From: an uncultured Planctomycetota bacterium | GTDB lineage: Bacteria > Planctomycetota > Phycisphaerae > UBA1845 > CAIVHJ01 | NCBI GenBank assembly: GCA_942492115.1 | Contig: CALODL010000002.1 | Span: 242,803 to 306,802 of the forward strand | Direction: 5' to 3' | DNA: 64,000 nt | In this document: positions 1 through 64,000 of the stretch, piece after piece | How positions within the stretch are numbered: position 1 is the first letter of the stretch | How the letters are laid out: each line of letters begins with the position of its first letter | The notes under the pieces: model-generated | Databases searched by the model: none | What the model was told of the DNA's origin: nothing | Seen by the model: the letters and a program-made list of their open reading frames with translations, nothing else | Made by a program: the position numbers and the translations under genes

Positions 1-521
1 ACCTTGAAACGGCGCTGCGCGACGGCAACCGTATCAACGTGTTTCAAGACCGCCGCGATGTGACGCTCGACGGCGTCATCTACGCGATGGCGACGCCCTT
101 TGTGATCATCGTCGACAACACGGAATTCACCCGCTTCACGTCGTTGCCAGATGGGTTCGGCGTGGCGCTGGCTGGGCGCCTGGCCCTCGGGTGTGAAGAA
201 TTTGAGTCCGTTCCACTCTGGTGGATTGTGGCTTGCGGTGATCAGCAGGCCACCTGCTGCCTGGGTCGAACGGACGACCAGCGCGGCCGCAGGCGTTGAC
301 ACGATGTCAAGATCGCAGACATGACAGCCGGCCGCCGTTATGGCCTCTGCGGCGACATTCGCAAAACCGGCTCCTGATGGGCGACCATCGCGCCCCAGTA
401 CGATCGTGCTGCCGACTGGACAACCGGCAGCGTAGGCCCCTGCGAATGTACGCACGACATCATCCGTAAGCGTTTCGCCGATGATGCCCCGGATTCCTGA
501 TACGCTGACCATCAAGCTCAT
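1..521 (-). CDS. alpha-D-phosphohexomutase family protein (GlmM/phosphomannomutase-like), N-terminal part; gene continues beyond the window
   Basis: Own reverse-strand translation from ATG at 521-519: MSLMVSVSGIRGIIGE...GGLLITASHNPPEWNGLKFF. TASHNP is the phosphoserine active-site loop of this family. Absent from the ORF track because no stop lies inside the window. Confidence 0.8.
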   Translation of the reverse strand, partial: MSLMVSVSGIRGIIGETLTDDVVRTFAGAYAAGCPVGSTIVLGRDGRPSGAGFANVAAEAITAAGCHVCDLDIVSTPAAALVVRSTQAAGGLLITASHNPPEWNGLKFFTPEGQAPSQRHAEPIWQRREAGEFRVVDDDHKGRRHRVDDAVERHIAAVLKHVDTVAVAQRRFK

Positions 522-668
522 GCTGCGACTATATCCCGTCCGTTCGGAGTGTCCACAGTGCTCTGCATTGTTCCCTAAAAAAGGTTCTTCAGCAGAATCT
601 GTGGCAGCCAGGTCGCTCTCTCGTCTTCTGGCTCTGGAGCAGGCCAGGGCTAATTGTGCTGAGGAGGC

Positions 669-703
669 AAAAAAAAACAAGCCGTACCCACAGGTACGGC
701 TTG
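669..703 (-). terminator. rho-independent terminator downstream of dnaA
   Basis: On the minus strand, an 11-bp perfect stem (CAAGCCGTACC / GGTACGGCTTG) with a 4-nt loop, followed by a run of 9 T. It lies 26 nt after the dnaA stop. Confidence 0.7.
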
Positions 704-728
704 TTGATGAACAGGACAGAAGTAACAG

Positions 729-2375
729 TTACGTGGTCGCAGTTCCCACTGGGGTTCCTGGGACACCGGGGGCCGCGAGCGGAGTGGGCTCAACGATCGC
801 CGCCGGTGCGACCATCGGTGCAGGTGAGACCGCGGCGGCCGCCGGTGGTTCCGCTTCCACAGCCTGAATGGGCGGCGGTGGTACAGGTGACGCCGGCGGC
901 ATCGACTCACCCCCGTCACCGCCGTGGTCCGCGGGGCCATCCCCGTCATCGTAGGTTTCGCTTCGCAGGCCGAGCTGCTCCTCGAGTTCGTTGACGAGGC
1001 TGCGCAGCCGGTGGCGTTTTTCTCCACCCGGCGTATTCCATTTTACCTCGTCATCCTTGGCGATGACTTTGTTCAATTTCGCACACGCGAGGATGACGGT
1101 GGAATGGTTCTTGTTGCCCATGCACCGTCCGATTTCCGGGAAGCTCATGTTCGTGTGCTTCCGGGCGAGCAGCATGGCAATACCACGCGACAAGGCGATC
1201 GTTCGGGTTTTCCGCGACGTGTGCAGATCGGCCGGGGTCAGCCCGAAGTAGATCGACGACACGCTCTCGATATCACTGAGCTTGACGATCGGTGCGGTCT
1301 TGCTCAGGTGTTCCTGTAGCGCCTGCTGAGCGAGGGCCAGCGTGATCGGCTGCCGTGCGATCGAAGCGAACGCACACAGCTTCAACAGGGCTCCCTCGAG
1401 TTCACGCGCATTCGAATTGATGTTGCCCGCAACGTATTCGATGACCTCGGTCGGGATTTCCCGCTTCATCTGCGAGACGCGGTGCGTCAGGATGCGCACC
1501 CGCTCTTCGAAGCTGGGCGGGTCGATCTTGACGACCATACCGGCAACGAAGCGGTTGACCAGCGATTCACTGAGGTTGCCAATCAATTTGGGATGGGCAT
1601 CGGAGGCCATGATGACCTGTTTGCCCGCCGCGTCGATCGCATTGTACGTGTGCAGGAACTCCTCCTGTGTGCCTTTCTTGTTGGCCAGGAAGTGGATGTC
1701 ATCGATGACCAGGCAATCCACGTTGCGGAAGTGATGCCGGAAGGCGTCACGATTTCCACTTTTGATGGCGTAGATGAACTGGTTGGTGAATTCCTCCCCC
1801 GTCACATAAATGACCTGGAGGTTGGGATGGTGCTCGGCGAGACCGTTGCACGCTGCCTGGAGCAGGTGGGTCTTGCCCAGTCCACACCCACCGTGAATGA
1901 ACAGTGGGTTGAACTGCGTGCCAGGCTTCTCGATTACGCTTTTCGCGCAACCGTAGGCCAGCTTGTTGCTCGACCCGACTACGAAATCGAGCAAACGTCC
2001 GCGCAGCGCCTTTTTCTGCTGCATCGGCCCCTTGCGGCGCGTTTCACGCGCGACACGCTCAGGGTTGTTGTTCATGAATGTGACTTGCGAGTCCAGCTGG
2101 CGCTTCTTGAGATTCTTGGCCAGCGAGGGGTCGATTGAGAAAGCCAGCCTGAGATCTTCACCACTGATCTCTTTGGCTGCTTCCGCGATCGTATCAGCAA
2201 AGTGATTTTCGATCCAAGCGCCTATGAACATGTTGGGGACCCCGACCTTGAGGTAACCATCAGTCATATGGAACTGAGTCGCGTTGCGAAACCAGATCTT
2301 GTAGCGTTGAGGACCTACCTTCTCTGCAATCCGTTCTTCGAGTTGGCGCGCAAAATCCGTGCCGACAGACACCAT
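729..2375 (-). CDS. dnaA: chromosomal replication initiator DnaA, with a 78-aa Pro/Ala/acidic C-terminal extension
   Basis: 548-aa ORF. AAA+ Walker A GGCGLGKTHLL and Walker B CLVIDDIHF are present. The C-terminal DnaA-box-binding domain is recognisable (RGIAMLLARKHTNMSFPEIGRCMGNKNHSTVILAC). Confidence 0.95.
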   Translation of the reverse strand: MVSVGTDFARQLEERIAEKVGPQRYKIWFRNATQFHMTDGYLKVGVPNMFIGAWIENHFADTIAEAAKEISGEDLRLAFSIDPSLAKNLKKRQLDSQVTFMNNNPERVARETRRKGPMQQKKALRGRLLDFVVGSSNKLAYGCAKSVIEKPGTQFNPLFIHGGCGLGKTHLLQAACNGLAEHHPNLQVIYVTGEEFTNQFIYAIKSGNRDAFRHHFRNVDCLVIDDIHFLANKKGTQEEFLHTYNAIDAAGKQVIMASDAHPKLIGNLSESLVNRFVAGMVVKIDPPSFEERVRILTHRVSQMKREIPTEVIEYVAGNINSNARELEGALLKLCAFASIARQPITLALAQQALQEHLSKTAPIVKLSDIESVSSIYFGLTPADLHTSRKTRTIALSRGIAMLLARKHTNMSFPEIGRCMGNKNHSTVILACAKLNKVIAKDDEVKWNTPGGEKRHRLRSLVNELEEQLGLRSETYDDGDGPADHGGDGGESMPPASPVPPPPIQAVEAEPPAAAAVSPAPMVAPAAIVEPTPLAAPGVPGTPVGTATT

Positions 2376-2662
2376 GGCTCTCCTTCCACGTCTTTTTCAG
2401 GCTAGTCCGTTTTCAAAAAAAGAAGCCAGAAACATGTTGGAACGGCCAATCCCAACAACTGGCTTGGAGATGTCAACTGCTTCCGACGGCGGCGAAGATA
2501 TCAGCCCTCTCAGGGGTCGTCAATAGCATTCCAGATTGCTTTCCTGTGCATAAGATCGTTGACGAACGGGCAGCACTGGCTTGCGTTATGAAGATTTTTT
2601 TATTTAACGAGTTGAGCACATGTTCCACACGACAAGTGTGTGTATGACGTGGACAACTTTGG
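2376..2662. other. candidate oriC / dnaA control region
   Basis: The stretch looks visibly AT-richer than its flanks. DnaA-box-like 9-mers: 2545-2553 (rc TTATGCACA, 8/9), 2621-2629 (TGTTCCACA, 7/9), 2648-2656 (rc TTGTCCACG, 7/9), and 2686-2694 (TTATCCATG, 7/9) just inside the next CDS. An A/T tract at 2591-2607 (aagatttttttatttaa) could be an unwinding element. Confidence 0.35.
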
Positions 2663-3574
2663 TTATTCAACATCATCGATAACGCTTATCCATGCAGAGC
2701 GACGCTCAGTTGTTGAAAAACCTAGGCTGACGTAAATGTTCAGTGCGAATTGATTTTGTTCATCGACGGCAAGAAGAAGATGGTCACACTCACGTTCAAC
2801 AGTATGGGTTTGTGCAACGCCGACAAGTTGTCGCCCATAACCTGCGCCGCGCGCACCTGGAACGACTCCGGTGTACACGATCTCGAGCGCTTGGCGCAAC
2901 GGAACGCGACTCAACAGAAGTACACCGATGGGCCTGTTGTCGTCAAATGCCAGAAACCACAAACCCGGATCGTGTAGACCGGTCGCACGGTGGGCCGCGA
3001 GGACATCATCCATTCCTCGTAGTCCAACGAGCCGTGGACAGTCGCAACTGTCGACATACGTGGCAGCCAACGTCTTTCGAAAAAGGGCATCATGCTGTGC
3101 AGCGCATGGCACCAATGTTGCTGCTGTGGACGGCGGCTGCCAGCGTCGAGGTGGGGACCAGGCCAGGTAGCGGAGGTGTGCGAGGTGCTCAAAGCCGCAG
3201 TCGCCCAGCACGTTAGTCGAGGCACGATCGTCGGGGGGCACGAGAACCTGAATCAGCCGTGCCCCCTGGCTGGCTGCCCAGGATCGGGCAGAGTTCAGGG
3301 CCGCCCCCAGGGCGGCGCTCATGTCCAGGTCGTCGGAGAACGGGGAGGGCATGGCCATGGCCACCCGGCCGGGCGTCACCATGGTCAGGCAGGCTCCGAG
3401 GAGCCGGGTGCCGGAGACAATGACCCGGTATGAGCCGATGTGCAATTGTTGGGCGGTCAGGTAAGCAAGGAAATGATCGACCTGTGCGTCTGAGGCCGGA
3501 TGGCCAAGCTTGCTGCCGAGTGCCAGGGCCATGGCCTGGCGTTGCTCCGGCGGTAATGCGTCACGAAGGTTCAT
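2663..3574 (-). CDS. GNAT family N-acetyltransferase (two tandem GNAT-like halves)
   Basis: 303-aa ORF. The C-terminal half carries acetyl-CoA motif A (GVVPGARGAGYGRQLV), followed by LLLAVDEQNQFALNIYVSLGF. Confidence 0.65.
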   Translation of the reverse strand: MNLRDALPPEQRQAMALALGSKLGHPASDAQVDHFLAYLTAQQLHIGSYRVIVSGTRLLGACLTMVTPGRVAMAMPSPFSDDLDMSAALGAALNSARSWAASQGARLIQVLVPPDDRASTNVLGDCGFEHLAHLRYLAWSPPRRWQPPSTAATLVPCAAQHDALFRKTLAATYVDSCDCPRLVGLRGMDDVLAAHRATGLHDPGLWFLAFDDNRPIGVLLLSRVPLRQALEIVYTGVVPGARGAGYGRQLVGVAQTHTVERECDHLLLAVDEQNQFALNIYVSLGFSTTERRSAWISVIDDVE

Positions 3575-3765
3575 CGTGGGGCGCCCTGGGTACGAGTGGA
3601 CCGATCCAGTTTCCTGGTAAGCAGAGCCTATCGAATTTCATGGCGACCCGCGAGGCAAGTCGTCGTGATGCCCGATTGGGCCGCGCTTGCTGTCTTGGCG
3701 GTTCTTCTGATAGGTTACGAAGCAAGCGCCCCATCACCGGCCGGGCCAGTTGACCGATCGGATTC

Positions 3766-4194
3766 ATGGCAGAGGAAGCACCACAGCACGTCAAGTTCGA
3801 GATTCGGTCCGATCCGGAGGAGTTACCTGCGGTTCGCGATGCGGTCGAGGTTCTGGCTATGGGGCTGGGCTTTACCGAGGAGCAGGCGACCAAGATCATG
3901 CTGGCGATGGATGAAGCGCTGGTCAACGTCATCCGGCATGCGTACGGGGGCGCGCATGACAAACCGATTTTCATCGACATGCGCGGGACTGAGGACAATG
4001 GACGGATTGGATTGCGTGTGCTCATTCGCGATGAAGGCCGCAAGGTCGATCCGGCTAAGATTCGCAGCCGTGATTTGGATGACATTCGTCCAGGAGGATT
4101 GGGTGTTCACCTCATGAAGAGCATCATGGATGTCGTTGAATTCACGCCGCAAGATCGCGGCATGGCTCTTGAGATGATCAAGTACTTGGACTAA
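3766..4194 (+). CDS. anti-sigma regulatory factor / serine protein kinase (RsbW/SpoIIAB-like, HATPase_c)
   Basis: 142 aa. N-box-like DEALVNVIRHAY, then LIRDEGRKVD and GGLGVHLMKSIMD. Size and layout are typical of partner-switching kinases. Confidence 0.75.
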   Translation: MAEEAPQHVKFEIRSDPEELPAVRDAVEVLAMGLGFTEEQATKIMLAMDEALVNVIRHAYGGAHDKPIFIDMRGTEDNGRIGLRVLIRDEGRKVDPAKIRSRDLDDIRPGGLGVHLMKSIMDVVEFTPQDRGMALEMIKYLD

Positions 4195-4284
4195 ATGGCC
4201 TCCTGCAGATGGATGAGGCCGGGGGCATGCAGCGGGCCCGGTTGATCGCAAATCGGATGCTGCGCGTGCTCACGGGGGCGGTCC

Positions 4285-5406
4285 ATGGCGGAAACGTCAC
4301 AGTGTTATGATGTCATTGTTGTTGGGGCCAGCGTCTCGGGCGCTACCGTGGCGGCGTTGCTCGCTGCGGGCGGAAACTCGGTCGCACTGCTCGAGGCGGA
4401 GGCCCTGTCCGATATTCCCCCGGCGGCCTCGCTGCTCAATCCGGAATGCGGGGCCATCCTGGACACGGTTGGCTTGAACCAGTCCGCGGTTGGAGCCGCA
4501 GAGCAAACGTCCTATCGCTTTCACCTTGCCGATTTCTCCAAGACCATTACCCCGAAGAAGCCCAAGGACACCGTGCATGTCGTTGAGCACGCAACGTTGA
4601 TCACCAGGATGATCGAACAGGCGGCGGCCCATCCCGGATTCACGGCCGAAGCCGGTCAGCGGGTACTCAGAATGGTCGCCGGCGAGCGCGTCATGGCCTG
4701 CCATCTGGAGAATGGCCGGATCGTGGAAGGGCGTCTTGCCGTCCTGGCGACTGGAGCAGGATGTCCGTTGGCCGAGCAGCTGAGCATCTGCAGTGGGATC
4801 CGTGAAGCGGGCGTGTATGCCGCCCGCTACCGGTGTCCGGGCGGTGATCTTGGTCGCCTCGGGCACACGGATTGCATCCTGGGGCTGGGAGGGGGCGACG
4901 GCGTCGGGTACCGCCTGACGACCGGTGAAACGTTGACCGTGGCGGTTGGGGTGCGGGATTCAGGGGCCCGCGCGATCAACGAACTCATGCAGATTTCTGC
5001 CCACATGGTTGCTGCCGGCCTGCTGCCCGCCGACTGGCAGACGCATGCGGCGGGAACCCGGGCGCAATGGAGCCCGGCGGGCGGGGCTCTCGAAATCGAG
5101 AATCACGTTGGGAAGCTGACCGTTGCAATCGGTGGCGTTGGGGGCTTCGTCGCAGGGTTTACGAATGAAACCGTTTATCCGGGCATGTGGTCGGCCCAGC
5201 TGGCAGCCAACGTGATTTCAGAAGCCCTGCTGTGCAGTCAGCCACAGGACAAGCTCCGCGACTTTGATCGTGAATGGCGTATGACCATGGCGGAGTATCT
5301 GCGTCCGCCCAACACGGATGCGCAATCGCTCCTGCCGCTGATCTTTTCGAACCAGCAAATGGCCGACAAGATGCTCGAATCACTGGTTCTCGGAACCAAT
5401 TTCTAG
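4285..5406 (+). CDS. FAD-dependent oxidoreductase (geranylgeranyl reductase/FixC-like flavoprotein)
   Basis: N-terminal dinucleotide-binding motif YDVIVVGASVSGATVAALLAAGGNSVALLEAE in a 373-aa ORF. The substrate cannot be assigned. Confidence 0.6.
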   Translation: MAETSQCYDVIVVGASVSGATVAALLAAGGNSVALLEAEALSDIPPAASLLNPECGAILDTVGLNQSAVGAAEQTSYRFHLADFSKTITPKKPKDTVHVVEHATLITRMIEQAAAHPGFTAEAGQRVLRMVAGERVMACHLENGRIVEGRLAVLATGAGCPLAEQLSICSGIREAGVYAARYRCPGGDLGRLGHTDCILGLGGGDGVGYRLTTGETLTVAVGVRDSGARAINELMQISAHMVAAGLLPADWQTHAAGTRAQWSPAGGALEIENHVGKLTVAIGGVGGFVAGFTNETVYPGMWSAQLAANVISEALLCSQPQDKLRDFDREWRMTMAEYLRPPNTDAQSLLPLIFSNQQMADKMLESLVLGTNF

Positions 5407-5528
5407 CGCAAGCCATTGTCCAGTAACAGCTTATTTGTGCCGGCGCGCTCGTTTTCGGGCTGTTTGCGGCGGATGGAGACGGGATGTGTGTCGGCCTGGC
5501 GACGTGCAGGTGATGCGGCCCGCCAAGA

Positions 5529-5550
5529 GTTCGTGAAATTTTTCACGAAC
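5529..5550. promoter_or_regulatory. perfect 10-2-10 palindrome, possible operator
   Basis: GTTCGTGAAA-tt-TTTCACGAAC in the 400-bp non-coding gap upstream of the FlgM-like gene. It is AT-rich relative to its surroundings. Confidence 0.3.
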
Positions 5551-5807
5551 CCCGTTTATCAGCATTGATTTCCTCAAGGATCCGAACCTCTGCCGCCGAT
5601 AGACTGGTGTCGGGCGGGCCGCCCGGCCGGGCACGAGGATGGTTGCCCGCAGGTTTGAGTCAACACGCGTCTCTGGGCACACCTCTCACTCCCGGTTCAT
5701 GGATGAATGGGTTGGGGCGGGCTGCGGTTCGCCGATGTCGACAGGCATCGGGTATTCCGTAGCGCGGCAAACGGTGGCGCGCGCCGTAAACCCTGGAAGG
5801 ATCCTCA

Positions 5808-6110
5808 ATGGAACATGTCAGCAACGTCAGCAGCCAGTCAGGTGCCGACCGTCTCGCCCAGCTACGCCTCGCACAAAGCGAGGCACAAACACACCCCGTG
5901 GCGCCGCCGTCGACTGCCGAACCCCGAGCAGACGAGGCGGAGATTTCCGAGCTGGGTCGTATCCTCGGGCAGGCCCACGAACAGCCCGGTATCAGGGCAG
6001 ATAAAGTGGCGGCTGCGCGACTCGCACTTCAGGAAAACGAAGAACTGTTCATTACTGAACGCCTGGGTCCGACCATCGACAGCGTCATCGCTGAACTTGA
6101 CGATGCGTGA
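5808..6110 (+). CDS. FlgM-like anti-sigma-28 factor (tentative)
   Basis: 100 aa. Low-complexity N-terminus, with a C-terminal IRADKVAAARLALQEN...IDSVIAEL that resembles the FlgM C-terminal helix pattern. SD GGAAGGA lies 7 nt upstream and a strong terminator follows. Confidence 0.45.
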   Translation: MEHVSNVSSQSGADRLAQLRLAQSEAQTHPVAPPSTAEPRADEAEISELGRILGQAHEQPGIRADKVAAARLALQENEELFITERLGPTIDSVIAELDDA

Positions 6111-6135
6111 ATGACGCACATTCGAAGAACATGAC

Positions 6136-6166
6136 GGCCGCACCTCGGGGTGCGGCCTTTTTTTTT
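6136..6166 (+). terminator. rho-independent terminator
   Basis: GGCCGCACC-tcgg-GGTGCGGCC stem-loop followed by T9, 26 nt after the stop at 6110. Confidence 0.8.
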
Positions 6167-6254
6167 GGTTGTTCACGGATTTGCGGGACCGGACGTCCTC
6201 CAGCCGGTTTCGCCGCATCTGGCCCCGATGCGCGACTGCAGCTATAGTGCCGGC

Positions 6255-6923
6255 ATGATTCTCGACGCCGAGACCACGAAGCAACTGGCCAAGGAGGAAT
6301 TCGAGGCCTGGGCGCGGACCTACGATCGGTCGCTGCTCAACTATTTTCTATTTCAGCCTTCGTCCCACATGTTCCTCGAGGAATTGGCCCATTGGCACAA
6401 GGATCACGCGACGACGTTCGACATCCTCGACATCGGATGCGGGACAGGTACGTTTCTTGCCATGATCGCAGCGAGTTCGTTGCCGGCGCGTTCGCTGGTT
6501 GGTTTGGACTACGCGATGGAGATGTGCCTGCAGGCCAGCAAGAAGGCTGGCGCCGCCGGGGTCGAGCGCATGCCGTTCATTCACGGCGACAGTGAGCACC
6601 TGCCCTTTGCCGACAGCTCGTTCGATATTGTGACCTGTGCCAACTCGTTTCATCATTATCCCAATCAGCAAGCCGTCGTTCGCGAAATGCGTCGTGTGCT
6701 GCGTCCCGGTGGGCGACTGATGATCATCGATGGGTTTCGGGACAACGTCATCGGTTGGGTCATGTTCGATGTGATCATCACCACGATCGAGAAGTCGGTG
6801 TACCATGCGCCGGCGACGATCATGCGTGACTATTTTGCCGAGGCCGGACTGGTCAACGTCCATCAACGTAAGTTCAACCTGCTGTTCCCGGCGTTCGTGA
6901 CCGTCGGGGCGGTGGAAGCATGA
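6255..6923 (+). CDS. class I SAM-dependent methyltransferase (Methyltransf_11/UbiE-like)
   Basis: Motif I ILDIGCGTGTF, then LVGLDYA, FDIVTCANSFHHY and LRPGGRLMIID. The start is placed at the internal ATG (MILDAE...) because the ORF-track start at 6150 lies inside the upstream terminator. An ATG at 6228 is also possible. Confidence 0.8.
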   Translation: MILDAETTKQLAKEEFEAWARTYDRSLLNYFLFQPSSHMFLEELAHWHKDHATTFDILDIGCGTGTFLAMIAASSLPARSLVGLDYAMEMCLQASKKAGAAGVERMPFIHGDSEHLPFADSSFDIVTCANSFHHYPNQQAVVREMRRVLRPGGRLMIIDGFRDNVIGWVMFDVIITTIEKSVYHAPATIMRDYFAEAGLVNVHQRKFNLLFPAFVTVGAVEA

Positions 6924-6949
6924 TACTCTCATAGGACTAGAGGACGCCG

Positions 6950-8203
6950 GTGTCATCTTCCCGTGACAAACAACTCGCTGATCTCAATACGCTGATTGAC
7001 GTGTCGCGTCAGCTTGGGGCCGAGACCGAACTCGACCCGCTGCTCAAGAGCATCGAGCAGGCGGCGCTCAAAGTCCTCGATTGCGCGCGTGCGACCGTGT
7101 TCCTGTACGATCGTGCGGCGAAGGAACTGTACAGCCAGGTGGCAACGGGCGTCGAACGCATCAGCTTCCCGGCCGACCGCGGAATTGCCGGCGAGGCTGC
7201 ACAGACCCGTAAGACCATCAATGTCTCGGATGCCTACGCCGACAGTCGGTTCAATCCCGCCGTGGACAAGGCAACGGGATTCACGACCCGCAACTTGCTG
7301 AGCATTGCTCTGGAAGGCTCTGACAATCAACTCATGGGCGTCTTGCAGGTCTTGAACAAGACCGCCGGCTCGTTCACCACCGAAGATGAACGGCTGGCCG
7401 GTACGTTGAGCGCCCTCGCGGGCGTGGCCATCCAGCGCCAGCTGCTGCTCGAGGAGTATGCCGAGAAACAGCGGATCGAGCGCGACCTCGATCTGGCACG
7501 TGAGATTCAGCGCGGGTATCTGCCCGATACCGATCCGGACGTCGACGGCTTCGATATCGCCGGTTGGAACCGGCCCGCTCTCGAGACCGGTGGGGACGCG
7601 TATGACTACATGGATGTCGACGGTCAGGTCGGTCTGTTCATCGCAGATGCAACTGGACACGGTGTCGGTCCGGCCCTGATGGTCGCCGAGTGCCGGGCCT
7701 ACCTGCGCTCGGTGGCGGCGACGACCTCAGATGTCGTCCGCATCATCTCAACCACCAACCGGTTGCTCGCTGACGATCTCAGCGAAGGACGCTTCGTGAC
7801 CGTGTGCCTTGGTGTGCTGAATCGCGACACCGCCGAGCTGACCTACCTCAGTGCCGGGCAGGGCCCGATGGTGCAGTACATTGCAGCTGAGGACCGCTTT
7901 GTCGAGATTTCCGCCGATACGGTACCGATGGGCATTCTGGACGAGCTGCCGCCACTCCAACCCAAGATCATCGGGTTGGCCCCTGGCGACCTCTTTGTCA
8001 TGCTGACCGACGGATTCATGGAGTGGGCCCGACCGGACCGTGAACAATTCGGCTACGACCGCGTTTGCGAGGTCCTCCGCTTGAACCAGGACAAGCCGTC
8101 CAGTGACATCATTCGCATTCTGTATGACCAGGTTGTCACGTTTGCTTGCGGGGTTGCCCAAAACGATGACTTGACCGCCATTGTGATCCGGCGCGAGAAA
8201 TAG
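6950..8203 (+). CDS. GAF domain-containing PP2C/SpoIIE-family serine phosphatase (RsbU-like)
   Basis: N-terminal GAF (GIAGEAAQTRKTINVSDAYADSRFN...LMGVLQVLNK). C-terminal SpoIIE/PP2C (GGDAYDY, ADATGHGVGPAL, LTDGFME, QNDDLTAIVIRR). Confidence 0.85.
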   Translation: MSSSRDKQLADLNTLIDVSRQLGAETELDPLLKSIEQAALKVLDCARATVFLYDRAAKELYSQVATGVERISFPADRGIAGEAAQTRKTINVSDAYADSRFNPAVDKATGFTTRNLLSIALEGSDNQLMGVLQVLNKTAGSFTTEDERLAGTLSALAGVAIQRQLLLEEYAEKQRIERDLDLAREIQRGYLPDTDPDVDGFDIAGWNRPALETGGDAYDYMDVDGQVGLFIADATGHGVGPALMVAECRAYLRSVAATTSDVVRIISTTNRLLADDLSEGRFVTVCLGVLNRDTAELTYLSAGQGPMVQYIAAEDRFVEISADTVPMGILDELPPLQPKIIGLAPGDLFVMLTDGFMEWARPDREQFGYDRVCEVLRLNQDKPSSDIIRILYDQVVTFACGVAQNDDLTAIVIRREK

Positions 8204-8221
8204 CGCCCCGTCCTCGCGTTT

Positions 8222-8764
8222 TCAGGCCATACCCTCTTCCAGATCAACGCCCAGCCCATCCGCAATCCTGTTGATATAGTTGAAATACGCTGCTACCTGG
8301 GCGATGTCGTGGATGGCCAGGTCGCTGAATCCGCTGCGTCTTAGAGTATCGACGTCGTCGCGGGTCATGGCCCCGGGCGTACGCGTCAGTTTGACAGCGT
8401 AGTCGAGGGCAGCGCGGGTCTGGGCGTCGACCGCGGCGGTGGTGTAGTCGCTCTTGATGGCTTCGACCATCGCGTCATCATCGATCTCCGACCGGAGATC
8501 CTCAGCATGGGCTTCGGTTCAGTAATAGCAATCATTGGTGCGTGAGACGACGGTGGCGATCATCTCGCGGAGGCTGCGGGGGACCGGTGATTCTGCGATT
8601 GTCGTGGCTTGATACAGGCCCATGCTGGCGCGCAGGCTCCGAGCATTGAGGCTTTGAATCTTGAGAATCTGATAGACCTTGCCCGCACGCCGACGGGCGT
8701 CAGCGTAGATCTTGGCCAGCGGGCCATCCGCTGCGTCATCACTGACGGTTTTGATCCATGCCAT
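8222..8764 (-). CDS. AhpD/carboxymuconolactone-decarboxylase family peroxidase-related protein, probable selenoprotein (UGA = Sec at 8521-8519)
   Basis: ORFs 8519-8764 and 8222-8470 are in the same frame, separated only by one TGA. Read through, the sequence is ...VVSRTNDCYY-U-TEAHAEDL..., which is the family signature CxxCxxxH with the 2nd Cys replaced by UGA. The combined product is 180 aa, matching family size. A hairpin follows the UGA. Confidence 0.7.
8483..8500 (-). other. candidate bacterial SECIS hairpin
   Basis: mRNA-sense GAUCUCC-GGUC-GGAGAUC (7-bp stem, GGUC apical loop) starting 18 nt after the UGA. Spacing and the G/U-containing loop resemble E. coli-type SECIS elements. Confidence 0.55.
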
Positions 8765-8945
8765 CGTTGCGTACCTGCCCGGAGTTGTAAGATTTTGCGA
8801 TTTTTTGTTGCGCGATTGCGTGTGAGCTCAGTCTTTATGGATGAACACCGGCACGCGGTTGGGCGACGTGACCCCCAGCGGACTGAGCCAGAAAGAGCTT
8901 CCGACACACAAGCTCCTTCCTTCCCTGCCTCGGGGAACTTTGGCC

Positions 8946-8975
8946 GGGCCTGGATCCCTCAGGGGATCCAGGCCC
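8946..8975 (-). terminator. 13-bp perfect stem-loop between the S9 peptidase and the AhpD-like gene (terminator/attenuator candidate)
   Basis: GGGCCTGGATCCC-tcag-GGGATCCAGGCCC, 11 nt after the peptidase stop. No clear U-tract, so its function is uncertain. Confidence 0.4.
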
Positions 8976-8986
8976 AACTCCGTAGC

Positions 8987-11125
<2,139 letters not shown>

Positions 11126-11469
11126 GAAAACACCTCTTCTCGGGTACGGATGACTGAATATTGGGCTCACTTGCACACTCGGTGCGCTGCCTCGACGGCG
11201 GAATCCACGGACTGCGGTCTCGGGTCAGGGGGATCCTCAACAGTATCTTGTGGTGACCCCGTCAGTGACAAGCATGCGGTGTATCGTATCGAGGCCATCA
11301 ACGGCGTCAAACCTGTGTGTTGAACCTGCTCGTGCACGCCGATTACGGCGTGTGATTCTGTCTTCATAGTCGATTGCGTGCAGACCGCCACGATCGGGAT
11401 TGCCGTATCTTTGCGCCGGCGACCAGCCATTCGATTCGAGCGCATGCGCGGTGTACAATACTTTGACAC

Positions 11470-12402
11470 ATGGAGGCACTCCTCACAGTCGAGCAAGTCA
11501 CCGTGGACTATGGACGTTTGCGTGCACTCGATCATGTCGAGATGACGCTTGCGGGCGGCGATCTCGTCGGACTCATCGGTCCAAACGGTGCAGGCAAGAC
11601 GACTCTGCTACGGGTCATGGCTGGTCTGCAGCCGCCCACGCGCGGGCGGGCGGTGGTCCTGGGCGAGGAGGTGCTTGGCGAGGCGACCACCATCCGAGGC
11701 CGTATCGGTTTTGCTCCGGACTCGCCACCGGCATACGAGGAGCTGACCGTCGAGCAGTTCTTGCATTTCATCGGGCAGGCCCACGGGCTGGCCGCGGCCG
11801 AGCGCGAAGAACGCATCGACTACTGGCTCGAACACGTGTGGCTGATCGACAAACGCCGCGAGCGCATCAAGAACCTGTCCCGCGGCATGCGCCAGCGCGT
11901 GACGCTCGCGCAGACGCTGGTGCCCAATCCGACCGTCGTGCTTTTGGACGAGCCTGCATCGGGGCTCGATCCGGCCGGGCGGATCCAGCTCCGTCAGGTC
12001 ATTGCCAGTTTGCGTGATCAGGGCAAGGCCATCGTGGTGTCGAGTCACATCCTGGCTGATCTCGAGGAATACTGCACCCATGTGGCGATTCTGGAACACG
12101 GCCGTCTGTTGCGCTACGCCCATGTCGGGGACTTGCATGCCAGTCCGGACCAGCGCTGCGGTTATCGACTTACGGTCGCTGACGACGGCGATGTGCAGAG
12201 TATCTTGAGCGAATTCGACGACGTTGATGAGATCGAGCAATGCAATGGCGCGGTGATGTTTCGTTTTGACATGGACACTCGACGGGCGGCGGACCTCCTG
12301 GTTCACCTGGTGCAGCGTGGGGTCCGCGTCAGTTCGTTCGGCGCGACACGAGACAGTTTCGAAGATGTCTATTTGAAAACCGGCGTGAAACAGGTGGACT
12401 GA
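11470..12402 (+). CDS. ABC transporter ATP-binding protein
   Basis: Walker A GPNGAGKTTLL, signature LSRGMRQRVTLAQ, Walker B VVLLDEPASGLD, H-loop SSHIL. Confidence 0.9.
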   Translation: MEALLTVEQVTVDYGRLRALDHVEMTLAGGDLVGLIGPNGAGKTTLLRVMAGLQPPTRGRAVVLGEEVLGEATTIRGRIGFAPDSPPAYEELTVEQFLHFIGQAHGLAAAEREERIDYWLEHVWLIDKRRERIKNLSRGMRQRVTLAQTLVPNPTVVLLDEPASGLDPAGRIQLRQVIASLRDQGKAIVVSSHILADLEEYCTHVAILEHGRLLRYAHVGDLHASPDQRCGYRLTVADDGDVQSILSEFDDVDEIEQCNGAVMFRFDMDTRRAADLLVHLVQRGVRVSSFGATRDSFEDVYLKTGVKQVD

Positions 12403-13865
12403 TGCCCGGGACTGATTTCGTAGCACTTCCAAATCCGCTGTGGTCCTGCCAGTTGCACATCCTGGGTGGGCCGCGTCGAATGGCGGTGGTCGCAACGGTG
12501 TACGCATCGGTTCTGGTGGGCCTGCTCCTGCTGTTCCGCATGCCGTTCAAAGACGTCCCCATTACGGGGTTCGCCCACGAAGCCCTCAAGTACCTCGCTG
12601 GGTGGCATTGCCTGCTCGTGACGCTCGGTGGTTGCGCCGCGATCAGCAAGGCACTGCATCGTGACCATCAGACACGGATGATCGAATCTCACCGGACGTC
12701 TCCGATGAGCGGGGTGACCGTTGCGCTGGGTTATATCATCGGCCCGAACCTTCAGATTCTGGGTATCCTCCTCGTCGGCGCCGTGGTGGGAGTGGCACTG
12801 GTGTGGATCGCACGCGATGACATGCAACTGTGGATCATGAGCCACGTTTATCTCGTGATGGTGGTCATCAGCGTGTGGTCCGCAGCCGTATTCTTCGGCA
12901 TCGGGACCAGCCAGAGACGTTCGCAATTCGCGACTGTGTTCGGTATCAGCGCAGCGACCATCGGGGCATGGCTCTCGATCATTCCGGCATTCGCCGTACT
13001 GTCCGGTATGGGGTCGGTGCTGTGGTGCTATGGCATGCTGTTGGCCGTGCCGGGGATCGAGCGGGGCATGGGGCTCGTCCTGGGACTGGCGCTGGGCATG
13101 TCCCTGTTCTGGATCGGTTCTGCGGCGCGGCGCTTTCGCCATCCATTTCAGTCTGCGTTGAATCCCCTCTCGGCAGCCGTGCTGGTCACGATCTGGGTGA
13201 TCGTGTCTGCTATTGTCACCCAGGTTGGCCCGTCGAACCTCGGATTACTGAAGAACGTGTTCTCTCTGCGAATCGCGGTGTGGTGTGTGCCCCTCAGCGC
13301 CCTGTGCATCGCACCGCTGCCTTTCGCCATGGCGGCCATTCAGCGTAGAAGCGCCATTCAATCACGTGCCGGACGGCCGGCGCAGTCGGCGGCGCGGTGC
13401 TGGCGGTGGGCGGTGATCGGTGTCGCATTGTTCGGGCTGGCCGAGCTGAGCGTCATCGGCGTCAGCCGTGTCAACCCTGAGGTCAACCGCGTGGTCCAGG
13501 GCATGGACGCCAGCGCCTGGCAAGTCCTTCTGGTCAGTGGAACGCTGGGAATCTTCACGGCGTGTGCAGTACTCGAGTCCGCTTTGATGCTCTTTGGCAA
13601 GTTCCTGCTGGGATTTGTGGCGATTATCTCACTGTGGGTGTTTCCACCGATCGTCGACTTTGTCCGCACGAGTCTTTTTGAGACCACGGGTCCCGATCTG
13701 GGGGTGTTGTCGGGCTGCTCGCCCGCCGGCATGATCGCACTGATGGCCCTGCGGGGTTCTGATCACGTGTGGGTTGGGCTTCTCGTGCAGCTGAGCAGTG
13801 CGGTCGTCGCCATGCTTGGTGCCCGTTTGGCTGTTCAAACGCAGTCCGGGCTCGTCCCGCGCTGA
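12402..13865 (+). CDS. polytopic membrane protein, probable permease partner of the ABC ATPase
   Basis: 487 aa, roughly 10-12 hydrophobic segments. Its start overlaps the ATPase stop (TGATG), suggesting translational coupling. No recognisable family motif. Confidence 0.5.
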   Translation: MPGTDFVALPNPLWSCQLHILGGPRRMAVVATVYASVLVGLLLLFRMPFKDVPITGFAHEALKYLAGWHCLLVTLGGCAAISKALHRDHQTRMIESHRTSPMSGVTVALGYIIGPNLQILGILLVGAVVGVALVWIARDDMQLWIMSHVYLVMVVISVWSAAVFFGIGTSQRRSQFATVFGISAATIGAWLSIIPAFAVLSGMGSVLWCYGMLLAVPGIERGMGLVLGLALGMSLFWIGSAARRFRHPFQSALNPLSAAVLVTIWVIVSAIVTQVGPSNLGLLKNVFSLRIAVWCVPLSALCIAPLPFAMAAIQRRSAIQSRAGRPAQSAARCWRWAVIGVALFGLAELSVIGVSRVNPEVNRVVQGMDASAWQVLLVSGTLGIFTACAVLESALMLFGKFLLGFVAIISLWVFPPIVDFVRTSLFETTGPDLGVLSGCSPAGMIALMALRGSDHVWVGLLVQLSSAVVAMLGARLAVQTQSGLVPR

Positions 13866-14072
13866 GCCCGTTCGTCTTGGCGCAAGTCCATGATTCGGCT
13901 AACTTGTTCCGTCTTGACACGCATCCAGCTTATCCGCTCAACGCGTTGATCCGTTGCCTCGTGACGATCACAGCGAGAATATTGACGGACACGCCTCGAT
14001 CTCCCCGGTCATGGGATGGGTTTGGCTCCATGTCGTGTCGGTCCTCCGGGCTCAACAGGAAGGGGATTGCTC

Positions 14073-15107
14073 ATGATCCGATCGTTGTTTGCCATCGCAT
14101 TGCTTTGTGCGCCCGCTGCCGGGCAGGACACACCCGAGTCGGCCGACAAAGTGGCCGATTTGTCTGACGCGCTGCATCCGCGCGTCAAGATGACCACGTC
14201 GATGGGTGACATCATTCTGCTGCTCGACGCCGACAAGGCGCCGGAGACGGTCCTGAATTTTGTCAAATATGCGCGTGACGGTCACTACGACAACACGATT
14301 TTCCATCGCGTGATCAACGGTTTCATGATCCAGGGTGGCGGTTTCACCGGAGACCTGGTTCAGAAGCCCACCCGTGCCGGCATCAAGAATGAGTGGCGCA
14401 ATGGTCTGCAGAATGCCCGGGGCACGATTGCCATGGCCCGTCTCGGCGGTAAGCCCGATTCTGCCACCGCGCAGTTCTTCATCAACGTCGTGGGCAACAG
14501 CAACCTCGATCGACCACAACAGGACGGCGCGGCCTATGCGGTGTTCGGCAAGGTCGTAGACGGACTCGAGGTTGTTGACGCCATCAAGGTCGTGGCCACC
14601 GAGAAAAAGGGCGCCCATGCCCATGTCCCGGTCGAGCCGGTGGTCATCAAGTCGGTGACTGTCGTCAGTGACTTCGACGAGGCGGTCGTGCGTCAGACGC
14701 TGGTCGACGCCGCCGCGCGCGAGGCGGCGTTGTTCGACGCTACGGTCGCGGAGATCGAGGAGGAGACGCACAAGAGATTCGAGAAAACCGAAAGTGGTCT
14801 TCTGTATATGGTCATTGAAGAGGGGACCGGACCGTCACCGACACTCGATGACCGCGTCGAAGTGCACTACACCGGATATTTCCTCAATGGCCAGAAATTC
14901 CACAGTTCGCACGATGGCAACCAGCCACTGTCCACGAAAGTCACGGGTTTGATAAAAGGCTGGCAGGAGGGGTTGGTCAAAATGAAGGTGGGCGGAAAGA
15001 GCAAGCTCATCATCCCTTACCACCTGGCCTATGGTGAACGTGGTCGTTCGGGGATTCCTCCCAAGTCGGACCTGCATTTCGATGTCGAGTTATTGTCCAT
15101 CGAGTGA
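14073..15107 (+). CDS. bifunctional peptidyl-prolyl cis-trans isomerase: cyclophilin-type domain fused to FKBP-type domain, secreted
   Basis: Signal peptide MIRSLFAIALLCAPAAGQ. Cyclophilin motifs FHRVINGFMIQGGGF and ATAQFFIN. C-terminal FKBP motifs VEVHYTGYFLNGQKFHSS, GWQEGLVKMKVGGKSKLIIPYHLAYGERG and DLHFDVELLSI. Confidence 0.85.
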   Translation: MIRSLFAIALLCAPAAGQDTPESADKVADLSDALHPRVKMTTSMGDIILLLDADKAPETVLNFVKYARDGHYDNTIFHRVINGFMIQGGGFTGDLVQKPTRAGIKNEWRNGLQNARGTIAMARLGGKPDSATAQFFINVVGNSNLDRPQQDGAAYAVFGKVVDGLEVVDAIKVVATEKKGAHAHVPVEPVVIKSVTVVSDFDEAVVRQTLVDAAAREAALFDATVAEIEEETHKRFEKTESGLLYMVIEEGTGPSPTLDDRVEVHYTGYFLNGQKFHSSHDGNQPLSTKVTGLIKGWQEGLVKMKVGGKSKLIIPYHLAYGERGRSGIPPKSDLHFDVELLSIE

Positions 15108-15223
15108 TGCGCCGGACACACCGGATGCGGGGCTGCTGTCGCGTGTGGCCGCACAGAGGTTTGTTCCGCTCGGTCTGGGGGTTGCTTAACGCTCTGCTGG
15201 CGGGCGTTGTATAATACACGGTC

Positions 15224-17542
15224 GTGAGCAGGCGCCGGATCAAAACGACCTCATCATCACCAGGCCCACAAGGTCGCTGCGTGTCATTGCCGGTCATGGC
15301 GGGGGCAGGCCCAATCAAGACTTCGCGGTCCAGCCGCTGGCGGGCGGCCGTCCTGATCGGCATTCATGTGCTGTTCATCGGACACCTCGTGCACTGGCGC
15401 CTGTCGGAATCAACGGTTGCACCCCTCGAACCATCCGAAGCCATGGCCTTCTCCAAGGAAGGTTTGATCAACGCCGGGTTCGTGCTCTTCGCTATCGCCA
15501 TCCTTTCGACGCTCATCTTCGGTCGGTTCTTTTGCGGATGGGGTTGTCACGTCGTTGCCCTCCAGGACCTTTCACGGTGGCTCCTCCACAGGGTTGGCAT
15601 TCGTCCCAAACCCCTCCGTTCCCGTGTGTTGATGCTCGTACCGCTGGTCGCCTTCGTATACATGTTTCTGTGTCCGCTCATTTACAGAGTGCTCAAGGAT
15701 CACCATGTCACGGGGGGGACGGCCCTGACGACGACGCAGTTCTGGGCTACGTTTCCACAGTGGTTCATCGCCTTGTTGACATTTTTCGCCTGTGGCTTCG
15801 TGATCGTCTACATGCTCGGCGCAAAGGGATTTTGTACGTATGCCTGTCCTTACGGCGGGATCTTCGGTGTTGTCGAGCAACTGGCCCCATGGCGCATCCG
15901 GGTGACGGATGCCTGCGAGGGGTGCGGTCACTGCACTGCGGTGTGCACGTCCAACGTCCGCGTGCACCAGGAGGTCCGCGAGCATGGCATGGTCGTCGAT
16001 CCTGGTTGCATGAAGTGCCTGGATTGTGTCAGTGTGTGCCCAAACGAGGCTCTCTACGTCGGTTTCGGACGCCCTACAGTCGGAGTGTCCGCGGCGGCTT
16101 CCGCACGGTCGTCGTGGGGCCAACGCATCGTGTCGGGGGCTGTGACTGCCGCTTTCCTGCTTGCCGCGCTGGCGGTCTTCAACTGGAACGATTTGTCCGT
16201 TGCGTGGTTGCGCGACAACATCGGGTTCGTCTGCGGACTTGCGGGAGGGTCGTGGTTACTGATCATGTTGCTGCCGTCCAAGTCCGGGCGCAGCCGGGCC
16301 GACTACACCGTCACCGAAGAAATCCTGATCGGGACGCTGTTTCTGGCCGGCGTAGTTGCATTTCGCGGGACCTATGTCGTCGTGCCCGGAGGACTCGACA
16401 TGGGGCTTGCGGGTGAGATCCCATTTCTGTGTGCCCTGGGCCTGGCTGCGATCGCCGCGTACCTTGGCATCAATGGCCTGCGGCTGTTGTACAAGCGCAA
16501 TCTCACGTTGCATCGTCTGACCGTCAAGCGGGCTGGTCGCGTGACGCTCGGAGGCTGGATCTTTGCCGTATTCATGGTCGCTGGTACCGTGATGTCGGTG
16601 CACGCCGCATCCGTTCAGGTTCATGTCCACGCTATGCGCCGGGCTTCGGGAGCGCTGCAGCACATGCAGGCGATGTGGTTCAATCCGAATCGGGAGTTGT
16701 TGAGTGCGGATCATAAGGAAGCCATCGCTGGCGGCCTGACCCATGCCCGTGCGCTGCCGCGCTGGGCTCGAGTCGGCCATCCTGAACGCGAGCGCATGGC
16801 AGCGTGGTATGAGCTGATGAGCGGGAACGGGTCGGCTTTTGAAACGCGTGTTCATGGGCTGCTTGAACTGCGTCCGGGTGCCGCTCTGTTGCGTCGTGAG
16901 CTGGCCGAGTACCTCGTCGCCGAGGGGCGCTATGATGAAGCCGTTGCGCAATTCGAGTGCCTCATGGACGGCCAGCCAACGGTTGAATCCTATCTGCGAT
17001 TCATCGAGCTGCTTGCCGGGCTGGGTCGTTTTGAGCACGCTGTGCACGTCGGTGAAACAGGAATTGTCCAGCATCCCGGTAATGCTTCGTTGGAGTATAG
17101 CGCAGCCCTCGCAGCCCAGATGGCCGGAGATGTGGAGCGCGCGTTGAGCGGCTACCAGGAAGCCATACGGTTGCAGCCCGATTCTATCGAGGCTCGGGAA
17201 AACTACGCTGGAGCCCTGTGTGAAGCCCGCCGTTTCGATGCGTGCATCGCTGAGTTTGCGGCACTACTCGAAGCGCACGGTGACGATGCCGCGTCGCATT
17301 TCAAGAAGGCGATCGCGCATCTCAACGTTCAACAGTACGCAGAGGCCGAAACGCACTTTGCCCGGGCTTCGGCCCTGGCGCCGGAAGACCCACGACCGTA
17401 CATGGCCCTGGCTGATCTGGCCCGTTTGCGCGGTGATGAACTGCAGGCCGCCGAGTACATGCTGCAGGCGAAACGGATCCTCGAGCTCGAACAGGCGGAA
17501 CAGCCGAGTCAGGCGTTCGACAGGACATCGGGCGGCAACTGA
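15224..17542 (+). CDS. NapH/MauN-like 4Fe-4S membrane protein fused to a C-terminal TPR domain
   Basis: Motifs FFCGWGCH and FCTYACPYGG, plus two ferredoxin motifs (CEGCGHCTAVCTS and CMKCLDCVSVCPN). Further TM helices follow, then about 250 aa of TPR-like repeats. The start is uncertain (GTG 15224 or ATG 15296). Confidence 0.7.
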   Translation: MSRRRIKTTSSSPGPQGRCVSLPVMAGAGPIKTSRSSRWRAAVLIGIHVLFIGHLVHWRLSESTVAPLEPSEAMAFSKEGLINAGFVLFAIAILSTLIFGRFFCGWGCHVVALQDLSRWLLHRVGIRPKPLRSRVLMLVPLVAFVYMFLCPLIYRVLKDHHVTGGTALTTTQFWATFPQWFIALLTFFACGFVIVYMLGAKGFCTYACPYGGIFGVVEQLAPWRIRVTDACEGCGHCTAVCTSNVRVHQEVREHGMVVDPGCMKCLDCVSVCPNEALYVGFGRPTVGVSAAASARSSWGQRIVSGAVTAAFLLAALAVFNWNDLSVAWLRDNIGFVCGLAGGSWLLIMLLPSKSGRSRADYTVTEEILIGTLFLAGVVAFRGTYVVVPGGLDMGLAGEIPFLCALGLAAIAAYLGINGLRLLYKRNLTLHRLTVKRAGRVTLGGWIFAVFMVAGTVMSVHAASVQVHVHAMRRASGALQHMQAMWFNPNRELLSADHKEAIAGGLTHARALPRWARVGHPERERMAAWYELMSGNGSAFETRVHGLLELRPGAALLRRELAEYLVAEGRYDEAVAQFECLMDGQPTVESYLRFIELLAGLGRFEHAVHVGETGIVQHPGNASLEYSAALAAQMAGDVERALSGYQEAIRLQPDSIEARENYAGALCEARRFDACIAEFAALLEAHGDDAASHFKKAIAHLNVQQYAEAETHFARASALAPEDPRPYMALADLARLRGDELQAAEYMLQAKRILELEQAEQPSQAFDRTSGGN

Positions 17543-17604
17543 GCGCAGGTGCAACCAGTGCTCGTTGCATCGTGCGCGCTTGCTCCACCATTGATCGAAC
17601 AGGT

Positions 17605-18390
17605 TTAGAAACCGATGGTGTCGATGCTTCCCGAGCGTATCCAGGCTGTACGGCTGGCATCCGCGAGTTGAATGCGCGTCCAGTCCCCACGTCGTTCAAC
17701 GATCCGCGCTTCCGTACCCGCCGGGAGTGGATTGGAGAATACCGGCCGAGCGCCCGGGGCATCGGCCGACAGGGCCGGTTCACCTCCCCGCGTCACAATG
17801 ACGCCCTCCCGGTTGCCGCGGTCAGGTTCGAAAACAACGGATCCCAGGAGGCCCAACCATACGATCCCACACAGTATGGCGCCGTTACGCAGCAGCGTTT
17901 TTCTCCAGCGATATGCGGCGGCGTACATCCCCACACCGAAAGCGAAAAAGAGCGCCGCGAGTGTATTGCGTTCGCCGAGTGCCAACGAGCGATGCCAGAA
18001 GAAGAATGTATCCATAGCAGAACTGGGCTGTGGGCGCGGCACCCATGCGGGCAGAAGGCTGCGTGTGTGTTGTAGATTCTGAGTCGCGCGCGGATGGTCT
18101 GGGTCGATGCGCAGCGCGCGACGGTAGGCCAACACGGCTTGTCCGAGTTCCTCGGACTGTAAGGCGGCGTTGCCCGCATCGGCGTAGAGATCCGCGCTGT
18201 GCACACCCTCGCTGATGATGCGATCAAAGAGCAACTTGGACCGCTGAAACTGGGCAAGCCGGGTGTCGCGGTCCGCCTCGTTCATGGCAACCTGATAGGT
18301 TCGGCGAGCGCGGAACAGTGTTCGCCCCAACCTGGAATTATTGTTCAATGGTGCCCCAAGGAGCGCAAGCGTCAAGAACAGAACAGTCAC
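17605..18390 (-). CDS. BatE-like protein (TPR repeats + C-terminal SH3b-like domain)
   Basis: Last gene of the Bat-type operon. Contains a TPR segment (ADAGNAALQSEELGQAVLAYRRALRIDPDHPRA), TM helices and a C-terminal SH3-like end (GTEARIVERRGDWTRIQLADASRTAWIRSGSI). Confidence 0.6.
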   Translation of the reverse strand: MTVLFLTLALLGAPLNNNSRLGRTLFRARRTYQVAMNEADRDTRLAQFQRSKLLFDRIISEGVHSADLYADAGNAALQSEELGQAVLAYRRALRIDPDHPRATQNLQHTRSLLPAWVPRPQPSSAMDTFFFWHRSLALGERNTLAALFFAFGVGMYAAAYRWRKTLLRNGAILCGIVWLGLLGSVVFEPDRGNREGVIVTRGGEPALSADAPGARPVFSNPLPAGTEARIVERRGDWTRIQLADASRTAWIRSGSIDTIGF

Positions 18391-20179
18391 GAGGCCACCT
18401 CCCGAATGCGGCGGGCAGCGTCACGAGCGCGATCGACCAGCCCATTGTCGGTGCCCACTGTTGCGTCGTCCGGCGCATAGACCACGACTTCGCATTCCGC
18501 CAGCAAGTCGTCGATTGCCGCCGACCGTGCCGCTGGAACCTCCGCCAGCATGGAGCGCAGTGCCGCCGCAACTTCCGCGGCTGCTTGGCGGGGGGGTGCG
18601 TGCCCGCTTCGGCCAGGCGTCCTGCGGCGGCAGCGAGCGTCTTGCGGCGTCGCAGAATCGCCGGATCGATATCCGCACGATGTCGCAGAAAGATGGCCAT
18701 GGCCAGGGTCAGCAGCGGAACGCCGTAGAGTCCGACCAGCACGATGCGGTTGCCCCAGGGTTGATGGTGCGCGGCCAGTAGTTCGGTTCCCGTGGCCAGG
18801 CTGAGGTCCGCGCCGGTCAATGTAAAGGTCGGGCGCTCGGTCGGCGTTGCGGGCGCGGAGGGGCCGGCGGTCGGCTCGGCAGCCGTACGGTCGTTGACGC
18901 CAACGGCGTCGCGCGCCGTGACCACCTCGCCTTCGCGGACAGCCAGCGCGATGGGGCGCGATCGAGTGGTCTGGTAGGTGCCGCTATCTGCGTCGAACCA
19001 GCTGTAGGCGATGCCTGGAATCTCGTCGACGTCGGCGTTGCGTACACGGACCTTGGTCGTAAACACCTTGCTGCCGTCCTCCTGCACGATACCGGCTGTC
19101 GTTCCGGTGGGCAGACTGAACAGTTCAGGTGACAGTCCGTTGTCGGCCTCGAGATCCGGCAGGCCGGCGGCCTCGAGATTGCCCTCGCCGTGAAGGGTGA
19201 TGGTCAGTGTGATGGGGTCGCCGACCTGAACGACCGTACGGTCTGCGGTCACATCTATGGAGAATCCCTTGCCAACGGCGCCAGCGAAGCTTTGCGGTTG
19301 ACCCGCCCGAGGCATCTCACGAACAACGAGCGTACGGGGTAGATCACGGGCGCGTACCTTCTCGTACTGCGGGCGACGGCGTGGAAAGAGGCTCGAGCGA
19401 TCGCGCGTCCACCCGACGATGCGTCCCGCAGTGATACTGGCGGTCCCGAGATCGAATTCACCGGTTTGCAAAGGGACCATTACACGCTCCGCCGAGAGCA
19501 CGATGTATTGCTGGCCGTCAAAATCCCGGCGGCCGATGTCGACCTTGAGTTGGATATCGCCGGCATCACTTGGAAAGGTCAGTGCATTGTCTCCACGTTC
19601 AGCGATCTCGTCGATGAAATTGAAGGCCGAACCCTGAAAGAACAATGGAATCGAGAAATCGTAACTTGGTTCGCTGAGCATGCTCTCACGCTCGGACTCG
19701 AGCACCCACCATTCCACTCGAATCGGGACGCGCTGGCCGACGTAGACGGGTTTGTCCGGCAAGACCACGCGCAAACGCATGCCGTCGAACAGCTCGACGT
19801 CTTTGACGACGATGCTCGTCGTGCGACTCGTGACGTCCGTGCCGTTCTGGCTGACGGTGAACGGTCCAATGCGGTAACGACCCGGTTCATCGGCAATGAA
19901 CGTATAGCGGAATGATTGTGTCGTGGTTACGGTCTTACGACCATTGATGATAGTGATGTTCTGACCGGTTCCGTAGATACCCTCGTAGGTCAGCGTCCCG
20001 CGCTGTGGTTGGGGCGCTGTGCACGTCGGAGCGGGATTCGCATCAAAACCAGATACCGCGATCTCAATGACGATGGGGACACCCGTGTAGTAGGGCGCGC
20101 GCGACATCCGCAGGTCGGCCTGCTGGCCGAATGCCGTCGTGACACAGAAGAGTAATGCCCATGGAGCTGCGGCGCGCAT
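18338..20179 (-). CDS. BatD-like oxygen-tolerance protein
   Basis: 613 aa. Signal peptide, repeated beta-sandwich segments (GRYRIGPFTVSQNGTDVTS...) and a late TM helix (IVLVGLYGVPLLTLAMAIFL). Position in the operon is after the VWA proteins. Confidence 0.65.
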   Translation of the reverse strand: MRAAAPWALLFCVTTAFGQQADLRMSRAPYYTGVPIVIEIAVSGFDANPAPTCTAPQPQRGTLTYEGIYGTGQNITIINGRKTVTTTQSFRYTFIADEPGRYRIGPFTVSQNGTDVTSRTTSIVVKDVELFDGMRLRVVLPDKPVYVGQRVPIRVEWWVLESERESMLSEPSYDFSIPLFFQGSAFNFIDEIAERGDNALTFPSDAGDIQLKVDIGRRDFDGQQYIVLSAERVMVPLQTGEFDLGTASITAGRIVGWTRDRSSLFPRRRPQYEKVRARDLPRTLVVREMPRAGQPQSFAGAVGKGFSIDVTADRTVVQVGDPITLTITLHGEGNLEAAGLPDLEADNGLSPELFSLPTGTTAGIVQEDGSKVFTTKVRVRNADVDEIPGIAYSWFDADSGTYQTTRSRPIALAVREGEVVTARDAVGVNDRTAAEPTAGPSAPATPTERPTFTLTGADLSLATGTELLAAHHQPWGNRIVLVGLYGVPLLTLAMAIFLRHRADIDPAILRRRKTLAAAAGRLAEAGTHPPAKQPRKLRRHCAPCWRRFQRHGRRQSTTCWRNAKSWSMRRTTQQWAPTMGWSIALVTLPAAFGRWPRDCSVLDACAPWGTIEQ

Positions 20180-20181
20180 GA

Positions 20182-23100
20182 TTACCAGTCCTTCTCCACG
20201 GGATCATATCGCCGACTCTGTTTCTGATCACGTTCCGCACGGCGCTCGGCTTCACGATCGCGCAGTCCCTGGAGCAACTGTGCGAGGTTTTGCTGGGCCT
20301 GCTGGTCCTGTTGCTCCTCGGGCTCCTCACCCTGTTGTTGCTGTTGTTGTTGCTGGTTCTGCTGGTTCTGCTGGTCCTGCTGTTGCTGCTGCTGCGGGGG
20401 CTGTAACAACTGGATGGCCTCAACCAGCTGTTCAAGGGCCGTACGTTGGTGTGTTCCAATAGCATCGAATTCCGGCGTCACTGCAGTCAGGTCCACGCTG
20501 GCTTCGTCCATCTCGCCGGCAGCCGAGTAGACCAGCTCAGCTGCGCGGGCAAATTGTTCCTGCATTTGACGCAGCTGTTCCGGGTCCGGGGCTGCGCCGC
20601 CGCCTTGTTGAGCCTGGGGGTCAGCTGTCGATTGCTCTGCAAGCGCCGCGGCGATCTGATTCGAAATGGCTGACAGTCGTTCCTGGCGCTCCGCGAGTGG
20701 TGCGACGACGGTCTCTTGCGCTGCGGTCAGCGCGGCCGTTTCCGTGGTATCATCGTACAGTTCACCTTGACGCCGTGCCGTTTCCTTGAGGTGTTCGATG
20801 AGTGTGAAGAACAACTGGCGCAGTTGCTCGATCAGCTCGATCGAGCGGTCGACTCCCGCATTCGCGCCCTCCATGAGGGCGGGGATGTCCTCTTCGTCGA
20901 GCGTTGTGGTCTGTTCGAGCAGGGTGCGCGTTGCCTCCATGTGCTGCAGGGCCTGATCGGTCAATGTAACAGCCATCTCGAGGCGCTGGCGCTCGGCTTG
21001 ATCGGCCGACGGTTCGGCGGGAGCGGATGCAGGATCGGGTTCTGCGGCTGCCGGCAATTCGGCAAGGCTGTCCGACAGCATGGTCTTGAGTCGCTCGGCC
21101 CGTTGGATGTCCTTGTCTTGAAGCGGCAGTCCGCTGGCGATACGGTCAGCCAGTGGCACCTCGATCTCAGCTTCACCGGGCGCAGCCAACACCTGTTGAA
21201 GTTGGACCTGTGCGGCGTAGAGCACTTCGATGAGGCCTTTGATGTCGAGGAAGTATTCGCGTGCGGCGATGAGTGCTTCAAGACCTTCCACCTGGCTGGT
21301 GACCGCGTCACCAAGCTGTTCGGAACCGAGATAGGTGGCCGCCGCGCGCTCTGCGGATGCGGCAAGCTGCAGCGCAGGCAGTGCTTCGGTGATTTGATCC
21401 AGGAACTTCTGAGTGTCGGGATCGATCTCGGGAGTGGCCGCCGCGGGGTCCTCGGCGTGCTTGACGCCGCCTTCGAGCCGCGCAGTAAGTTCTTCGGTCC
21501 GATCGGCGAGGTCCTCCTGGGCGTCGAGCACATACTTGTTATCGAGCCACGTGGGCAGTGCTGGTCGCGCCTCAACGGAGGTGTCGGCCAGGGAGGCCCG
21601 CTGAGAAGCCTCGAGTCGGGCAGTTTCCTGCAGCGTACCGTTGGCATCGTTCATGATGGCGGTCAGAATGCTGATGGGGTCACGCAGCTGATCGCGGGCC
21701 CGCTTCAATTCCCGCAAAGCAGTGGCCGCACGACGACTGGCGCGCGCGCTGCGTTTTTGACGCAATTGACGCCGGGTTTGCCCGAGGCGCTCGCTGCTCC
21801 GATGGAGGTAGTGCAGCAAAGCGGTCAACTGCGCGGAGCGGACCTGCTCTTCGGGGGTTCTTTCTTCTTCGCTCTTGGCCGTGATGCTGTCCTGCTCGGC
21901 GCCGGCATCCTGGACGACGCCGGCAGTGTCCGACAGGATGTGCCGTTCGGCGCTGGCCAGGCCACGGTATTCGTCGCGCAGTAGCTCGCTGTCGCCATCC
22001 AATGAAGCGGCGCGTTCGTTCAATGCACGGATGTGCACCAGGAATGTTCGCTGTCTGTCAATGAGCGCGTCAATGCGCTTCGCCAATTCTTCATCACTTT
22101 GATCGCGCAACGAATCGGCAAGGGCCAACGCTTTGCGCAACACGACTTCGAGGTTGTGTCGTGGAGCCTCTTCTTCCGGGCGCAGGCGTACAGCATCGCG
22201 GAACCAGTCTGCAGCCGTTTGCAGGGCGACGAGGGCTTCCTCGGGATTGTCGTCGAGCAGCGTATCGTGCTTCTTGACGTACACCCAAGCCAAACTGTAG
22301 GTCGCGCGGTAGCGACACGGTCCGTCGGCACCCGCTGCGCGACGTGCTGCGGTGAGAATGCGTTCTGCGTCGTCGAGCGCGCCATCTTCGAGATGCTTGC
22401 GGCCCAGGTTGTACGCCGTGCGCGGATCCTCGGGAATGTCGGCCGGCTCAGGTCTTGCGGTTGTCGCGGCCGGATCCTCTTCTCCCTCAGGCACTGTCGG
22501 AGACACCGCCGGTGGTGATGGAGGAGGCGACTGCACCGCTTCGGCCCGCGGGCATACGGCGGCCATGAGCACGACAAGCAACACGTGGTGCGGGGCGCGG
22601 GCGCGCCCACTGGTGATACCAACCGCCGCGACAAGGACGATCAATGCAATCAGGATGGCCCACTGGAAGCCGTCCTGGTGCACCAGCCGACCGCGCCCGT
22701 CGAGTTGGCCGCGGGTCAGTGGGGCGAGCAGGTCGCGGTAGATCGAGTCGAGATCGAGAACCCCCGTCCCAGCCGGGATGTAAGCCCCTTCGGTTTCGAG
22801 AGCGATGTCGCGCAGCGTGTCACCATCGAGACGCGAGATCACCGGGGTGCCATTGCCGTCAGTCAGTCGTTGGCGCGCACCGCTCTGAGGATCCGTGACC
22901 ATGACTTCGCTGCCTTCTTCAGAACCAAAGCCCACGGTGAAGATCTTGACGCCGCGTTCGGCGGCCTTCTTCGCCGCCTCGACGGGAAAGGAGTCGTGGT
23001 CCTCTCCGTCAGTGATCAGCAGTATGGCGCGCGAAACGTCTCCTGCGCCGCCGAAGCCATTCACCGCTTGCTGGATGGGCGCTGCCAGATTGGTTCCGCC

Positions 23101-23607
23101 ACGGCTGACGCTACGTGGCCCGGCTTCTTCGAGCACCATGCGCAGAAAACCGAAATCGGGCGTCAACGGGCACAGCACGGTCGCCTTGCCGGCGAAAGCG
23201 ACCAGGCCGACGTGGTCGCCGCGCAAGTAGCTCAGCAGGTCGAGGATCTCGGCTTTCGCCCGGTCGAGGCGCGTGGGCGTGGCATCCTCGGCCAGCATCG
23301 ACTTGGAGACATCGAGGCAGATCATCAGTTCCGTGCCTGCGCGCGGCGTGGCTTCGTAGGTGGCGCCCCAGCGCGGCTGGGTCAGGGCTGCGAGTAACAG
23401 CATGCAGGTCACGCCCAGAAGCACGATGCGGCCGAGTCGACGGCTGCGCGAAGAGCGTGTGACCAGGCGCGCTTGCATGGTGCGCGAGCAGAACCGCTCG
23501 AGGATGTTCGAACCCCGCCGTTCACACGCGAGCAGGATGGCGACAAAGACCACGACTGCCCACACACCATGCAGCCACGCCGGCGTGGCCAGGTGAAACC
23601 CGCTCAT
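20182..23607 (-). CDS. BatB/BatC-like VWA + TPR protein with a very long coiled-coil extension and a Gln-rich C-terminus
   Basis: N-terminal double TM, then a VWA domain with MIDAS motif (LDVSKSM...). A TM helix, a TPR-like segment and about 650 aa of Ala/Glu/Leu/Gln-rich helical sequence follow. 1141 aa, versus about 340 aa expected for a canonical BatB. Start overlaps the batA stop (ATGA). Confidence 0.7.
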   Translation of the reverse strand: MSGFHLATPAWLHGVWAVVVFVAILLACERRGSNILERFCSRTMQARLVTRSSRSRRLGRIVLLGVTCMLLLAALTQPRWGATYEATPRAGTELMICLDVSKSMLAEDATPTRLDRAKAEILDLLSYLRGDHVGLVAFAGKATVLCPLTPDFGFLRMVLEEAGPRSVSRGGTNLAAPIQQAVNGFGGAGDVSRAILLITDGEDHDSFPVEAAKKAAERGVKIFTVGFGSEEGSEVMVTDPQSGARQRLTDGNGTPVISRLDGDTLRDIALETEGAYIPAGTGVLDLDSIYRDLLAPLTRGQLDGRGRLVHQDGFQWAILIALIVLVAAVGITSGRARAPHHVLLVVLMAAVCPRAEAVQSPPPSPPAVSPTVPEGEEDPAATTARPEPADIPEDPRTAYNLGRKHLEDGALDDAERILTAARRAAGADGPCRYRATYSLAWVYVKKHDTLLDDNPEEALVALQTAADWFRDAVRLRPEEEAPRHNLEVVLRKALALADSLRDQSDEELAKRIDALIDRQRTFLVHIRALNERAASLDGDSELLRDEYRGLASAERHILSDTAGVVQDAGAEQDSITAKSEEERTPEEQVRSAQLTALLHYLHRSSERLGQTRRQLRQKRSARASRRAATALRELKRARDQLRDPISILTAIMNDANGTLQETARLEASQRASLADTSVEARPALPTWLDNKYVLDAQEDLADRTEELTARLEGGVKHAEDPAAATPEIDPDTQKFLDQITEALPALQLAASAERAAATYLGSEQLGDAVTSQVEGLEALIAAREYFLDIKGLIEVLYAAQVQLQQVLAAPGEAEIEVPLADRIASGLPLQDKDIQRAERLKTMLSDSLAELPAAAEPDPASAPAEPSADQAERQRLEMAVTLTDQALQHMEATRTLLEQTTTLDEEDIPALMEGANAGVDRSIELIEQLRQLFFTLIEHLKETARRQGELYDDTTETAALTAAQETVVAPLAERQERLSAISNQIAAALAEQSTADPQAQQGGGAAPDPEQLRQMQEQFARAAELVYSAAGEMDEASVDLTAVTPEFDAIGTHQRTALEQLVEAIQLLQPPQQQQQQDQQNQQNQQQQQQQQGEEPEEQQDQQAQQNLAQLLQGLRDREAERRAERDQKQSRRYDPVEKDW
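20287..20394 (-). repeat. CAG/CAA-rich tract encoding a poly-Gln segment
   Basis: Encodes PPQQQQQQDQQNQQNQQQQQQQQGEEPEEQQDQQAQQ near the C-terminus of the BatB-like protein. Confidence 0.9.
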
Positions 23608-24626
23608 GGCAGCCTCCGGAGATAGGTCGCCGATGTCAGTCCGGCGAAGGTAATGCAGGTGAGCGCGGCCAGGACGAACGGCATGAAGTATTCTGTGTAA
23701 TTGAGGTAGCGCACTTCGACAATCTCCGTTCGTTCGAGTTCGTCGATCTCGGCGACGATGTCGCGGAGGGCGTCACCGTCGGTCGCCCGGTAGTACCTGC
23801 CGCCGGTGCGGCTTGCGATCTGTTTGAGCGTGTCTTCGTCGATCTCGACGCGCGTTCGCTGCATACGTTTGCGACCGAACATGTCTTCGCCCTCGACGAG
23901 TGCAAAGCCAGTGGTGCCCGCGCCGATCGTATAGACCTTGATGTTGTGAGCCACGGCGAGCTCAGCGGCTTGCGCCGGCGGGATTTCGCCCGCATTGCTC
24001 ACTCCATCCGTCAACAGGATCGCCACCCGTGAGTGGGCCTCGTGTTCGCGCAATCGTTCGACGGCCAATGCCAACCCTTCGCCCATGGCGGTGTAGTTGC
24101 CCTCGTCACCCTCGCCAATCTCGAGCTGGTCCATGATGGCCAACAGGTTGAGGTGATCGAGGGTCAGCGGGCACAGCCCGTCGGCATATTTTGCAAAGCT
24201 GACCAACCCGATGAGGTCGTCCGGTCTGCCTGTGTAGTCCCCCTTGCCGGCGACGAAATCGCGGAAGACCTGTTTGACCGCATCGAGCCGGGTGCTGGGC
24301 TCGTCCTCGAGCTGGAGATCGAGGGCGCGCATCGAACCCGACCTGTCGACCACCATGCAGACTGCTATGCCCTCGCGTTTCACCCGGGTCGTCGAATCGC
24401 CGAGCCGTGGGCGGGCCATGGCGATGGACATTGCTACCGTGGCCAGAGCCAGCAGCAGCGGGGGGACGCGGGTCATGCGGGCTTTCAATGAACGTGGGGC
24501 GCGCTCGACGATACCGAGAGTCGAGTAGGTCACCAGCGCGGGTGTCCGGACGGCGAGCCAGTAGACGACGGGCGCGGCCAAAGCAGCCAACAGGAACCAT
24601 GGGTCGCGCATGCTCCATTCAGACAT
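23604..24626 (-). CDS. BatA-like VWA domain-containing membrane protein
   Basis: N-terminal TM pair, VWA with MIDAS motif (VVDRSGSM...), a conserved ILLTDGVSNAG and a C-terminal TM. The start is chosen at the ATG with a GGGAG SD 7 nt upstream. Confidence 0.8.
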   Translation of the reverse strand: MSEWSMRDPWFLLAALAAPVVYWLAVRTPALVTYSTLGIVERAPRSLKARMTRVPPLLLALATVAMSIAMARPRLGDSTTRVKREGIAVCMVVDRSGSMRALDLQLEDEPSTRLDAVKQVFRDFVAGKGDYTGRPDDLIGLVSFAKYADGLCPLTLDHLNLLAIMDQLEIGEGDEGNYTAMGEGLALAVERLREHEAHSRVAILLTDGVSNAGEIPPAQAAELAVAHNIKVYTIGAGTTGFALVEGEDMFGRKRMQRTRVEIDEDTLKQIASRTGGRYYRATDGDALRDIVAEIDELERTEIVEVRYLNYTEYFMPFVLAALTCITFAGLTSATYLRRLP

Positions 24627-25647
24627 GGGCGGTCTCCCGCGACGGCCCCGATGTGTTGACCTCTTCATCGATCAACGGGGCATCGGTTCTGGTATCTTCG
24701 AGGAAGCGCTTGGCGCTGTTGATGGATTGCTCGATCTCATTGTCTCCGGGGTGGATGTGGGCAAACTTTACGAGGTCCGCGCCGCGCAGGAAATCGCGCA
24801 GCAGCTGGCGGTGCTCAATCGAGAAGTCCGGCGATGTTCCGGCAGCCTCGAGGAACTCCTCAGTAGTGAACTCGGGCGCCCTGACGTCGTAGCGATTCTC
24901 GATGTAACGGCGAATGATCCGGGTCAACGTCACGAAGAATGTGTCAATGGCGTCGTTCTGCGGGAGGCCACCGGACAACAGGGCATCCAGTTCCGCACGA
25001 GCAATTTCGTATGCGTTCCGTCGCCGCGCCCGCTGGCGCCAGCGGTTGAATGCGCGGATGATAAACGGTGCCGCGACCAGTGCTGCGGCCACCAGTGCGA
25101 TCGTTACAGGCCACCGCGCTGCGGAGGCTGTACTCCGTGGCGGCAGTGGTTCGAGCAGGCCGATCAGTTCCGGCGCCGCGCCGGCGGGCAACACCGATTG
25201 GACGGTGAAGTCCAGCCGCTCCGTGAGCAGCTCGTACGCGTCTTCGTCCTCGGGTGCCGCCTGCCGGCCGGCGCGGTGGTCGACGAACTCCACGAGGATC
25301 GACGGGATACTCTGTTCGCCTGACAGATGAGGCTGCAAGGTATAGCGTTGAACGGCAACGGTGCGGTTGCGGTCGTCGAGCTTCTCGGGCACCGGTGTGA
25401 AGTTGATGATGCTGAAACGATCGAGGTCGGCGCCGAAGTCGGGCATGATCAGCTCGACACCCGGTTCGGCGGTCACTTCCAGAGTGAAATGCACGGGGTC
25501 GCCGATCAGCGGTTCGGCCGGTTCCACCCTTACGATCGCCGTGACCGGACCCACTTCGGTGGTTTTCTCGAGCCCAGAACCAAGTACGGGGTATCCACCC
25601 GCACACGCTGCCAGGTACGCCGCACGAATCCAGACGCTGCGGTTCAT
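24619..25647 (-). CDS. Bat-operon membrane protein (BatD-like N-terminal beta-sandwich + DUF4381-like C-terminal domain)
   Basis: Signal/lipobox-like N-terminus, one central TM (WPVTIALVAAALVAAPFII), and a C-terminal ...TTEEFLE...LLRDFLRGADLVKFA... pattern typical of DUF4381. Start overlaps the DUF58 stop (ATGA). Confidence 0.5.
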   Translation of the reverse strand: MNRSVWIRAAYLAACAGGYPVLGSGLEKTTEVGPVTAIVRVEPAEPLIGDPVHFTLEVTAEPGVELIMPDFGADLDRFSIINFTPVPEKLDDRNRTVAVQRYTLQPHLSGEQSIPSILVEFVDHRAGRQAAPEDEDAYELLTERLDFTVQSVLPAGAAPELIGLLEPLPPRSTASAARWPVTIALVAAALVAAPFIIRAFNRWRQRARRRNAYEIARAELDALLSGGLPQNDAIDTFFVTLTRIIRRYIENRYDVRAPEFTTEEFLEAAGTSPDFSIEHRQLLRDFLRGADLVKFAHIHPGDNEIEQSINSAKRFLEDTRTDAPLIDEEVNTSGPSRETAHV

Positions 25648-26598
25648 CGGGCGCCCCTCCGCTCACGCATGCGGAAGAACCGGACCAGTGGATCGACCAC
25701 TGATTTGGCGGCATCGATGTGGATGAAGTCGATCCCGGAGGCGGTGAAGGAGGAACGCAGGGCAGCGACACGCTCGTGGGCCATGCGGGCGAATTCGCGA
25801 CGAAATGCGGCCGAACTGGTATCGACCAATCGTTGTGATCCGGTTTCGGCGTCCGCGAGGTTGATCAGTCCGACATCTTCGATGTCCAGCTCGCGCGGAT
25901 CGGTGATCAACACCGCGATCACGTCATGTTTGCGATTGGCCATACGCATCGCCTCGACGTACCCGTCGTCGAGGAAGTCGCTGACCACAAACGTCACCGT
26001 TTTTCGAGAAGTAACGGACATGAGGAATTCCATGGCGCCGGAAATGGATGTTGCTTCGCGCTGACCACGCAGACGGCGATTACCGAGCGCTCTCCACCAG
26101 CCGCCGAGGCGTTTCCGGGGGGCGCTCCGGTGTGTCGAGGCCATGGGCCAGAACTTCGCGCACGACACGCAGGGCGTGTTTCTGACCTTTGCGCGGCGGG
26201 ATGAAGCCTTCGATCTCGCCATGGAACAGTGTCAACCCGACCTTGTCATCGTTGCGGATGGCCGAGAAAGCCAGCAGTGCGCAGAACTCCGCTGCGGCCT
26301 CGCGTTTCGATCGCGTTGTTGAGCCGAAGTCCTGCGACGCAGAGACGTCAGCCATGAGCATCAGCGTCAGTTGTCGTTCTTCAACGTACCGTTTGATGTA
26401 AGGTTCGCCGACCCGCGCGGTGACGTTCCAGTCGATGCTGCGCACGTCATCGCCCGGCACATAGGGGCGGACCTCGTCGAATTCCATGCCCCGGCCTTTG
26501 AATACTGATACATATTCGCCCGCCAGTACGTCGGCCACATGGCGGCCGGTACGGACCTGCACCTCTCGTACACGTCTGATGATTTCCTTGGCGATCAT
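25644..26598 (-). pseudogene. DUF58 (MoxR-associated VWA-like) gene interrupted by a frameshift
   Basis: The N-terminal 172 aa (FKGRGMEFDEVRPYVPGDDVRSIDWNVTAR..., MADVSASQ) sit in one frame (26598-26080). The conserved C-terminal part (...TVTFVVSDFLDDGY...DVIAVLITDPRE...) sits in the +1 frame (26222-25644). A 6-nt G/C homopolymer at 26117-26122 lies in the overlap. Confidence 0.7.
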
Positions 26599-26659
26599 TG
26601 CTTCAAACCGGTATGAGATTTTACATTACGACTGCACTACGCCGGAGATGTGACCATGC

Positions 26660-27649
26660 TTACGGCACGGGCACGTTGTCCAGAATGACCTTGAGCAGGT
26701 CGTCCGATGACTTGCCTTCGGCTTCGGCCTCGTATGAGACGATGATGCGATGGCGCAACACATCAAGTGCGAGGCTCTTGACGTCATGCGGGGTCGCGTA
26801 GCTGCGGCCCTGTAGAAAGGCGTGTGCTTTCGCGGCCTTCATCAGGCTGATCGAACCGCGCGGGCTGGCTCCGGTTTCGATCATGCCCTCCAACTGTGCG
26901 ATCCCGGCTTCCAGGGGATCGCGCGTGGCGTGGACGACGTCAACGATGTAATCGCGGACCTTGTCATCGACGAACACCTGATCGACGACCTTGCGGGCAG
27001 CGAGAATGTCTTCCGGGTTGCATACCGGGCGAATGTCAGGCGTGCTCTGGCTTCCGGCCATTCTATCGATGACTTTGCGTTCTTCGTCACGTGAGGGGTA
27101 CCCGATCTTGACCTTGAGCATGAAGCGGTCGACTTGAGCTTCAGGCAGAGGGTAGGTGCCTTCCTGCTCGATCGGGTTCTGCGTGGCCAGGACGAGGAAC
27201 GGTTCTTCCAGGCGGAAGGTTTCCTTGCCGATGGTGACCTGGCGTTCCTGCATGGACTCGAGCAGGGCGGCCTGGACCTTGGCCGGCGCGCGGTTGATTT
27301 CGTCGGCGAGAACCAGATTAGAAAAAATCGGTCCTTTCTTGATGCTGTAGGTGGCCTCTTTGGGGTTGAAGATCTCTGTCCCGAGCACGTCTGCCGGCAG
27401 CATGTCCGGCGTGAACTGGATCCGGGAGAACCCCGTATCGATCGCGCCGGCCATCAGGCGGACGGTCAGGGTCTTGGCCAGGCCCGGAACACCTTCGAGC
27501 AGGACATGGCCCGACGACAGGATGCCGACCAGCAGCCGGTTGACCATCATGTCCTGGCCGACCAGAACCTTCGAGACCTCATTGATCAGATTCGAGCCCA
27601 ACTGGGCATGCCGGGCCACTTCGTCGTTCAGTTGTTGCGTTGCAGTCAT
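26660..27649 (-). CDS. MoxR-family AAA+ ATPase
   Basis: Walker A LLEGVPGLAKT, Walker B VLADEINRA, QVTIG and a conserved C-terminal lid region. First gene of the Bat-type operon. The start is placed at the internal ATG (MTATQQL...). Confidence 0.9.
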   Translation of the reverse strand: MTATQQLNDEVARHAQLGSNLINEVSKVLVGQDMMVNRLLVGILSSGHVLLEGVPGLAKTLTVRLMAGAIDTGFSRIQFTPDMLPADVLGTEIFNPKEATYSIKKGPIFSNLVLADEINRAPAKVQAALLESMQERQVTIGKETFRLEEPFLVLATQNPIEQEGTYPLPEAQVDRFMLKVKIGYPSRDEERKVIDRMAGSQSTPDIRPVCNPEDILAARKVVDQVFVDDKVRDYIVDVVHATRDPLEAGIAQLEGMIETGASPRGSISLMKAAKAHAFLQGRSYATPHDVKSLALDVLRHRIIVSYEAEAEGKSSDDLLKVILDNVPVP

Positions 27650-27849
27650 TGCACCGTTCACTCTCTGTCTGGTTGTTGATCCACAAGGGTTTACGTGTGC
27701 TTGAAAGGTCCCAGAAAATAGCACACGCGCCTTCCAGACGCAAGCCGGCGGCGGATCCTGTCAAACAGGTCCCAGGGTCGGTCGCGGCGTACTCCCATAA
27801 CGACAGGCCGCTGACACTGCTCCCACGGGGATCGTATGTTTGCACCGGC

Positions 27850-28218
27850 ATGAAAGTTCTCATCGTGGACGACGATATTGGTATGGTCAAGCTTCTGGCC
27901 GCATTCGTGGAGTATTGCGGGCACGACAGTGCGTATGCCCTCGATGGTGCGAGCGCCCTCGAGCGCTTCCAGGAGTCCGCGCCGGACCTCGTGCTGATGG
28001 ACATCATCATGCCCCTGGTCGACGGTGTGGCCGCTGCCCGCCGTATCATCGACCTCGACCCCGACGCGGATATCGCCTTTATCACCGCAATGGGGGACTA
28101 CCCCACCGACATGCCTGCGGACCTGCGTGAGCGGGCGGCAATTCTGTCCAAGCCGGTGACCCTGGCTCGCTTGCGGACCCTGCTCGAGGCTGCGGAGTCC
28201 CGGCAGACCTCCCGTTAG
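27850..28218 (+). CDS. single-domain response regulator (CheY-like receiver)
   Basis: MKVLIVDDD..., phospho-acceptor context DLVLMDIIMP, and a conserved T (FITAM) and K (LSKP). 122 aa. Confidence 0.85.
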   Translation: MKVLIVDDDIGMVKLLAAFVEYCGHDSAYALDGASALERFQESAPDLVLMDIIMPLVDGVAAARRIIDLDPDADIAFITAMGDYPTDMPADLRERAAILSKPVTLARLRTLLEAAESRQTSR

Positions 28219-28268
28219 TGACACCTGCCGAATTGCAGTATTATTGAGGCTTCAAGACAAGGAGCCTC

Positions 28269-29912
28269 ATGATGTCGAAGTTCGCATGCTGCGCGGGGGT
28301 TGTCCTGTCCGCCGTGGTCGCCAGGTCGGGGGCCATTTCTGGACCACCTGCCATGGCCGAACGGGTCCAGGCGTACGCAACGGTGCGCCTGTCTGCCGAC
28401 CTGGCCGCACTGACACCTACGGAACGTCAGATGATTCCGCTGCTCATCGAAGCAGCCCGGCAGATGGACGCGATCTTCTGGCTGCAGGCCTACGGTGATC
28501 GTGACGCGCTGCTCAAGACCGTGCGCGACCCGCACACACGCCGGTTCTGTGAGATCAACTACGGTCCGTGGGACCGCCTCGGCGACAACGCACCGTTCGT
28601 CGCGGGCGTCGGCCCCAAACGGCCGGGGGCCAACTTTTATCCACCAGACATGACACGCGAAGAATTCGAGACCCATCTGGCCAAGTACCCATCGGATCGA
28701 GCAGCCTTCACCAGTCAGTACACGGTCATCGTGCGCAAGCCTGGAGGAACGTTGTCGGCCACGCCGTACAACGCGTTCTACGGGGCTCTGACCCGTCGAG
28801 CCATCTCCAAGTTGAAGGCCGCCGGCTCGCTGACCGAGAACAAGGCCCTGAAGGTCTACCTCTTTACGCGTGCGACGGCGCTGGCGACCGACCAGTATCG
28901 CGAGAGCGATCGCGTGTGGCTTGACATGAAAGACAATACGCTGGACATCGTCATCGGTCCCATTGAGACGTACGAGGATCAACTGTTTGGTTACAAGGCC
29001 GCTCACGAGGCCTATGTGCTGGTCAAGGACAAGACCTGGAGTGCACGGTTGGCGCGCTATGCTGCCATGCTGCCCGATCTTCAGCGCCACCTGCCGTGTG
29101 CTCAGGAATACAAGAACGAGATGCCCGGTACAGATTCAGATCTGGGAGCCTACGATGTCATCTTCTACGCAGGTGACTGTAACGCAGGGGCCAAGACCAT
29201 CGCGGTCAATCTGCCCAACGACGAACAGGTTCAGCTGGAGAAGGGCACGCGTCGTCTGCAGTTGAAGAATGCGATGAAGGCCAAGTTCGATCGCATTGTC
29301 GTGCCTCTGGCCAAAGTCCTGATCGATGAAGACCAGCGGCGGCACGTGACGTTCGACGCGTTCTTCTCCAACACCATGTTTCACGAAGTGGCCCACGGTC
29401 TGGGTATCAAGAACACGATCAATGGCCGGGGGACCGTGCGTCAAGCGCTCAAGGAGCAGGCCTCGGCGCTCGAGGAGGGCAAGGCCGACATCCTGGGCTT
29501 GTACATGGTTACACGGTTGTACGAACAGGGAGAACTGAAAGAGGGCACGGTCATGGACAACTACGTGACTTTCCTCGCAAGCATCTTCCGTTCAATTCGC
29601 TTCGGGGCCAGTTCCGCTCATGGACGGGCCAACATGATGCGGTTCAATTTCTTCAAAGAGCATGGGGCGTTCACGCGGAGTCCGAGCGGATCGTATCGTG
29701 TGAATTTCGACAAGATGAAGCAGGCCATGGAGGCCCTGAGCACGCGCATCATTCAGCTTCAGGGCGACGGCGATTACGATGGCACGGTCGAGATGATGAC
29801 CCGGTTGGGTCTGATTGGTCCGGTGCTGCAGGGAGATCTCGAGCGTTTGCGCGGCGCGCGAATTCCCGTGGACATCGTATTCGAGCAGGGTGTGGACGTC
29901 CTTGGGCTGTAG
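28269..29912 (+). CDS. secreted zinc metallopeptidase, dipeptidyl-peptidase III (M49)-like
   Basis: Signal peptide. Zinc motifs MFHEVAHGLG (HExxH) and, about 30 aa later, LEEGKADILG (EExxAD), matching the two-motif layout of DPP III-family enzymes. AAGGAG SD upstream. Confidence 0.55.
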   Translation: MMSKFACCAGVVLSAVVARSGAISGPPAMAERVQAYATVRLSADLAALTPTERQMIPLLIEAARQMDAIFWLQAYGDRDALLKTVRDPHTRRFCEINYGPWDRLGDNAPFVAGVGPKRPGANFYPPDMTREEFETHLAKYPSDRAAFTSQYTVIVRKPGGTLSATPYNAFYGALTRRAISKLKAAGSLTENKALKVYLFTRATALATDQYRESDRVWLDMKDNTLDIVIGPIETYEDQLFGYKAAHEAYVLVKDKTWSARLARYAAMLPDLQRHLPCAQEYKNEMPGTDSDLGAYDVIFYAGDCNAGAKTIAVNLPNDEQVQLEKGTRRLQLKNAMKAKFDRIVVPLAKVLIDEDQRRHVTFDAFFSNTMFHEVAHGLGIKNTINGRGTVRQALKEQASALEEGKADILGLYMVTRLYEQGELKEGTVMDNYVTFLASIFRSIRFGASSAHGRANMMRFNFFKEHGAFTRSPSGSYRVNFDKMKQAMEALSTRIIQLQGDGDYDGTVEMMTRLGLIGPVLQGDLERLRGARIPVDIVFEQGVDVLGL

Positions 29913-30077
29913 GGCCATCGGCAGCAGACGTATAATGGCAACCAGTGATTATACTCGCTGGTCGTGTCCGTGGGACTTAGGTTTAATGGGTTGTTCAGTG
30001 CCGGCCGGACCGGGCGTGCAGCGCTCGCAATACGCAGTACACAGGTGACCTGACCACTAACTCGAAGAGGTGCACAT

Positions 30078-31178
30078 ATGGGGCTGTGGGATAAGATCAA
30101 AGGCGAATTGATTGATATCATCGAGTGGCTGGATGATTCCAGCCAGACGATGGTCTACCGTTTCGAGCGGTACGGCAATGAAATCAAGTACGGTGCAAAA
30201 CTCATCGTCCGGCCTGGTCAGGTCGCCGCATTCGTGAACGAAGGGCAGCTTGCCGATATCTACGAACCGGGCACCCACACGCTCGAGACTCAGAACATGC
30301 CGATCCTGGCCACCCTCAAGGGGTGGAAGTACGGATTCGAGAGTCCATTCAAGGCCGAGGTGTACTTCGTTACCACGCGCCAGTTCACCGATCTGAAGTG
30401 GGGTACGAAGAATCCGATCATGCGACGCGATGCCGAGTTCGGCCCTGTCCGATTGCGCGCTTTTGGAACCTACTCCATTCGCGTGAAGGATGCCGGGAAG
30501 TTCATTCACGAGATCGTGGGAACGGACGGGCACTTCACGACAGACGAGATCACCGATCAGCTGCGGAACATCGTTGTTTCGCGCTTTGCCGACATTCTCG
30601 GCGAAAGCAGCATTCCCATTTTGGATCTAGCCGGCAACTACGATGAACTTGGCGATTTCATTAAGCAGCGTATTCAGCCCGAGTTCGACGGCTACGGCAT
30701 AGACATCGGGACCATGCTGGTCGAAAACATCTCGCTGCCCAAGGAGGTGGAGGAGGTTCTCGACAAACGCACGAGCATGGGTGTGGTCGGCAACCTCCAG
30801 GCGTACACCCAATTCCAGGCGGCCGAGGCGCTGGAAAAGGCTGCGGAGAATCCGGGAGGGATGGCCGCCGGGGGCATGGGGATGGGTATGGGTTTTGCCA
30901 TGGCCAATCAAATGGGCCAGTCGATGAGCGCGCCGTCAGCAGGGGGTGGGGCGCCGCCGCCGCTTCCGCAGGGCGTTGCGTTCTTTCTTGGTCTCAACGG
31001 CCAACAGGCTGGCCCTTTTGACATCGAGGGCCTCAAGGCCAAGGCGGCCGCGGGGGAGCTGACCCGCGACACACTGGCGTGGACGCAGGGCATGCCCGAG
31101 TGGAAAAAGGCCGGCGATGTGCCTGCGCTGACGGCCGTGTTCGGCAGTCAGCCACCGCCATTGCCGCCGAAGTCTTAG
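30078..31178 (+). CDS. SPFH/band-7 domain protein (COG4260-like) with a C-terminal GYF_2-like domain
   Basis: N-terminus MGLWDKIKGELIDIIEW... and an SPFH core (…VYFVTTRQFTDLKWGT…FGTYSIRV…). A Gly/Met linker follows. The C-terminal FFLGLNGQQAGPFDIEGLKAKAAAGELTRDTLAWTQGMPEWKKAGDVPAL matches the GYF_2 pattern. Confidence 0.7.
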   Translation: MGLWDKIKGELIDIIEWLDDSSQTMVYRFERYGNEIKYGAKLIVRPGQVAAFVNEGQLADIYEPGTHTLETQNMPILATLKGWKYGFESPFKAEVYFVTTRQFTDLKWGTKNPIMRRDAEFGPVRLRAFGTYSIRVKDAGKFIHEIVGTDGHFTTDEITDQLRNIVVSRFADILGESSIPILDLAGNYDELGDFIKQRIQPEFDGYGIDIGTMLVENISLPKEVEEVLDKRTSMGVVGNLQAYTQFQAAEALEKAAENPGGMAAGGMGMGMGFAMANQMGQSMSAPSAGGGAPPPLPQGVAFFLGLNGQQAGPFDIEGLKAKAAAGELTRDTLAWTQGMPEWKKAGDVPALTAVFGSQPPPLPPKS

Positions 31179-31431
31179 TGCTCCCTTTCATGATTGGGTG
31201 TAGGGTACTCCGCGGCGATTGTCGTGTTGGGCAAGGCGCGAGGAGGAGGCGATGCCTGACATCGTTGACGACGAGCAACACAGTCCAGGGCGGCAAGCGT
31301 CCGGAAAACCCTACAAAGAATTGTGAAATGGGGCACTTAGCTCCCTGACGAAATCGTCGATGATTCGTGAACCCGTCGTGCGCGACCCGCGTGAGTCGTG
31401 CTGACCCTCCGACCTGACGCGGGGCCCATGC

Positions 31432-32518
31432 ATGCCGGCTGATCAGGACCAGACGAAGTCTGCGACCTTCAGGCAGTTTCCCTGCCGAGAATGCGGGGCC
31501 AAACTTGCCTACGAGCCTGGTACCACTGCGCTCAAATGCATGTACTGCGGGGCAACGAACGTGATCGCGCAGTCCGACGAAGAGATCGATGAGCTCGACT
31601 TCGAGGTCGTTCTCAAGGATCTCGAGACCAACGCTGAAATGATGGAGACCCGGACGGTCAAGTGCGGGCCGTGCGGCGCAGACGTCGACCTGCCGGACGA
31701 CGTCACCGCATTGAAGTGTCCATTCTGCGGCAGCGACATCGTTGCCACCGAACACAGTGGCCGTCAGATCAAACCTCGCGCGGTCCTGCCCTTCAGGGTC
31801 CCCCGTGATGCGGCCCGGGAGGCCTTTCGCGGCTGGCTCAAGAGCCGCTGGTTCGCCCCAGGGGCGCTCAAGCACGCCGAACACGCCACCGATCGTCTGC
31901 TGGGCATGTACGTACCCTATTGGACCTACGACTGCAAGGCCACGAGTCGTTATACAGGGCAGCGCGGCGAGCACTATGTGGTGACGGTGGGGTCGGGCAA
32001 GAACCGTCGCACCGAGGTGCGCACGAGGTGGTATCCAGCGAGTGGGACGGTGTACAACGACTTCGATGACGTGCTGGTCATGGCCAGTCACAGCCTTCCC
32101 GCGCAAGTACGCACGCGAACTCGAGCCTTGGGATCTGGAAAACCTCGAGCCCTACAGTGACGCGTATCTCAGTGGATTCGGCTCCGAGCGCTACCAGGTG
32201 GGTTTGCGTGACGGGTTCGTCGAGGCCCAGGGACGCATGCAAGAGGTCATCGAGCAGACGATCCGTCAAGATATCGGCGGGGACGTGCAGATGATCAGCA
32301 CGGTCGACACGCGGTGGGCGGACATTTCATTCAAACACGTCCTGCTGCCACTGTGGATCAGTGCCTACCGCTTCAAGAACCGCGTGTTTCGTTTCTTGAT
32401 CAACGCCCGCACCGCCGAGGTCCAGGGCGAGAGACCATACAGCTGGATCAAGATCACATTGGCTGCGCTGGCAGCTCTTGGCGTTGTAGGTGTGATCATT
32501 GCCCTGTCCCAACAATGA
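31432..32518 (+). pseudogene. double zinc-ribbon, C-terminally membrane-anchored protein; frameshifted paralog of 33824-34921
   Basis: Four CxxC pairs (CRECG...CMYCG and CGPCG...CPFCG). The reading frame switches at about 32098-32104. The paralog reads ...MASSALPQGLAESLEPWDL..., while here ...MASHSLP is in frame 1 and RKYARELEPWDL continues in frame 2. C-terminal TM ITLAALAALGVVGVIIAL. Confidence 0.6.
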
Positions 32519-32521
32519 TCG

Positions 32522-33640
32522 TCAGGGCGTCGATACGGGTTGTGGAGGCCGTTCGAAGAATGTATCCGTCAGCTGTACATTCAAGGTCAACCGTCGTTGG
32601 TCGACCGGCGGAATATCGTGGTCGGCGCCCTCGAACTTGAAATCATACCACTGCGGAATCTGCACACCGGCGTTTTCGAAATAGGACGTGTACACGCGCG
32701 TCGATTGCCCGAACATCATGTTCGGTCCCTGGCCCCGGTAGCTCATGGTGACGATGCGACCGCTGTCGGGATCGATGCCCAGAACACTGGTGGCGCCGGC
32801 CCAGTGCACGGCCACCTGTTCAAGGTTCATGTGTGCGCCCTTGTGTTCGAGAGACATGCCCCCCTGGTACACCGCAACGAATTCGGGGCGTGTCCGGCCC
32901 TGCAGGATGGCCAGGATATTGCGTCCGATGTAGATCTTTCGAGCAGCGCTGCACTGCTGGGCATGCAAAGCGTAGTTGCTCTTCGGACTGCTGCGCCAAC
33001 CCGCTTGCGGCGTCACGATAAGCGTGCGAATGTCGTCTCCCCAGGTCTGGTCCTGGCGAAAAGACAATGTGGTGAGATCGACAGTGCGCATATCCACCGT
33101 TTCATGCGTTTCTTCTCGCCACGTTGTATTGCGGCGGGTCGTGGACCTGTAAGTCTTGAGCGCATCAACGGCGGCGGCCCCACCAGCCGCGGCAACTGCC
33201 TGGTCGATGAGCGCCCGGCCTCGGGAAACGGCTTCGGGTGTGCCAGTCGGAATGAGGTCGGGTGTGTCGAGGACTCTGTCAGGATTCTTCAGGAACGTTT
33301 CCTTGCACGACTTTGAAGCGAAAATGTACAGCTTGTTCTCGTGTGTGGCGTAATAGAAAGTCGTCCCCAATCCGCTCAGTGCGCCCATGCGTCCGCACGC
33401 ACCGCCGAGTTGAATCTCGTATTTCTCGGGAGCCTCGAGGAAGGTGGCACGATTCTGCTCATTGACGAACAGGTAACGGTAGCGGTAGTGCATCGCGGCA
33501 ATGTCTTTGTTGCCGTTCGCCTCGTTGCCGCGCAGCAGTTCAACAGGATCGACTGGAAACGTCGCAGCGAAATCCTGGGCGGTGAGCGGTGCGGTCATAC
33601 TCAAGAATGCAATGCATAGCCTTGCACATTTCAGAGCCAT
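32522..33640 (-). CDS. secreted hypothetical protein with an N-terminal YHS-like domain
   Basis: Signal peptide MALKCARLCIAFLSMTAPLTAQD, with a GGAG SD 9 nt upstream. The segment YRYRYLFVNEQNRATFLEAPEKYEIQLGGAC resembles YHS-type domains. The rest is unassigned. Confidence 0.4.
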   Translation of the reverse strand: MALKCARLCIAFLSMTAPLTAQDFAATFPVDPVELLRGNEANGNKDIAAMHYRYRYLFVNEQNRATFLEAPEKYEIQLGGACGRMGALSGLGTTFYYATHENKLYIFASKSCKETFLKNPDRVLDTPDLIPTGTPEAVSRGRALIDQAVAAAGGAAAVDALKTYRSTTRRNTTWREETHETVDMRTVDLTTLSFRQDQTWGDDIRTLIVTPQAGWRSSPKSNYALHAQQCSAARKIYIGRNILAILQGRTRPEFVAVYQGGMSLEHKGAHMNLEQVAVHWAGATSVLGIDPDSGRIVTMSYRGQGPNMMFGQSTRVYTSYFENAGVQIPQWYDFKFEGADHDIPPVDQRRLTLNVQLTDTFFERPPQPVSTP

Positions 33641-33823
33641 GGAGGTGCTCCTGGATGAGGGCGAATTGTTCACGAAATCCGACCGCATCTTAGCATCAAG
33701 CCGGGGGGCATGGCCATGTCTGAGCCGGCGTCCAATAAGCGTGGACCGACCCAATCGTGGAATCGATTCCAGCCGATAGTCTGAGAGGATTCGTGAAGAA
33801 AGCCGTTGCCGTGGAGTACCGTT

Positions 33824-34921
33824 ATGTTCAGGCAGGATGGGGCCATCGGTCCGAAACAGTTCCCGTGCGGTCGCTGCGGTGGGCAGGTGTCCTTCGCTCC
33901 TGGTGCGCACACGCTGGTATGCGACCACTGCGGAGACAGCCAGACGATTTCGTCAGTGGGCGAAGATGTGGCCGAACTGGACTACGCGATGCACCTGGCA
34001 CAGCTGGAGTCTGAGGCCCCGGTCGAGGACATTCTGGCCGTTCATTGTGCCGCGTGTGGTGCCGACATTCAGCCCGGCCACGACACCCTTGCCATGCAAT
34101 GCCCGTTCTGTGCGGCCAGTCTCGTCGGCGTGCCGCAGGCCGCGCGGCATTTGCGACCCAACGGGATTCTACCTTTTGCGACCACTGTACAGCAGGCGCA
34201 CGATGGCCTGCGGAGGTGGTTGAATGACTTGTGGTTCGCTCCGGCGCGGCTCAAGAGCTGTGCCCGGCGCGAGGGTCCCTTGAGCGGAGTGTATATACCG
34301 TATTGGGTGTTCAGTTGCGTGGCCACGAGCTTCTACAGTGGCCGACGGGGTACACACTCGGTCGACCGCAATGGTCACAGTCACATACGCTGGCAGAATG
34401 TCGTTGGCTGGATCAAGGATGTGTTGAGTTATGTGCGGATCATGGCGTCAAGTGCGCTGCCGCAGGGCTTGGCCGAGTCTCTCGAACCATGGGATCTCGC
34501 CCGACTCGAACCGTATGACGACAGCTACCTGAGCGGGTTTCGGGCCGAACACCATCGTATGGCCCTGGCGGACGGCTTCGAGGCGGCCAAGGTCAAAATA
34601 GAACATCGAGTCCGCGTCAGCGCGATGGCGGACATGGGGGGAGACCACCAGGAGATCAAGAGCATCAAGAGTCAGTTTGACGACGTTCGTTTTCAGCTCG
34701 TACTCATGCCCGTGTGGGTTTGTGCTTATCGTTTCAAGGACCGCGTCTACCAGGTCCTGGTCAACGGCCGTACGGGTGAGGTAGTCGGTGATCGCCCATA
34801 CGACGGATTGAAAATCGCGGGAGCCGTATTATCGGCCTTGCTGGTTGCGTGCGGGATTGGGTGCGCGGTCATGTGGCTGGCCACACGCAATGGGGGCATC
34901 ACGGGCGGTCTCATAAACTGA
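33824..34921 (+). CDS. double zinc-ribbon, C-terminally membrane-anchored protein (intact paralog)
   Basis: CGRCGG...CDHCG and CAACG...CPFCA zinc ribbons. Conserved core shared with 31432-32518 (LPF..., YIPYW, EPWDL..LEPY..YLSGF, LVLMPVWVCAYRFKDRVYQVLVNGRTGEV). C-terminal TM. GGAG SD 7 nt before the ATG. Confidence 0.65.
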   Translation: MFRQDGAIGPKQFPCGRCGGQVSFAPGAHTLVCDHCGDSQTISSVGEDVAELDYAMHLAQLESEAPVEDILAVHCAACGADIQPGHDTLAMQCPFCAASLVGVPQAARHLRPNGILPFATTVQQAHDGLRRWLNDLWFAPARLKSCARREGPLSGVYIPYWVFSCVATSFYSGRRGTHSVDRNGHSHIRWQNVVGWIKDVLSYVRIMASSALPQGLAESLEPWDLARLEPYDDSYLSGFRAEHHRMALADGFEAAKVKIEHRVRVSAMADMGGDHQEIKSIKSQFDDVRFQLVLMPVWVCAYRFKDRVYQVLVNGRTGEVVGDRPYDGLKIAGAVLSALLVACGIGCAVMWLATRNGGITGGLIN

Positions 34922-34998
34922 TGTGCCAATTCCTCTATCGTAGGCTAACACAGCAGGTTACCCATTCATTCACAATCACCGAGCCAGAGAGGGAGAGC

Positions 34999-35370
34999 AT
35001 GACCCCTGCCGAAGACCACAGCCCGATGGAATCCGAGTTTGGTGCCAGCATGACCGCAAAGAGTCTTGCCGCTGACCTGTATGCACAGGCCTGTGATCGC
35101 GGTGAATCAGAATGGCGACGAGGAGCGCAGCGGCGCGACATTCGTGAAGACATTTCCATCGAGGTTCCCGGCCACAAGCATCCCGTGTCCGGATTCACCT
35201 ATCAGGTGTCGCCCGATTCCATGACAGTGTGCTGCCGTCAGGCATTGGAACTCGAGACCGTCGTAATAGTCCGCCGGGCATATGTCGAGGATGGACTGTG
35301 CGACGAAGGAACCGTCATGCACTGCACGCAGACGATTGGTGGGTACAAGGTCGGCATCAAGTTCAGCTAG
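34999..35370 (+). CDS. hypothetical protein, weak PilZ-like pattern
   Basis: 123 aa with a GGGAG SD upstream. RRDIR (RxxxR), followed by ...GFTYQVSPDSM..., is only loosely PilZ-like. Confidence 0.35.
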   Translation: MTPAEDHSPMESEFGASMTAKSLAADLYAQACDRGESEWRRGAQRRDIREDISIEVPGHKHPVSGFTYQVSPDSMTVCCRQALELETVVIVRRAYVEDGLCDEGTVMHCTQTIGGYKVGIKFS

Positions 35371-35438
35371 TCGATGAAGGTCTGTCGTCGGCCGTCCATG
35401 GCCAGCGCGAGCAACCTGCAACGTGTGCGCAACGCCGT

Positions 35439-37376
35439 CTAACGAGGCGGCGTTTTCATGCGCCGTCTGCGGGGCATGCCCAGCAGGCCCGCGCACATCA
35501 ACAGCAGCGATGATGCGCTGGTTGCCCCACACATGCCAGCGGGAGCCTGGCCCGTATCCGGCCCCGTGTTCTCACGAACGGTGGTGTCGTCGTCTGCGGC
35601 ATCCAGCATGCAGCCCAATTCGTCAACGGCGACACCGAACGGCGTGTCTTCGCACCGATCGATGCGGTTGACGACCCCGTCGTAGTCGCGGTCTTCATTG
35701 CCCGTGTCAGGCAGCGCGCAGCCGGCCAGATCGACCTGTCGTCCCGGGGGCGTTCGCGGGCACTGGTCGATGGCGTCATTGAGGCCATCGTTGTCGGAGT
35801 CCAGCTCGAATACGGCACAGCCGAGGGCGTCGACCGGCTGGCCGAGGGGTGTGGTCAAGCAGCGATCGAGAGCATCCACTGTGCCGTCACGGTCCCCATC
35901 ACGCTCACTGGCTGCACAGCCAAACGCGTCGACCTCTTCGCCGTTCGGTGTGTTCGCGCAGTCGTCGAAACACAGCGCGACACCGTCGGAGTCGTCATCA
36001 TTCTCCGCCGTCCCGCAGCCGCACTGGCCTGGCGATATCTTGCCCGGATCCAAAGGGCAGTCGTCTACGCAATCAGGGGCCTGGTCTCCATCGGTGTCGG
36101 TCTCAGGTTCCCCGCATCCGCAGCGGCGCGGTTCGATCTTGTCGGGATCACGCGGACACAGGTCAACACAAGCAGCGAAGCCGTCTTCATCGGCATCGAT
36201 ATCGGGCTCACCGCATCCACATTGACCGTCCTCGATCTTATCAGCGTCGTCGGGACACCCGTCAGCGCAGTCCGGCGTACCGTCACCGTCGCTATCGGTG
36301 AGATCGGCGTCGCACCCGCACGGCTCGGGGTCGGTGCGGTCGGCATTCTCGGGGCAACCATCGCATGCATCACCTATAGCATCCTCGTCGGAATCGTCCT
36401 GGCCCGTGTTGGCCACATCAGGGCAGTTGTCATCGTCATTGGGGACATCATCGCCGTCGCGGTCATCATCGCATAGATCACCCATTCCGTCCGAGTCGCC
36501 ATCCTCTTGTGTGGGATTGAATTCAACCGGACAGTTGTCGATCTCGTCAGGGATGGCATCTTCGTCTGCATCCTCATCTGACGAAACCAGCTGCAGGATG
36601 ACGTTGACTTTGTGTGGTTGCGGGTTATCGGGATCCTCACCGAGACAGTCGGTGCTCAGCACGGTGATCGTTCCGCTGAGTGGCCCCTCGCCAGGCAGCA
36701 CGTCGGCAGGGTCGGCGATGACACGTAGTTCGGTCGCCGACGTCGTTCCGAAGTCACTATCGGGCGTGACGCTGAGCCAGTCGCCAGTGGATTGGGCGCT
36801 GGCGGTCCAGTCGCGGCCGATGACCGTATCGCACACGGTGTCGAAGGTGACCACGCCTTCGACCGGCGGTCCCCCGGCCACGGCGTTCAGGGTGATCGTC
36901 GCGGGAGTGAGGCGATGCGGCGTGGCGTCATCCAGGGCGATTTCGAGGATGACCGTGACCAGTCCGATGTCCAGTGGAGTGCTCAGGCGCAGGCCGTCAC
37001 AGTCGCTGGCAGACGTGAATTGAATGTTGGCCGCGTATGTGCCGACCGGCAGAGCATCGGCATGAGCGCCGATCGCAATGTCCACGATGCCATGAGCGGC
37101 AGGCCCTCCGCTCGGGCTGAGACTGAGCCATTCACCCAGAGCCGTCGGTGGATCGACGGTGGCCCGCCATTGCCGGCCACCGGGCGCAGAACAACCGGTG
37201 TCCAGGTGGATCGTCCGGGCCGCCGGATCGGCCCCTGTCAGCAGAACGTTATACGTATCGAGGCTCTGTCCGGAAGCTGCCACGGCCATCAGGCCCGGCA
37301 GAATCCAGAACGAGCGAAATGGGTCGAATCTCCCCACGCGTTTCCCCTTAGACATTGAACGCCCAATGCGGCGCAT
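35439..37376 (-). CDS. secreted calcium-binding repeat protein (thrombospondin type-3-like DxDxDG repeats with CGCG motifs), C-terminal TM + Arg-rich tail
   Basis: Signal peptide, then N-terminal Ig-like segments. At least 10 acidic repeats follow (DSDGDGTPDCADGCPDDADKIEDGQCGCGEPDIDADEDG..., ERDGDRDGTVDALDRC...). The C-terminus is SASSLLLMCAGLLGMPRRRRMK. Confidence 0.75.
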   Translation of the reverse strand: MRRIGRSMSKGKRVGRFDPFRSFWILPGLMAVAASGQSLDTYNVLLTGADPAARTIHLDTGCSAPGGRQWRATVDPPTALGEWLSLSPSGGPAAHGIVDIAIGAHADALPVGTYAANIQFTSASDCDGLRLSTPLDIGLVTVILEIALDDATPHRLTPATITLNAVAGGPPVEGVVTFDTVCDTVIGRDWTASAQSTGDWLSVTPDSDFGTTSATELRVIADPADVLPGEGPLSGTITVLSTDCLGEDPDNPQPHKVNVILQLVSSDEDADEDAIPDEIDNCPVEFNPTQEDGDSDGMGDLCDDDRDGDDVPNDDDNCPDVANTGQDDSDEDAIGDACDGCPENADRTDPEPCGCDADLTDSDGDGTPDCADGCPDDADKIEDGQCGCGEPDIDADEDGFAACVDLCPRDPDKIEPRRCGCGEPETDTDGDQAPDCVDDCPLDPGKISPGQCGCGTAENDDDSDGVALCFDDCANTPNGEEVDAFGCAASERDGDRDGTVDALDRCLTTPLGQPVDALGCAVFELDSDNDGLNDAIDQCPRTPPGRQVDLAGCALPDTGNEDRDYDGVVNRIDRCEDTPFGVAVDELGCMLDAADDDTTVRENTGPDTGQAPAGMCGATSASSLLLMCAGLLGMPRRRRMKTPPR

Positions 37377-37543
37377 GACCCCTTGGTTAATGCTAGGCAT
37401 GGACTTATGGCGGGTCAACCACGGTTTGGGCCCCACGGCGCCAGACTTGATCCTTGCTGCCCGTTGCGCCCTGGCGTACGCTGAATGGACGAGTTTGCAA
37501 GCAGCCTTGCCTTGTCACATCTCAGAAGTGAGGGAAAAGCGTC

Positions 37544-39697
37544 ATGACCCAGTCCAAGCGCCGCCCGGCCATTTGGTCCCTGTGCCTTTCTGGCTTGCTG
37601 GTGATGCCCGTTTCGGCCATCGAAGTGACCGTCCAGAACGACTCCCTGACCGACGGTGGCACAGCCGCGATCCAGCTCGGTTTCGTCGACAACGAGAGCG
37701 GCGCAGCCTGGCTGACCTCACCCTGCGACGGCACCATCGTGGCCGTCCAGGTGTTCTGGCGCTCACAGAGTGGAACCGCGGGATTGTCGATTCAGGACTC
37801 GATCACGATTTTCGAGGGCGGAAGCTTTCCGGTTCCAGGCGCCGTACTCGAGACGCTCGAGGCCCCCGCCATGACCGACGGCGTGCTCAACGAATTCCGT
37901 TTCCTCGATGAGAACAACACTATTCCGCTGTCTGTGCCCATCACGGAAAATGACGTTTTTGTCGTGTCGTTCAAGTTTTTCGAAGCGCCCGCCGGCAACT
38001 CGGCGCTACCGACTCTCGTCACAGACATCAACGGCTGCCAGGCACAACGCAACGCGGTCGATGAGATTACACTCGGTTGGTTGAATCTGTGTTTCTTCGG
38101 CGCCAGTGGTGATTGGGTCATTCGCGCCGTCGTCGACTGCGACGGCCAGGTGCCGTTCGGGGCCTGCTGCGGCGCTGACGATGTATGCAGCGATGGCCAG
38201 AGCATCGGGGCCTGCGGCGCAGCGGGCGGGGTGTACCTCGGTGACGGGACGGAGTGTGGAGGATTCGACTGTTTCACTCCAGCGTGCTGTTTCGATCCGA
38301 AGGGCTGTCTTGATCTCACGGTCGGAGACTGTGAGACGCTCGGCGGCGTCACCCAGGGGCTTGGATCGTCATGCAACAACACGGAGTGTTTTCCGATTGG
38401 CGCCTGCTGCAACCCGGACGGCTCGTGTACCGATGAGGTGTCGGACACCGATTGTGCCGCGGGCAACGGCCTGTTCCAAGGGGATGATTCTTCATGTCTG
38501 GTGGCCAGTTGTCCGCAACCCGTCGGGGCCTGCTGCACCGCGGTGGGCTGCGTTGCCCTGGATGAAGAAGATTGCGGTGTCGTCCCTGGCAGCACGTGGG
38601 GGGGGGCGCTGACCGACTGCGCCGATCTCGACATGAATGAAGTGGCGGACGCGTGCGAGGTGGGTGGTGCTGAGTGTCCCGGTGGCACGATCGCCGAGTG
38701 TGCTGATCTCGATCGCAACGGCATTCGTGACGACAACTGCCTGTGGTGGGCGTGCGCTGCCGGTGACTGTGTTTCAACGGATGTGCCTTTTGGCGACATG
38801 GGCGGGCAATTCGGGACCTGTCCGCCGGATCTGACCGCTGATGGCAACGATCGGTTCCAAGCGCTCAACTGTTTCGCGGACACCAGCCCGGATGGCAGTG
38901 GCGAATTCTCCTGTGAGGACCAGCCACCCGCGGCATACAACGTTGATGCCGGCGGGCAGTTCGGCTCATGTGCACCGGATGGCGTGTGTGACGGCAATGA
39001 TGCATTCGCAGCGCTCAACGCCTTCGCCGGAACAACCACGTGTCTGTGTCCTGAAGGTGGACCCGCACCTCAGGAGGCACCGGTGGATTACGGTCATGCC
39101 GGCCTGGCGCTGCACGGTGATCGCCAGACCATTCGCGCTGGTGAAACCTTCGAGGTCGATGTCGTGCTGACCACGGCGCTCGCCGATCTGCGTGGCTACC
39201 AACTGCACCTCGATGTCAGTGGTGGCAACAGTGGTGATCTGGAACTCGTCGATGTGTCCATTCGCGAGGGGGTCACGCAGCTGGATCCGGCCAGTGCACT
39301 GGCCGTGCGCGTGAAGACTCCCCTCCCGTCCCGCGTTGCCGGTGATGGCTTCACAGTTCGTCAATTGCCCGTCGTCGTGAATCACATGGCGCTCGACGGG
39401 GCGGCTGATGTCCGTGGATTCGAATGGCATGCCTTCAACATTGCGACCGCCCAGATGGTCGCCGGAACCGATGGACCGGGCATCGCCATGCGCGCCGGGA
39501 CTTACCTGGCGAGTTTCACCTACCGCGCCACACGTGATGCATCGGGGACGTTTGTCGTGCACGTGCGTCATGACCCGCGCAATCGAACCGATCGAACGTT
39601 CCTGTTCCCAACGGCTGCTCACGGTCGGATCGTCATCGACTCGGCCGGCGCGACCGTGGTACGCGTCAAGACGCCGCGTAACATCCGCACACGTTGA
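37544..39697 (+). CDS. secreted protein: N-terminal beta-rich domain, 4 GACC six-Cys repeats, dockerin-like pair, cohesin-like C-terminal domain
   Basis: Signal peptide MTQSKRRPAIWSLCLSGLLVMPVSA. Repeats such as GACCNPDGSCTDEVSDTDCAAGNGLFQGDDSSCLVASC. Two DxGGQFGxC..DGNDxFxALNxFA segments, then a TFEVDVVL...LRGYQLHLDVSG..LELVDVSI beta-sandwich pattern. Confidence 0.7.
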   Translation: MTQSKRRPAIWSLCLSGLLVMPVSAIEVTVQNDSLTDGGTAAIQLGFVDNESGAAWLTSPCDGTIVAVQVFWRSQSGTAGLSIQDSITIFEGGSFPVPGAVLETLEAPAMTDGVLNEFRFLDENNTIPLSVPITENDVFVVSFKFFEAPAGNSALPTLVTDINGCQAQRNAVDEITLGWLNLCFFGASGDWVIRAVVDCDGQVPFGACCGADDVCSDGQSIGACGAAGGVYLGDGTECGGFDCFTPACCFDPKGCLDLTVGDCETLGGVTQGLGSSCNNTECFPIGACCNPDGSCTDEVSDTDCAAGNGLFQGDDSSCLVASCPQPVGACCTAVGCVALDEEDCGVVPGSTWGGALTDCADLDMNEVADACEVGGAECPGGTIAECADLDRNGIRDDNCLWWACAAGDCVSTDVPFGDMGGQFGTCPPDLTADGNDRFQALNCFADTSPDGSGEFSCEDQPPAAYNVDAGGQFGSCAPDGVCDGNDAFAALNAFAGTTTCLCPEGGPAPQEAPVDYGHAGLALHGDRQTIRAGETFEVDVVLTTALADLRGYQLHLDVSGGNSGDLELVDVSIREGVTQLDPASALAVRVKTPLPSRVAGDGFTVRQLPVVVNHMALDGAADVRGFEWHAFNIATAQMVAGTDGPGIAMRAGTYLASFTYRATRDASGTFVVHVRHDPRNRTDRTFLFPTAAHGRIVIDSAGATVVRVKTPRNIRTR

Positions 39698-39777
39698 TCG
39701 TCGATCGCTGTCCAAGTTCATAGCGGGGCAGGTGACGCATACGCCACCTGCCCCGTTGCGTTGTCAGCGCGACACGG

Positions 39778-42108
39778 TTACGGGCAGATATTCAACGCTC
39801 CCGGTGTGTCATCGCCAGCGGCCGGATCGGGATCACCGATTCGCCACGACGAACCGCAGCGCACAACATGACTCGGAACCGCATCGCCGTCAGGCCCGAC
39901 TTGCGGGGGTCCGTAATGGCACTCGGTCCCGCTCGGAGGCACATCGTCGTTCTCCACGAGCGCAACGAGGTCGACCATTTCTGACCAGGGCATGATATCC
40001 AGGACACAATCGTCATCGACGTCGAGGTCGTCGCCCTCAGCCCCGGCGAACTGACGCACCAGTGCGTGCGTGAAGTTGTCGGAATTCTCGAAGTTCAGTG
40101 CGAGTGGCAAGTCGGGGACGGCGCCGTTGATCGTCAGCGAAGCCTCGCCTGCGAGAAATGTGCCGGATGAGCCGATGACCAGGCCATCGAGCGCAACGGC
40201 GACTTCGATCACACCACTCCCGCCAGCTCCGTCGCCCACGACAAGATAAGTCAAACCGTCAAGCGCCGTGCCAACCGCTCCGGTTAACTCAAAATACTCG
40301 TCAACATCGGGGCCGGGTTGATCAATACGCACTTCATTGATCAGAACACCCATCGCCGGAGCGCACGTGACTTCTGTGCACGCCACGTCGTCACCCTGGT
40401 AGACTCCGGCGGTGGCTGTGCACGCGGCGCTGGTCACGTTCTCCGTACACGCTGCGGCCACACAGCAGGCGCCGGTTGGCTCCGTACAACTGTCAAGGGT
40501 GCAGGTGGTCATGTCGCCGAGATACGTGCCGGCAAGCGCTGTGCAGTCGGTAACAGTGGTCTCGGCGCACGTTGCACCAGTGCAGCACGCACCGATCACA
40601 TCCGGGCAAGGGTTGTCGGCACACGCAGTGCCGTCACCCTGGTATGAACCGCCCGTGGCCGCACAGGTATCAACCATCACCTCATTACATGCTGCTGCCA
40701 GGCAGCAGGCACCGACCGGCGCCAGGCATTTCTCATCAAGACACGAAGTGTCGTCACCGAAGTAGATCCCGGCGCAGCTGTCGGCCGCCGTATCGTCAAA
40801 ACAGATTCCCGTCACGCAACAAGCTCCGGACGGCGGCAGGCATGGCACGTTCTTGCAACTCGAATCAGCACCCTGGAAGATGCCGTCGAGGGCCAGGCAC
40901 ATTTCGTCCTCGAGACCATCGAGACACCCTTCAGGGGCACAGCAGGCGCCGGTGTCCACCGTGCAGATCACGTCTGCACACGAGGATTCGTCGCCATGAT
41001 AGGCGCCGTCAAGGCGGATGCACTCGATGCCGGTGATGCCGCCGAGACAACCGTTTGGCAGGCAACACGCTCCGGTCTTGCGGTCCTGGTTGAAGCGGTC
41101 ATTGTCACAGCGCGCCCCGAGCCACTGAAATGGCGTCTGTGGGTTGTGCGGGTTCGGCCCCCACGTTTCATCGAACTGTACGGTGAAGCTCGGTCCGTGG
41201 CCCATGACCGGCAGGGCGGAACCATACTTCGTGCTACTGAGCCAGGTGATGCGGTCCTCGTAACCGGCAGGCTCGGTGCGTGCAGTGAAGGTAATGGGTT
41301 GTCCGTCGCCAACGAAGTCCATCCCGCTCACGTGGCTGGTGAGGACTGTTTCATACGTTTCGACGAACAATGCTGGAACCGCATCCGGGCCGCCGACGGT
41401 CAGTGCGTGTGTTCCGACATCGTTGATCGCCGCCGTCGTCGAGGCGCCCAGCCAAGTCATCCCGTCTACCGTTCGCCATTCGATCAGTGGCGCGAACCCG
41501 GGTGGATCGACAGCGACGTCCACGCGGAATGGCCGACCGACCGAGGTCAGGTAGGTGTCTGAGCTGATGCGTTCGACGCTCGCAATCGATGGTCCAAAGT
41601 AATATTCCATCGTTTCGCCGTTGGTCGCAGCTGCAGGAAGGGCGAGTTGTTCTTCCATGATCCGCGGCGTTCCCAGGACGATGTCGCGGGCATGCGTCAG
41701 GACCTTGTTGATGACCATCGAACTTTCGTAGCGGGCGCCGTTGTCCGTGGACACGATGGCGCGGACAAAATAGATTCCGGGCTGATCACCCGGGCAGACC
41801 GCAACCGAACCTTCGCCATCGCGCAGGATCTCTTCGGCGCCATGCCAAACGACTTGCTCTCCGCGCCGAGCGTATTGCCTGAGTTGAACTGTACTGTCGA
41901 CGGGTACGTGCGTCGTTGCCGGGGCAGGGTGCCAGGCTGTGGTCAGCCCGGCGACCGGCCCGATCGTCATGCGCCGCGGTCGACCGCGCTGCACCGCGAG
42001 TATCGAATTGTCGCGCTGAATGGCTTGAGCAAACACCGGGCTGGATAAGAGCGTTGTGGCCAGTAGGATGCCTGCGGCACTGCGGCGCAGGCTGAATGAA
42101 ACGAGCAT
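39778..42108 (-). CDS. secreted protein: Ig-like N-terminal domains, 6 GACC six-Cys repeats, lamin-tail-domain (LTD)-like C-terminus
   Basis: Signal peptide. Six tandem ~40-aa repeats (GACCLAAACNEVMVDTCAATGGSYQGDGTACADNPC and similar) encoded at about 40357-41073. The C-terminal VLINEVRIDQPGPDVDEYFELTG...LDGLTYLVVGD matches the LTD pattern. Confidence 0.7.
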   Translation of the reverse strand: MLVSFSLRRSAAGILLATTLLSSPVFAQAIQRDNSILAVQRGRPRRMTIGPVAGLTTAWHPAPATTHVPVDSTVQLRQYARRGEQVVWHGAEEILRDGEGSVAVCPGDQPGIYFVRAIVSTDNGARYESSMVINKVLTHARDIVLGTPRIMEEQLALPAAATNGETMEYYFGPSIASVERISSDTYLTSVGRPFRVDVAVDPPGFAPLIEWRTVDGMTWLGASTTAAINDVGTHALTVGGPDAVPALFVETYETVLTSHVSGMDFVGDGQPITFTARTEPAGYEDRITWLSSTKYGSALPVMGHGPSFTVQFDETWGPNPHNPQTPFQWLGARCDNDRFNQDRKTGACCLPNGCLGGITGIECIRLDGAYHGDESSCADVICTVDTGACCAPEGCLDGLEDEMCLALDGIFQGADSSCKNVPCLPPSGACCVTGICFDDTAADSCAGIYFGDDTSCLDEKCLAPVGACCLAAACNEVMVDTCAATGGSYQGDGTACADNPCPDVIGACCTGATCAETTVTDCTALAGTYLGDMTTCTLDSCTEPTGACCVAAACTENVTSAACTATAGVYQGDDVACTEVTCAPAMGVLINEVRIDQPGPDVDEYFELTGAVGTALDGLTYLVVGDGAGGSGVIEVAVALDGLVIGSSGTFLAGEASLTINGAVPDLPLALNFENSDNFTHALVRQFAGAEGDDLDVDDDCVLDIMPWSEMVDLVALVENDDVPPSGTECHYGPPQVGPDGDAVPSHVVRCGSSWRIGDPDPAAGDDTPGALNICP

Positions 42109-42455
42109 TACAGAACCTCCTTGAGTTGTCGAGTGAGCACATCAACAGTGACAGCGTCCCTGCACCTGAGCCCGGCCACTTCCGCAGTTGCGTCGTGGTA
42201 GCCGGAGTCCTATCGACTCCGGATGCGATATCGTCTTGTCGGTTCTCGATGGAGTGCGCTGGGACGCTGCCCGAACGGTCTGTGGGTGGCTGGTCACTGC
42301 GGCTCCGCCGCCCGATGCCACCGTATGGGCCGTTCAATAGTCAAGACGGGACGACGACCATGATGCGCAATGAATTCTGGTGAGATCACAGCAAGCATCG
42401 GGCGCGGACACCACGCACGGTGATAATCACGGTCATGTGTGTACAATGGCCGACC

Positions 42456-44963
42456 ATGAAACCATTCATCCTGACTCCCGTGCTCGTTCTTGCCAGCTGC
42501 GTTGGCGTAGCCCAACGCAATGTCGAGCCCTCGTCCGTTTCGCCGCTGCCGTCGACCGCGCGATTGCCTTCTATCGGCCCGACGGTGGCTGGCAGTACGC
42601 GTCATGAGGGACTGCTGACGTGTCATATCGATCGCGAGCGGGGCAAGTTGTGGCTCGAGCTTCCGCCCCCAGGACCACGGGGTGAGGTCGGCCGATTCCT
42701 GTACATCGAGGGGTTGACCACGGGGTTGGGTTCCAATCCGGTTGGCCTCGATCGCGGGCAGATCGGCCCGACGCGCCTGGTCGTGTTGCGCCGCCTGGGT
42801 CGACGGGTGATCGTCGAACAACCGAATCTGCGCTACCGTGCCCGGTCCGGCGATGACGCTGAGCGCCGCGCCGTACGGGAATCGTTCGCCAGCTCGATCC
42901 TGTGGGCCGCCGACGTCGCGGCTGAGGACGATGACGGTCGAGCGGTCGTTGACTTTACCTCATTCGTCGTCCGCGACGCACACGGAGTGGTTCGTACCCT
43001 CGAACAAACCCGGCAGGGCAAGTTCACTCTGGATGCGCAGCGTAGTATCATCGATGCAACTGCGTGCCATGTCTTTCCAGACAACCTCGAACTCGAAGCG
43101 CTGCTGACTTTTGCCTCGGCGGCTCCGGGCCGTCACGTGCGGAATACGGCGCCCGCCGCTCACTCGGTCACCATTGTCCAGCATCATTCGCTCATCCGCC
43201 TGCCTGACGACGGCTACCGTCCGCGCCCGTTCGATCCGCGGGCCCCTTCTTTTGACGTTGCCTTTCGCGACTATGCTGCGCCGTTGTCGGCCCCTCTGGA
43301 CATCAAGTGGATTGCACGACATCGCCTGGAGAAGGCGGATCCACAGGCCGCACAGGCGCCGGCCGTCGAGCCGATCATCTACTATGTCGACCGCGGTACG
43401 CCTGAACCGGTACGCAGCGCGCTCATCGAAGGGGCAGGGTGGTGGAATGAGGCGTTCGAGGCGGCGGGCTTTACCGACGCGTTCCGGGTCGACGTGCTTC
43501 CACCCGATGCCCATCCTCTCGATGTGCGCTACAATGTGATCCAATGGGTTCATCGGTCTACCCGCGGGTGGTCGTACGGTGGGACGGTCACCGATCCCCG
43601 CACCGGTGAAATCATCAAGGGCCACGTGAGCCTGGGTTCATTGCGCGTGCGACAGGACCGTTTGTTGTTCGAAGGACTTCTCGGCACCACAGCGACCGGT
43701 CACGGTACGATGAACGATCCCATCGAGCTGGCCCTCGCGCGGATTCGACAGCTTGCGGCCCACGAAGTGGGGCATACCCTCGGGTTCACGCACAATTTCG
43801 CAGCCAGCACCTATGGCGGACGTGCATCGGTCATGGACTATCCGGCTCCATTGATCCGCATCACCCCGGATGACAGGCTCGACTTCAGCACGGCTTACGC
43901 CGCAGGGATCGGAGTGTGGGACGAGTTCGCGGTCAAATATGCTTACAGCGTGTTCCCGGAGGGCGTCGATGAGCACGAAGCACTGGTTGGCTTGATCGAC
44001 GACACGGTTGCGCGAGACATGCTCTTCATCACTGATGCGGATGCCCGCCCGCCCGGCGCAGCCCATCCGCAGGCCAGCTTGTGGGACAACGGCACCGACG
44101 CGGTCGCAGAGTTGCAGCATGCGATGAATGTCCGCCGTATCGGTATCGCGACATTCGCCGATGATCGCATTGCGGAGGGGCGTCCGCGATCCCTGCTGCA
44201 TGAGGTCTTCGTGCCGGTATATTTGCACCATCGTTACCAGCTCGATGCCGCGGTCAAGGTTGTGGGCGGATTCACTTACAGTTATACCGTCCGCGGAGAC
44301 AGTCAACGTGCGCCGCATCCGTTGGACGGCGCGTGGCAGCGCCAGGCGCTGGCCACGATCCTGCAGGTTGTGACGCCGGCCGAACTTGATATTCCGGATC
44401 ACGTGGTACAGTTGATGAGTCCGCGGCCGTTCGGCTACAGCGCGCACCGCGAGATGTTCGACACTGCGACGAGCCCGGCTTTCGATGTCGTGGGCGTTGC
44501 ACGTACGATGGCCGACATGGCCATCCAGGGTGTCCTGCAGCACGAACGGTGTGCGCGCCTCGTGGCCTTCCACGCCTCGGACGAGAGCCTGCCGAGTTTC
44601 GAGGAGGTGCTCACGCGGCTTGCTGACGAGATTCTGTTCAAGGATCGGGTTGTCATCGGGCGGCGACAGGAGATCGCGTGGGCGGTGCAGGACCTGCTGG
44701 TCGCACGGATGATCCAGCTTGAACTCAATCCGCGGGCGACATCAGGGGTGCGCATGCGTGTCGCTGCGGCGTTGATCGCAATTCGTGATCGACTTGTTGC
44801 CGCGGCTCCGCAGGACGCAGCGGTGGTGCACCGCGACCATCTCGTTCGAACCATCACGCGCCACCTGGACCGCTTGCAGGAGAGCGTGACTCCACCGACC
44901 CTCGCCGAGCCCGCGCCACCAGGGAGTCCGATCGGGATGAGTTCCTGCTCGTGCAGTTATTGA
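42456..44963 (+). CDS. secreted zinc-dependent metalloprotease (large DUF5117/DUF4953-type)
   Basis: Lipobox-like signal MKPFILTPVLVLASCVG. Zincin motif AAHEVGHTLGFTHNF, followed by ASVMDYP. 835 aa. Confidence 0.8.
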   Translation: MKPFILTPVLVLASCVGVAQRNVEPSSVSPLPSTARLPSIGPTVAGSTRHEGLLTCHIDRERGKLWLELPPPGPRGEVGRFLYIEGLTTGLGSNPVGLDRGQIGPTRLVVLRRLGRRVIVEQPNLRYRARSGDDAERRAVRESFASSILWAADVAAEDDDGRAVVDFTSFVVRDAHGVVRTLEQTRQGKFTLDAQRSIIDATACHVFPDNLELEALLTFASAAPGRHVRNTAPAAHSVTIVQHHSLIRLPDDGYRPRPFDPRAPSFDVAFRDYAAPLSAPLDIKWIARHRLEKADPQAAQAPAVEPIIYYVDRGTPEPVRSALIEGAGWWNEAFEAAGFTDAFRVDVLPPDAHPLDVRYNVIQWVHRSTRGWSYGGTVTDPRTGEIIKGHVSLGSLRVRQDRLLFEGLLGTTATGHGTMNDPIELALARIRQLAAHEVGHTLGFTHNFAASTYGGRASVMDYPAPLIRITPDDRLDFSTAYAAGIGVWDEFAVKYAYSVFPEGVDEHEALVGLIDDTVARDMLFITDADARPPGAAHPQASLWDNGTDAVAELQHAMNVRRIGIATFADDRIAEGRPRSLLHEVFVPVYLHHRYQLDAAVKVVGGFTYSYTVRGDSQRAPHPLDGAWQRQALATILQVVTPAELDIPDHVVQLMSPRPFGYSAHREMFDTATSPAFDVVGVARTMADMAIQGVLQHERCARLVAFHASDESLPSFEEVLTRLADEILFKDRVVIGRRQEIAWAVQDLLVARMIQLELNPRATSGVRMRVAAALIAIRDRLVAAAPQDAAVVHRDHLVRTITRHLDRLQESVTPPTLAEPAPPGSPIGMSSCSCSY

Positions 44964-44973
44964 CTGTGCTGGA

Positions 44974-47232
44974 TCATGGGCCGTTGATGATCGGAAAGAT
45001 GCACAGGAAGTCGGTGACATCGATGTCATTGTCAAGATCGTTGTCATACAGCGCCGCACAGCCGGGGCTCGGGACCCGGTGCTGTGGTGTGCCCGCCGAA
45101 CCGGTAAAGCAGCTCTGAAACGAGCGATAGCCGTGAATATCGATGGACGGCTGCTGGGGAGGAAGCGGAATCGACCACGCGCCGCGTCCCAGCGTTGCTG
45201 CAATGACGCGGTTGTGAGCATGATCGACGACGATGTCGATGATCGGGACATTGGGCATGCCGTCGCCGTAACGCCGCCAGTGGTCGCCGTCATCACACGA
45301 TAGATACACGCCGGTGTCGGTGCCGAGGAATACGACCGTGCCGTGTCCTCGGCGCCAGGCGGCCACGCAGTTCGCCGGAACGTCCGGCAGGTCGCCGTCG
45401 ATTGCAACCCAGGTAGCGCCGTAGTTCGACGCGCGCAGGATCTGGTCGGTACCGAACTCGGACACGGCCAGATACGCCAGACCGTCCTGGGTTGGATGGA
45501 CGGCCAATTCGCGTGTCACGCGTGGCCAGAGTGTGCCACCGCTCCGAACCAGTTCGAACGTTGCTCCGCCATCGCGACTGACCAGCACGCGACCATCATT
45601 CGTGGCCACGTAAACGGTCAAGGCATTGGACGGCGCGATGGCCAGGGCGCGAATCGCAGCCGAGCCGCCCCCGGTGACGTCTTCGCTGATCGGGGACCAC
45701 GACTGTCCGCTATCGACGCTCTCATATATGCGATGCGTCGCGTAGAGCATGCGCGTGCTGCTGCCCGGAATGAATGCGTAGGGCGGCAGGAAGCAATTGC
45801 GGTCGGTCTGGACGATACCGGTCCCGGCCCATGACCAGCCCGTCCCGCTGCTCGTCGAACGCCGCAGGTTACCCGTTCCCTGCCACTCTGCGAACACGAT
45901 GTTCGGCATGTCGTGATCCAGTGCCGTGTAGCCGCCGTCACCGCCGAGGACCGACGACCAACCTGATTGCGCTGTCGTGCGGCGATTGGTGCCGTTGTCC
46001 TGGGTACCCCCGATGATGAAGCTCGGATCGGTCGGGTGAGTCGAGAGTCCGGCGTAGAACTGGACGACGCCGAGGGTGTCGTTTCGCGCCACCCAGCTCG
46101 AACCACTGTTGTTGCTGATGTGGAGGCCGCCGTCATTGGCGCACAACAATTGGCCGTCGACGTCAAAAGTCAGGCCATGTATATCCACGTGCGGTGGGGT
46201 GACGTTGCTGTACACGCCGCCTCCATCGGTTGAGCGCAGCAGATTCAAGCCTCCGGCGAACACCAGATCGGGATCAGTGGGGCCAACCGTAATGGCACTG
46301 AGATACCAGCCGTAGGTGGCCTGCAGATTACCGGCATTCGTTGGCGACCATGTCGCACCGCCATCGTTACTGCGGTAGATGTCATCCGTCTCGGCAGAGC
46401 CGCCAGAAGAGGTCGCCGGTTCTGTAATCAGCGTATACATGCGGTCGGGCAGGCTCGGAGCGATCGCCAGCGAGATGCGTCCAGGTGTGACCGGCAGACC
46501 GGTCGTCAACTGCGTCCATGAGGTGCCGCCGGTCGTCGATCGATAGATGCCGTTGTCGGGACCACCAAAAATTCTGCCGATGGCCGCATAGAGGAGGCTC
46601 GAGTTCGTTGGGTGAATGACAATGTCGGATGCGGGCGCCGCCGGCAACCCACCGCGCAGCAATGTCCAGGTGGACCCACCGTCAATGGACTTGAACACGC
46701 CGACTGGACCATCGACGCCCGGATGGTTTTTGCCGGCGACGCGTTCGGGGAAACCACCGGCGTGCGTGATTGCTGCATAGAGCGTTTGACTGTTATCGTG
46801 GGCGATGACGAGACGCGAAAACGTTCGTCCGCCAAAAGTGTCTTCAGCGAGGTGCGTCCATGTGGCCCCGCCGTCGACGGTCTTGTACAGGCCACGACCA
46901 TACAGGCTGTGATTGGCGAAATTGGCTTCACCTGATCCGGCGTACAAGATGTCGTCATTATTGGGATCGAGCGCGAGTGCACCGATGATCGTTCCCGGTA
47001 GTGCGTCGGTCAGAGGGATCCACGTCGTTCCGCCATCGTCCGTCCGCCACACGCCGCCGCTGGCCGCACCAGCGTAGTACAGTCCGCTCGTCGTACGACT
47101 GGCCGCGACGCTCGACAGGCGCCCGGAGTAAGGGCCGTTGGTGATGGGCTGTGGCCCGAGAAACGACCACTCGGCGGCGCTGACGCCGTTGGCGGTACAC
47201 AGGACCAGCAGGGTGGTCACGATGGCTCTCAT
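44974..47232 (-). CDS. BNR/Asp-box repeat beta-propeller protein (GH74/sortilin-Vps10-like), dockerin-like C-terminus
   Basis: Signal peptide. At least 9 Asp-box motifs (TDDGGTTW, TVDGGATW, SIDGGSTW, STTGGTSW, SNDGGATW, STDGGGVY, SNNSGSSW, SVDSGQSW, SRDGGATF). The C-terminus is ...YRSFQSCFTGS...YDNDLDNDIDVTDFLCIF. Confidence 0.7.
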   Translation of the reverse strand: MRAIVTTLLVLCTANGVSAAEWSFLGPQPITNGPYSGRLSSVAASRTTSGLYYAGAASGGVWRTDDGGTTWIPLTDALPGTIIGALALDPNNDDILYAGSGEANFANHSLYGRGLYKTVDGGATWTHLAEDTFGGRTFSRLVIAHDNSQTLYAAITHAGGFPERVAGKNHPGVDGPVGVFKSIDGGSTWTLLRGGLPAAPASDIVIHPTNSSLLYAAIGRIFGGPDNGIYRSTTGGTSWTQLTTGLPVTPGRISLAIAPSLPDRMYTLITEPATSSGGSAETDDIYRSNDGGATWSPTNAGNLQATYGWYLSAITVGPTDPDLVFAGGLNLLRSTDGGGVYSNVTPPHVDIHGLTFDVDGQLLCANDGGLHISNNSGSSWVARNDTLGVVQFYAGLSTHPTDPSFIIGGTQDNGTNRRTTAQSGWSSVLGGDGGYTALDHDMPNIVFAEWQGTGNLRRSTSSGTGWSWAGTGIVQTDRNCFLPPYAFIPGSSTRMLYATHRIYESVDSGQSWSPISEDVTGGGSAAIRALAIAPSNALTVYVATNDGRVLVSRDGGATFELVRSGGTLWPRVTRELAVHPTQDGLAYLAVSEFGTDQILRASNYGATWVAIDGDLPDVPANCVAAWRRGHGTVVFLGTDTGVYLSCDDGDHWRRYGDGMPNVPIIDIVVDHAHNRVIAATLGRGAWSIPLPPQQPSIDIHGYRSFQSCFTGSAGTPQHRVPSPGCAALYDNDLDNDIDVTDFLCIFPIINGP

Positions 47233-47957
47233 CGGTTGACCTCCGGCTGCTCGGCCAGCACATCGAACAGCAGGTCTGCAGTGAACGTCGTATTGTCTTT
47301 CGTTCGGGTCGTGCGCACGCGGTAATCGCCGGCGGCGTTGATGGTAAAGTGCGCCGTTCCGGCCGCATCGGTGCGAACCGTGGACACGCCACCCGGGCCG
47401 GTGATCGTGAGCTCCCTCCCGGGTTGCTTGTTGCCGTCGAAGTACACCCGGACGCCCATGTCATCGCCGGGCCGCATGCGCAGTGGATCGACGAGAGGCA
47501 TGATCTCGATCTTCTGCCCGGCCTTGGCCATGATCCCGGGATCACCGTCGGGGGCGGCGACACCGGCCGGCGGTGCAACGCGGACGACCATGCGCGCGCA
47601 ATAAGTCGTCCGTTGCCATGCATCGCTGAGCCCCGCCAGTGACGGAGGCCCCGCCTCGAGCAGCACGACAGCCGCGCCCGGCTGTTTGAATTGCCAGTTG
47701 ACCACGCTCGTGTTCCGATCGAGGCCATCGAGCATACTGTCTTGTCGACCTGCTGTACGGACGACCAGGCGGCTGATGTGGGCGTTCTTGAACGTGACCT
47801 CGTCGGGGAGTGTGAGGTACAGCGTCGTGCGTTCGCGTGTGGCCACCTGCAGCGTCGCCTGGCGCCGTGCGGACAACAGATGCAGGCCACTGGTATCCGC
47901 CGGCGTCTGCGTGAGGGCCATCAGGATCAACGAGGTACTCAGGTGTGGTGATATCAT
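47229..47957 (-). CDS. DUF4198-like secreted protein
   Basis: Signal-like MISPHLSTSLILMALTQ. The C-terminal pattern (KIEIMPLVDPLRMRPGDDMGVRVYFDGNKQPGRELTI...VRTDAAGTAHFTINAAGDYRV) is typical of DUF4198. The stop overlaps the start of the BNR gene (ATGA). Confidence 0.4.
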   Translation of the reverse strand: MISPHLSTSLILMALTQTPADTSGLHLLSARRQATLQVATRERTTLYLTLPDEVTFKNAHISRLVVRTAGRQDSMLDGLDRNTSVVNWQFKQPGAAVVLLEAGPPSLAGLSDAWQRTTYCARMVVRVAPPAGVAAPDGDPGIMAKAGQKIEIMPLVDPLRMRPGDDMGVRVYFDGNKQPGRELTITGPGGVSTVRTDAAGTAHFTINAAGDYRVRTTRTKDNTTFTADLLFDVLAEQPEVNR

Positions 47958-48128
47958 GCCTGGCTCGATTCTCAGTGACGGTCGGTGAGCAGTGATCGGC
48001 CCCTGCGGGCCTCCCTGGATTCTAGATGCTAGAGGAGAGAATTCAGAATGCCAAAAAAAAGGTTCTTCACGCACTTCCGGGATGGGCCTGCACACATGAT
48101 CCTGTTGACGCACGCGTGGCGCAGGTTC

Positions 48129-48165
48129 CAAAAAAAGAAGCCGCCCCCCGAGCGGGGGGGCGGCT
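48129..48165 (-). terminator. rho-independent terminator after the giant gene
   Basis: Minus strand: GCCGCCCCCC-gctc-GGGGGGCGGC followed by TTCTTTTTTT, about 30 nt after the stop at 48196. Confidence 0.8.
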
Positions 48166-48195
48166 CCGATTGTAGCCCGTTAATGTTATGGCATT

Positions 48196-51100
48196 CTAAC
48201 GCGGGCGGACTTCGGACTTCCCGGCAGCGATCTTGATGACCGCCGGACGCGTACTGCTGACGGCGATCTTGGCCCGAGCAGGCGTCGGGAACAGGAAGGT
48301 CCGTTGCGCCGGATCCGCGTTGTCATGCAACAGATCGATGGTGAACGTCCCGCGGGCATCACGCCCGACACGATAGGTAAAGGTCGCCAGGTAGGCCCGC
48401 CCTGCAGTGGCGATGCCCGGGGTGTCCAATCCCGCGACCATCTGATCGATCCGCGTGTTGAACGCCTCCCAGCTGGCCTCAAAAGCCACGTCCCGTCGCG
48501 ATTCGATGCTGATGTCGACGAGTTCGAGCGTACCGCGCTCACCACCGGCGACCGCGAGATGCAACTGGTAGCCACGCAGATCACTTACGGCGTCATCGAA
48601 GTACACGTCGACGCTGACGAGGTCGCCCGGTCGGGCGCTGCGGGTCGCGGCAATCAGGCTGACGCCCGTGGTATCGACCACCTCGACGGGGGCCTCGACC
48701 ACCGGCGCTGGATCTCCGCCACAGGGACACAGGTTCTCGCCACCGAAACAACTCAACGCGGCGAAGGCATCGTTGCCGTCGCACGTCGAGTCGAGGTTGC
48801 ACGACAGGAACTGACCGCCGGCATCGACGTTGTATACCGGGGTCGGCGACTCGTCTTCACACGTGAACGGGCCGCCGTCAGGCGACTGGCCGGAGAAGCA
48901 GTTGAGCGCCAGGAAGCGGTCGTTGCCATCGCAGGCCAGGTCGTTCTGACAGGCACCGAATTGACCGCCCATGTCGGACTGGCCCGGACCACGGGGTGCG
49001 CTGGTGCACACGCCCGCGACACAGGCATACCACAGACACGGGTCGTCACGCACGCCATCCTGATTGATGTCGGCACAGTCGGCGAGGACCACACACGGTA
49101 GATCGCAGACGACCCCGGCACAGTTCGAGCCGTCGCCCTGGTACGTTCCGCCCATGGCCACACACGCATTGTCCGTTTCGATCGTACAGGTGCCGTTGAG
49201 GCAGCACGCGCCGGTCGGCAGGTCGCATTCCGGATTCGGACATGTCGTCCCATCTCCGACGTAGGTACCACCCGCGGCCACGCACTCATTCGGTGACAGG
49301 ATCGAACAGGTCCCGTCTATGCAGCAGGCTCCCGACGGCAGGTCACAGGCCGCGTTCGGGCACGTCGTGCCGTCGCCCTGGTAGGCGCCGCCATTGGCGG
49401 CACAATCGTCGCCGGTCTCGATCGTGCAGTTCCCGTCCAGGCAGCAGGCTCCTGTCGGTAGATCACAGGCTGCATTCGGGCACGTCGTGCCATTGCCCTG
49501 GTATGTTCCACCGATGGCAGCACAGCCGTTTACGGTGGTCAACGTGCAGTTGCCGTCGAGGCAGCACGCACCGCGACAGACCGGATCACTGGCGCAGTCC
49601 GTGTCGTCGCAATCGACGAAGGTATCGCAGTCGTTATCGACGCCGTCGGTACAGCTGGTTTCGACCGGTGGCGGTGGGCCGCAGTCGATCGGGCAGTTGC
49701 ACTGGTCTTCCGGTGCGTCACAGGCGCCGTCGCCGCAGATGCCCGGACAGACGTCCGGACCACAAGGCGTGTTCGGAACGAACGTTCCACCGAACATGTT
49801 CTCGCAGGCCGCCTGGCTGGTATTCACGCAGCCGCCGGTTGGCAGACAGCACGCGCCGGTGACCGGGCAGGCCGCCGGATCACTCGGGCAGAACGTTGCG
49901 TCGTCCGGGCAGAAGGTAAACGTGCACATCGTGGCATCCTGCGGGCACACGGTGTCAAAGCCCGGGCAGGTGGTGACGACCACGCCGCAAGTCGTCGGAT
50001 CACACGGGCAGGTCGTCGGGACCTGTGGGCAGGTCGTTTCGAGCTGCGGGCACATGGTGTCCTGTTGCGGGCACAGCGTCGGGATGTCTGCACACATCGT
50101 CACCTGGACCGTGCATTCGGTCGGGATTTCAGGACATGCCGTTGGCGTGTTCGGGCAGCTCGTCGGCAGCCCGGTGTCGCACAGTGTCGGCGTGAACGGG
50201 CATGACGTGATGACCGTCTCGCAGAATGTCGGATTCGCCGGGAAGATGGTGAACTCACACGCACCCGGTTGCTGCGGACACAGCGTTTGTTCCACCGGAC
50301 AGTTCGTGATCTCGCCCGGACAGCGCGTCGGATCACACGGACACGACGTCAACTCGAACGGGCAGGCAGTGACGATGTCACTGCACACGGTGAACGTCGG
50401 TTCACAAATGGTGAACTCGCAGAAGGTCGGATCCGGCGGACACTCGGTCACGATGGCCGGGCAGACGGTCGGTTCGACCGGCTGAATCGTCGGATCAGGC
50501 GGACAATCGGAGGTCACCGGACACAGCGTGAACTGCGGCGGACAGAACGTTGGAACGTCGGGACACTGTGTAAACGAGCACAGGGTCGGTTCCTGCGGAC
50601 ACTCGGTCGGGAACTCCGGACAGAACGTCTGGTCGACCGGACAACTCGTGGGATCGCACGGACACAGCGTCTGCGTCAGTGGACACGTGGTCTGCAGCTG
50701 CGGACACAGGGTGTCCTGGACCGGACACACTGTGACGGTGCCGTCGGGACAGGTCGTCGTGCTGGCGTCACACATGGTCACCTGATCGGGACACACGGTG
50801 GCGACATTCGGACACATGGTCGGGGCACCCGTCGTGCACACCGTGGGTGTCTGTGGGCACTCGGTGACTTGCGCCGCGCAGAACGTCGGCACGTCCGGGC
50901 ACACGGTGAACTGACACAGCGTCGCGGCCTGCGGGCACTCCGTGGGGGCCTGCGGACATGCCGTCAGCTGAATCGGGCAGTTCGTCGGATCACATGGGCA
51001 TTCCGTGAAGGTGATCGGACACGCAGTGGGCTCCATTGGGAACACCGTCGGGTCAGGCGGGCAGCCCGCGGCCGGATCGGGCGGACAGAACGTTGGCGTA

Positions 51101-54100
51101 TCCGGGCAGAATGTATGCGTGCAGAACGTCACATCCTGCGGACACACGGTGTCAAAGCCCGGGCACGTCGTGGGCACGATCCCGCAGGTCGTCGGATCGC
51201 ACGGGCATTCCGTGGGGATCAACGGACACGTTGTCTGCAGCTGCGGGCACAGCGTCACCTCACCCACGCACACCGTAGGCGTCGCGGGACAGGCGGTGAT
51301 TTGGCCACAGGTCGTGGGGATTTCCGGACACGCGGTGAACGTGCCGTCGCACAGCGTCGGGGCACCCGTGACACACTCGGTCGGACTCTGCGGACAGGTT
51401 GTGATGGTCGCCGGACAGAATGTCGGCATGTCCGGGAAGATGGTGAATTCGCATTCGCCCGGAATCTGCGGGCACAGCGTTTGTTCGAACGGACACAGTG
51501 TCGCGTTGCCCGGACAGGTCGTCGGGTCGCACGGACAGGCGGTCAGTTCGAATGGGCACGATGTCGGATCGATCGTGCATGTGGTGAACGTCGGTTCACA
51601 AACGGTGAATTCGCAGAACGTCGGATCCGGTGGACACTCGGTCACGATCTGCGGGCAGAACGTCGGTTCGACCGGTTGAGTGGTTGGATCCGGTGGACAG
51701 TCGGGTGTAATCGGGCACAGGGTCGGAGTGGTCGGACAGAAGGTGACCGTTTCGGCACACATTGTGAACTCGCACACCGTTGGAATCACGGGGCACTCGG
51801 TGGTGAACTTCGGGCACTCAGTGTAGGTGATCGGACATGTCGTCGGGTCACATGGACACACCGAAGGTGTCACCGGGCACGTTGTTTGCAGTTGCGGGCA
51901 GATCGTGTCGGCGACCGGACAGACGGTGGCCGTGCCTGCGGGGCACGTCGTGGTCTGGACATCACACATCGTGACCTGGTCGGGACACACGGTGGCCGTC
52001 CCCGGACAGGCGGTCGGAGCGCCGGTTGTGCACATCGTGGGGGTCACCGGGCACTCGGTCAGGATGGGCTCACAGAACGTCGGAACGTTCGGGCACTCGG
52101 TAAACTGACACAGCGTTGGCAACTGCGGACACTCGGTCGGACTGTCGGGACATTCGGTGAACACCACCGGGCAGCGCGTCACGTCGCACGGGCACACGGT
52201 GAATTGACTCGGGCACGTCGTCAGTGAGATCGGGCACTCCGTCGGCACCTGTGGACAGGTCGTCGGGTTCATCGGGAAGACCGTCGGATCCGGACAGCCC
52301 GTGCCATCAGGTGGGCAGAACGTGGCGTCCTGCGGGCATTCGGTGAATGTGCAGAATGTCGGCTCGTTCGGACACATGGTCGTAAACTGCGGACAAACGG
52401 TCAGGATGGTCGAGCACGTCGTCGGGTCACACGGACACACCGTTGGCTGTTCAGGGCACGTGGTCTGCAAGGCCGGGCACTGCGTGACCATGACCGGACA
52501 GACCGTGGCCGTACCATCACCGCACTCCGTCGGTGCCTGGCTGCACAACGTTGGGACGTCAGGACAAACCGTGAACGACGGACACAGTGTCGGCTGGGTT
52601 TGGCATTGCGTGATGTTGCTCGGGCAGACGGTGACCGTCTGCGGGCATTCGGTAAACACCACGGGACAGAAGGTCGGTTGATCCGGGAAGATGGTCGGAT
52701 CGCACTCACCAGGAAGAACCGGGCAGACCGTAGGGGCATCACCCGGGCATACCGTCAGCTGGCCGGGGCAGCGCGTCACATCACATGGACAGGATGTCGG
52801 TTGCATCGGGCAGAAGGTGACTTCGCTCGGGCACTCGGTGAATGCCTGGGGACACACGGTGAATTCACAGACCGTCGGTTCCTGCGGACATTCGGTCGGG
52901 ACCACCGGGCAGTTGGTCGGATCGATCGGGAAAACCGTGGGGTCGGGTGGCGGCGGGCACTCGCCGGCAATCAGCGGGCACGTCGTCGGGATTTGCGGGA
53001 AGATGGTCCATTCGCAGATCGCCGGATCGACGGGACACGATGTAATCGTCGTGGGGCAGAATGTCGGCTGAGGCGGACACGAAGTGGGATCGCAAGGACA
53101 TTCGGTCATCGTCAGCGGACACGAGGTCACCGCGCTGGGACAGAACGTGGGTTCGCAGACGGTCGGAATCCCTGGACATTCGGTGACGAATCCGCAAACG
53201 GTCGGAATCTCCGGGCAGACCGTGGCCTGGCCCGGGCACTGCGTGAACTGGCAGAACGTCGGCTGTGCTTCACACATCGTGGTGTCGCTCATGCACTGGG
53301 TCGGTGCCTGCGGACACGATGTCGGATCCGCGCCGGGGCACAATGTCGCGGCTGCGGGACAGGAGGTGACGTTGCCGCAGAATGTCGGCAGGTCCGGACA
53401 GACCGTGAATTCGCAGAGCGTTGGGGCCTGCGGACACTGGGTCGGGGCTTGCGGGCAGGTCGTCGGGATCTGCGGGCAGAACGTCGGGCTCGTCGGGAAG
53501 ATCGTGAAATCAGTTTTGATGCAACCATCGGGCGAGATCGGAATGTCGAGACAGAAAGCGTGGTCGTAATCGGTGACCTCGGCGGCGGTGTACGCAAAGT
53601 CCCCATCAGTGTCGTGTACGGCTCGGGCATCTCCGGGCGGTGCGGTTTCCCATGACCACACGCAGTCCCCCGATGTCGTCGCCAGGATCTCGATCCAGCA
53701 GCACTGGCCAGCGGCCACGGTCAAAGGAGGATCGATGGTCACCTGGTACTGCCACTCCGGGAACGAACCGCCGACCAGCAGGCCGGTAGAAGACTTGGCG
53801 ACGGTGGCGAACCCGTAGGACGCTTTGACTGCACCGGGCAGGCCGCCCGCATCTTCGTAATAGGTAATGCGGAACTCGTCAGGTCCACCGATCGGGCAGC
53901 CGGCCCCGGAGGCGATGTCGCTGTAGAAGCCCCACCAGCACAGCGATGTGATGGTCGAATCTGCGGTCGGGGTGAAGCAATCGGCAGCGCGCGGAAATCC
54001 GGCGATGGGATTGAAATCACTGAGCGCGCCCAGCGTCAGGCCCGCCCCGTGTCCCATCTGGTCGGGCAGCTGGCAGCCGACGGCAGTATCACAGAAGGCG

Positions 54101-54279
54101 CCGGGAGCCCCCTGGGCCGAGCCATTCACCGCGAATTGTCCGCTGCCGGAACCGAGTATGCGGCTACGGAACGACTTGTCGCGACGCGGCTGGGTTTCGG
54201 TCATCTGCGCGGCAAGTGGGCCGGCCAGGACCGCGAGGGGGAGGATGTACGCACACAACATGGGGCGCGGGCGGAACAT
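48196..54279 (-). CDS. giant secreted Cys/Pro/Thr-rich repeat protein (~2027 aa): N-terminal beta-rich domain, ~1200-aa Cys-heptad region, 5 GACC repeats, dockerin-like pair, cohesin-like domain
   Basis: Uninterrupted ORF. The ATG at 54279 has a GGAAGGA SD 7 nt upstream. Signal peptide MFRPRPMLCAYILPLAVLAGPLAAQ. The central region is CPQIPTTCPQAPTQCPQAPTLCEFTVCPDLPTFC... The C-terminal 330 aa are colinear with the C-terminus of 37544-39697. Confidence 0.85.
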   Translation of the reverse strand: MFRPRPMLCAYILPLAVLAGPLAAQMTETQPRRDKSFRSRILGSGSGQFAVNGSAQGAPGAFCDTAVGCQLPDQMGHGAGLTLGALSDFNPIAGFPRAADCFTPTADSTITSLCWWGFYSDIASGAGCPIGGPDEFRITYYEDAGGLPGAVKASYGFATVAKSSTGLLVGGSFPEWQYQVTIDPPLTVAAGQCCWIEILATTSGDCVWSWETAPPGDARAVHDTDGDFAYTAAEVTDYDHAFCLDIPISPDGCIKTDFTIFPTSPTFCPQIPTTCPQAPTQCPQAPTLCEFTVCPDLPTFCGNVTSCPAAATLCPGADPTSCPQAPTQCMSDTTMCEAQPTFCQFTQCPGQATVCPEIPTVCGFVTECPGIPTVCEPTFCPSAVTSCPLTMTECPCDPTSCPPQPTFCPTTITSCPVDPAICEWTIFPQIPTTCPLIAGECPPPPDPTVFPIDPTNCPVVPTECPQEPTVCEFTVCPQAFTECPSEVTFCPMQPTSCPCDVTRCPGQLTVCPGDAPTVCPVLPGECDPTIFPDQPTFCPVVFTECPQTVTVCPSNITQCQTQPTLCPSFTVCPDVPTLCSQAPTECGDGTATVCPVMVTQCPALQTTCPEQPTVCPCDPTTCSTILTVCPQFTTMCPNEPTFCTFTECPQDATFCPPDGTGCPDPTVFPMNPTTCPQVPTECPISLTTCPSQFTVCPCDVTRCPVVFTECPDSPTECPQLPTLCQFTECPNVPTFCEPILTECPVTPTMCTTGAPTACPGTATVCPDQVTMCDVQTTTCPAGTATVCPVADTICPQLQTTCPVTPSVCPCDPTTCPITYTECPKFTTECPVIPTVCEFTMCAETVTFCPTTPTLCPITPDCPPDPTTQPVEPTFCPQIVTECPPDPTFCEFTVCEPTFTTCTIDPTSCPFELTACPCDPTTCPGNATLCPFEQTLCPQIPGECEFTIFPDMPTFCPATITTCPQSPTECVTGAPTLCDGTFTACPEIPTTCGQITACPATPTVCVGEVTLCPQLQTTCPLIPTECPCDPTTCGIVPTTCPGFDTVCPQDVTFCTHTFCPDTPTFCPPDPAAGCPPDPTVFPMEPTACPITFTECPCDPTNCPIQLTACPQAPTECPQAATLCQFTVCPDVPTFCAAQVTECPQTPTVCTTGAPTMCPNVATVCPDQVTMCDASTTTCPDGTVTVCPVQDTLCPQLQTTCPLTQTLCPCDPTSCPVDQTFCPEFPTECPQEPTLCSFTQCPDVPTFCPPQFTLCPVTSDCPPDPTIQPVEPTVCPAIVTECPPDPTFCEFTICEPTFTVCSDIVTACPFELTSCPCDPTRCPGEITNCPVEQTLCPQQPGACEFTIFPANPTFCETVITSCPFTPTLCDTGLPTSCPNTPTACPEIPTECTVQVTMCADIPTLCPQQDTMCPQLETTCPQVPTTCPCDPTTCGVVVTTCPGFDTVCPQDATMCTFTFCPDDATFCPSDPAACPVTGACCLPTGGCVNTSQAACENMFGGTFVPNTPCGPDVCPGICGDGACDAPEDQCNCPIDCGPPPPVETSCTDGVDNDCDTFVDCDDTDCASDPVCRGACCLDGNCTLTTVNGCAAIGGTYQGNGTTCPNAACDLPTGACCLDGNCTIETGDDCAANGGAYQGDGTTCPNAACDLPSGACCIDGTCSILSPNECVAAGGTYVGDGTTCPNPECDLPTGACCLNGTCTIETDNACVAMGGTYQGDGSNCAGVVCDLPCVVLADCADINQDGVRDDPCLWYACVAGVCTSAPRGPGQSDMGGQFGACQNDLACDGNDRFLALNCFSGQSPDGGPFTCEDESPTPVYNVDAGGQFLSCNLDSTCDGNDAFAALSCFGGENLCPCGGDPAPVVEAPVEVVDTTGVSLIAATRSARPGDLVSVDVYFDDAVSDLRGYQLHLAVAGGERGTLELVDISIESRRDVAFEASWEAFNTRIDQMVAGLDTPGIATAGRAYLATFTYRVGRDARGTFTIDLLHDNADPAQRTFLFPTPARAKIAVSSTRPAVIKIAAGKSEVRPR
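49867..53505 (-). repeat. coding tandem-repeat region: 7-codon Cys-periodic units nested in ~1.2-kb super-repeats (about 3 copies)
   Basis: Cys recurs mostly every 7 residues, with landmarks CPCDPT[ST]C and CEFT[VI]. Near-identical segments recur with an offset of about 1194 nt (compare the stretches ending near 50485 and 51679). Confidence 0.85.
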
Positions 54280-54636
54280 ACCTATTCCTTCCAAGTAGCT
54301 TGCCAGGAGCCTGGCAACAACAAAACTGGTGCGCTATTCGGAGATCACCGACCTGCACGATCGGAGGAGTCCACCCATCCGAGATGAGTCTCGAAGTACG
54401 CTGTCGACTTCCAGACTGGACGTGTCTAACAAAATGTACCGTCACTTCAATCCTGTGCCAAGTGAATTGGTCAAAAAAATCCCCTGAGGGCGCTGCATAC
54501 GACTAATTTGCTGCGTAAGATGCTGAACGACATTTCTTTCTATCAGCCACAAAAGATTCGTGTCCCTGAGAGGTACACTGCAGGAGAGCGATTCTTTTGG
54601 AGAATCCCGAAGGCCCACGCGACCAGGAGGCTGGAC

Positions 54637-55638
54637 ATGAGAACCATGGTGGTGACGATCAGCGGCGGCTTGCTCGCCCTCGTCGGTGTGACTGTTCTGG
54701 CAATGGCAGATGCCAATCTCTTCGATGAGGATCCCGAGTTTTCACCACTGTATAAAGCCACTCTGGAAGACGCGTTTTCACGGTTCAAGGCCAGTGAGGG
54801 ACGCGTACCGCCCGGCGGGTCTGCAACCCCTGAGCCGCGTCCTCAACCACCGCAGCAGCCGATCGCCCGCGCGACCCCGCAGCCGGGCGCCCGGGGCGGC
54901 TTGCTGGGCATCAACAAGAACGCTCCTGTCGGCAACCAGCGTACCCTGCCCGGCCGGACCGGCGCTGCCACACCGCCGACCCACGTTCATGACGACGGTG
55001 GCCCGCACATGCAACGTGGCTCGCAATTGTCCGCCCAGAGGCAATACGACCAGGCCATCGCCGAATTCCGCCTGGCGTTACAGGAGAATCCAAGTCGATC
55101 GCTGGCGCAACACTACATCGGTGATGCGCTGCGCGCCCAGGGTAAACACGATGAAGCGATTGCGGCCTACCAGGCGACCCTCGCCATCAAGCCGGACTAC
55201 TACTGTTGTTATACCCACATGGCTGAAATTCGTGAGGCCCAGCAGAACACGGCCGCAGCCGAGGCGTTCTACCAGCAGGCCATCGCGGGATACATGCAGC
55301 AGGTCGGTGCCAACGGTCCGCAATCGAACATCGCCGCCTACAACCTGGCCAAACTCTACCTCGACAAGAACCGCGGCACGACGGCCGAAATCGTGCGCTT
55401 CGCCGAGAAAGCTGGAAACGTCAATCCACCCCAGGCGCCGTATCTTCACGTCCTCGCGCGGGCGTACGAAAAGGCCGGTCGCCGGGATGAGGCGCTGGCC
55501 ATCATGAACCGCGTCATGGGGATGCAGATGGAGCCGGTCCATCGCCAGTACTACGACAACTACCGCCGACAGCTGACGGCTCAAGGGGCTGCGCCAGGGG
55601 CTGCTCCGGGTGGCCCACCCGCCGCCGGAGGACGTTGA
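54637..55638 (+). CDS. membrane-anchored TPR repeat protein
   Basis: AGGAGG SD 6 nt before the ATG. N-terminal TM MRTMVVTISGGLLALVGVTVLAMA, a Pro-rich linker, then TPR repeats (YDQAIAEFRLALQENP..., HDEAIAAYQATLAIKPDY...). Confidence 0.75.
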   Translation: MRTMVVTISGGLLALVGVTVLAMADANLFDEDPEFSPLYKATLEDAFSRFKASEGRVPPGGSATPEPRPQPPQQPIARATPQPGARGGLLGINKNAPVGNQRTLPGRTGAATPPTHVHDDGGPHMQRGSQLSAQRQYDQAIAEFRLALQENPSRSLAQHYIGDALRAQGKHDEAIAAYQATLAIKPDYYCCYTHMAEIREAQQNTAAAEAFYQQAIAGYMQQVGANGPQSNIAAYNLAKLYLDKNRGTTAEIVRFAEKAGNVNPPQAPYLHVLARAYEKAGRRDEALAIMNRVMGMQMEPVHRQYYDNYRRQLTAQGAAPGAAPGGPPAAGGR

Positions 55639-55682
55639 GCGGCTTCGAATCCTCCGCACGGTCCACCTACAGGAGTTTTCTC

Positions 55683-58127
55683 GTGCAGTTCTTCAGCATT
55701 TTCTTTGCCGTCCTGGCAGTCGGGTTCGCTTCCGAGTCGGCCGGGCTCTACGCCCACGAATTCAACAACGCGATGGCCGTGGTTCTCCTGCTGGTCAGTG
55801 CCGCCATGAGTCCGGCGCTGGCCCGACGCACGGCTCCTCCGGCAGACGGACGTCCTGCGTTGTGGCCGGGCGTGCTGGCCGTGATCATCGGACTGGTCCT
55901 GGTCCCGGCGCCGCAGATGATGCGCTTCTTTGGTCTGGCGTTGTGGTTCTGGGGGATCGCCCGCATCGGAACGGTACGCCGTGCCCGATCTGACGCCAGC
56001 GAAGCCCTGGCCATTGGGGCCGTCGCGCTCGGGTTCTATCATCTGGCCAGCAGTTTGAGCCTCGTGGGCTGGTATCAGACACAGGCCCTGGCGCCGGAAT
56101 TGAGCGCCCTCGCCCGAACCCTGACTGACAAACCGATCGAAATCGGCCCGACGTTCAACGTCATCGCTGTGGTGGTCTTCGCAGTCGGGTGCTGTCTCGG
56201 TGGAGCATGGATCGCGCGGCGGGCGGCGTACCTGCGCTTGCTGTGCGGCCTCGCACTGCTCACGGCGGTCTACGTTGGATATTTGTGCCTGTTCGCGGTA
56301 CTCGATCCAAACATGCTGGCTGCAGAACTTCCGCGCGCGGGTTGGCTGGCCCTCAACCTCGACTGGTTGACCTGGTTGCATCCCTTGCGCATTCCACTCG
56401 TCGGTTGTGTCGGGGTGGCCGTGGCCGTGGCCCTGACCTGGCAGGGCGGCATCGAGCCGGAACCGCACCGATCCTCCGTGTTCAGCGCGGTCGCGGTGGT
56501 CATCGCTTTCTGCGGTATTATTGCGGTTGTGTTGCAGCTCAACTGGCCTGCGGCACCGCGGGCGGACGTCAAGGTTGCCTTGTACGAACATGGCTTCATC
56601 AACTGGCTCAAACCGACACACGATCGCCCGAGCAATGCCTACGGCTCGCGCAGCTCGGGGATGTTCGGGAATCTCGAACCGATGATGGGGTGCATGGGAT
56701 GGTCCGCCGAGCGTATCGATACGATTTCGGCCGCCACGCTGGACGCCAAGGACATCCTGGTCATCATTAATCAAAAGGAACCTCTGCCGGAACAGAGCCT
56801 GGCGGACATCAGCCAGTGGGTGCAACGGGGCGGCAGCCTGCTCGTGCTCGGCGACCACACCTTCGTCAAGAATGGCGTGTTCAGTCTCAATGAGCCGCTC
56901 GAAGACAGCGCCATTCGCGTCGTCAACGATTCGGCAGACTACTTCATCGGTGGATGGCTGCATTCGCTGGGGCACTGGCCGCACCAGACCTCGGCATTTC
57001 TGCATGATGCCACCAACGAAGCGGGTTGTGTCGTAGGTGCATCGCTCGATATTCAATATCCTGCGACGCCGCTGGTCATCGGCCGCTACGGTTACTCTGA
57101 TCCTGCGGATATGTCCCAGCCTCAAAAAGGCTTTCTCGGGACGCTGGAGTATGAGTCCGGTGAGCGTCTGGGGGACATCGTGCTCGTCGCCGGGCAGGAC
57201 GTCGGCGCCGGCAAGATCGCAGTCGTCGGTGATACCTCGGGTTTCGTCAACGCCATCCAGACACAGACCTGGCCGTTTACCCAACGGGTTTTCTCATGGC
57301 TGGGGAGTGCCGGTCGCGCAGCCGTTTCACGTTGGCGCGATATCTGCGGACTTGGATTGTTCATCATCGTGTTCAGCGCCTCCGTCGCGCTGAGTCGGCG
57401 CAGTCCGTTTGTCGTACCGATCGTCTGCCTGGCGATGTGTGCAGCGACGTATGGAGCGCGCCAGGTCCTGACGACCGTGGGGCAGCCGCGTCCGCTGGCC
57501 AGTACCGTGGACGAAGTCGATGGGTTGTACAACGTTGCCGTCGTGGATTTGTCGCACAACGGGCGCCATTCACTCGAAGGGTGGCGCGAGACTGCGATCA
57601 ACGGCGTGTACTTGAATCTCATGCGCGATCAGTGGTTTGCCATCGGTTCAAAGACATTCGATGCCGATCAGATCAAAGCAGCCCGCCTTTTCGTGAGCAT
57701 CGCGCCCACGCAGCCGTACACCGCAGCGGAAGTTGCAGTGCTCGAAGACTTCATGGAAGCCGGAGGCACTGTCGTGGTTGCCGCGGACTGGGAGGACCGT
57801 CACGGCGCGGGCAGTCTCATGGCTCTCGCCGGGGCCGAACTGGTGCACAAACCCCTGGGCCGCGCTCAGACGAACGTGCCGGGGTCAACGGTTCAACCCG
57901 CGTTCTGGCGGGCATGGCCGGTGCGTGGTGACGAGCACTGCGAAACCTGGGTTGCTCTCCGCGATGAGCCAGTGGTCGTCCGGCGGGCAGTGGGCTCCGG
58001 GCAGATGATCATCATCGGTGATGGTGAATTCCTGTTGAACAAGAACCTCGAGAAGGAAGAGGGCGCTATCCTGTCGAACGTGCAATTCTTCCGTTGGCTG
58101 TTGACCCGTATCCCCAAGTCGATGTGA
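55683..58127 (+). CDS. large polytopic membrane protein with two DUF4350/GldG-like (GATase1-fold-like) soluble modules
   Basis: About 8 N-terminal TM helices. Module 1 is ...DILVIINQKEPLPEQSLADISQWVQRGGSLLVLGDHT...KIAVVGDTSGF. Two TM helices follow. Module 2 is ...LFVSIAPTQPYTAAEVAVLEDFMEAGGTVVV...QMIIIGDGEF. The start is chosen at a GTG with an AGGAG SD 7 nt upstream (the ORF-track TTG at 55635 is also possible). Confidence 0.6.
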   Translation: MQFFSIFFAVLAVGFASESAGLYAHEFNNAMAVVLLLVSAAMSPALARRTAPPADGRPALWPGVLAVIIGLVLVPAPQMMRFFGLALWFWGIARIGTVRRARSDASEALAIGAVALGFYHLASSLSLVGWYQTQALAPELSALARTLTDKPIEIGPTFNVIAVVVFAVGCCLGGAWIARRAAYLRLLCGLALLTAVYVGYLCLFAVLDPNMLAAELPRAGWLALNLDWLTWLHPLRIPLVGCVGVAVAVALTWQGGIEPEPHRSSVFSAVAVVIAFCGIIAVVLQLNWPAAPRADVKVALYEHGFINWLKPTHDRPSNAYGSRSSGMFGNLEPMMGCMGWSAERIDTISAATLDAKDILVIINQKEPLPEQSLADISQWVQRGGSLLVLGDHTFVKNGVFSLNEPLEDSAIRVVNDSADYFIGGWLHSLGHWPHQTSAFLHDATNEAGCVVGASLDIQYPATPLVIGRYGYSDPADMSQPQKGFLGTLEYESGERLGDIVLVAGQDVGAGKIAVVGDTSGFVNAIQTQTWPFTQRVFSWLGSAGRAAVSRWRDICGLGLFIIVFSASVALSRRSPFVVPIVCLAMCAATYGARQVLTTVGQPRPLASTVDEVDGLYNVAVVDLSHNGRHSLEGWRETAINGVYLNLMRDQWFAIGSKTFDADQIKAARLFVSIAPTQPYTAAEVAVLEDFMEAGGTVVVAADWEDRHGAGSLMALAGAELVHKPLGRAQTNVPGSTVQPAFWRAWPVRGDEHCETWVALRDEPVVVRRAVGSGQMIIIGDGEFLLNKNLEKEEGAILSNVQFFRWLLTRIPKSM

Positions 58128-58186
58128 GCGGTAGGTGGCATGATGAACGTCGAGATGAGCAGTGAATCCAGGAAGGGTGTGGAACA

Positions 58187-61045
58187 ATGATCAGGTGGGC
58201 TGCCCTCTTACTCCTCACCGTGAGCTGGTTGTTTGCGTTCGGGCACTATGCTCCAGCCGAGCCGCTCGTGCAGTGGTCGCTCATTGGAGCGGCATGGTTG
58301 TGCGCGACTGTCGGCCTGACGCGCTATACGGGCCGCCTCCGGTTACCTCTGATTTACCTGACACTGATCTTGCCCATCAGCGTGGCGGTCGCGCTGGCTC
58401 CGCCGCCGTTTCGTCCGGCCCTGGCGTTGCTGGGTGTTGGCATACTGGTGCTCGGTGTCATTTCTCCACTGAAGTCAGGCTGGCTCGAGCCGCTTGGCAT
58501 CGGGGCGCTGGTGTGCGGAACACTACTGGTCCTGCAGAGCCCGGTGTGGTGGATGGTGACGGCGTTCACGGCCAAGAGCCCTGTGGCGGCGATCAATCCC
58601 GGCGCGGCCGCGGCTGCACCGTGGATCGTGGACATCTTTGGACGGACCGTCGCCTGGCTCGTCGGCTGGCTGGGGAGTGATGTCAGCTACTCCGGTGGCA
58701 CCGTGTTCGTGCGCACGATGCGGCATGTCCATGAGTTCCCCTTGACCTGGGGCCACATGGGTCTGCTCACGATCGCCCAATTGTGGATTGCCGCAGCCGC
58801 CATCATCTGGTTGGATCGCGGACGGCGCGGCATCTGGACGCGATTGATCGCCCTGAGTTGGGGCCTGTTCGGGTTCAGCATCTTGCGCGTTGTTGTGTTG
58901 ATGACGCTGTTTGTCTGCGCGATGGCATTCGTCGAGCATGAGAGTGATACGGTGCACGTGGAAGTCTTCTGGCTACCATCGATTGCGGCCGTGAGCTGGT
59001 TGTTCTTTACTCCGTTTCTTGCACGCATCGTCGACTGGCCGCGCAGCGGCATGGGGCCGGCGTTGCGCGTGCGTCGTGCGGGCGCCCGTATGCGTCGTCT
59101 GGCCATCGGTTTGCTGGCACCGCTCGGCGTCGCAGCGATCATCGTCGGTGTGACGTTCTTCGATCCCGGCACGCGCAACGGTGGTCGCATTCTGCTGGAC
59201 GAGTCCCATAGCCAGTGGGAGCGTACGGATCATGAGTTCGATACAGTGTGGTACGGTCACGAGTCGGTCTACAACTATTACTGCATGGCGCAGTACCTCG
59301 ATCACTACTACGATCTGGATTTCAACATGGATGGCCGGCTGACCCCCGAGATGCTGGCAACCTACGACGTGTTGATCCTCAAGACGCCGACCGACCGCTA
59401 CGATGCCGAAGAGATCGACGCCATTGAAGCCTTCGTGAACAACGGCGGTGGGCTCTTCGCCCTCGGAGAACACACCAACGTCTTCGGGTCGAGCGTCTGC
59501 CTCAATCCCGTCGTCAAGCGGTTCGGGATTCAGTTCCGTCCCGATTCGGTGTTCGACATCGACCGCAAGTGGGAGCAGGTGCATTTTCCGGGTGGGTTGC
59601 ATCCGCGTCCCGACATACAACGCGCCGCAGCACGAGCCGGCCGCCGCCTGCAGCGGCTCGTGGGCGTGGATCCCGCACCCCCTGCGGCAGAGTCCACCCG
59701 CATCGGGCGAGACATCCGGCGGCCCGAGTGGTGGCGCCGTCTGGGCGTGCATCCCATCATGCAGGATGTGCCATTCGACCGCTTCGCCGTGTCCTGTTCG
59801 ATCGCTTCGGACTGGGACGTGCGCTCGGTCATCCGTTCCCACGGTTTGTGGGATCTGCCGGCGGACTATACGGCAGGCAACTTCTACCCCCACGTCGAGG
59901 ATACGACCTATGCCCGTTTTGGTTCGATGGACCAGATGGTCAGCGTCGAATCCGGAGCGGGACGTGTGGTCGCATTCGGTGACAGCACGGTCTATTCCAA
60001 TTTCCTGGCGTTCTACCCCGGTAAGGCCGAAAAACTCCTCGGCACCATCGAGTGGCTCAATCGCAGCAATGCGAGGTTGTGGATCAACAAGTGGTGCGTC
60101 GTGGTCGGTTGCCTGATGCTGTTCATTGCGTTCCTGATCGGGCTGACTGTCCGTCCCCACGTTCCGTTTGCCGCAACTGTCGTTGCGTTCTCGGCGGCGG
60201 CCGGTTGGGTGGCGCTGTGGGCCACGACTGCCTGCAGCCGCTCGGCTTACGCCACCCCGGAACCACACACGCCGCCGCGCATGGTCGTGTTCGCCCTCGA
60301 ACATGCCCAGGGCCATCCGCCGACCGTCGAGCTGCCCCTGTTCGGATTCACGCAGAACTACGCCAACAGCTACGAAATCTTCTACCAGTGGGTCTTGCGT
60401 CTGGGCTATTTCACCGATGTTGCCTTTACACTCGAAGACGCGTTGGCCCGCACCGACGCGGTGGTGCTGGCGAAGCCGCAGGTGCCGTTCAGCCCCGCGG
60501 AGATAGACGCCGTCGAAACGTATCTCAAGTCCGGGGGTGCATTGCTGGTGCTCGATGGGCCGAGTAATGCAAACTCGACGGCCAATGCGCTATTGGAACG
60601 GTTTGGCGCGTCGTTCGGCCCACCCATTCGCGGCGGAACACTGGTCGAACCGTCCAGCAGCGCCCAGATCTGTACGCTGTTCGCAGCACGAACCGTCGAG
60701 GGTGGAGAGCCGTTGCTGCACACGGCGGGGGGGGCTGTTCTTGCCGCACACGTGCGTGTGGGGGCAGGCGAACTCATCGTGGCCGGTCTGGCCGATCGCT
60801 TTTCGGACAGTCGGATGGGGGGCAGCCCGCGTGCCGTGCCCAACCGCGAGATGCGCGCGGTCTTCGAGACCGAGTACGCGCTCATCCGCGGCCTGGTCGA
60901 CGGGGATATCGCGGGTGAGATGGTCAAGCTGGGCGAGTACTATCGCCCTCAAGGGTCTGCTGTTCCGGTGTCACCCGTCGAGGGCACGCCTACGGCAGGC
61001 CTGCTCGATAAGCGTTTCGGTCGCCCCCTGGTGAGCAGTCAATAG
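58187..61045 (+). CDS. large polytopic membrane protein, paralog of 55683-58127 (two DUF4350/GldG-like modules)
   Basis: Same architecture: N-terminal TM bundle, YDVLILKTPTDRYDAEEIDAIEAFVNNGGGLFALGEHTN...VVAFGDSTVYSN, TM helices, then DAVVLAKPQVPFSPAEIDAVETYLKSGGALLVLDGPSN...LIVAGLADRFS. Confidence 0.6.
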   Translation: MIRWAALLLLTVSWLFAFGHYAPAEPLVQWSLIGAAWLCATVGLTRYTGRLRLPLIYLTLILPISVAVALAPPPFRPALALLGVGILVLGVISPLKSGWLEPLGIGALVCGTLLVLQSPVWWMVTAFTAKSPVAAINPGAAAAAPWIVDIFGRTVAWLVGWLGSDVSYSGGTVFVRTMRHVHEFPLTWGHMGLLTIAQLWIAAAAIIWLDRGRRGIWTRLIALSWGLFGFSILRVVVLMTLFVCAMAFVEHESDTVHVEVFWLPSIAAVSWLFFTPFLARIVDWPRSGMGPALRVRRAGARMRRLAIGLLAPLGVAAIIVGVTFFDPGTRNGGRILLDESHSQWERTDHEFDTVWYGHESVYNYYCMAQYLDHYYDLDFNMDGRLTPEMLATYDVLILKTPTDRYDAEEIDAIEAFVNNGGGLFALGEHTNVFGSSVCLNPVVKRFGIQFRPDSVFDIDRKWEQVHFPGGLHPRPDIQRAAARAGRRLQRLVGVDPAPPAAESTRIGRDIRRPEWWRRLGVHPIMQDVPFDRFAVSCSIASDWDVRSVIRSHGLWDLPADYTAGNFYPHVEDTTYARFGSMDQMVSVESGAGRVVAFGDSTVYSNFLAFYPGKAEKLLGTIEWLNRSNARLWINKWCVVVGCLMLFIAFLIGLTVRPHVPFAATVVAFSAAAGWVALWATTACSRSAYATPEPHTPPRMVVFALEHAQGHPPTVELPLFGFTQNYANSYEIFYQWVLRLGYFTDVAFTLEDALARTDAVVLAKPQVPFSPAEIDAVETYLKSGGALLVLDGPSNANSTANALLERFGASFGPPIRGGTLVEPSSSAQICTLFAARTVEGGEPLLHTAGGAVLAAHVRVGAGELIVAGLADRFSDSRMGGSPRAVPNREMRAVFETEYALIRGLVDGDIAGEMVKLGEYYRPQGSAVPVSPVEGTPTAGLLDKRFGRPLVSSQ

Positions 61046-61114
61046 GCTGCGACGCGGGCCTGACCTCCAGAACCGTGGGCGGGTGGGAACGCGCGGCCGT
61101 GATCATCGGAGGCG

Positions 61115-62473
61115 CTATTCGGGCAGACTGCGCCCGTTCCACGGCTCGAAGCCATCCGCGCCATTGAGCACATCGAGTAGACGGAGAACGTCCATGGGGT
61201 TGATGTTCTCGCTGCGGTCGATATCGGTTGCGTGAGGCGGCAGCGCGCGCGTGCCGTTGAGATGATCGAGCAACGCCAGGACATCGAGCGGGCTGACGGT
61301 GCCGTCGCCATCGACATCGCCCGGCAGGTGGGCGATTCGCAGCTGATCACGGGTTGGGAGATAGGTCACATACGTCCACGCACCTGCAGGAATCGCACTG
61401 TCGAACTGCACCGTGAGCGCGTTTCCGGACAATTCGATAGCGACCACGTCCGGTGCAAACCCTTCGGGCTCCGACGACAGGACAATGTCACCCGTGGCGA
61501 TGTTCGCGGGCGGCGCGCCCAGCATCAGCGTGATCGACGACCAGCCCACACGCCGCCGTCCCGTCAGATCAGAGGGCTGGCGTGCGTCGATGGCCTCCGC
61601 CGCCGGTGTGCTGGCGATGATGCCATCGCCTGTTGGAACAGCCAGCGCGATGCCCAGTGGTCGTTCGACATGGACCACAGTCTCGATAGCGGTGCCATCG
61701 AGGTTGGCCCGCTGGATGAGCCCAGTGCCCAGGTCACTCCAGTACATGAGTCCGTTAACCACATCGAGCGCCAGGCCCTGGACCGAGACGAGCCCGGTCA
61801 CGACCAGGGTTTCGACCTCAGTGCCATTGAGGCTGCTGCGATGAATGCAGTCCGCGCCCACGTCGCTCCAGTACATCATCCCCGACTGGGCATCGAGAGC
61901 AATGGCCACAGGATTGGACAGGCCTTTGATGGCAATGTCTTCCTGTGCGCGACCGTTGAGATTCGCGCGGCGGATGCGATGTTGTTGTGCGTCGCTCCAA
62001 TAGATTCTGTTTGCGAGTGTGTCGAGGGCCAGTCCGGCGGGCAGTCCCAGGCGGGCGATGATGATCTGCGGTGTGCCGAGGGTGAATCCGCTACGCCAGA
62101 TTTCGCCGTGTTCGACGTCGGTCCAGTAGACCGTGTCAGACCGCGGGTCGATCGCGATGGCTCCGGGGTGGGCGGAGCCGGCGATGGGCAATGTTTCGCG
62201 GACGCTGCCGTCGAAGTTGGCCCGATGTATGACAGCATTGCCCAGATCGACCCAGTAAATCTTGCCAGCAGGGTCGACCGCAAGGCCATAAGGGATCGCC
62301 AGGTCGTTGGCTACGATGGCAGGCACGTCGTCCTGCCCCAGCTGCAGGCTGTTGATCCTTCCAGCTCCGTCGTCGATCCAGAACAGCAGCGGCTCCGCAG
62401 CGGCGGCACCGGCTACGGTGACGGCGAGCGTGGCACACATACCAGCGATACACCAAAACAGATTCGTGTTCAA
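61115..62473 (-). CDS. secreted six-bladed YWTD (LDL-receptor class B) beta-propeller protein with a C-terminal type-I-like dockerin
   Basis: Signal peptide. Blades: LLFWIDDGAGRI, IYWVDLGNAVIHRANFDGS, VYWTDVEHGEIWR, IYWSDAQQHRIRRANLNGR, MYWSDVGADCIHRSSLNGT, MYWSDLGTGLIQRANLDGT. Dockerin repeats GDVDGDGTVSPLDVLALLDHLNG and DIDRSENINPMDVLRLLDVLNG. Confidence 0.8.
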   Translation of the reverse strand: MNTNLFWCIAGMCATLAVTVAGAAAAEPLLFWIDDGAGRINSLQLGQDDVPAIVANDLAIPYGLAVDPAGKIYWVDLGNAVIHRANFDGSVRETLPIAGSAHPGAIAIDPRSDTVYWTDVEHGEIWRSGFTLGTPQIIIARLGLPAGLALDTLANRIYWSDAQQHRIRRANLNGRAQEDIAIKGLSNPVAIALDAQSGMMYWSDVGADCIHRSSLNGTEVETLVVTGLVSVQGLALDVVNGLMYWSDLGTGLIQRANLDGTAIETVVHVERPLGIALAVPTGDGIIASTPAAEAIDARQPSDLTGRRRVGWSSITLMLGAPPANIATGDIVLSSEPEGFAPDVVAIELSGNALTVQFDSAIPAGAWTYVTYLPTRDQLRIAHLPGDVDGDGTVSPLDVLALLDHLNGTRALPPHATDIDRSENINPMDVLRLLDVLNGADGFEPWNGRSLPE

Positions 62474-62548
62474 TTCAAGAACCCCGTGTCGAGGGCTGCA
62501 TTCTATGGCCGCGGTGCAGGAATGTCGCCCACGGAATCCATGGCCATC

Positions 62549-63607
62549 TCAGACATTGTGCCTGACGGGGTTCCGTCGAATGATGAGACCGGCTGCAGCA
62601 ATGATCAACAGGCTGCCAAAGAACCCGATCGCCATTGGCGACAGCGCCGGTGCGATCTCGTGCGGCACGAAGCTGTCCATTGCAGTGGTGGGTTCGAGTC
62701 CCTGAACCACGCCTCCCGCGGGTGCGAGAATGCGGTCGTCGAGGGCGACTGCCGCGATTCCGTGGCGCGGCCGTGGCATGGGCGGGGCAGCCAGCCATGT
62801 GTCGAGCGTGACGTCATAGGCCTCGTGGACATCGAACAGTTGAGGAATCTCGCCACCCGCGACATGAATATAGTGGCCAAGGGTTGCGCACATCGTGGCG
62901 CTGCGCGCCGTCGGCATTGAGGCCATGACGGTCCAGCTGTCGAGGGCCGGGTCGTAGCGCTCATTGGCCGCAGTCGATACTCCGCTACGCCCGCCGAGGA
63001 CATATATGAACGGACCGGCCACGGCTGCATTGAGATGCTCTCGTGGGGTCGGCATGTTCGCGCCGCTGGACCACGCCATTGCTTCCGGGTCATAGATGAA
63101 GGTGGTGGCCTGCGCCTGGCCGCCCGGATTGGCACCACCGAACAGGTAGATGCGCCCCTCGAAGCTCACCGCCCAGGGGGCTCCGCGTGGCGCCGGCAAT
63201 GCCGGGCCAGCGGTCCACGCGCTCGTCGCCGGATCGAAGACGTAGACTTCGTCGCGGGCGCTGAAGTCGCCGCTGTAGCCGCCGATGACCCACAGTTTCC
63301 CGTCCAGGGCAACGACGGCCGCGTGGTCGAGTCCGACCGGCATGTCCGGGGCGGCGCTCCACGTGTTGGATGCAATGTCGTACGCTTCAACCGATGGCGT
63401 GGCCATCAGGGGCAGGCCTTCGAGCAGGCCTCCGACGACGTAGACCGTGTCGCCGATGCGCGCCGCACCGGTTTCCTGGCGTGCGAGCGTCAACGGTGCC
63501 AGGTCGATCCAATCGCCCTCGACTTGCGCCGGGGCATCGGCCGCGCAACCGGTGAGGAGGGCGGTCACGATGGCGATGTGTGGGTGTCGACGCATGAGGG
63601 CCATCAT
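62549..63607 (-). CDS. Kelch-repeat beta-propeller lipoprotein with a C-terminal TM + basic tail
   Basis: Lipobox IVTALLTGC. Six Kelch units (DTVYVVGG, GKLWVIGG, GRIYLFGG, PFIYVLGG, HYIHVAGG, DRILAPAGG). The C-terminus is FVPHEIAPALSPMAIGFFGSLLIIAAAGLIIRRN. Confidence 0.8.
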   Translation of the reverse strand: MMALMRRHPHIAIVTALLTGCAADAPAQVEGDWIDLAPLTLARQETGAARIGDTVYVVGGLLEGLPLMATPSVEAYDIASNTWSAAPDMPVGLDHAAVVALDGKLWVIGGYSGDFSARDEVYVFDPATSAWTAGPALPAPRGAPWAVSFEGRIYLFGGANPGGQAQATTFIYDPEAMAWSSGANMPTPREHLNAAVAGPFIYVLGGRSGVSTAANERYDPALDSWTVMASMPTARSATMCATLGHYIHVAGGEIPQLFDVHEAYDVTLDTWLAAPPMPRPRHGIAAVALDDRILAPAGGVVQGLEPTTAMDSFVPHEIAPALSPMAIGFFGSLLIIAAAGLIIRRNPVRHNV

Positions 63608-63703
63608 ACCCTGTGTCGTCCCGTGGCGGGTCGATCGTTTTGTCGCGGCCAGCGCACAGCGGCCGGTGCCGCCGCTCGGGCACGATGCTCCGTTTCTGCT
63701 GCA

Positions 63704-64000
63704 TTACTCCGTCGGCACCGTGCGGTACTTCCAGTACTTCGCGGGCATTTCGGTGGCCATCTTCAACGCCCCGTTGGCTCCGGCGTACATGGGTTCTTCG
63801 ACCGCGGTGACCCGGCCACCGCCGAGAGTACTGAGCCCGTTCTCGACGAGCAGACTGAGGCCATTGAGGCAGCTGCCACCGCCCGCCAGGATGACGTTGT
63901 TGCGCAGTCGCGCCTGGAATTCAGGGTCGAAGGTTCCGATGAGCGTATGGATCGCTTCGATGATCTCGGGGACGATGCTGGTGCAGGCTTCCCGCAGCGG
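63704..64000 (-). CDS. actin-like ATPase, MamK/ParM-like; C-terminal 98 aa only (gene starts beyond the window)
   Basis: Own reverse translation: ...FDPEFQARLRNNVILAGGGSCLNGLSLLVENGLSTLGGGRVTAVEEPMYAGANGALKMATEMPAKYWKY...*. The GGGS phosphate-2/adenosine region and the ...YAGANGAL...P..YW ending resemble MamK-type actins. Stop TAA at 63706-63704. Confidence 0.55.
   Translation of the reverse strand, partial: PLREACTSIVPEIIEAIHTLIGTFDPEFQARLRNNVILAGGGSCLNGLSLLVENGLSTLGGGRVTAVEEPMYAGANGALKMATEMPAKYWKYRTVPTE

Follow-up and report, generated by a model that had tools for sequence, protein, structure and literature searches.

A probable selenocysteine codon, followed by a SECIS-type hairpin, in an unannotated AhpD-like gene of the TIGR01926 family

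What can be read on the minus strand between positions 8222 and 8764 of the window, that is, of the whole 64-kb stretch of DNA analysed here? Two open reading frames, 8519-8764 (81 aa) and 8222-8470 (82 aa), share one frame on this strand, and a reading from Met1 (8764) to the terminal TGA meets, in the sequence as in its translation, a single stop, the TGA at 8519-8521. This is the arrangement which an earlier note, made from the letters of the window, had described as two same-frame minus-strand ORFs split by one TGA, and the read-through peptide quoted there is recovered exactly. The half of the gene downstream of the TGA contains no further stops or frameshifts; the codon that follows the UGA is ACC, and the first in-frame ATG is reached 17 codons downstream (8468-8470), with the codon of His86 situated between the UGA and this ATG. 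The neighbours are genes for a GAF-SpoIIE phosphatase (6950-8203, plus strand) and an S9 peptidase (8987-11176, minus strand), a neighbourhood that is not conserved but differs among the orthologs, and a scan of 8100-9100 for promoters and terminators returned nothing useful. The features of the locus, and those of the orthologous loci at which genes of the selenocysteine (Sec) machinery were found, are collected in Table 1.

Table 1. Features of the AhpD-like gene in the window, and Sec-machinery genes close to four of its orthologs.
Feature	Position	Strand	Remarks
AhpD-like (TIGR01926) gene, predicted selenoprotein, complete	8222-8764	-	180 sense codons including predicted Sec82
Start codon ATG of the AhpD-like gene	8762-8764	-	
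Terminal stop TGA of the AhpD-like gene	8222-8224	-	
Glu67 codon	8564-8566	-	AhpD proton relay (E-x11-C); invariant in alignment A1; corresponds to MtAhpD Glu118 (PMC3141380)
Cys79 codon TGC	8528-8530	-	First Cys of the C-x-x-U redox motif; invariant in alignment A1
In-frame UGA, codon 82, predicted Sec codon	8519-8521	-	TGA column in homologs; aligns with the second Cys of CxxC
His86 codon	8507-8509	-	AhpD proton relay (U-x3-H); invariant in alignment A1; corresponds to MtAhpD His137 (PMC3141380)
SECIS-type hairpin	8483-8500	-	5' arm 8494-8500 GAUCUCC; apical loop 8490-8493 GGUC; 3' arm 8483-8489 GGAGAUC
L045, Phycisphaerales MAG	selB 14041-15921; selA 15981-17294; tRNA-Sec 17430-17526		tRNA-Sec (anticodon UCA) <10 kb from the gene; about 3.5 kb off
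L048, Actinomycetes MAG			tRNA-Sec <10 kb from the gene; gene abuts selB (TIGR00475, 349 bits) and selA (TIGR00474, 533 bits)
L055, Actinomycetes MAG			tRNA-Sec <10 kb from the gene; selA and selB homologs adjacent
L065, Thermoleophilia MAG			selA and selB homologs adjacent

A frame split by a TGA carries little weight in itself. A mechanical scan of the window, which is GC-rich, turned up 150 cases in which two stop-free stretches, each 50 codons long or longer, follow one another in the same frame with a single TGA between them, so that such a frame alone is not significant by chance; as candidates for other TGA-split genes in the window, these 150 pairs were too noisy to be used. The gene rises above chance through its homology to either side of the TGA and through the comparative evidence.

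For the family searches, Cys was substituted at codon 82 of the read-through product. Over residues 2-173 of its 180, the protein matches TIGR01926, 'peroxidase-related enzyme', with 140.3 bits (cutoff 81.8), and it matches the Pfam family CMD (PF02627) with 40.8 bits (cutoff 23; 2.2e-10), bearing out the assignment to the AhpD/CMD family in the earlier note. The score against the ahpD equivalog TIGR00777 remains below the cutoff (21.1 versus 191.95 bits), and among the window genes scanned with Pfam (about 40 ORFs) none encodes AhpC or a peroxiredoxin; we therefore speak of an AhpD-like protein rather than of AhpD proper. The nearest solved structures, PDB 3c1l and 2pfx (E about 1e-26), are single chains that run colinear with both halves of the window protein, covering residues 14-171, and carry CYYC or CFYC at the site. 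The signature of the window protein reads E67-x11-C79-x-Y81-[U82]-x3-H86 and, with the preceding Asn, N77-x-C79-x-Y81-U82-x3-H86. Its residues E67, C79, Y81, U82 and H86 fall on the positions of Glu118, Cys130, His132, Cys133 and His137 in Mycobacterium tuberculosis AhpD (MtAhpD), and the counterparts in Pseudomonas aeruginosa PA0269 are Glu36, Cys48, Tyr50, Cys51 and His55 (PMC3141380); at the position of MtAhpD His132 the window protein thus has a tyrosine, Tyr81, as PA0269 has Tyr50 (PMC3141380).

In alignment A1, which includes 11 Cys-containing homologs, codon 82 coincides with the second Cys of CxxC. The column holds Cys in these Cys-containing homologs as well as in 3c1l and 2pfx, the one exception being a homolog with Gly (P0090), and the alignment with Cys homologs therefore places the UGA in the second-Cys column, where the earlier note had put it. 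The closest relatives in the databases are proteins of about 100 aa that start just past the position of codon 82. At the DNA level, all nine of the nearest distinct orthologs (57-71% amino-acid identity) have an ORF of 81 codons, a TGA at codon 82 and some 100 codons more, and their terminal stops vary between TGA, TAG and TAA; the nearest of all come from Planctomycetes-labelled MAGs, with about 70% identity, and the 81-aa fragment of the window has no identical entry among the recorded proteins. A second 81-aa ORF noticed at one of the loci (L012) proved to be unrelated. A scan of GTDB with one genome per species, in which the best match was 56% identical, added 80 further loci, and in these and the earlier loci together the column is TGA in 88 of 98 cases, a Cys codon (TGC or TGT) in 10 and TAA or TAG in none. 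A metagenome scan for which Cys forms served as seeds recovered 73 TGA forms and a single Cys form, the query itself. After deduplication, genomes and metagenomes together yield 153 TGA forms and nine Cys forms, with neither TAA nor TAG at the site, and the TGA forms are spread over more than 10 phyla, which include Planctomycetota, Acidobacteriota, Chloroflexota, Myxococcota, Actinomycetota, Gemmatimonadota, Marinimicrobia and Bacillota.

The public record of these orthologs reflects the difficulty of the locus for automatic annotation. As the earlier note had anticipated, gene callers split them in public sets, into fragments of 81 aa and about 100 aa, and some records have the TGA translated as Trp: among the 33 best database homologs listed as 'full-length', 27 have Trp at the Sec site. 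For one of them (P0009), the DNA (L097) was verified to have TGA where the protein record has Trp, so that the Trp residues at the site are TGA codons that were translated under another genetic code.

Could the UGA be a true stop after all, separating two polypeptides of 81 aa and about 82-98 aa that assemble afterwards? Several orthologs have GTG, ATG or TTG directly after the TGA, which is where the callers start a second gene. The window gene, however, has ACC there, and a product started at the ATG at 8470 would be without the invariant His86, since the codon of this residue lies upstream of that ATG. The codon after the TGA also varies widely among the orthologs (ACC, ACG, GTG, ATC, ATT, CTG and CGG). 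Two chains would moreover divide the catalytic residues, with E67 and C79 on one and H86 on the other, against the single-chain architecture of the solved homologs, and they would leave unexplained both a stop that is always TGA and the hairpin that follows it. We consider a split gene hardly credible.

A different objection is that a Cys gene was inactivated, in the organism or through a sequencing error, by the conversion of TGC or TGT to TGA, leaving the downstream half untranslated. One third-position change suffices to turn a Cys codon into TGA, gene callers see two fragments at the locus, and the 64-kb window shows no Sec machinery for the source organism. Against this stand a TGA shared by 153 distinct homologs in more than 10 phyla, the intact downstream half, and a conserved hairpin with compensatory changes, described below. 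The pattern of substitution points in the same direction: dN/dS between the window and its orthologs is 0.09-0.37 in both halves, and comparisons among the orthologs themselves, where dS is not saturated, give about 0.15-0.2 upstream and downstream of the TGA alike; both halves are under purifying selection. A pseudogene or sequencing error is extremely unlikely, and the conservation data have largely refuted it already.

Downstream of the UGA, the transcript is predicted to fold into a hairpin: the stem begins after a spacer of 18 nt and the loop, once the 7 nt of the 5' arm are added, 25 nt from the UGA. The stem consists of seven Watson-Crick pairs and is present in both the MFE and the centroid structures; the hairpin alone has a folding energy of -9.6 kcal/mol, and the 44-nt stretch from the UGA onwards one of -13.4 kcal/mol. 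The published bSECIS model calls for an apical loop of 3-9 nt, an upper stem of 4-16 bp, at least one G in the first two loop positions (G, then G or U), a distance of 16-37 nt between UGA and loop, and an MFE of at most -7.5 kcal/mol (PMC13188914 Fig. 2). With a 4-nt GGUC loop, 7 bp, GG at the start of the loop, 25 nt and -9.6 kcal/mol, the element in the window lies within every one of these constraints, and run against this bacterial SECIS model it passes (PMC13188914). Sequence, folding and bSECIS constraints thus agree with the earlier description of a SECIS-like 7-bp stem with a GGUC loop, 18 nt downstream of the UGA. Rfam at its gathering thresholds reported no SECIS or other family in the whole window and, with E values up to 10, gave for 8400-8600 only chance snoRNA-like matches, a null result that is uninformative, since Rfam holds no generic bacterial SECIS model.

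Taken as a single structure, this hairpin is not statistically unusual: its folding z-score is only -1.27, with 20 of 200 shuffled sequences folding as well, and hairpins that pass the bSECIS constraints follow 10.7% of the other codon positions in the same genes (26,157 positions). It is the comparison between homologs that distinguishes it. The Cys-form control set stayed at nine sequences, as the metagenome scan yielded no further Cys form, and within-gene background positions and synonymous-codon tests took the place of a larger set. In a strict bSECIS search for perfect stems, 112 of the 153 TGA forms (73%) scored positive, as against none of the nine Cys forms and the background of 10.7%. 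In one Cys form (L095), the DLRSE peptide of the stem region is kept but is written with non-pairing codons, GAC CUU CGG UCU GAG GGA, which leave only a weak 5-bp remnant. The hairpin occurs in two registers, with the loop at +24/25 nt in the subgroup of the window gene and at +16/17 nt in the HHG and AHGEDLR subgroups.

Covariation was assessed in a gapless alignment (A2) of 58 distinct TGA-form sequences. In the helix, columns 30-37 with 42-49, 80.8% of the cells are paired, versus 36-47% for versions of the helix slid by 1-3 columns. Six of the eight pairs show double-sided changes, with 30-49, 33-46, 34-45 and 36-43 among the pairs that have changed on both sides, and the observed covariation score was reached by none of 500 shuffles. 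Compensatory changes can be followed in individual sequences, as in GAU...AUC versus GAC...GUC, or in the stems GGACCUG...CAGGUCC (L083) and UGAGUUG...CAACUCA (L092). A second signal comes from synonymous codons in the 39 genes that encode the conserved stem peptide D-L-R-x-E-V/I. Here, the Leu of the stem is encoded by CUC in 37 of 39 genes, compared with 36% gene-wide, its Glu by GAG in all 39, compared with 68% gene-wide, and the codon for Val or Ile ends in C or U in 38. Synonymous codons in the stem are biased toward pairing; the nominal p-values for this bias, 1e-14 to 1e-4, are overstated, as related sequences were treated as independent.

Is the amino acid inserted at this UGA selenocysteine? 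No selA, selB or selD was found in the 64-kb window, either with Pfam (about 40 ORFs) or by tblastn with the SelA and SelB of one of the Actinomycetes loci (L048), and ARAGORN reported no tRNA genes there, tRNA-Sec included. Together with the Trp residues in the database homologs, this lack of visible Sec machinery for the source speaks for read-through without Sec, be it under a reassigned code with TGA as Trp or Gly, or by hairpin-stimulated insertion of a near-cognate Trp or Cys. The Trp residues, however, have turned out to be TGA in the DNA where this was verified (P0009/L097), and the homologs without TGA carry the redox-centre Cys at the site, not Trp. In the window, TGA is the commonest ordinary stop, ending 19 of the 35 long ORFs as well as the AhpD-like gene itself, which excludes a reassigned genetic code. 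Relatives, moreover, have tRNA-Sec, selA and selB beside the gene (Table 1). Read-through without Sec is thus very unlikely.

We conclude that 8222-8764 is one intact gene of the AhpD-like family, encoding a predicted thiol/selenol oxidoreductase of 180 residues in which UGA82 is very probably recoded to Sec, and we infer that Sec is actually inserted in the source organism. There is a slim chance that this organism lacks a canonical Sec system, and that the UGA is decoded in another way, with the hairpin stimulating the insertion of Cys or Trp, for example, or with a Sec machinery diverged beyond recognition. More probable than such a non-canonical reading is that the gene belongs to a subclade of TIGR01926, spread over more than 10 phyla, that would be almost exclusively Sec-containing, with about 94% TGA in the samples.

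How does the gene compare with known systems? AhpD-like proteins (COG2128, CxxU) were recognised as a new selenoprotein family in the Sargasso Sea data, with 27 sequences (Zhang, Fomenko & Gladyshev 2005, PMC1088965), and became, with 299 Sec sequences, the fourth most abundant family in GOS (Zhang & Gladyshev 2008, PMC2398784); the names used in these two papers are 'AhpD-like protein' and 'AhpD-like 1' (PMC1088965, PMC2398784). A 2026 review has the entry 'AhpD-like protein, TIGR01926, CxxU' (PMC13188914), and AhpD-like can be browsed as a family in BSepDB (PMC13326102); that CxxU proteins of this kind are an established bacterial selenoprotein family, as the earlier note had stated, is therefore confirmed by the literature (PMC1088965, PMC2398784, PMC13188914). 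The window gene shares with this family the TIGR01926 assignment, a CxxU motif with Sec in second place, a downstream SECIS with a G-containing loop and a single domain of about 180 aa. It differs in nothing essential, except that the copy in the window and its nearest orthologs are unannotated or split in public records. As all family-defining features that can be tested in the sequence were found, the gene is a new member, so far unannotated, of an already known family of selenoproteins.

Among the proteins of known structure, the closest relatives are 3c1l (Mlr4105), 2pfx and the AhpD 6k40 (E = 1e-26 to 1e-21), which run colinear with the window protein over residues 14-172 and share the motif N-x-C-x-Y-C-x-x-H but are Cys forms, with CYYC or CFYC and with neither UGA nor SECIS. 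M. tuberculosis AhpD (PDB 1gu9/1knc), which reduces AhpC, has the E-x11-C-x-x-C-x3-H signature and the helical core of CMD/AhpD in common with the window protein. The similarity is remote, however (E = 0.0065), and in MtAhpD the motif lies in the C-terminal half, has a His between the cysteines and contains Cys, not Sec; MtAhpD also acts together with AhpC, whereas the window gene has no adjacent gene for AhpC or a peroxiredoxin. For the RNA element, the archetype is the SECIS of Escherichia coli fdhF, worked out in the Boeck laboratory, a hairpin within the coding sequence 3' of the UGA, with a small GGUC/GU loop that is recognised by SelB. The hairpin of the window differs from it in stem sequence and spacing and fits the generic bSECIS consensus (PMC13188914), its binding by SelB being a prediction.

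Following the established bacterial pathway, a ribosome with the UGA in its A site would encounter the downstream hairpin with SelB-GTP-Sec-tRNA(Sec) predicted to be bound to it, and SelB would deliver Sec in place of release factor 2. In the product, the proton-relay residues Glu67, Tyr81 and His86 would flank a C79-x-x-U82 redox centre, and Sec would stand where AhpD has its exposed, attacking Cys. In MtAhpD, Cys130 lies partly buried, and it is the second Cys, Cys133, that is exposed and cross-links to Cys61 of AhpC (PMC6626918, citing Bryk 2002 and Koshkin 2004). With Cys133 as the attacking Cys, Sec would stand in the attacking position, and of the earlier claim that the UGA replaces the second, 'resolving' Cys, the second-Cys part stands on the alignment and on 3c1l and 2pfx, but the label 'resolving' is probably the wrong way round (PMC6626918). 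In one study of B. thailandensis AhpD, the first Cys turned out to matter more (PMC6626918), so that the assignment of the attacking Cys is not universal. The attacking position is the usual place of Sec in redox enzymes. In its catalytic cycle, the enzyme most likely alternates between a selenol/thiol and a selenenylsulfide state, and it may reduce a peroxiredoxin partner or act on hydroperoxides directly.

What does the gene add? It leaves the knowledge of recoding as it was, because descriptions of the family, its motif and its type of SECIS go back to 2005. Its main value lies in annotation, since public protein sets list it and its orthologs either as a pair of truncated 'peroxidase-related' fragments or as full-length proteins with a false Trp in the active site. 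There are hints, from its position beside selB-selA-selC in some Actinomycetota and Phycisphaerales, that the subclade may be a principal client by which the Sec trait is kept in these lineages. For the source organism, recognising the selenoprotein marks it as a probable user of selenium and would add one redox enzyme to its antioxidant repertoire.

How does the Sec position of the AhpD-like family appear in public records? Among the 33 best full-length matches from public metagenome protein sets (P0004-P0034), 27 show Trp there. As the DNA of one homologous protein, P0009, reads TGA at this codon (locus L097, 2244-2246), gene callers evidently applied a code with TGA as Trp to short contigs. 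In NCBI and JGI records, the AhpD-like gene is instead cut into an 81-aa and a roughly 100-aa fragment. Homologs with TGA at the Sec column (TGA forms) are present not only in MAGs but also in genomes of cultured Bacillaceae (L063, L067); the latter are candidates for experimental confirmation.

Across the homologous loci L015-L178, the SECIS occurs in two alternative registers. In the AH..DLRxEV subgroup the loop lies 24-25 nt past the UGA; in the HHG/AHGEDLR subgroups the distance is 16-17 nt. The same CUCCG segment forms the core of both registers, which implies SECIS turnover inside one orthologous family. The closest homolog with a Cys codon at this column, P0001 (L095, 930-2889), is located in an ArsR-MerT/HMA-CMD gene cluster, suggesting a mercury or metal context for this Cys form. 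At the site of the SECIS in Sec forms, L095 has a weak 5-bp remnant, CCUUC-GGUCU-GAGGG, which may be a relic of Sec-to-Cys conversion.

Several other genes of the window were recorded. An S9 prolyl-oligopeptidase-family ORF of 729 aa (8987-11176, minus strand) has an unusual C-terminal poly-Asp tail. A GAT/GAC repeat at about 8990-9050 encodes this tail, in which over 20 Asp follow one another without a break (...SDSDND[D]n stop). The minus-strand gene run at 18338-27724, comprising a MoxR AAA ATPase, DUF58, two VWA proteins and BatD, resembles a Bat/aerotolerance-type operon. For the giant protein of a minus-strand ORF of 2032 aa (48196-54294), no Pfam domain scored above threshold, and the sole match was a sub-threshold DUF7901. 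Given dnaA at 729-2375 (minus strand; domains Bac_DnaA, DnaA_N and Bac_DnaA_C), the chromosomal replication origin is probably next to the window. Across most of the window the cumulative GC skew runs upward, with no sustained reversal.

Sel-gene regions near TGA-form AhpD-like genes, and TGA forms of cultured Bacillaceae
Feature	Locus	Position	Content
Sel-gene region	L045	14041-17526	selB, selA, tRNA-Sec
Sel-gene region	L048	6087-13557	selB, selA, tRNA-Sec
Sel-gene region	L055	6921-13008	selB, selA, tRNA-Sec
Sel-gene region	L065	10727-13806	selB, selA
TGA forms with GGC-loop hairpin	L063, L067		Pseudalkalibacillus sp., Bacillus sp. Marseille-Q3570

In three Actinomycetes/Thermoleophilia MAGs (L048, L055, L065), selB and selA directly adjoin the TGA-form gene, and in a Phycisphaerales MAG (L045) selB, selA and tRNA-Sec lie about 3.5 kb from it; tRNA-Sec accompanies selB/selA in three loci (L045, L048, L055). 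This proximity suggests a functional or evolutionary tie between the AhpD-like selenoprotein and the Sec trait.

What the first reader, a model, noticed from the sequence alone, without database searches (positions are those of the whole stretch)
49867..53505. Giant secreted protein with ~1200 aa of cysteine-heptad repeats (CPxxPTx)n: candidate new class of disulfide- or metal-laddered fibre
Between aa ~264 and ~1475 Cys recurs predominantly every 7 residues. It is usually followed by Pro and preceded by Thr (…TTCPQAPTQCPQAPTLCEFTVCPDLPTFCGNVTSCPAAATLCPGADPTSCPQAPTQC…). Periodic landmarks are CPCDPT[ST]C, CEFT[VI]C and PDPTVFP. Roughly 180-190 Cys occur in this region, with almost no charged or large aliphatic residues. 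I do not recognise this as any described bacterial repeat family. In spirit it resembles Cys-laddered beta-solenoids (insect antifreeze proteins) or Pro-rich extensin-like rods. The flanks are a signal peptide and N-terminal beta-rich domain on one side. On the other are GACC repeats plus the dockerin/cohesin-like module. This layout suits an extended cell-surface stalk or fibre, or alternatively a very high-capacity thiol metal-binding polymer.
Basis: partly seen in the sequence, partly recalled or inferred. Interest (0 to 1): 0.8.

Follow-up and report, generated by a model that had tools for sequence, protein, structure and literature searches.

The report
Giant cysteine-heptad surface protein family
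A real 2,032-residue secreted protein of a Phycisphaerales-type bacterium carries about 1,200 residues of a previously unnamed Thr-x-Cys-Pro seven-residue repeat that recurs across planctomycete and verrucomicrobial relatives, usually next to two GldG-like membrane protein genes, and may help explain their cysteine- and proline-rich protein envelopes.

Summary
ORF 48196..54294 (-) encodes 2,032 aa. Residues 264-1475 hold 178 Cys, and 66% of Cys-Cys spacings are exactly 7, against 6% in shuffles. The invariant core is T-x-C-P. The array is three diverged ~400-aa super-repeats under purifying selection (dN/dS 0.28), so it is neither an assembly collapse nor non-coding.

Pfam, NCBIfam, PDB sequences and literature searches give no name for the repeat. 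It is not unique, though. An exhaustive profile search finds 398 protein clusters. DNA-pattern scans find at least 144 loci with 10 or more heptads; the named ones are almost all PVC bacteria. In those proteins the repeat is fused to many different extracellular domains.

New finding: in 31 of 55 loci with enough flank, the repeat gene is followed directly by two paralogous polytopic GldG-like genes. In the window these are TPR-GIFT1-GIFT2, 54508-61045, divergently oriented. The link also holds starting from the GldG-like genes, including distant relatives whose T-x-C-P proteins carry a type IX secretion tail.

The C-terminal domain has a cohesin fold. Structure prediction of the repeat gave no confident fold.

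Best reading: an extended, acidic, cysteine cross-linkable surface stalk assembled with help from the membrane pair. The mechanism is inferred, not shown.

The parts
48196..54294 (-). Complete ORF of the giant protein (2,032 aa; TTG start listed, an ATG lies five codons in)
   Evidence: GC at codon position 3 is 0.76, like neighbouring genes (0.71-0.77), whereas the long antisense ORF has 0.52.
54205..54294 (-). N-terminal signal-peptide-like segment (aa 1-30, hydrophobic core aa 11-29, ...LAGPLAAQ)
   Evidence: Hydropathy scan and reading of the sequence. The cleavage site is inferred.
53530..54117 (-). N-terminal globular 'head' with a DUF7901 (PF25470) match (best stretch aa 103-149)
   Evidence: E 1.7e-6, 28.6 bits against a cut-off of 24. 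Homologues P0006, P0007 and P0009 share only this domain.
49870..53505 (-). T-x-C-P heptad array, aa 264-1475, 178 Cys, net charge about -115
52195..53505 (-). Super-repeat A (aa 264-700)
   Evidence: 55% identity to B.
51001..52194 (-). Super-repeat B (aa 701-1098)
49855..51000 (-). Super-repeat C (aa 1099-1480)
   Evidence: 71% aa identity to B; dN/dS 0.28, dS about 1; Cys 45/45 conserved.
49573..49854 (-). First GACC unit plus a Cys/Asp-rich segment (aa 1481-1574) that resembles a MopE-like motif by eye
   Evidence: sequence. No Pfam hit. A MopE-related name appears only on homologue P0276.
49093..49572 (-). Four tandem 40-aa GACC repeats (aa 1575-1734)
   Evidence: Tandem Repeats Finder: period 120 nt, 3.3 copies. 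Direct-repeat family D5. GACC motif positions.
48700..49092 (-). Duplicated Cys-rich dockerin-like segment (two copies of ~DxGGxFxxCxxDxxCDGNDxFxALxCF, each ending in a helix)
   Evidence: Alignment A3 invariants. AF2 helices at model residues 60-71 and 110-120, pLDDT only 50-75. No Pfam dockerin hit.
48217..48687 (-). C-terminal cohesin-fold beta-sandwich (aa ~1870-2026)
   Evidence: AF2 pLDDT >90 over this part. The Foldseek top 50 PDB hits are all cohesins, best E 5e-9, target TM-score about 0.7.
48137..48167 (-). Intrinsic-terminator-like hairpin (13-bp stem, 11 GC pairs, T7 tail) just after the stop codon
54433..54461 (-). Sigma-70-like promoter match upstream of the ORF (weak evidence)
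   Evidence: 9 of 12 matches; about 1 expected by chance in the region.
54508..55638 (+). TPR protein with one N-terminal transmembrane segment; first gene of the divergent TPR-GIFT1-GIFT2 unit (4-nt overlap with GIFT1)
   Evidence: Homologues lie between the heptad gene and GIFT1 in L063, L036, L124, L126 and L127.
55635..58127 (+). GIFT1: polytopic membrane protein (~8 N-terminal TM helices, GldG-like/GIFT domain, TM hairpin, DUF4350 domain)
   Evidence: Pfam. Topology. IFT52 GIFT homology E 5e-11. Conserved linkage.
58187..61045 (+). GIFT2: paralogue of GIFT1 with the same architecture
   Evidence: Linkage.

Best explanation
The ORF encodes a secreted cell-surface protein of a Phycisphaerales-type planctomycete. 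Its central 1,212 residues are an array of about 170 T-x-C-P units, mostly heptads C-P-x-x-P-T-x, arranged in three ~400-aa super-repeats. It belongs to a widespread but unnamed modular repeat family of PVC bacteria. The array most likely does not fold into a globular domain. Instead it probably forms a long, proline-stiffened, strongly acidic stalk. After export, its regularly spaced cysteines would be oxidised to disulfides, within the chain and/or to neighbouring envelope proteins. The stalk would hold the N-terminal DUF7901 head away from the cell, while the C-terminal GACC units and the dockerin-like/cohesin-fold module tether the protein to the surface. A conserved pair of polytopic inner-membrane proteins with periplasmic GldG-like domains (GIFT1 and GIFT2, here with a TPR protein) is encoded next to such arrays. 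This pair most likely acts in their export, surface assembly or modification. Shown: the repeat and its statistics, coding under purifying selection, family distribution, domain partners, the cohesin fold, and the gene linkage. Inferred: extracellular location, extended conformation, disulfide cross-linking, and the role of GIFT1/2.
For: Periodicity and the T-x-C-P core are established. Selection acts on the protein: dN/dS is 0.28 between super-repeats and all 45 aligned Cys are conserved. The family is real and modular. The exhaustive profile search finds 398 clusters at E<=1e-3, 152 at E<=1e-10 and 42 at E<=1e-30 among 1.84 billion representatives. The genome scan gives 71 loci with >=10 heptads, almost all from Planctomycetota, Verrucomicrobiota, Kiritimatiellia and Victivallales, and the metagenome scan gives 73 more. 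The family consensus is C, P (90%), x, x, x, T (98%), x. The other four positions are free and switch between acidic, neutral and Lys-rich. This fits a solvent-exposed, non-globular polymer. Fusion partners are extracellular domains: GEVED, DUF7901, LamG, peptidases C10/C25/S8, PA14, dockerin, cohesin, F5/8C and multicopper oxidase. The array sits either just after a signal peptide or between a head domain and a C-terminal tail, as a spacer would. The C-terminal 300 aa recur at the C-terminus of more than 400 different proteins, several on the window's own contig, and contain a cohesin-fold domain. Linkage to the GldG-like pair holds in 19/30 genome loci and 12/25 metagenome loci with >=2.5 kb of downstream DNA. 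In the reverse direction, 4 of 5 GIFT1 homologues have an adjacent T-x-C-P protein, although head and tail domains differ. The GIFT domains are predicted to be periplasmic by the positive-inside rule. [quoted passage not shown]
Against: There is no structural evidence. AF2 on one super-repeat gave pLDDT 29.5, which is uninformative with a 3-sequence alignment. There is no direct evidence for expression, export, disulfides or glycosylation. Many family members come from anaerobic lineages such as Sedimentisphaerales, Kiritimatiellia and digester MAGs, where extracellular thiols could stay reduced. The near-invariance of Thr (98%, Ser only 1%) is stronger than a plain spacer needs and hints at a specific chemical or enzymatic role. 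GIFT1 has no invariant Cys in 32 homologues, so it is unlikely to be the oxidoreductase. In the window the giant gene is divergent from TPR-GIFT1-GIFT2 rather than upstream on the same strand. About 45% of well-flanked loci lack the pair next door.
Confidence: 0.5

Rival explanations
1. The T-x-C-P units are repeated sites of a post-translational modification, such as O-glycosylation of the invariant Thr, S-glycosylation, or Thr-Cys thioether formation. The modification would be installed in the periplasm by, or with the help of, the GIFT1/GIFT2 pair. The array would then be a heavily modified, mucin-like or covalently cross-linked polymer, and the modification rather than disulfides would give it its properties.
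For: Only T, C and P are conserved while everything else drifts, as expected for an enzyme-recognised short motif. Thr is 98% and Ser only 1%. There is dedicated gene linkage to two large membrane proteins with periplasmic domains carrying many invariant polar residues: D391-H392-T393, D416-S417, H427-S428, E494, D498, D517-T518-S519. Glycosyltransferase genes (GT87, GT4) lie next to one cluster.
Against: GIFT1 and GIFT2 match no glycosyltransferase, lanthionine synthetase or other modifying-enzyme family. Their conserved motifs lie in GldG/IFT52-type domains, which are not known enzymes. Glycosyltransferase neighbours are not conserved across loci. About 45% of arrays have no adjacent pair.
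Confidence: 0.2
2. The array is a high-capacity thiolate ligand polymer: an extracellular metal- or heme-binding sponge or wire. Cys-Pro dipeptides would act like heme-regulatory (CP) motifs or as soft-metal ligands.
For: There are 178 regularly spaced Cys, 68% of them followed by Pro. One family member (P0001) and its relative in locus L020 are fused to multicopper oxidase domains. Many members come from anoxic habitats where thiols stay reduced. In the wider family the residue before Cys is often R/Q/K, loosely like heme-regulatory motif contexts; that comparison rests on my own knowledge.
Against: No CxxC, CC or His-containing chelating clusters occur in the array: 1 His in 1,212 aa, and only 11 CxC. 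A single Cys every 7 residues flanked by Pro is a poor chelator. Fusion partners are mostly proteases, lectin-like and adhesion domains, not metal enzymes. No metal transporter or heme gene is conserved next to the arrays.
Confidence: 0.1
3. The array folds into a thin, disulfide-cored beta-solenoid or stacked beta-hairpin rod (like insect antifreeze proteins or granulin), for example 14 residues per coil with one cross-core disulfide.
For: Strict Cys periodicity and a T-x-C arrangement recall the Thr/Cys ladders of Tenebrio antifreeze protein (my own knowledge). The only PDB sequence hit to the heptad profile is a granulin, at E 0.017 over 17 residues. The conserved irregularities (CPCDPTxC about every 107 aa) could be structural punctuation.
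Against: AF2 predicts no strands. Pro makes up 19-28% of residues. The non-T/C/P positions are not conserved and change charge class between members. Spacings of 5, 6, 8, 9, 10 and 12 are freely interspersed. The granulin hit is at chance level.
Confidence: 0.1
4. The ORF is not a real gene: a repeat-driven assembly artefact, or an open frame that exists only because the repeat lacks stop codons.
For: Long ORFs are open on the opposite strand as well, for example 50269..52227 (+) at 652 aa. The window comes from a contig of undetermined assembly type, whose closest named relatives are MAGs.
Against: Super-repeats differ by about 28% in DNA, so reads would not collapse. dN/dS is 0.28 and Cys is fully conserved. 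GC3 is 0.76 in frame against 0.52 antisense. Recognisable domains lie in the same frame at both ends. Uninterrupted window-type arrays of 1,086, 1,636 and about 1,170 aa occur in independent assemblies with the same neighbours. A strong terminator follows the stop codon.
Confidence: 0.02

Closest known systems
YTV-domain cysteine-rich cell-wall proteins of Planctomycetales (Pfam PF07639)
   Same: These are secreted, Cys- and Pro-rich repeat proteins of planctomycetes, recovered from SDS-resistant cell-wall preparations (PMC8567305). They are candidate carriers of the disulfide-stabilised protein envelope (PMC3035269).
   Different: There is no sequence relationship: no YTV hit even at E<=10. 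YTV proteins are reported only in Planctomycetales and not in early-branching lineages (PMC8567305). T-x-C-P arrays occur in Phycisphaerae, Pirellulales, Verrucomicrobiota, Kiritimatiellia and Victivallales. No linkage of YTV genes to GldG-like genes came up in the papers I read or searched.
Pro/Thr-rich interdomain linkers of secreted glycoside hydrolases and extensin-type rods
   Same: P+T content is about 39%. The array has a non-globular prediction, a modular position between extracellular domains, and variable length.
   Different: Those linkers lack cysteine and strict periodicity, and Ser and Thr interchange freely in them. Here Cys is invariant every 7 residues and Thr is 98%. The comparison with linkers rests on general knowledge.
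Disulfide-cross-linked structural repeat proteins (chlamydial OmcB/OmcA, keratin-associated high-sulfur proteins, cnidarian minicollagens)
   Same: These are Cys/Pro/Thr/Gln-rich short repeats whose role is covalent disulfide networking of an extracellular or envelope matrix. This is the function proposed here.
   Different: They are unrelated in sequence and have different motifs (CC-x-P-x pentads, CxxxC domains). None has a T-x-C-P heptad or a GldG-like partner. The comparison rests on my own knowledge and was not tested.
Tenebrio/spruce-budworm antifreeze beta-solenoids and granulin hairpin stacks
   Same: They have regular Cys and Thr ladders in short repeats and form rod-like disulfide-pinned structures.
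   Different: Their periods are 12-15 residues and they are low in Pro. No sequence match was found and AF2 predicts no beta structure.
GldG of the GldA/F/G gliding-motility ABC transporter, and the IFT52 GIFT domain (for the partner proteins)
   Same: GIFT1 and GIFT2 carry ABC_transp_aux/GIFT/DUF4350 domains above Pfam thresholds. The profile matches IFT52 GIFT domains at E 5e-11. The domains are predicted to be periplasmic, as in GldG. The distant clusters sit next to type IX secretion cargo.
   Different: They are not GldG orthologues: TIGR03521 scores 24.8 bits against a cut-off of 389.85. They have about 8 extra N-terminal TM helices and two GldG-like domains. They occur as a paralogous pair, and no ABC ATPase gene is adjacent.
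Cellulosomal cohesin-dockerin modules (for the C-terminal tail)
   Same: The last ~155 aa adopt a cohesin-type beta-sandwich. The preceding duplicated segment has dockerin-like Asp/Asn-rich loops followed by helices.
   Different: There is no Pfam Cohesin or Dockerin match. The dockerin-like part is Cys-rich and poorly predicted. The module is a fixed C-terminal tag on more than 400 unrelated proteins, which looks more like a sorting or anchoring signal than a scaffoldin.

Membership tests
T-x-C-P heptad repeat family (unnamed; defined here) | At least 10 consecutive units with Cys every 7 residues, Pro at +1 and Thr at -2 of Cys | tested here: met
   119 exact heptads; T at -2 in 158/178 and P at +1 in 121/178 Cys. 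BLAST-level similarity of the array to family members in the loci is 38-42% identity over ~1,200 aa, and homologues P0001-P0005 are found by HMMER.
T-x-C-P heptad repeat family (unnamed; defined here) | Adjacent pair of GldG-like polytopic membrane protein genes | tested here: met
   GIFT1 55635-58127 and GIFT2 58187-61045 lie beside the ORF, though divergently oriented. The same pair follows the array gene in 31/55 informative loci.
YTV planctomycete cell-wall proteins (PF07639) | Match to the YTV profile | tested here: not met
   No hit for the whole protein or for a 312-aa repeat segment at E<=10.
Insect antifreeze-type Cys-laddered beta-solenoid | 12-15-residue coil repeat with a T-x-T face and an intracoil disulfide; beta-solenoid fold | tested here: not met
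   The period is 7. There is no PDB sequence match. AF2 shows no strands but has low confidence, so the fold itself remains inconclusive.
Metallothionein-like thiolate cluster proteins | Dense CxC / CxxC / CC motifs forming metal-thiolate clusters | tested here: not met
   Spacing 2 occurs 11 times. The single spacing of 1 is the CC of the GACC unit at the array's end, and spacings of 3 and 4 are absent in the array. Metal binding itself is not testable here.
Granulin | 12-Cys module with CC pairs | tested here: not met
   The only match is E 0.017 over 17 residues of the heptad profile. There are no CC pairs in the array.
DUF7901 (PF25470), N-terminal domain | Score above the Pfam gathering threshold | tested here: met
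   28.6 bits against 24 when the N-terminal 267 aa are scanned alone; 21.3 bits for the full protein.
Cohesin (C-terminal domain) | Nine-stranded jelly-roll beta-sandwich of cohesin type | tested here: met
   AF2 pLDDT >90. The Foldseek top 50 hits are all cohesins, E down to 5e-9. The sequence profile PF00963 is not matched, so this is fold-level membership only.
Dockerin type I | Duplicated calcium-binding F-hand matching PF00404 | tested here: inconclusive
   No Pfam hit. A duplicated D/N-rich loop plus helix is seen in A3 and in the model, but at pLDDT 50-75.
GldG (TIGR03521), partner proteins | Equivalog-level score; single N- and C-terminal TM segments; adjacent GldA/GldF genes | tested here: not met
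   24.8 bits against a cut-off of 389.85. About 10 TM segments. No ABC ATPase gene nearby. Domain-level GIFT homology is met.

The most novel reading that the evidence does not exclude
T-x-C-P arrays and the GIFT1/GIFT2 pair together form a previously unrecognised envelope-assembly system. It would be shared by PVC bacteria and at least one lineage that uses type IX secretion. In it, the two GldG-like polytopic proteins recognise the T-x-C-P motif in the periplasm. They would then either install a repeated covalent modification or polymerise and cross-link the arrays into the disulfide-stabilised, Pro/Cys-rich protein layer or fibres long known from planctomycete envelopes.
Probability: 0.3. 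Interest if true: 0.85.

Novelty: new variant of a known kind. Interest (0 to 1): 0.68.

Why it matters
[quoted passage not shown] The only molecular candidates so far, YTV proteins, are restricted to Planctomycetales (PMC8567305).

The T-x-C-P arrays are a second candidate class. They are much more widely distributed and their composition fits: in this window, 15% Cys, 19% Pro and 20% Thr. They come with a conserved pair of dedicated membrane proteins.

This turns a vague biochemical observation into testable genetics. One can delete the pair, follow the array protein, and map its thiols and modifications.

The work also gives a working name and a search pattern for a repeat found in hundreds of giant 'hypothetical' proteins, and it flags a lineage-specific cohesin-fold C-terminal tag on more than 400 secreted proteins.

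Tried and rejected
Family scans. Pfam and NCBIfam scans of the whole protein and of sub-regions found nothing for the heptads, the GACC units or the C-terminal tail.

PDB sequence searches. The protein and the heptad profile gave only chance-level hits: teneurin at E 0.0065 in the Cys-rich tail, and granulin at E 0.017.

Structure prediction of the repeat. AlphaFold2 of super-repeat B with a 3-sequence alignment gave pLDDT 29.5, so it was unusable and was not sent to fold search.

Literature. Keyword searches (cysteine-rich/heptad/Planctomycetes/Verrucomicrobia; the motif strings CPXXXT, TXCP and similar; DUF7901) found no description.

Source organism. I tried to identify it among the fetched genome loci by blastn and found no match. 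It was inferred only from the names on homologues, Phycisphaerales/Phycisphaerae.

Inversion. I looked for inverted repeats that could explain why the giant gene is inverted relative to TPR-GIFT1-GIFT2 and found none of note.

Other neighbours. I checked whether the downstream DUF4198 and BNR genes are conserved partners; they have no homologues in any related locus.

GIFT1/2 transmembrane region. I looked for an enzyme signature in the N-terminal transmembrane region of GIFT1/2 and found no Pfam match.

Assembly collapse and non-coding readings were rejected.

Linkage to the DUF7901 head rather than the array was also rejected. Linked array proteins in L063+L114, L126, L127, L128 and L129 have different heads and tails with no DUF7901 evident.

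Full report
**1. The observation**

The window contains one uninterrupted ORF at 48196..54294 on the minus strand, 2,032 aa.

This stretch has 178 Cys in 1,212 residues (14.7%), with 19.6% Thr and 19.0% Pro. Of the 182 Cys-Cys spacings between Cys258 and Cys1489, 118 are exactly 7, 24 are 5, 11 are 2 and 10 are 8. Within aa 264-1475 the fraction of spacings equal to 7 is 0.661. In 2,000 shuffles of the same residues the mean is 0.057 and the maximum 0.13.

In the 119 exact heptads the consensus is C-P-x-x-P-T-x, with Pro2 in 97 and Thr6 in 111. Over all 178 Cys, Thr is at -2 in 158 and Pro at +1 in 121. The true invariant core is therefore T-x-C-P.

The 5-residue units (CEFTVC) and the 12- and 14-residue gaps (for example CEFTI-FPDMPTF-CP) are the same unit. 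They differ either by a shortened spacer or by Cys replaced with Phe or Gln.

- Thr is two residues before Cys, not adjacent to it.
- The region is very acidic: 119 Asp+Glu against 4 Lys+Arg, plus 65 Phe.
- There is a hierarchy of repeats. A CPCD[PV]TxC landmark recurs 11 times, about every 107 aa. Three ~400-aa super-repeats cover the array: A 264-700, B 701-1098, C 1099-1480.

**2. Is it a real gene?**

Super-repeats B and C are 71% identical in protein and only about 72% in DNA. A collapsed or expanded assembly of identical repeats is therefore not the explanation.

Between B and C, dS is about 1 and dN/dS is 0.28. All 45 aligned Cys, 48 of 55 Pro and 52 of 67 Thr are conserved.

GC at third codon positions is 0.76 in the annotated frame, like the neighbouring genes (0.71-0.77). 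The 652-aa ORF on the opposite strand has 0.52. That ORF and its neighbours are by-products of a stop-free repeat.

Recognisable domains lie in frame at both ends. A 13-bp GC-rich hairpin with a T7 tail follows the stop codon.

Uninterrupted arrays of the same irregular type occur in independent assemblies with the same neighbouring genes. They are about 1,170 aa (L063+L114), 1,086 aa (L126) and 1,636 aa (L127).

**3. Architecture of the protein**

From N- to C-terminus:
- An N-terminal hydrophobic signal-like segment.
- A DUF7901 domain, 28.6 bits against a cut-off of 24.
- The T-x-C-P array.
- One GACC unit and a Cys/Asp-rich segment.
- Four tandem 40-aa GACC repeats.
- A ~300-aa C-terminal module.

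That C-terminal module recurs at the C-terminus of more than 400 otherwise unrelated proteins. Several of these are on the window's own 389,659-nt contig, so it behaves like a lineage-specific sorting or anchoring tag.

I modelled the module with a 21-sequence alignment. The last ~155 residues form a beta-sandwich at pLDDT >90. Its 50 best PDB matches are all cohesins, with best E 5e-9.

The preceding duplicated Cys-rich segment looks dockerin-like but is poorly predicted and has no Pfam match.

Names attached to homologues place the organism in Phycisphaerales/Phycisphaerae.

**4. The repeat is an unnamed but widespread family**

Pfam (2025), NCBIfam (2026) and PDB sequences give nothing for the heptads, either in this protein or in 54 + 6 other members. 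Literature searches found no description.

A word-indexed search found only 11 relatives. An exhaustive HMMER search with a six-heptad profile found 398 clusters at E<=1e-3, 152 at <=1e-10 and 42 at <=1e-30, among 1.84 billion representatives.

I also built a degenerate DNA pattern for 4.7 consecutive heptads. It gives 13 hits in the window and 0 in shuffles.

In the genome set, 71 loci have 10 or more in-frame heptads. Almost all come from these groups:
- Phycisphaerae, Sedimentisphaerales and Tepidisphaeraceae
- Pirellulales and Planctomycetaceae
- Brocadiia
- Verrucomicrobiales and Akkermansiaceae
- Kiritimatiellia
- Victivallales

Single short hits in other phyla have only 4-8 units and are probably unrelated.

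Across 3,599 family heptads, Cys is followed by Pro in 90% and Thr occupies position 6 in 98% (Ser 1%). The other positions are free.

**5. What the family context says**

The arrays are fused to a wide range of extracellular modules:
- GEVED and DUF7901 (the commonest pair)
- LamG
- CarboxypepD_reg
- peptidases S8, C10 and C25
- PA14 and F5/8C
- cohesin and dockerin
- beta-propellers
- multicopper oxidase

The array sits either right after the signal peptide, with a dockerin at the C-terminus, or between a head domain and a short conserved C-terminal tail (...C-P-A-I-E-x-x-C-P-T-V...).

The variable positions differ by member. They are Glu-rich in some, Lys-rich in others, and neutral or Phe-rich in the window. 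Spacings of 5-12 residues are interspersed.

This pattern is what one expects of a solvent-exposed, non-globular spacer with three chemically important residues. It is not what one expects of a domain with a packed core. AlphaFold2 on super-repeat B returned pLDDT 29.5 and no secondary structure. That agrees with a non-globular spacer, but with only three sequences in the alignment it is weak evidence.

**6. A conserved gene cluster**

Look-ups of homologues P0005 and P0010 showed the array gene followed by two large DUF4350/ABC_transp_aux/GIFT proteins. The same three families are annotated just beside the giant gene in the window: TPR 54508-55638, GIFT1 55635-58127 and GIFT2 58187-61045.

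I tested this forward and in reverse.

- Forward, genome loci: of 30 with at least 2.5 kb downstream of the array ORF, 19 have a GIFT1 homologue and then a GIFT2 homologue immediately downstream on the same strand. Five more with shorter flanks have GIFT1.
- Forward, independent metagenome set: 12 of 25.
- Reverse: I started from five GIFT1 homologues at 30-45% identity.
  - Two Phycisphaerales clusters have a window-type array protein, then TPR, GIFT1 and GIFT2.
  - Two distant clusters (31-32% identity, unknown lineage) have divergently adjacent Lys-rich proteins with T-x-C-P arrays and a type IX secretion C-terminal domain.
  - Only a singleton GIFT1 without GIFT2 lacks an array gene.

The head and tail domains of the linked proteins differ: DUF7901, dockerin, CHRD-like by eye, unknown, or a type IX secretion tail. 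The array itself is the common element.

Array proteins without the pair next door often end in a dockerin instead of the tail motif.

In the window the giant gene is divergent from TPR-GIFT1-GIFT2. In relatives it is upstream on the same strand. No flanking inverted repeats explain this.

**7. The partner proteins**

GIFT1 and GIFT2 are paralogues. Each has about eight N-terminal transmembrane helices, a GldG/IFT52-type GIFT domain, a transmembrane hairpin and a second DUF4350 domain.

A profile of 32 GIFT1 homologues matches IFT52 GIFT domains at E 5e-11. The positive-inside rule places both soluble domains in the periplasm.

They are not GldG orthologues: 24.8 bits against a cut-off of 389.85. 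No ABC ATPase gene is adjacent.

GIFT1 has many invariant polar residues but no invariant Cys. It is therefore unlikely to be a thiol-disulfide oxidoreductase.

DUF4350/GldG-like proteins have been proposed on comparative grounds to belong to secretion or membrane-remodelling complexes (PMC5898192).

**8. Interpretation**

The best-supported reading has three parts.
- The array is an extended, acidic, proline-stiffened stalk.
- Its evenly spaced cysteines are oxidised after export, to neighbours in the chain or to other envelope proteins.
- The stalk displays the DUF7901 head, while the cohesin-fold module anchors the protein.

If fully extended at about 0.31 nm per residue, the array would span roughly 375 nm. 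This is my own estimate, not a measurement.

The GldG-like pair probably helps to export, assemble or modify such arrays.

This would fit the old finding that planctomycete SDS-resistant envelopes are Pro- and Cys-rich protein stabilised by disulfides (PMC3035269). The known YTV candidates do not cover Phycisphaerae (PMC8567305).

The extreme conservation of Thr and the dedicated membrane pair leave room for a repeated covalent modification. I rate that the main rival. Metal or heme binding and a solenoid fold are less likely but not excluded. An artefact is effectively excluded.

**9. Verdict**

The finding is real and the repeat is undescribed. It is a member of a sizeable family rather than a singular oddity, and its function is still inferred.

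The added value of this analysis is the definition of the T-x-C-P core, the family census, the cohesin-fold tail, and above all the conserved linkage to two GldG-like membrane proteins. That linkage makes the system experimentally tractable.

Noticed in passing
window 54508-61045 (+): The TPR-GIFT1-GIFT2 operon (TPR and GIFT1 overlap by 4 nt). It encodes two paralogous ~10-TM proteins with two periplasmic GldG/IFT52-like domains each. The pair is conserved next to T-x-C-P array genes across PVC bacteria and in a lineage with type IX secretion cargo. Its function is unknown.
   Followed up: yes
window 48217-49092 (-); homologues P0160-P0279: A ~300-aa C-terminal module (duplicated Cys-rich dockerin-like segment plus cohesin-fold sandwich, ending in a basic tail) is attached to more than 400 different secreted proteins with FG-GAP, Kelch, LTD, nuclease, peptidase and other heads. 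Several lie on the window's own contig. Pfam and NCBIfam have no model for it. It looks like a lineage-specific sorting or anchoring tag.
   Followed up: partly
window 49093-49572 and 49813-49854 (-): 40-aa 'GACC' repeats (GACCxxGxCxxxxxxxCxxxGGxxxGxGxxCxxxxCxxP) have no Pfam or NCBIfam match. The same repeat occurs in many copies in P0162, P0167 and P0174, and after the heptad array in L063.
   Followed up: partly
loci L009, L013, L015, L017, L045, L085, L092, L093, L106, L180, L210, L217 and others: Most array proteins that are followed by the GIFT pair end in a conserved ~20-aa tail: C-P-[AVT]-[ILV]-[ED]-[AV]-x-C-[PL]-[TS]-[VI] followed by a short hydrophobic or basic end. This may be a recognition or anchoring signal. 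Array proteins without the pair often end in a dockerin instead. The window protein has neither.
   Followed up: partly
L128 7495-9453 (-); L129 8041-9585 (-) and 6484-7629 (-): Lys-rich proteins with T-x-C-P units at spacings of 7 and 10 and a Por_Secre_tail (type IX secretion) domain lie divergently next to GIFT1/GIFT2 homologues of 31-32% identity. The source lineage was not identified.
   Followed up: partly
window 49394-50485, 50269-52227, 52600-53655 (+): Long ORFs (351-652 aa, Arg/Gly/His-rich) run antisense to the repeat. GC3 was measured for one of them (50269-52227) and is 0.52, against 0.76 for the sense frame. They are stop-free by-products of the repeat and a trap for gene callers.
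   Followed up: yes
window 44974-47232 (-), 61115-62473 (-), 62549-63607 (-): Neighbouring secreted beta-propeller proteins: a BNR/sortilin-like protein (F510_1955-type glycosylhydrolase match below its cut-off) ending in a dockerin-like D/N-rich tail, a YWTD/LDL-receptor-B propeller with a Pfam Dockerin_1 domain, and a Kelch propeller. Together with the cohesin-fold tag, this suggests cohesin-dockerin-type surface display in this genome.
   Followed up: no
window 47229-48131 (-) and 42420-44963 (+): A DUF4198 protein lies directly downstream of the giant gene, after the terminator, and a DUF4953 Met-zincin/DUF5117 protein lies nearby. Homologues of the DUF4198 and BNR genes were searched for in the related loci and not found; the Met-zincin gene was not tested.
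   Followed up: partly
window 54294 vs 54508: The giant gene is divergent from TPR-GIFT1-GIFT2, whereas in all relatives examined it is upstream on the same strand. No inverted repeats flank the segment. This is either a genuine inversion or an assembly join, and is worth checking with long reads.
   Followed up: partly
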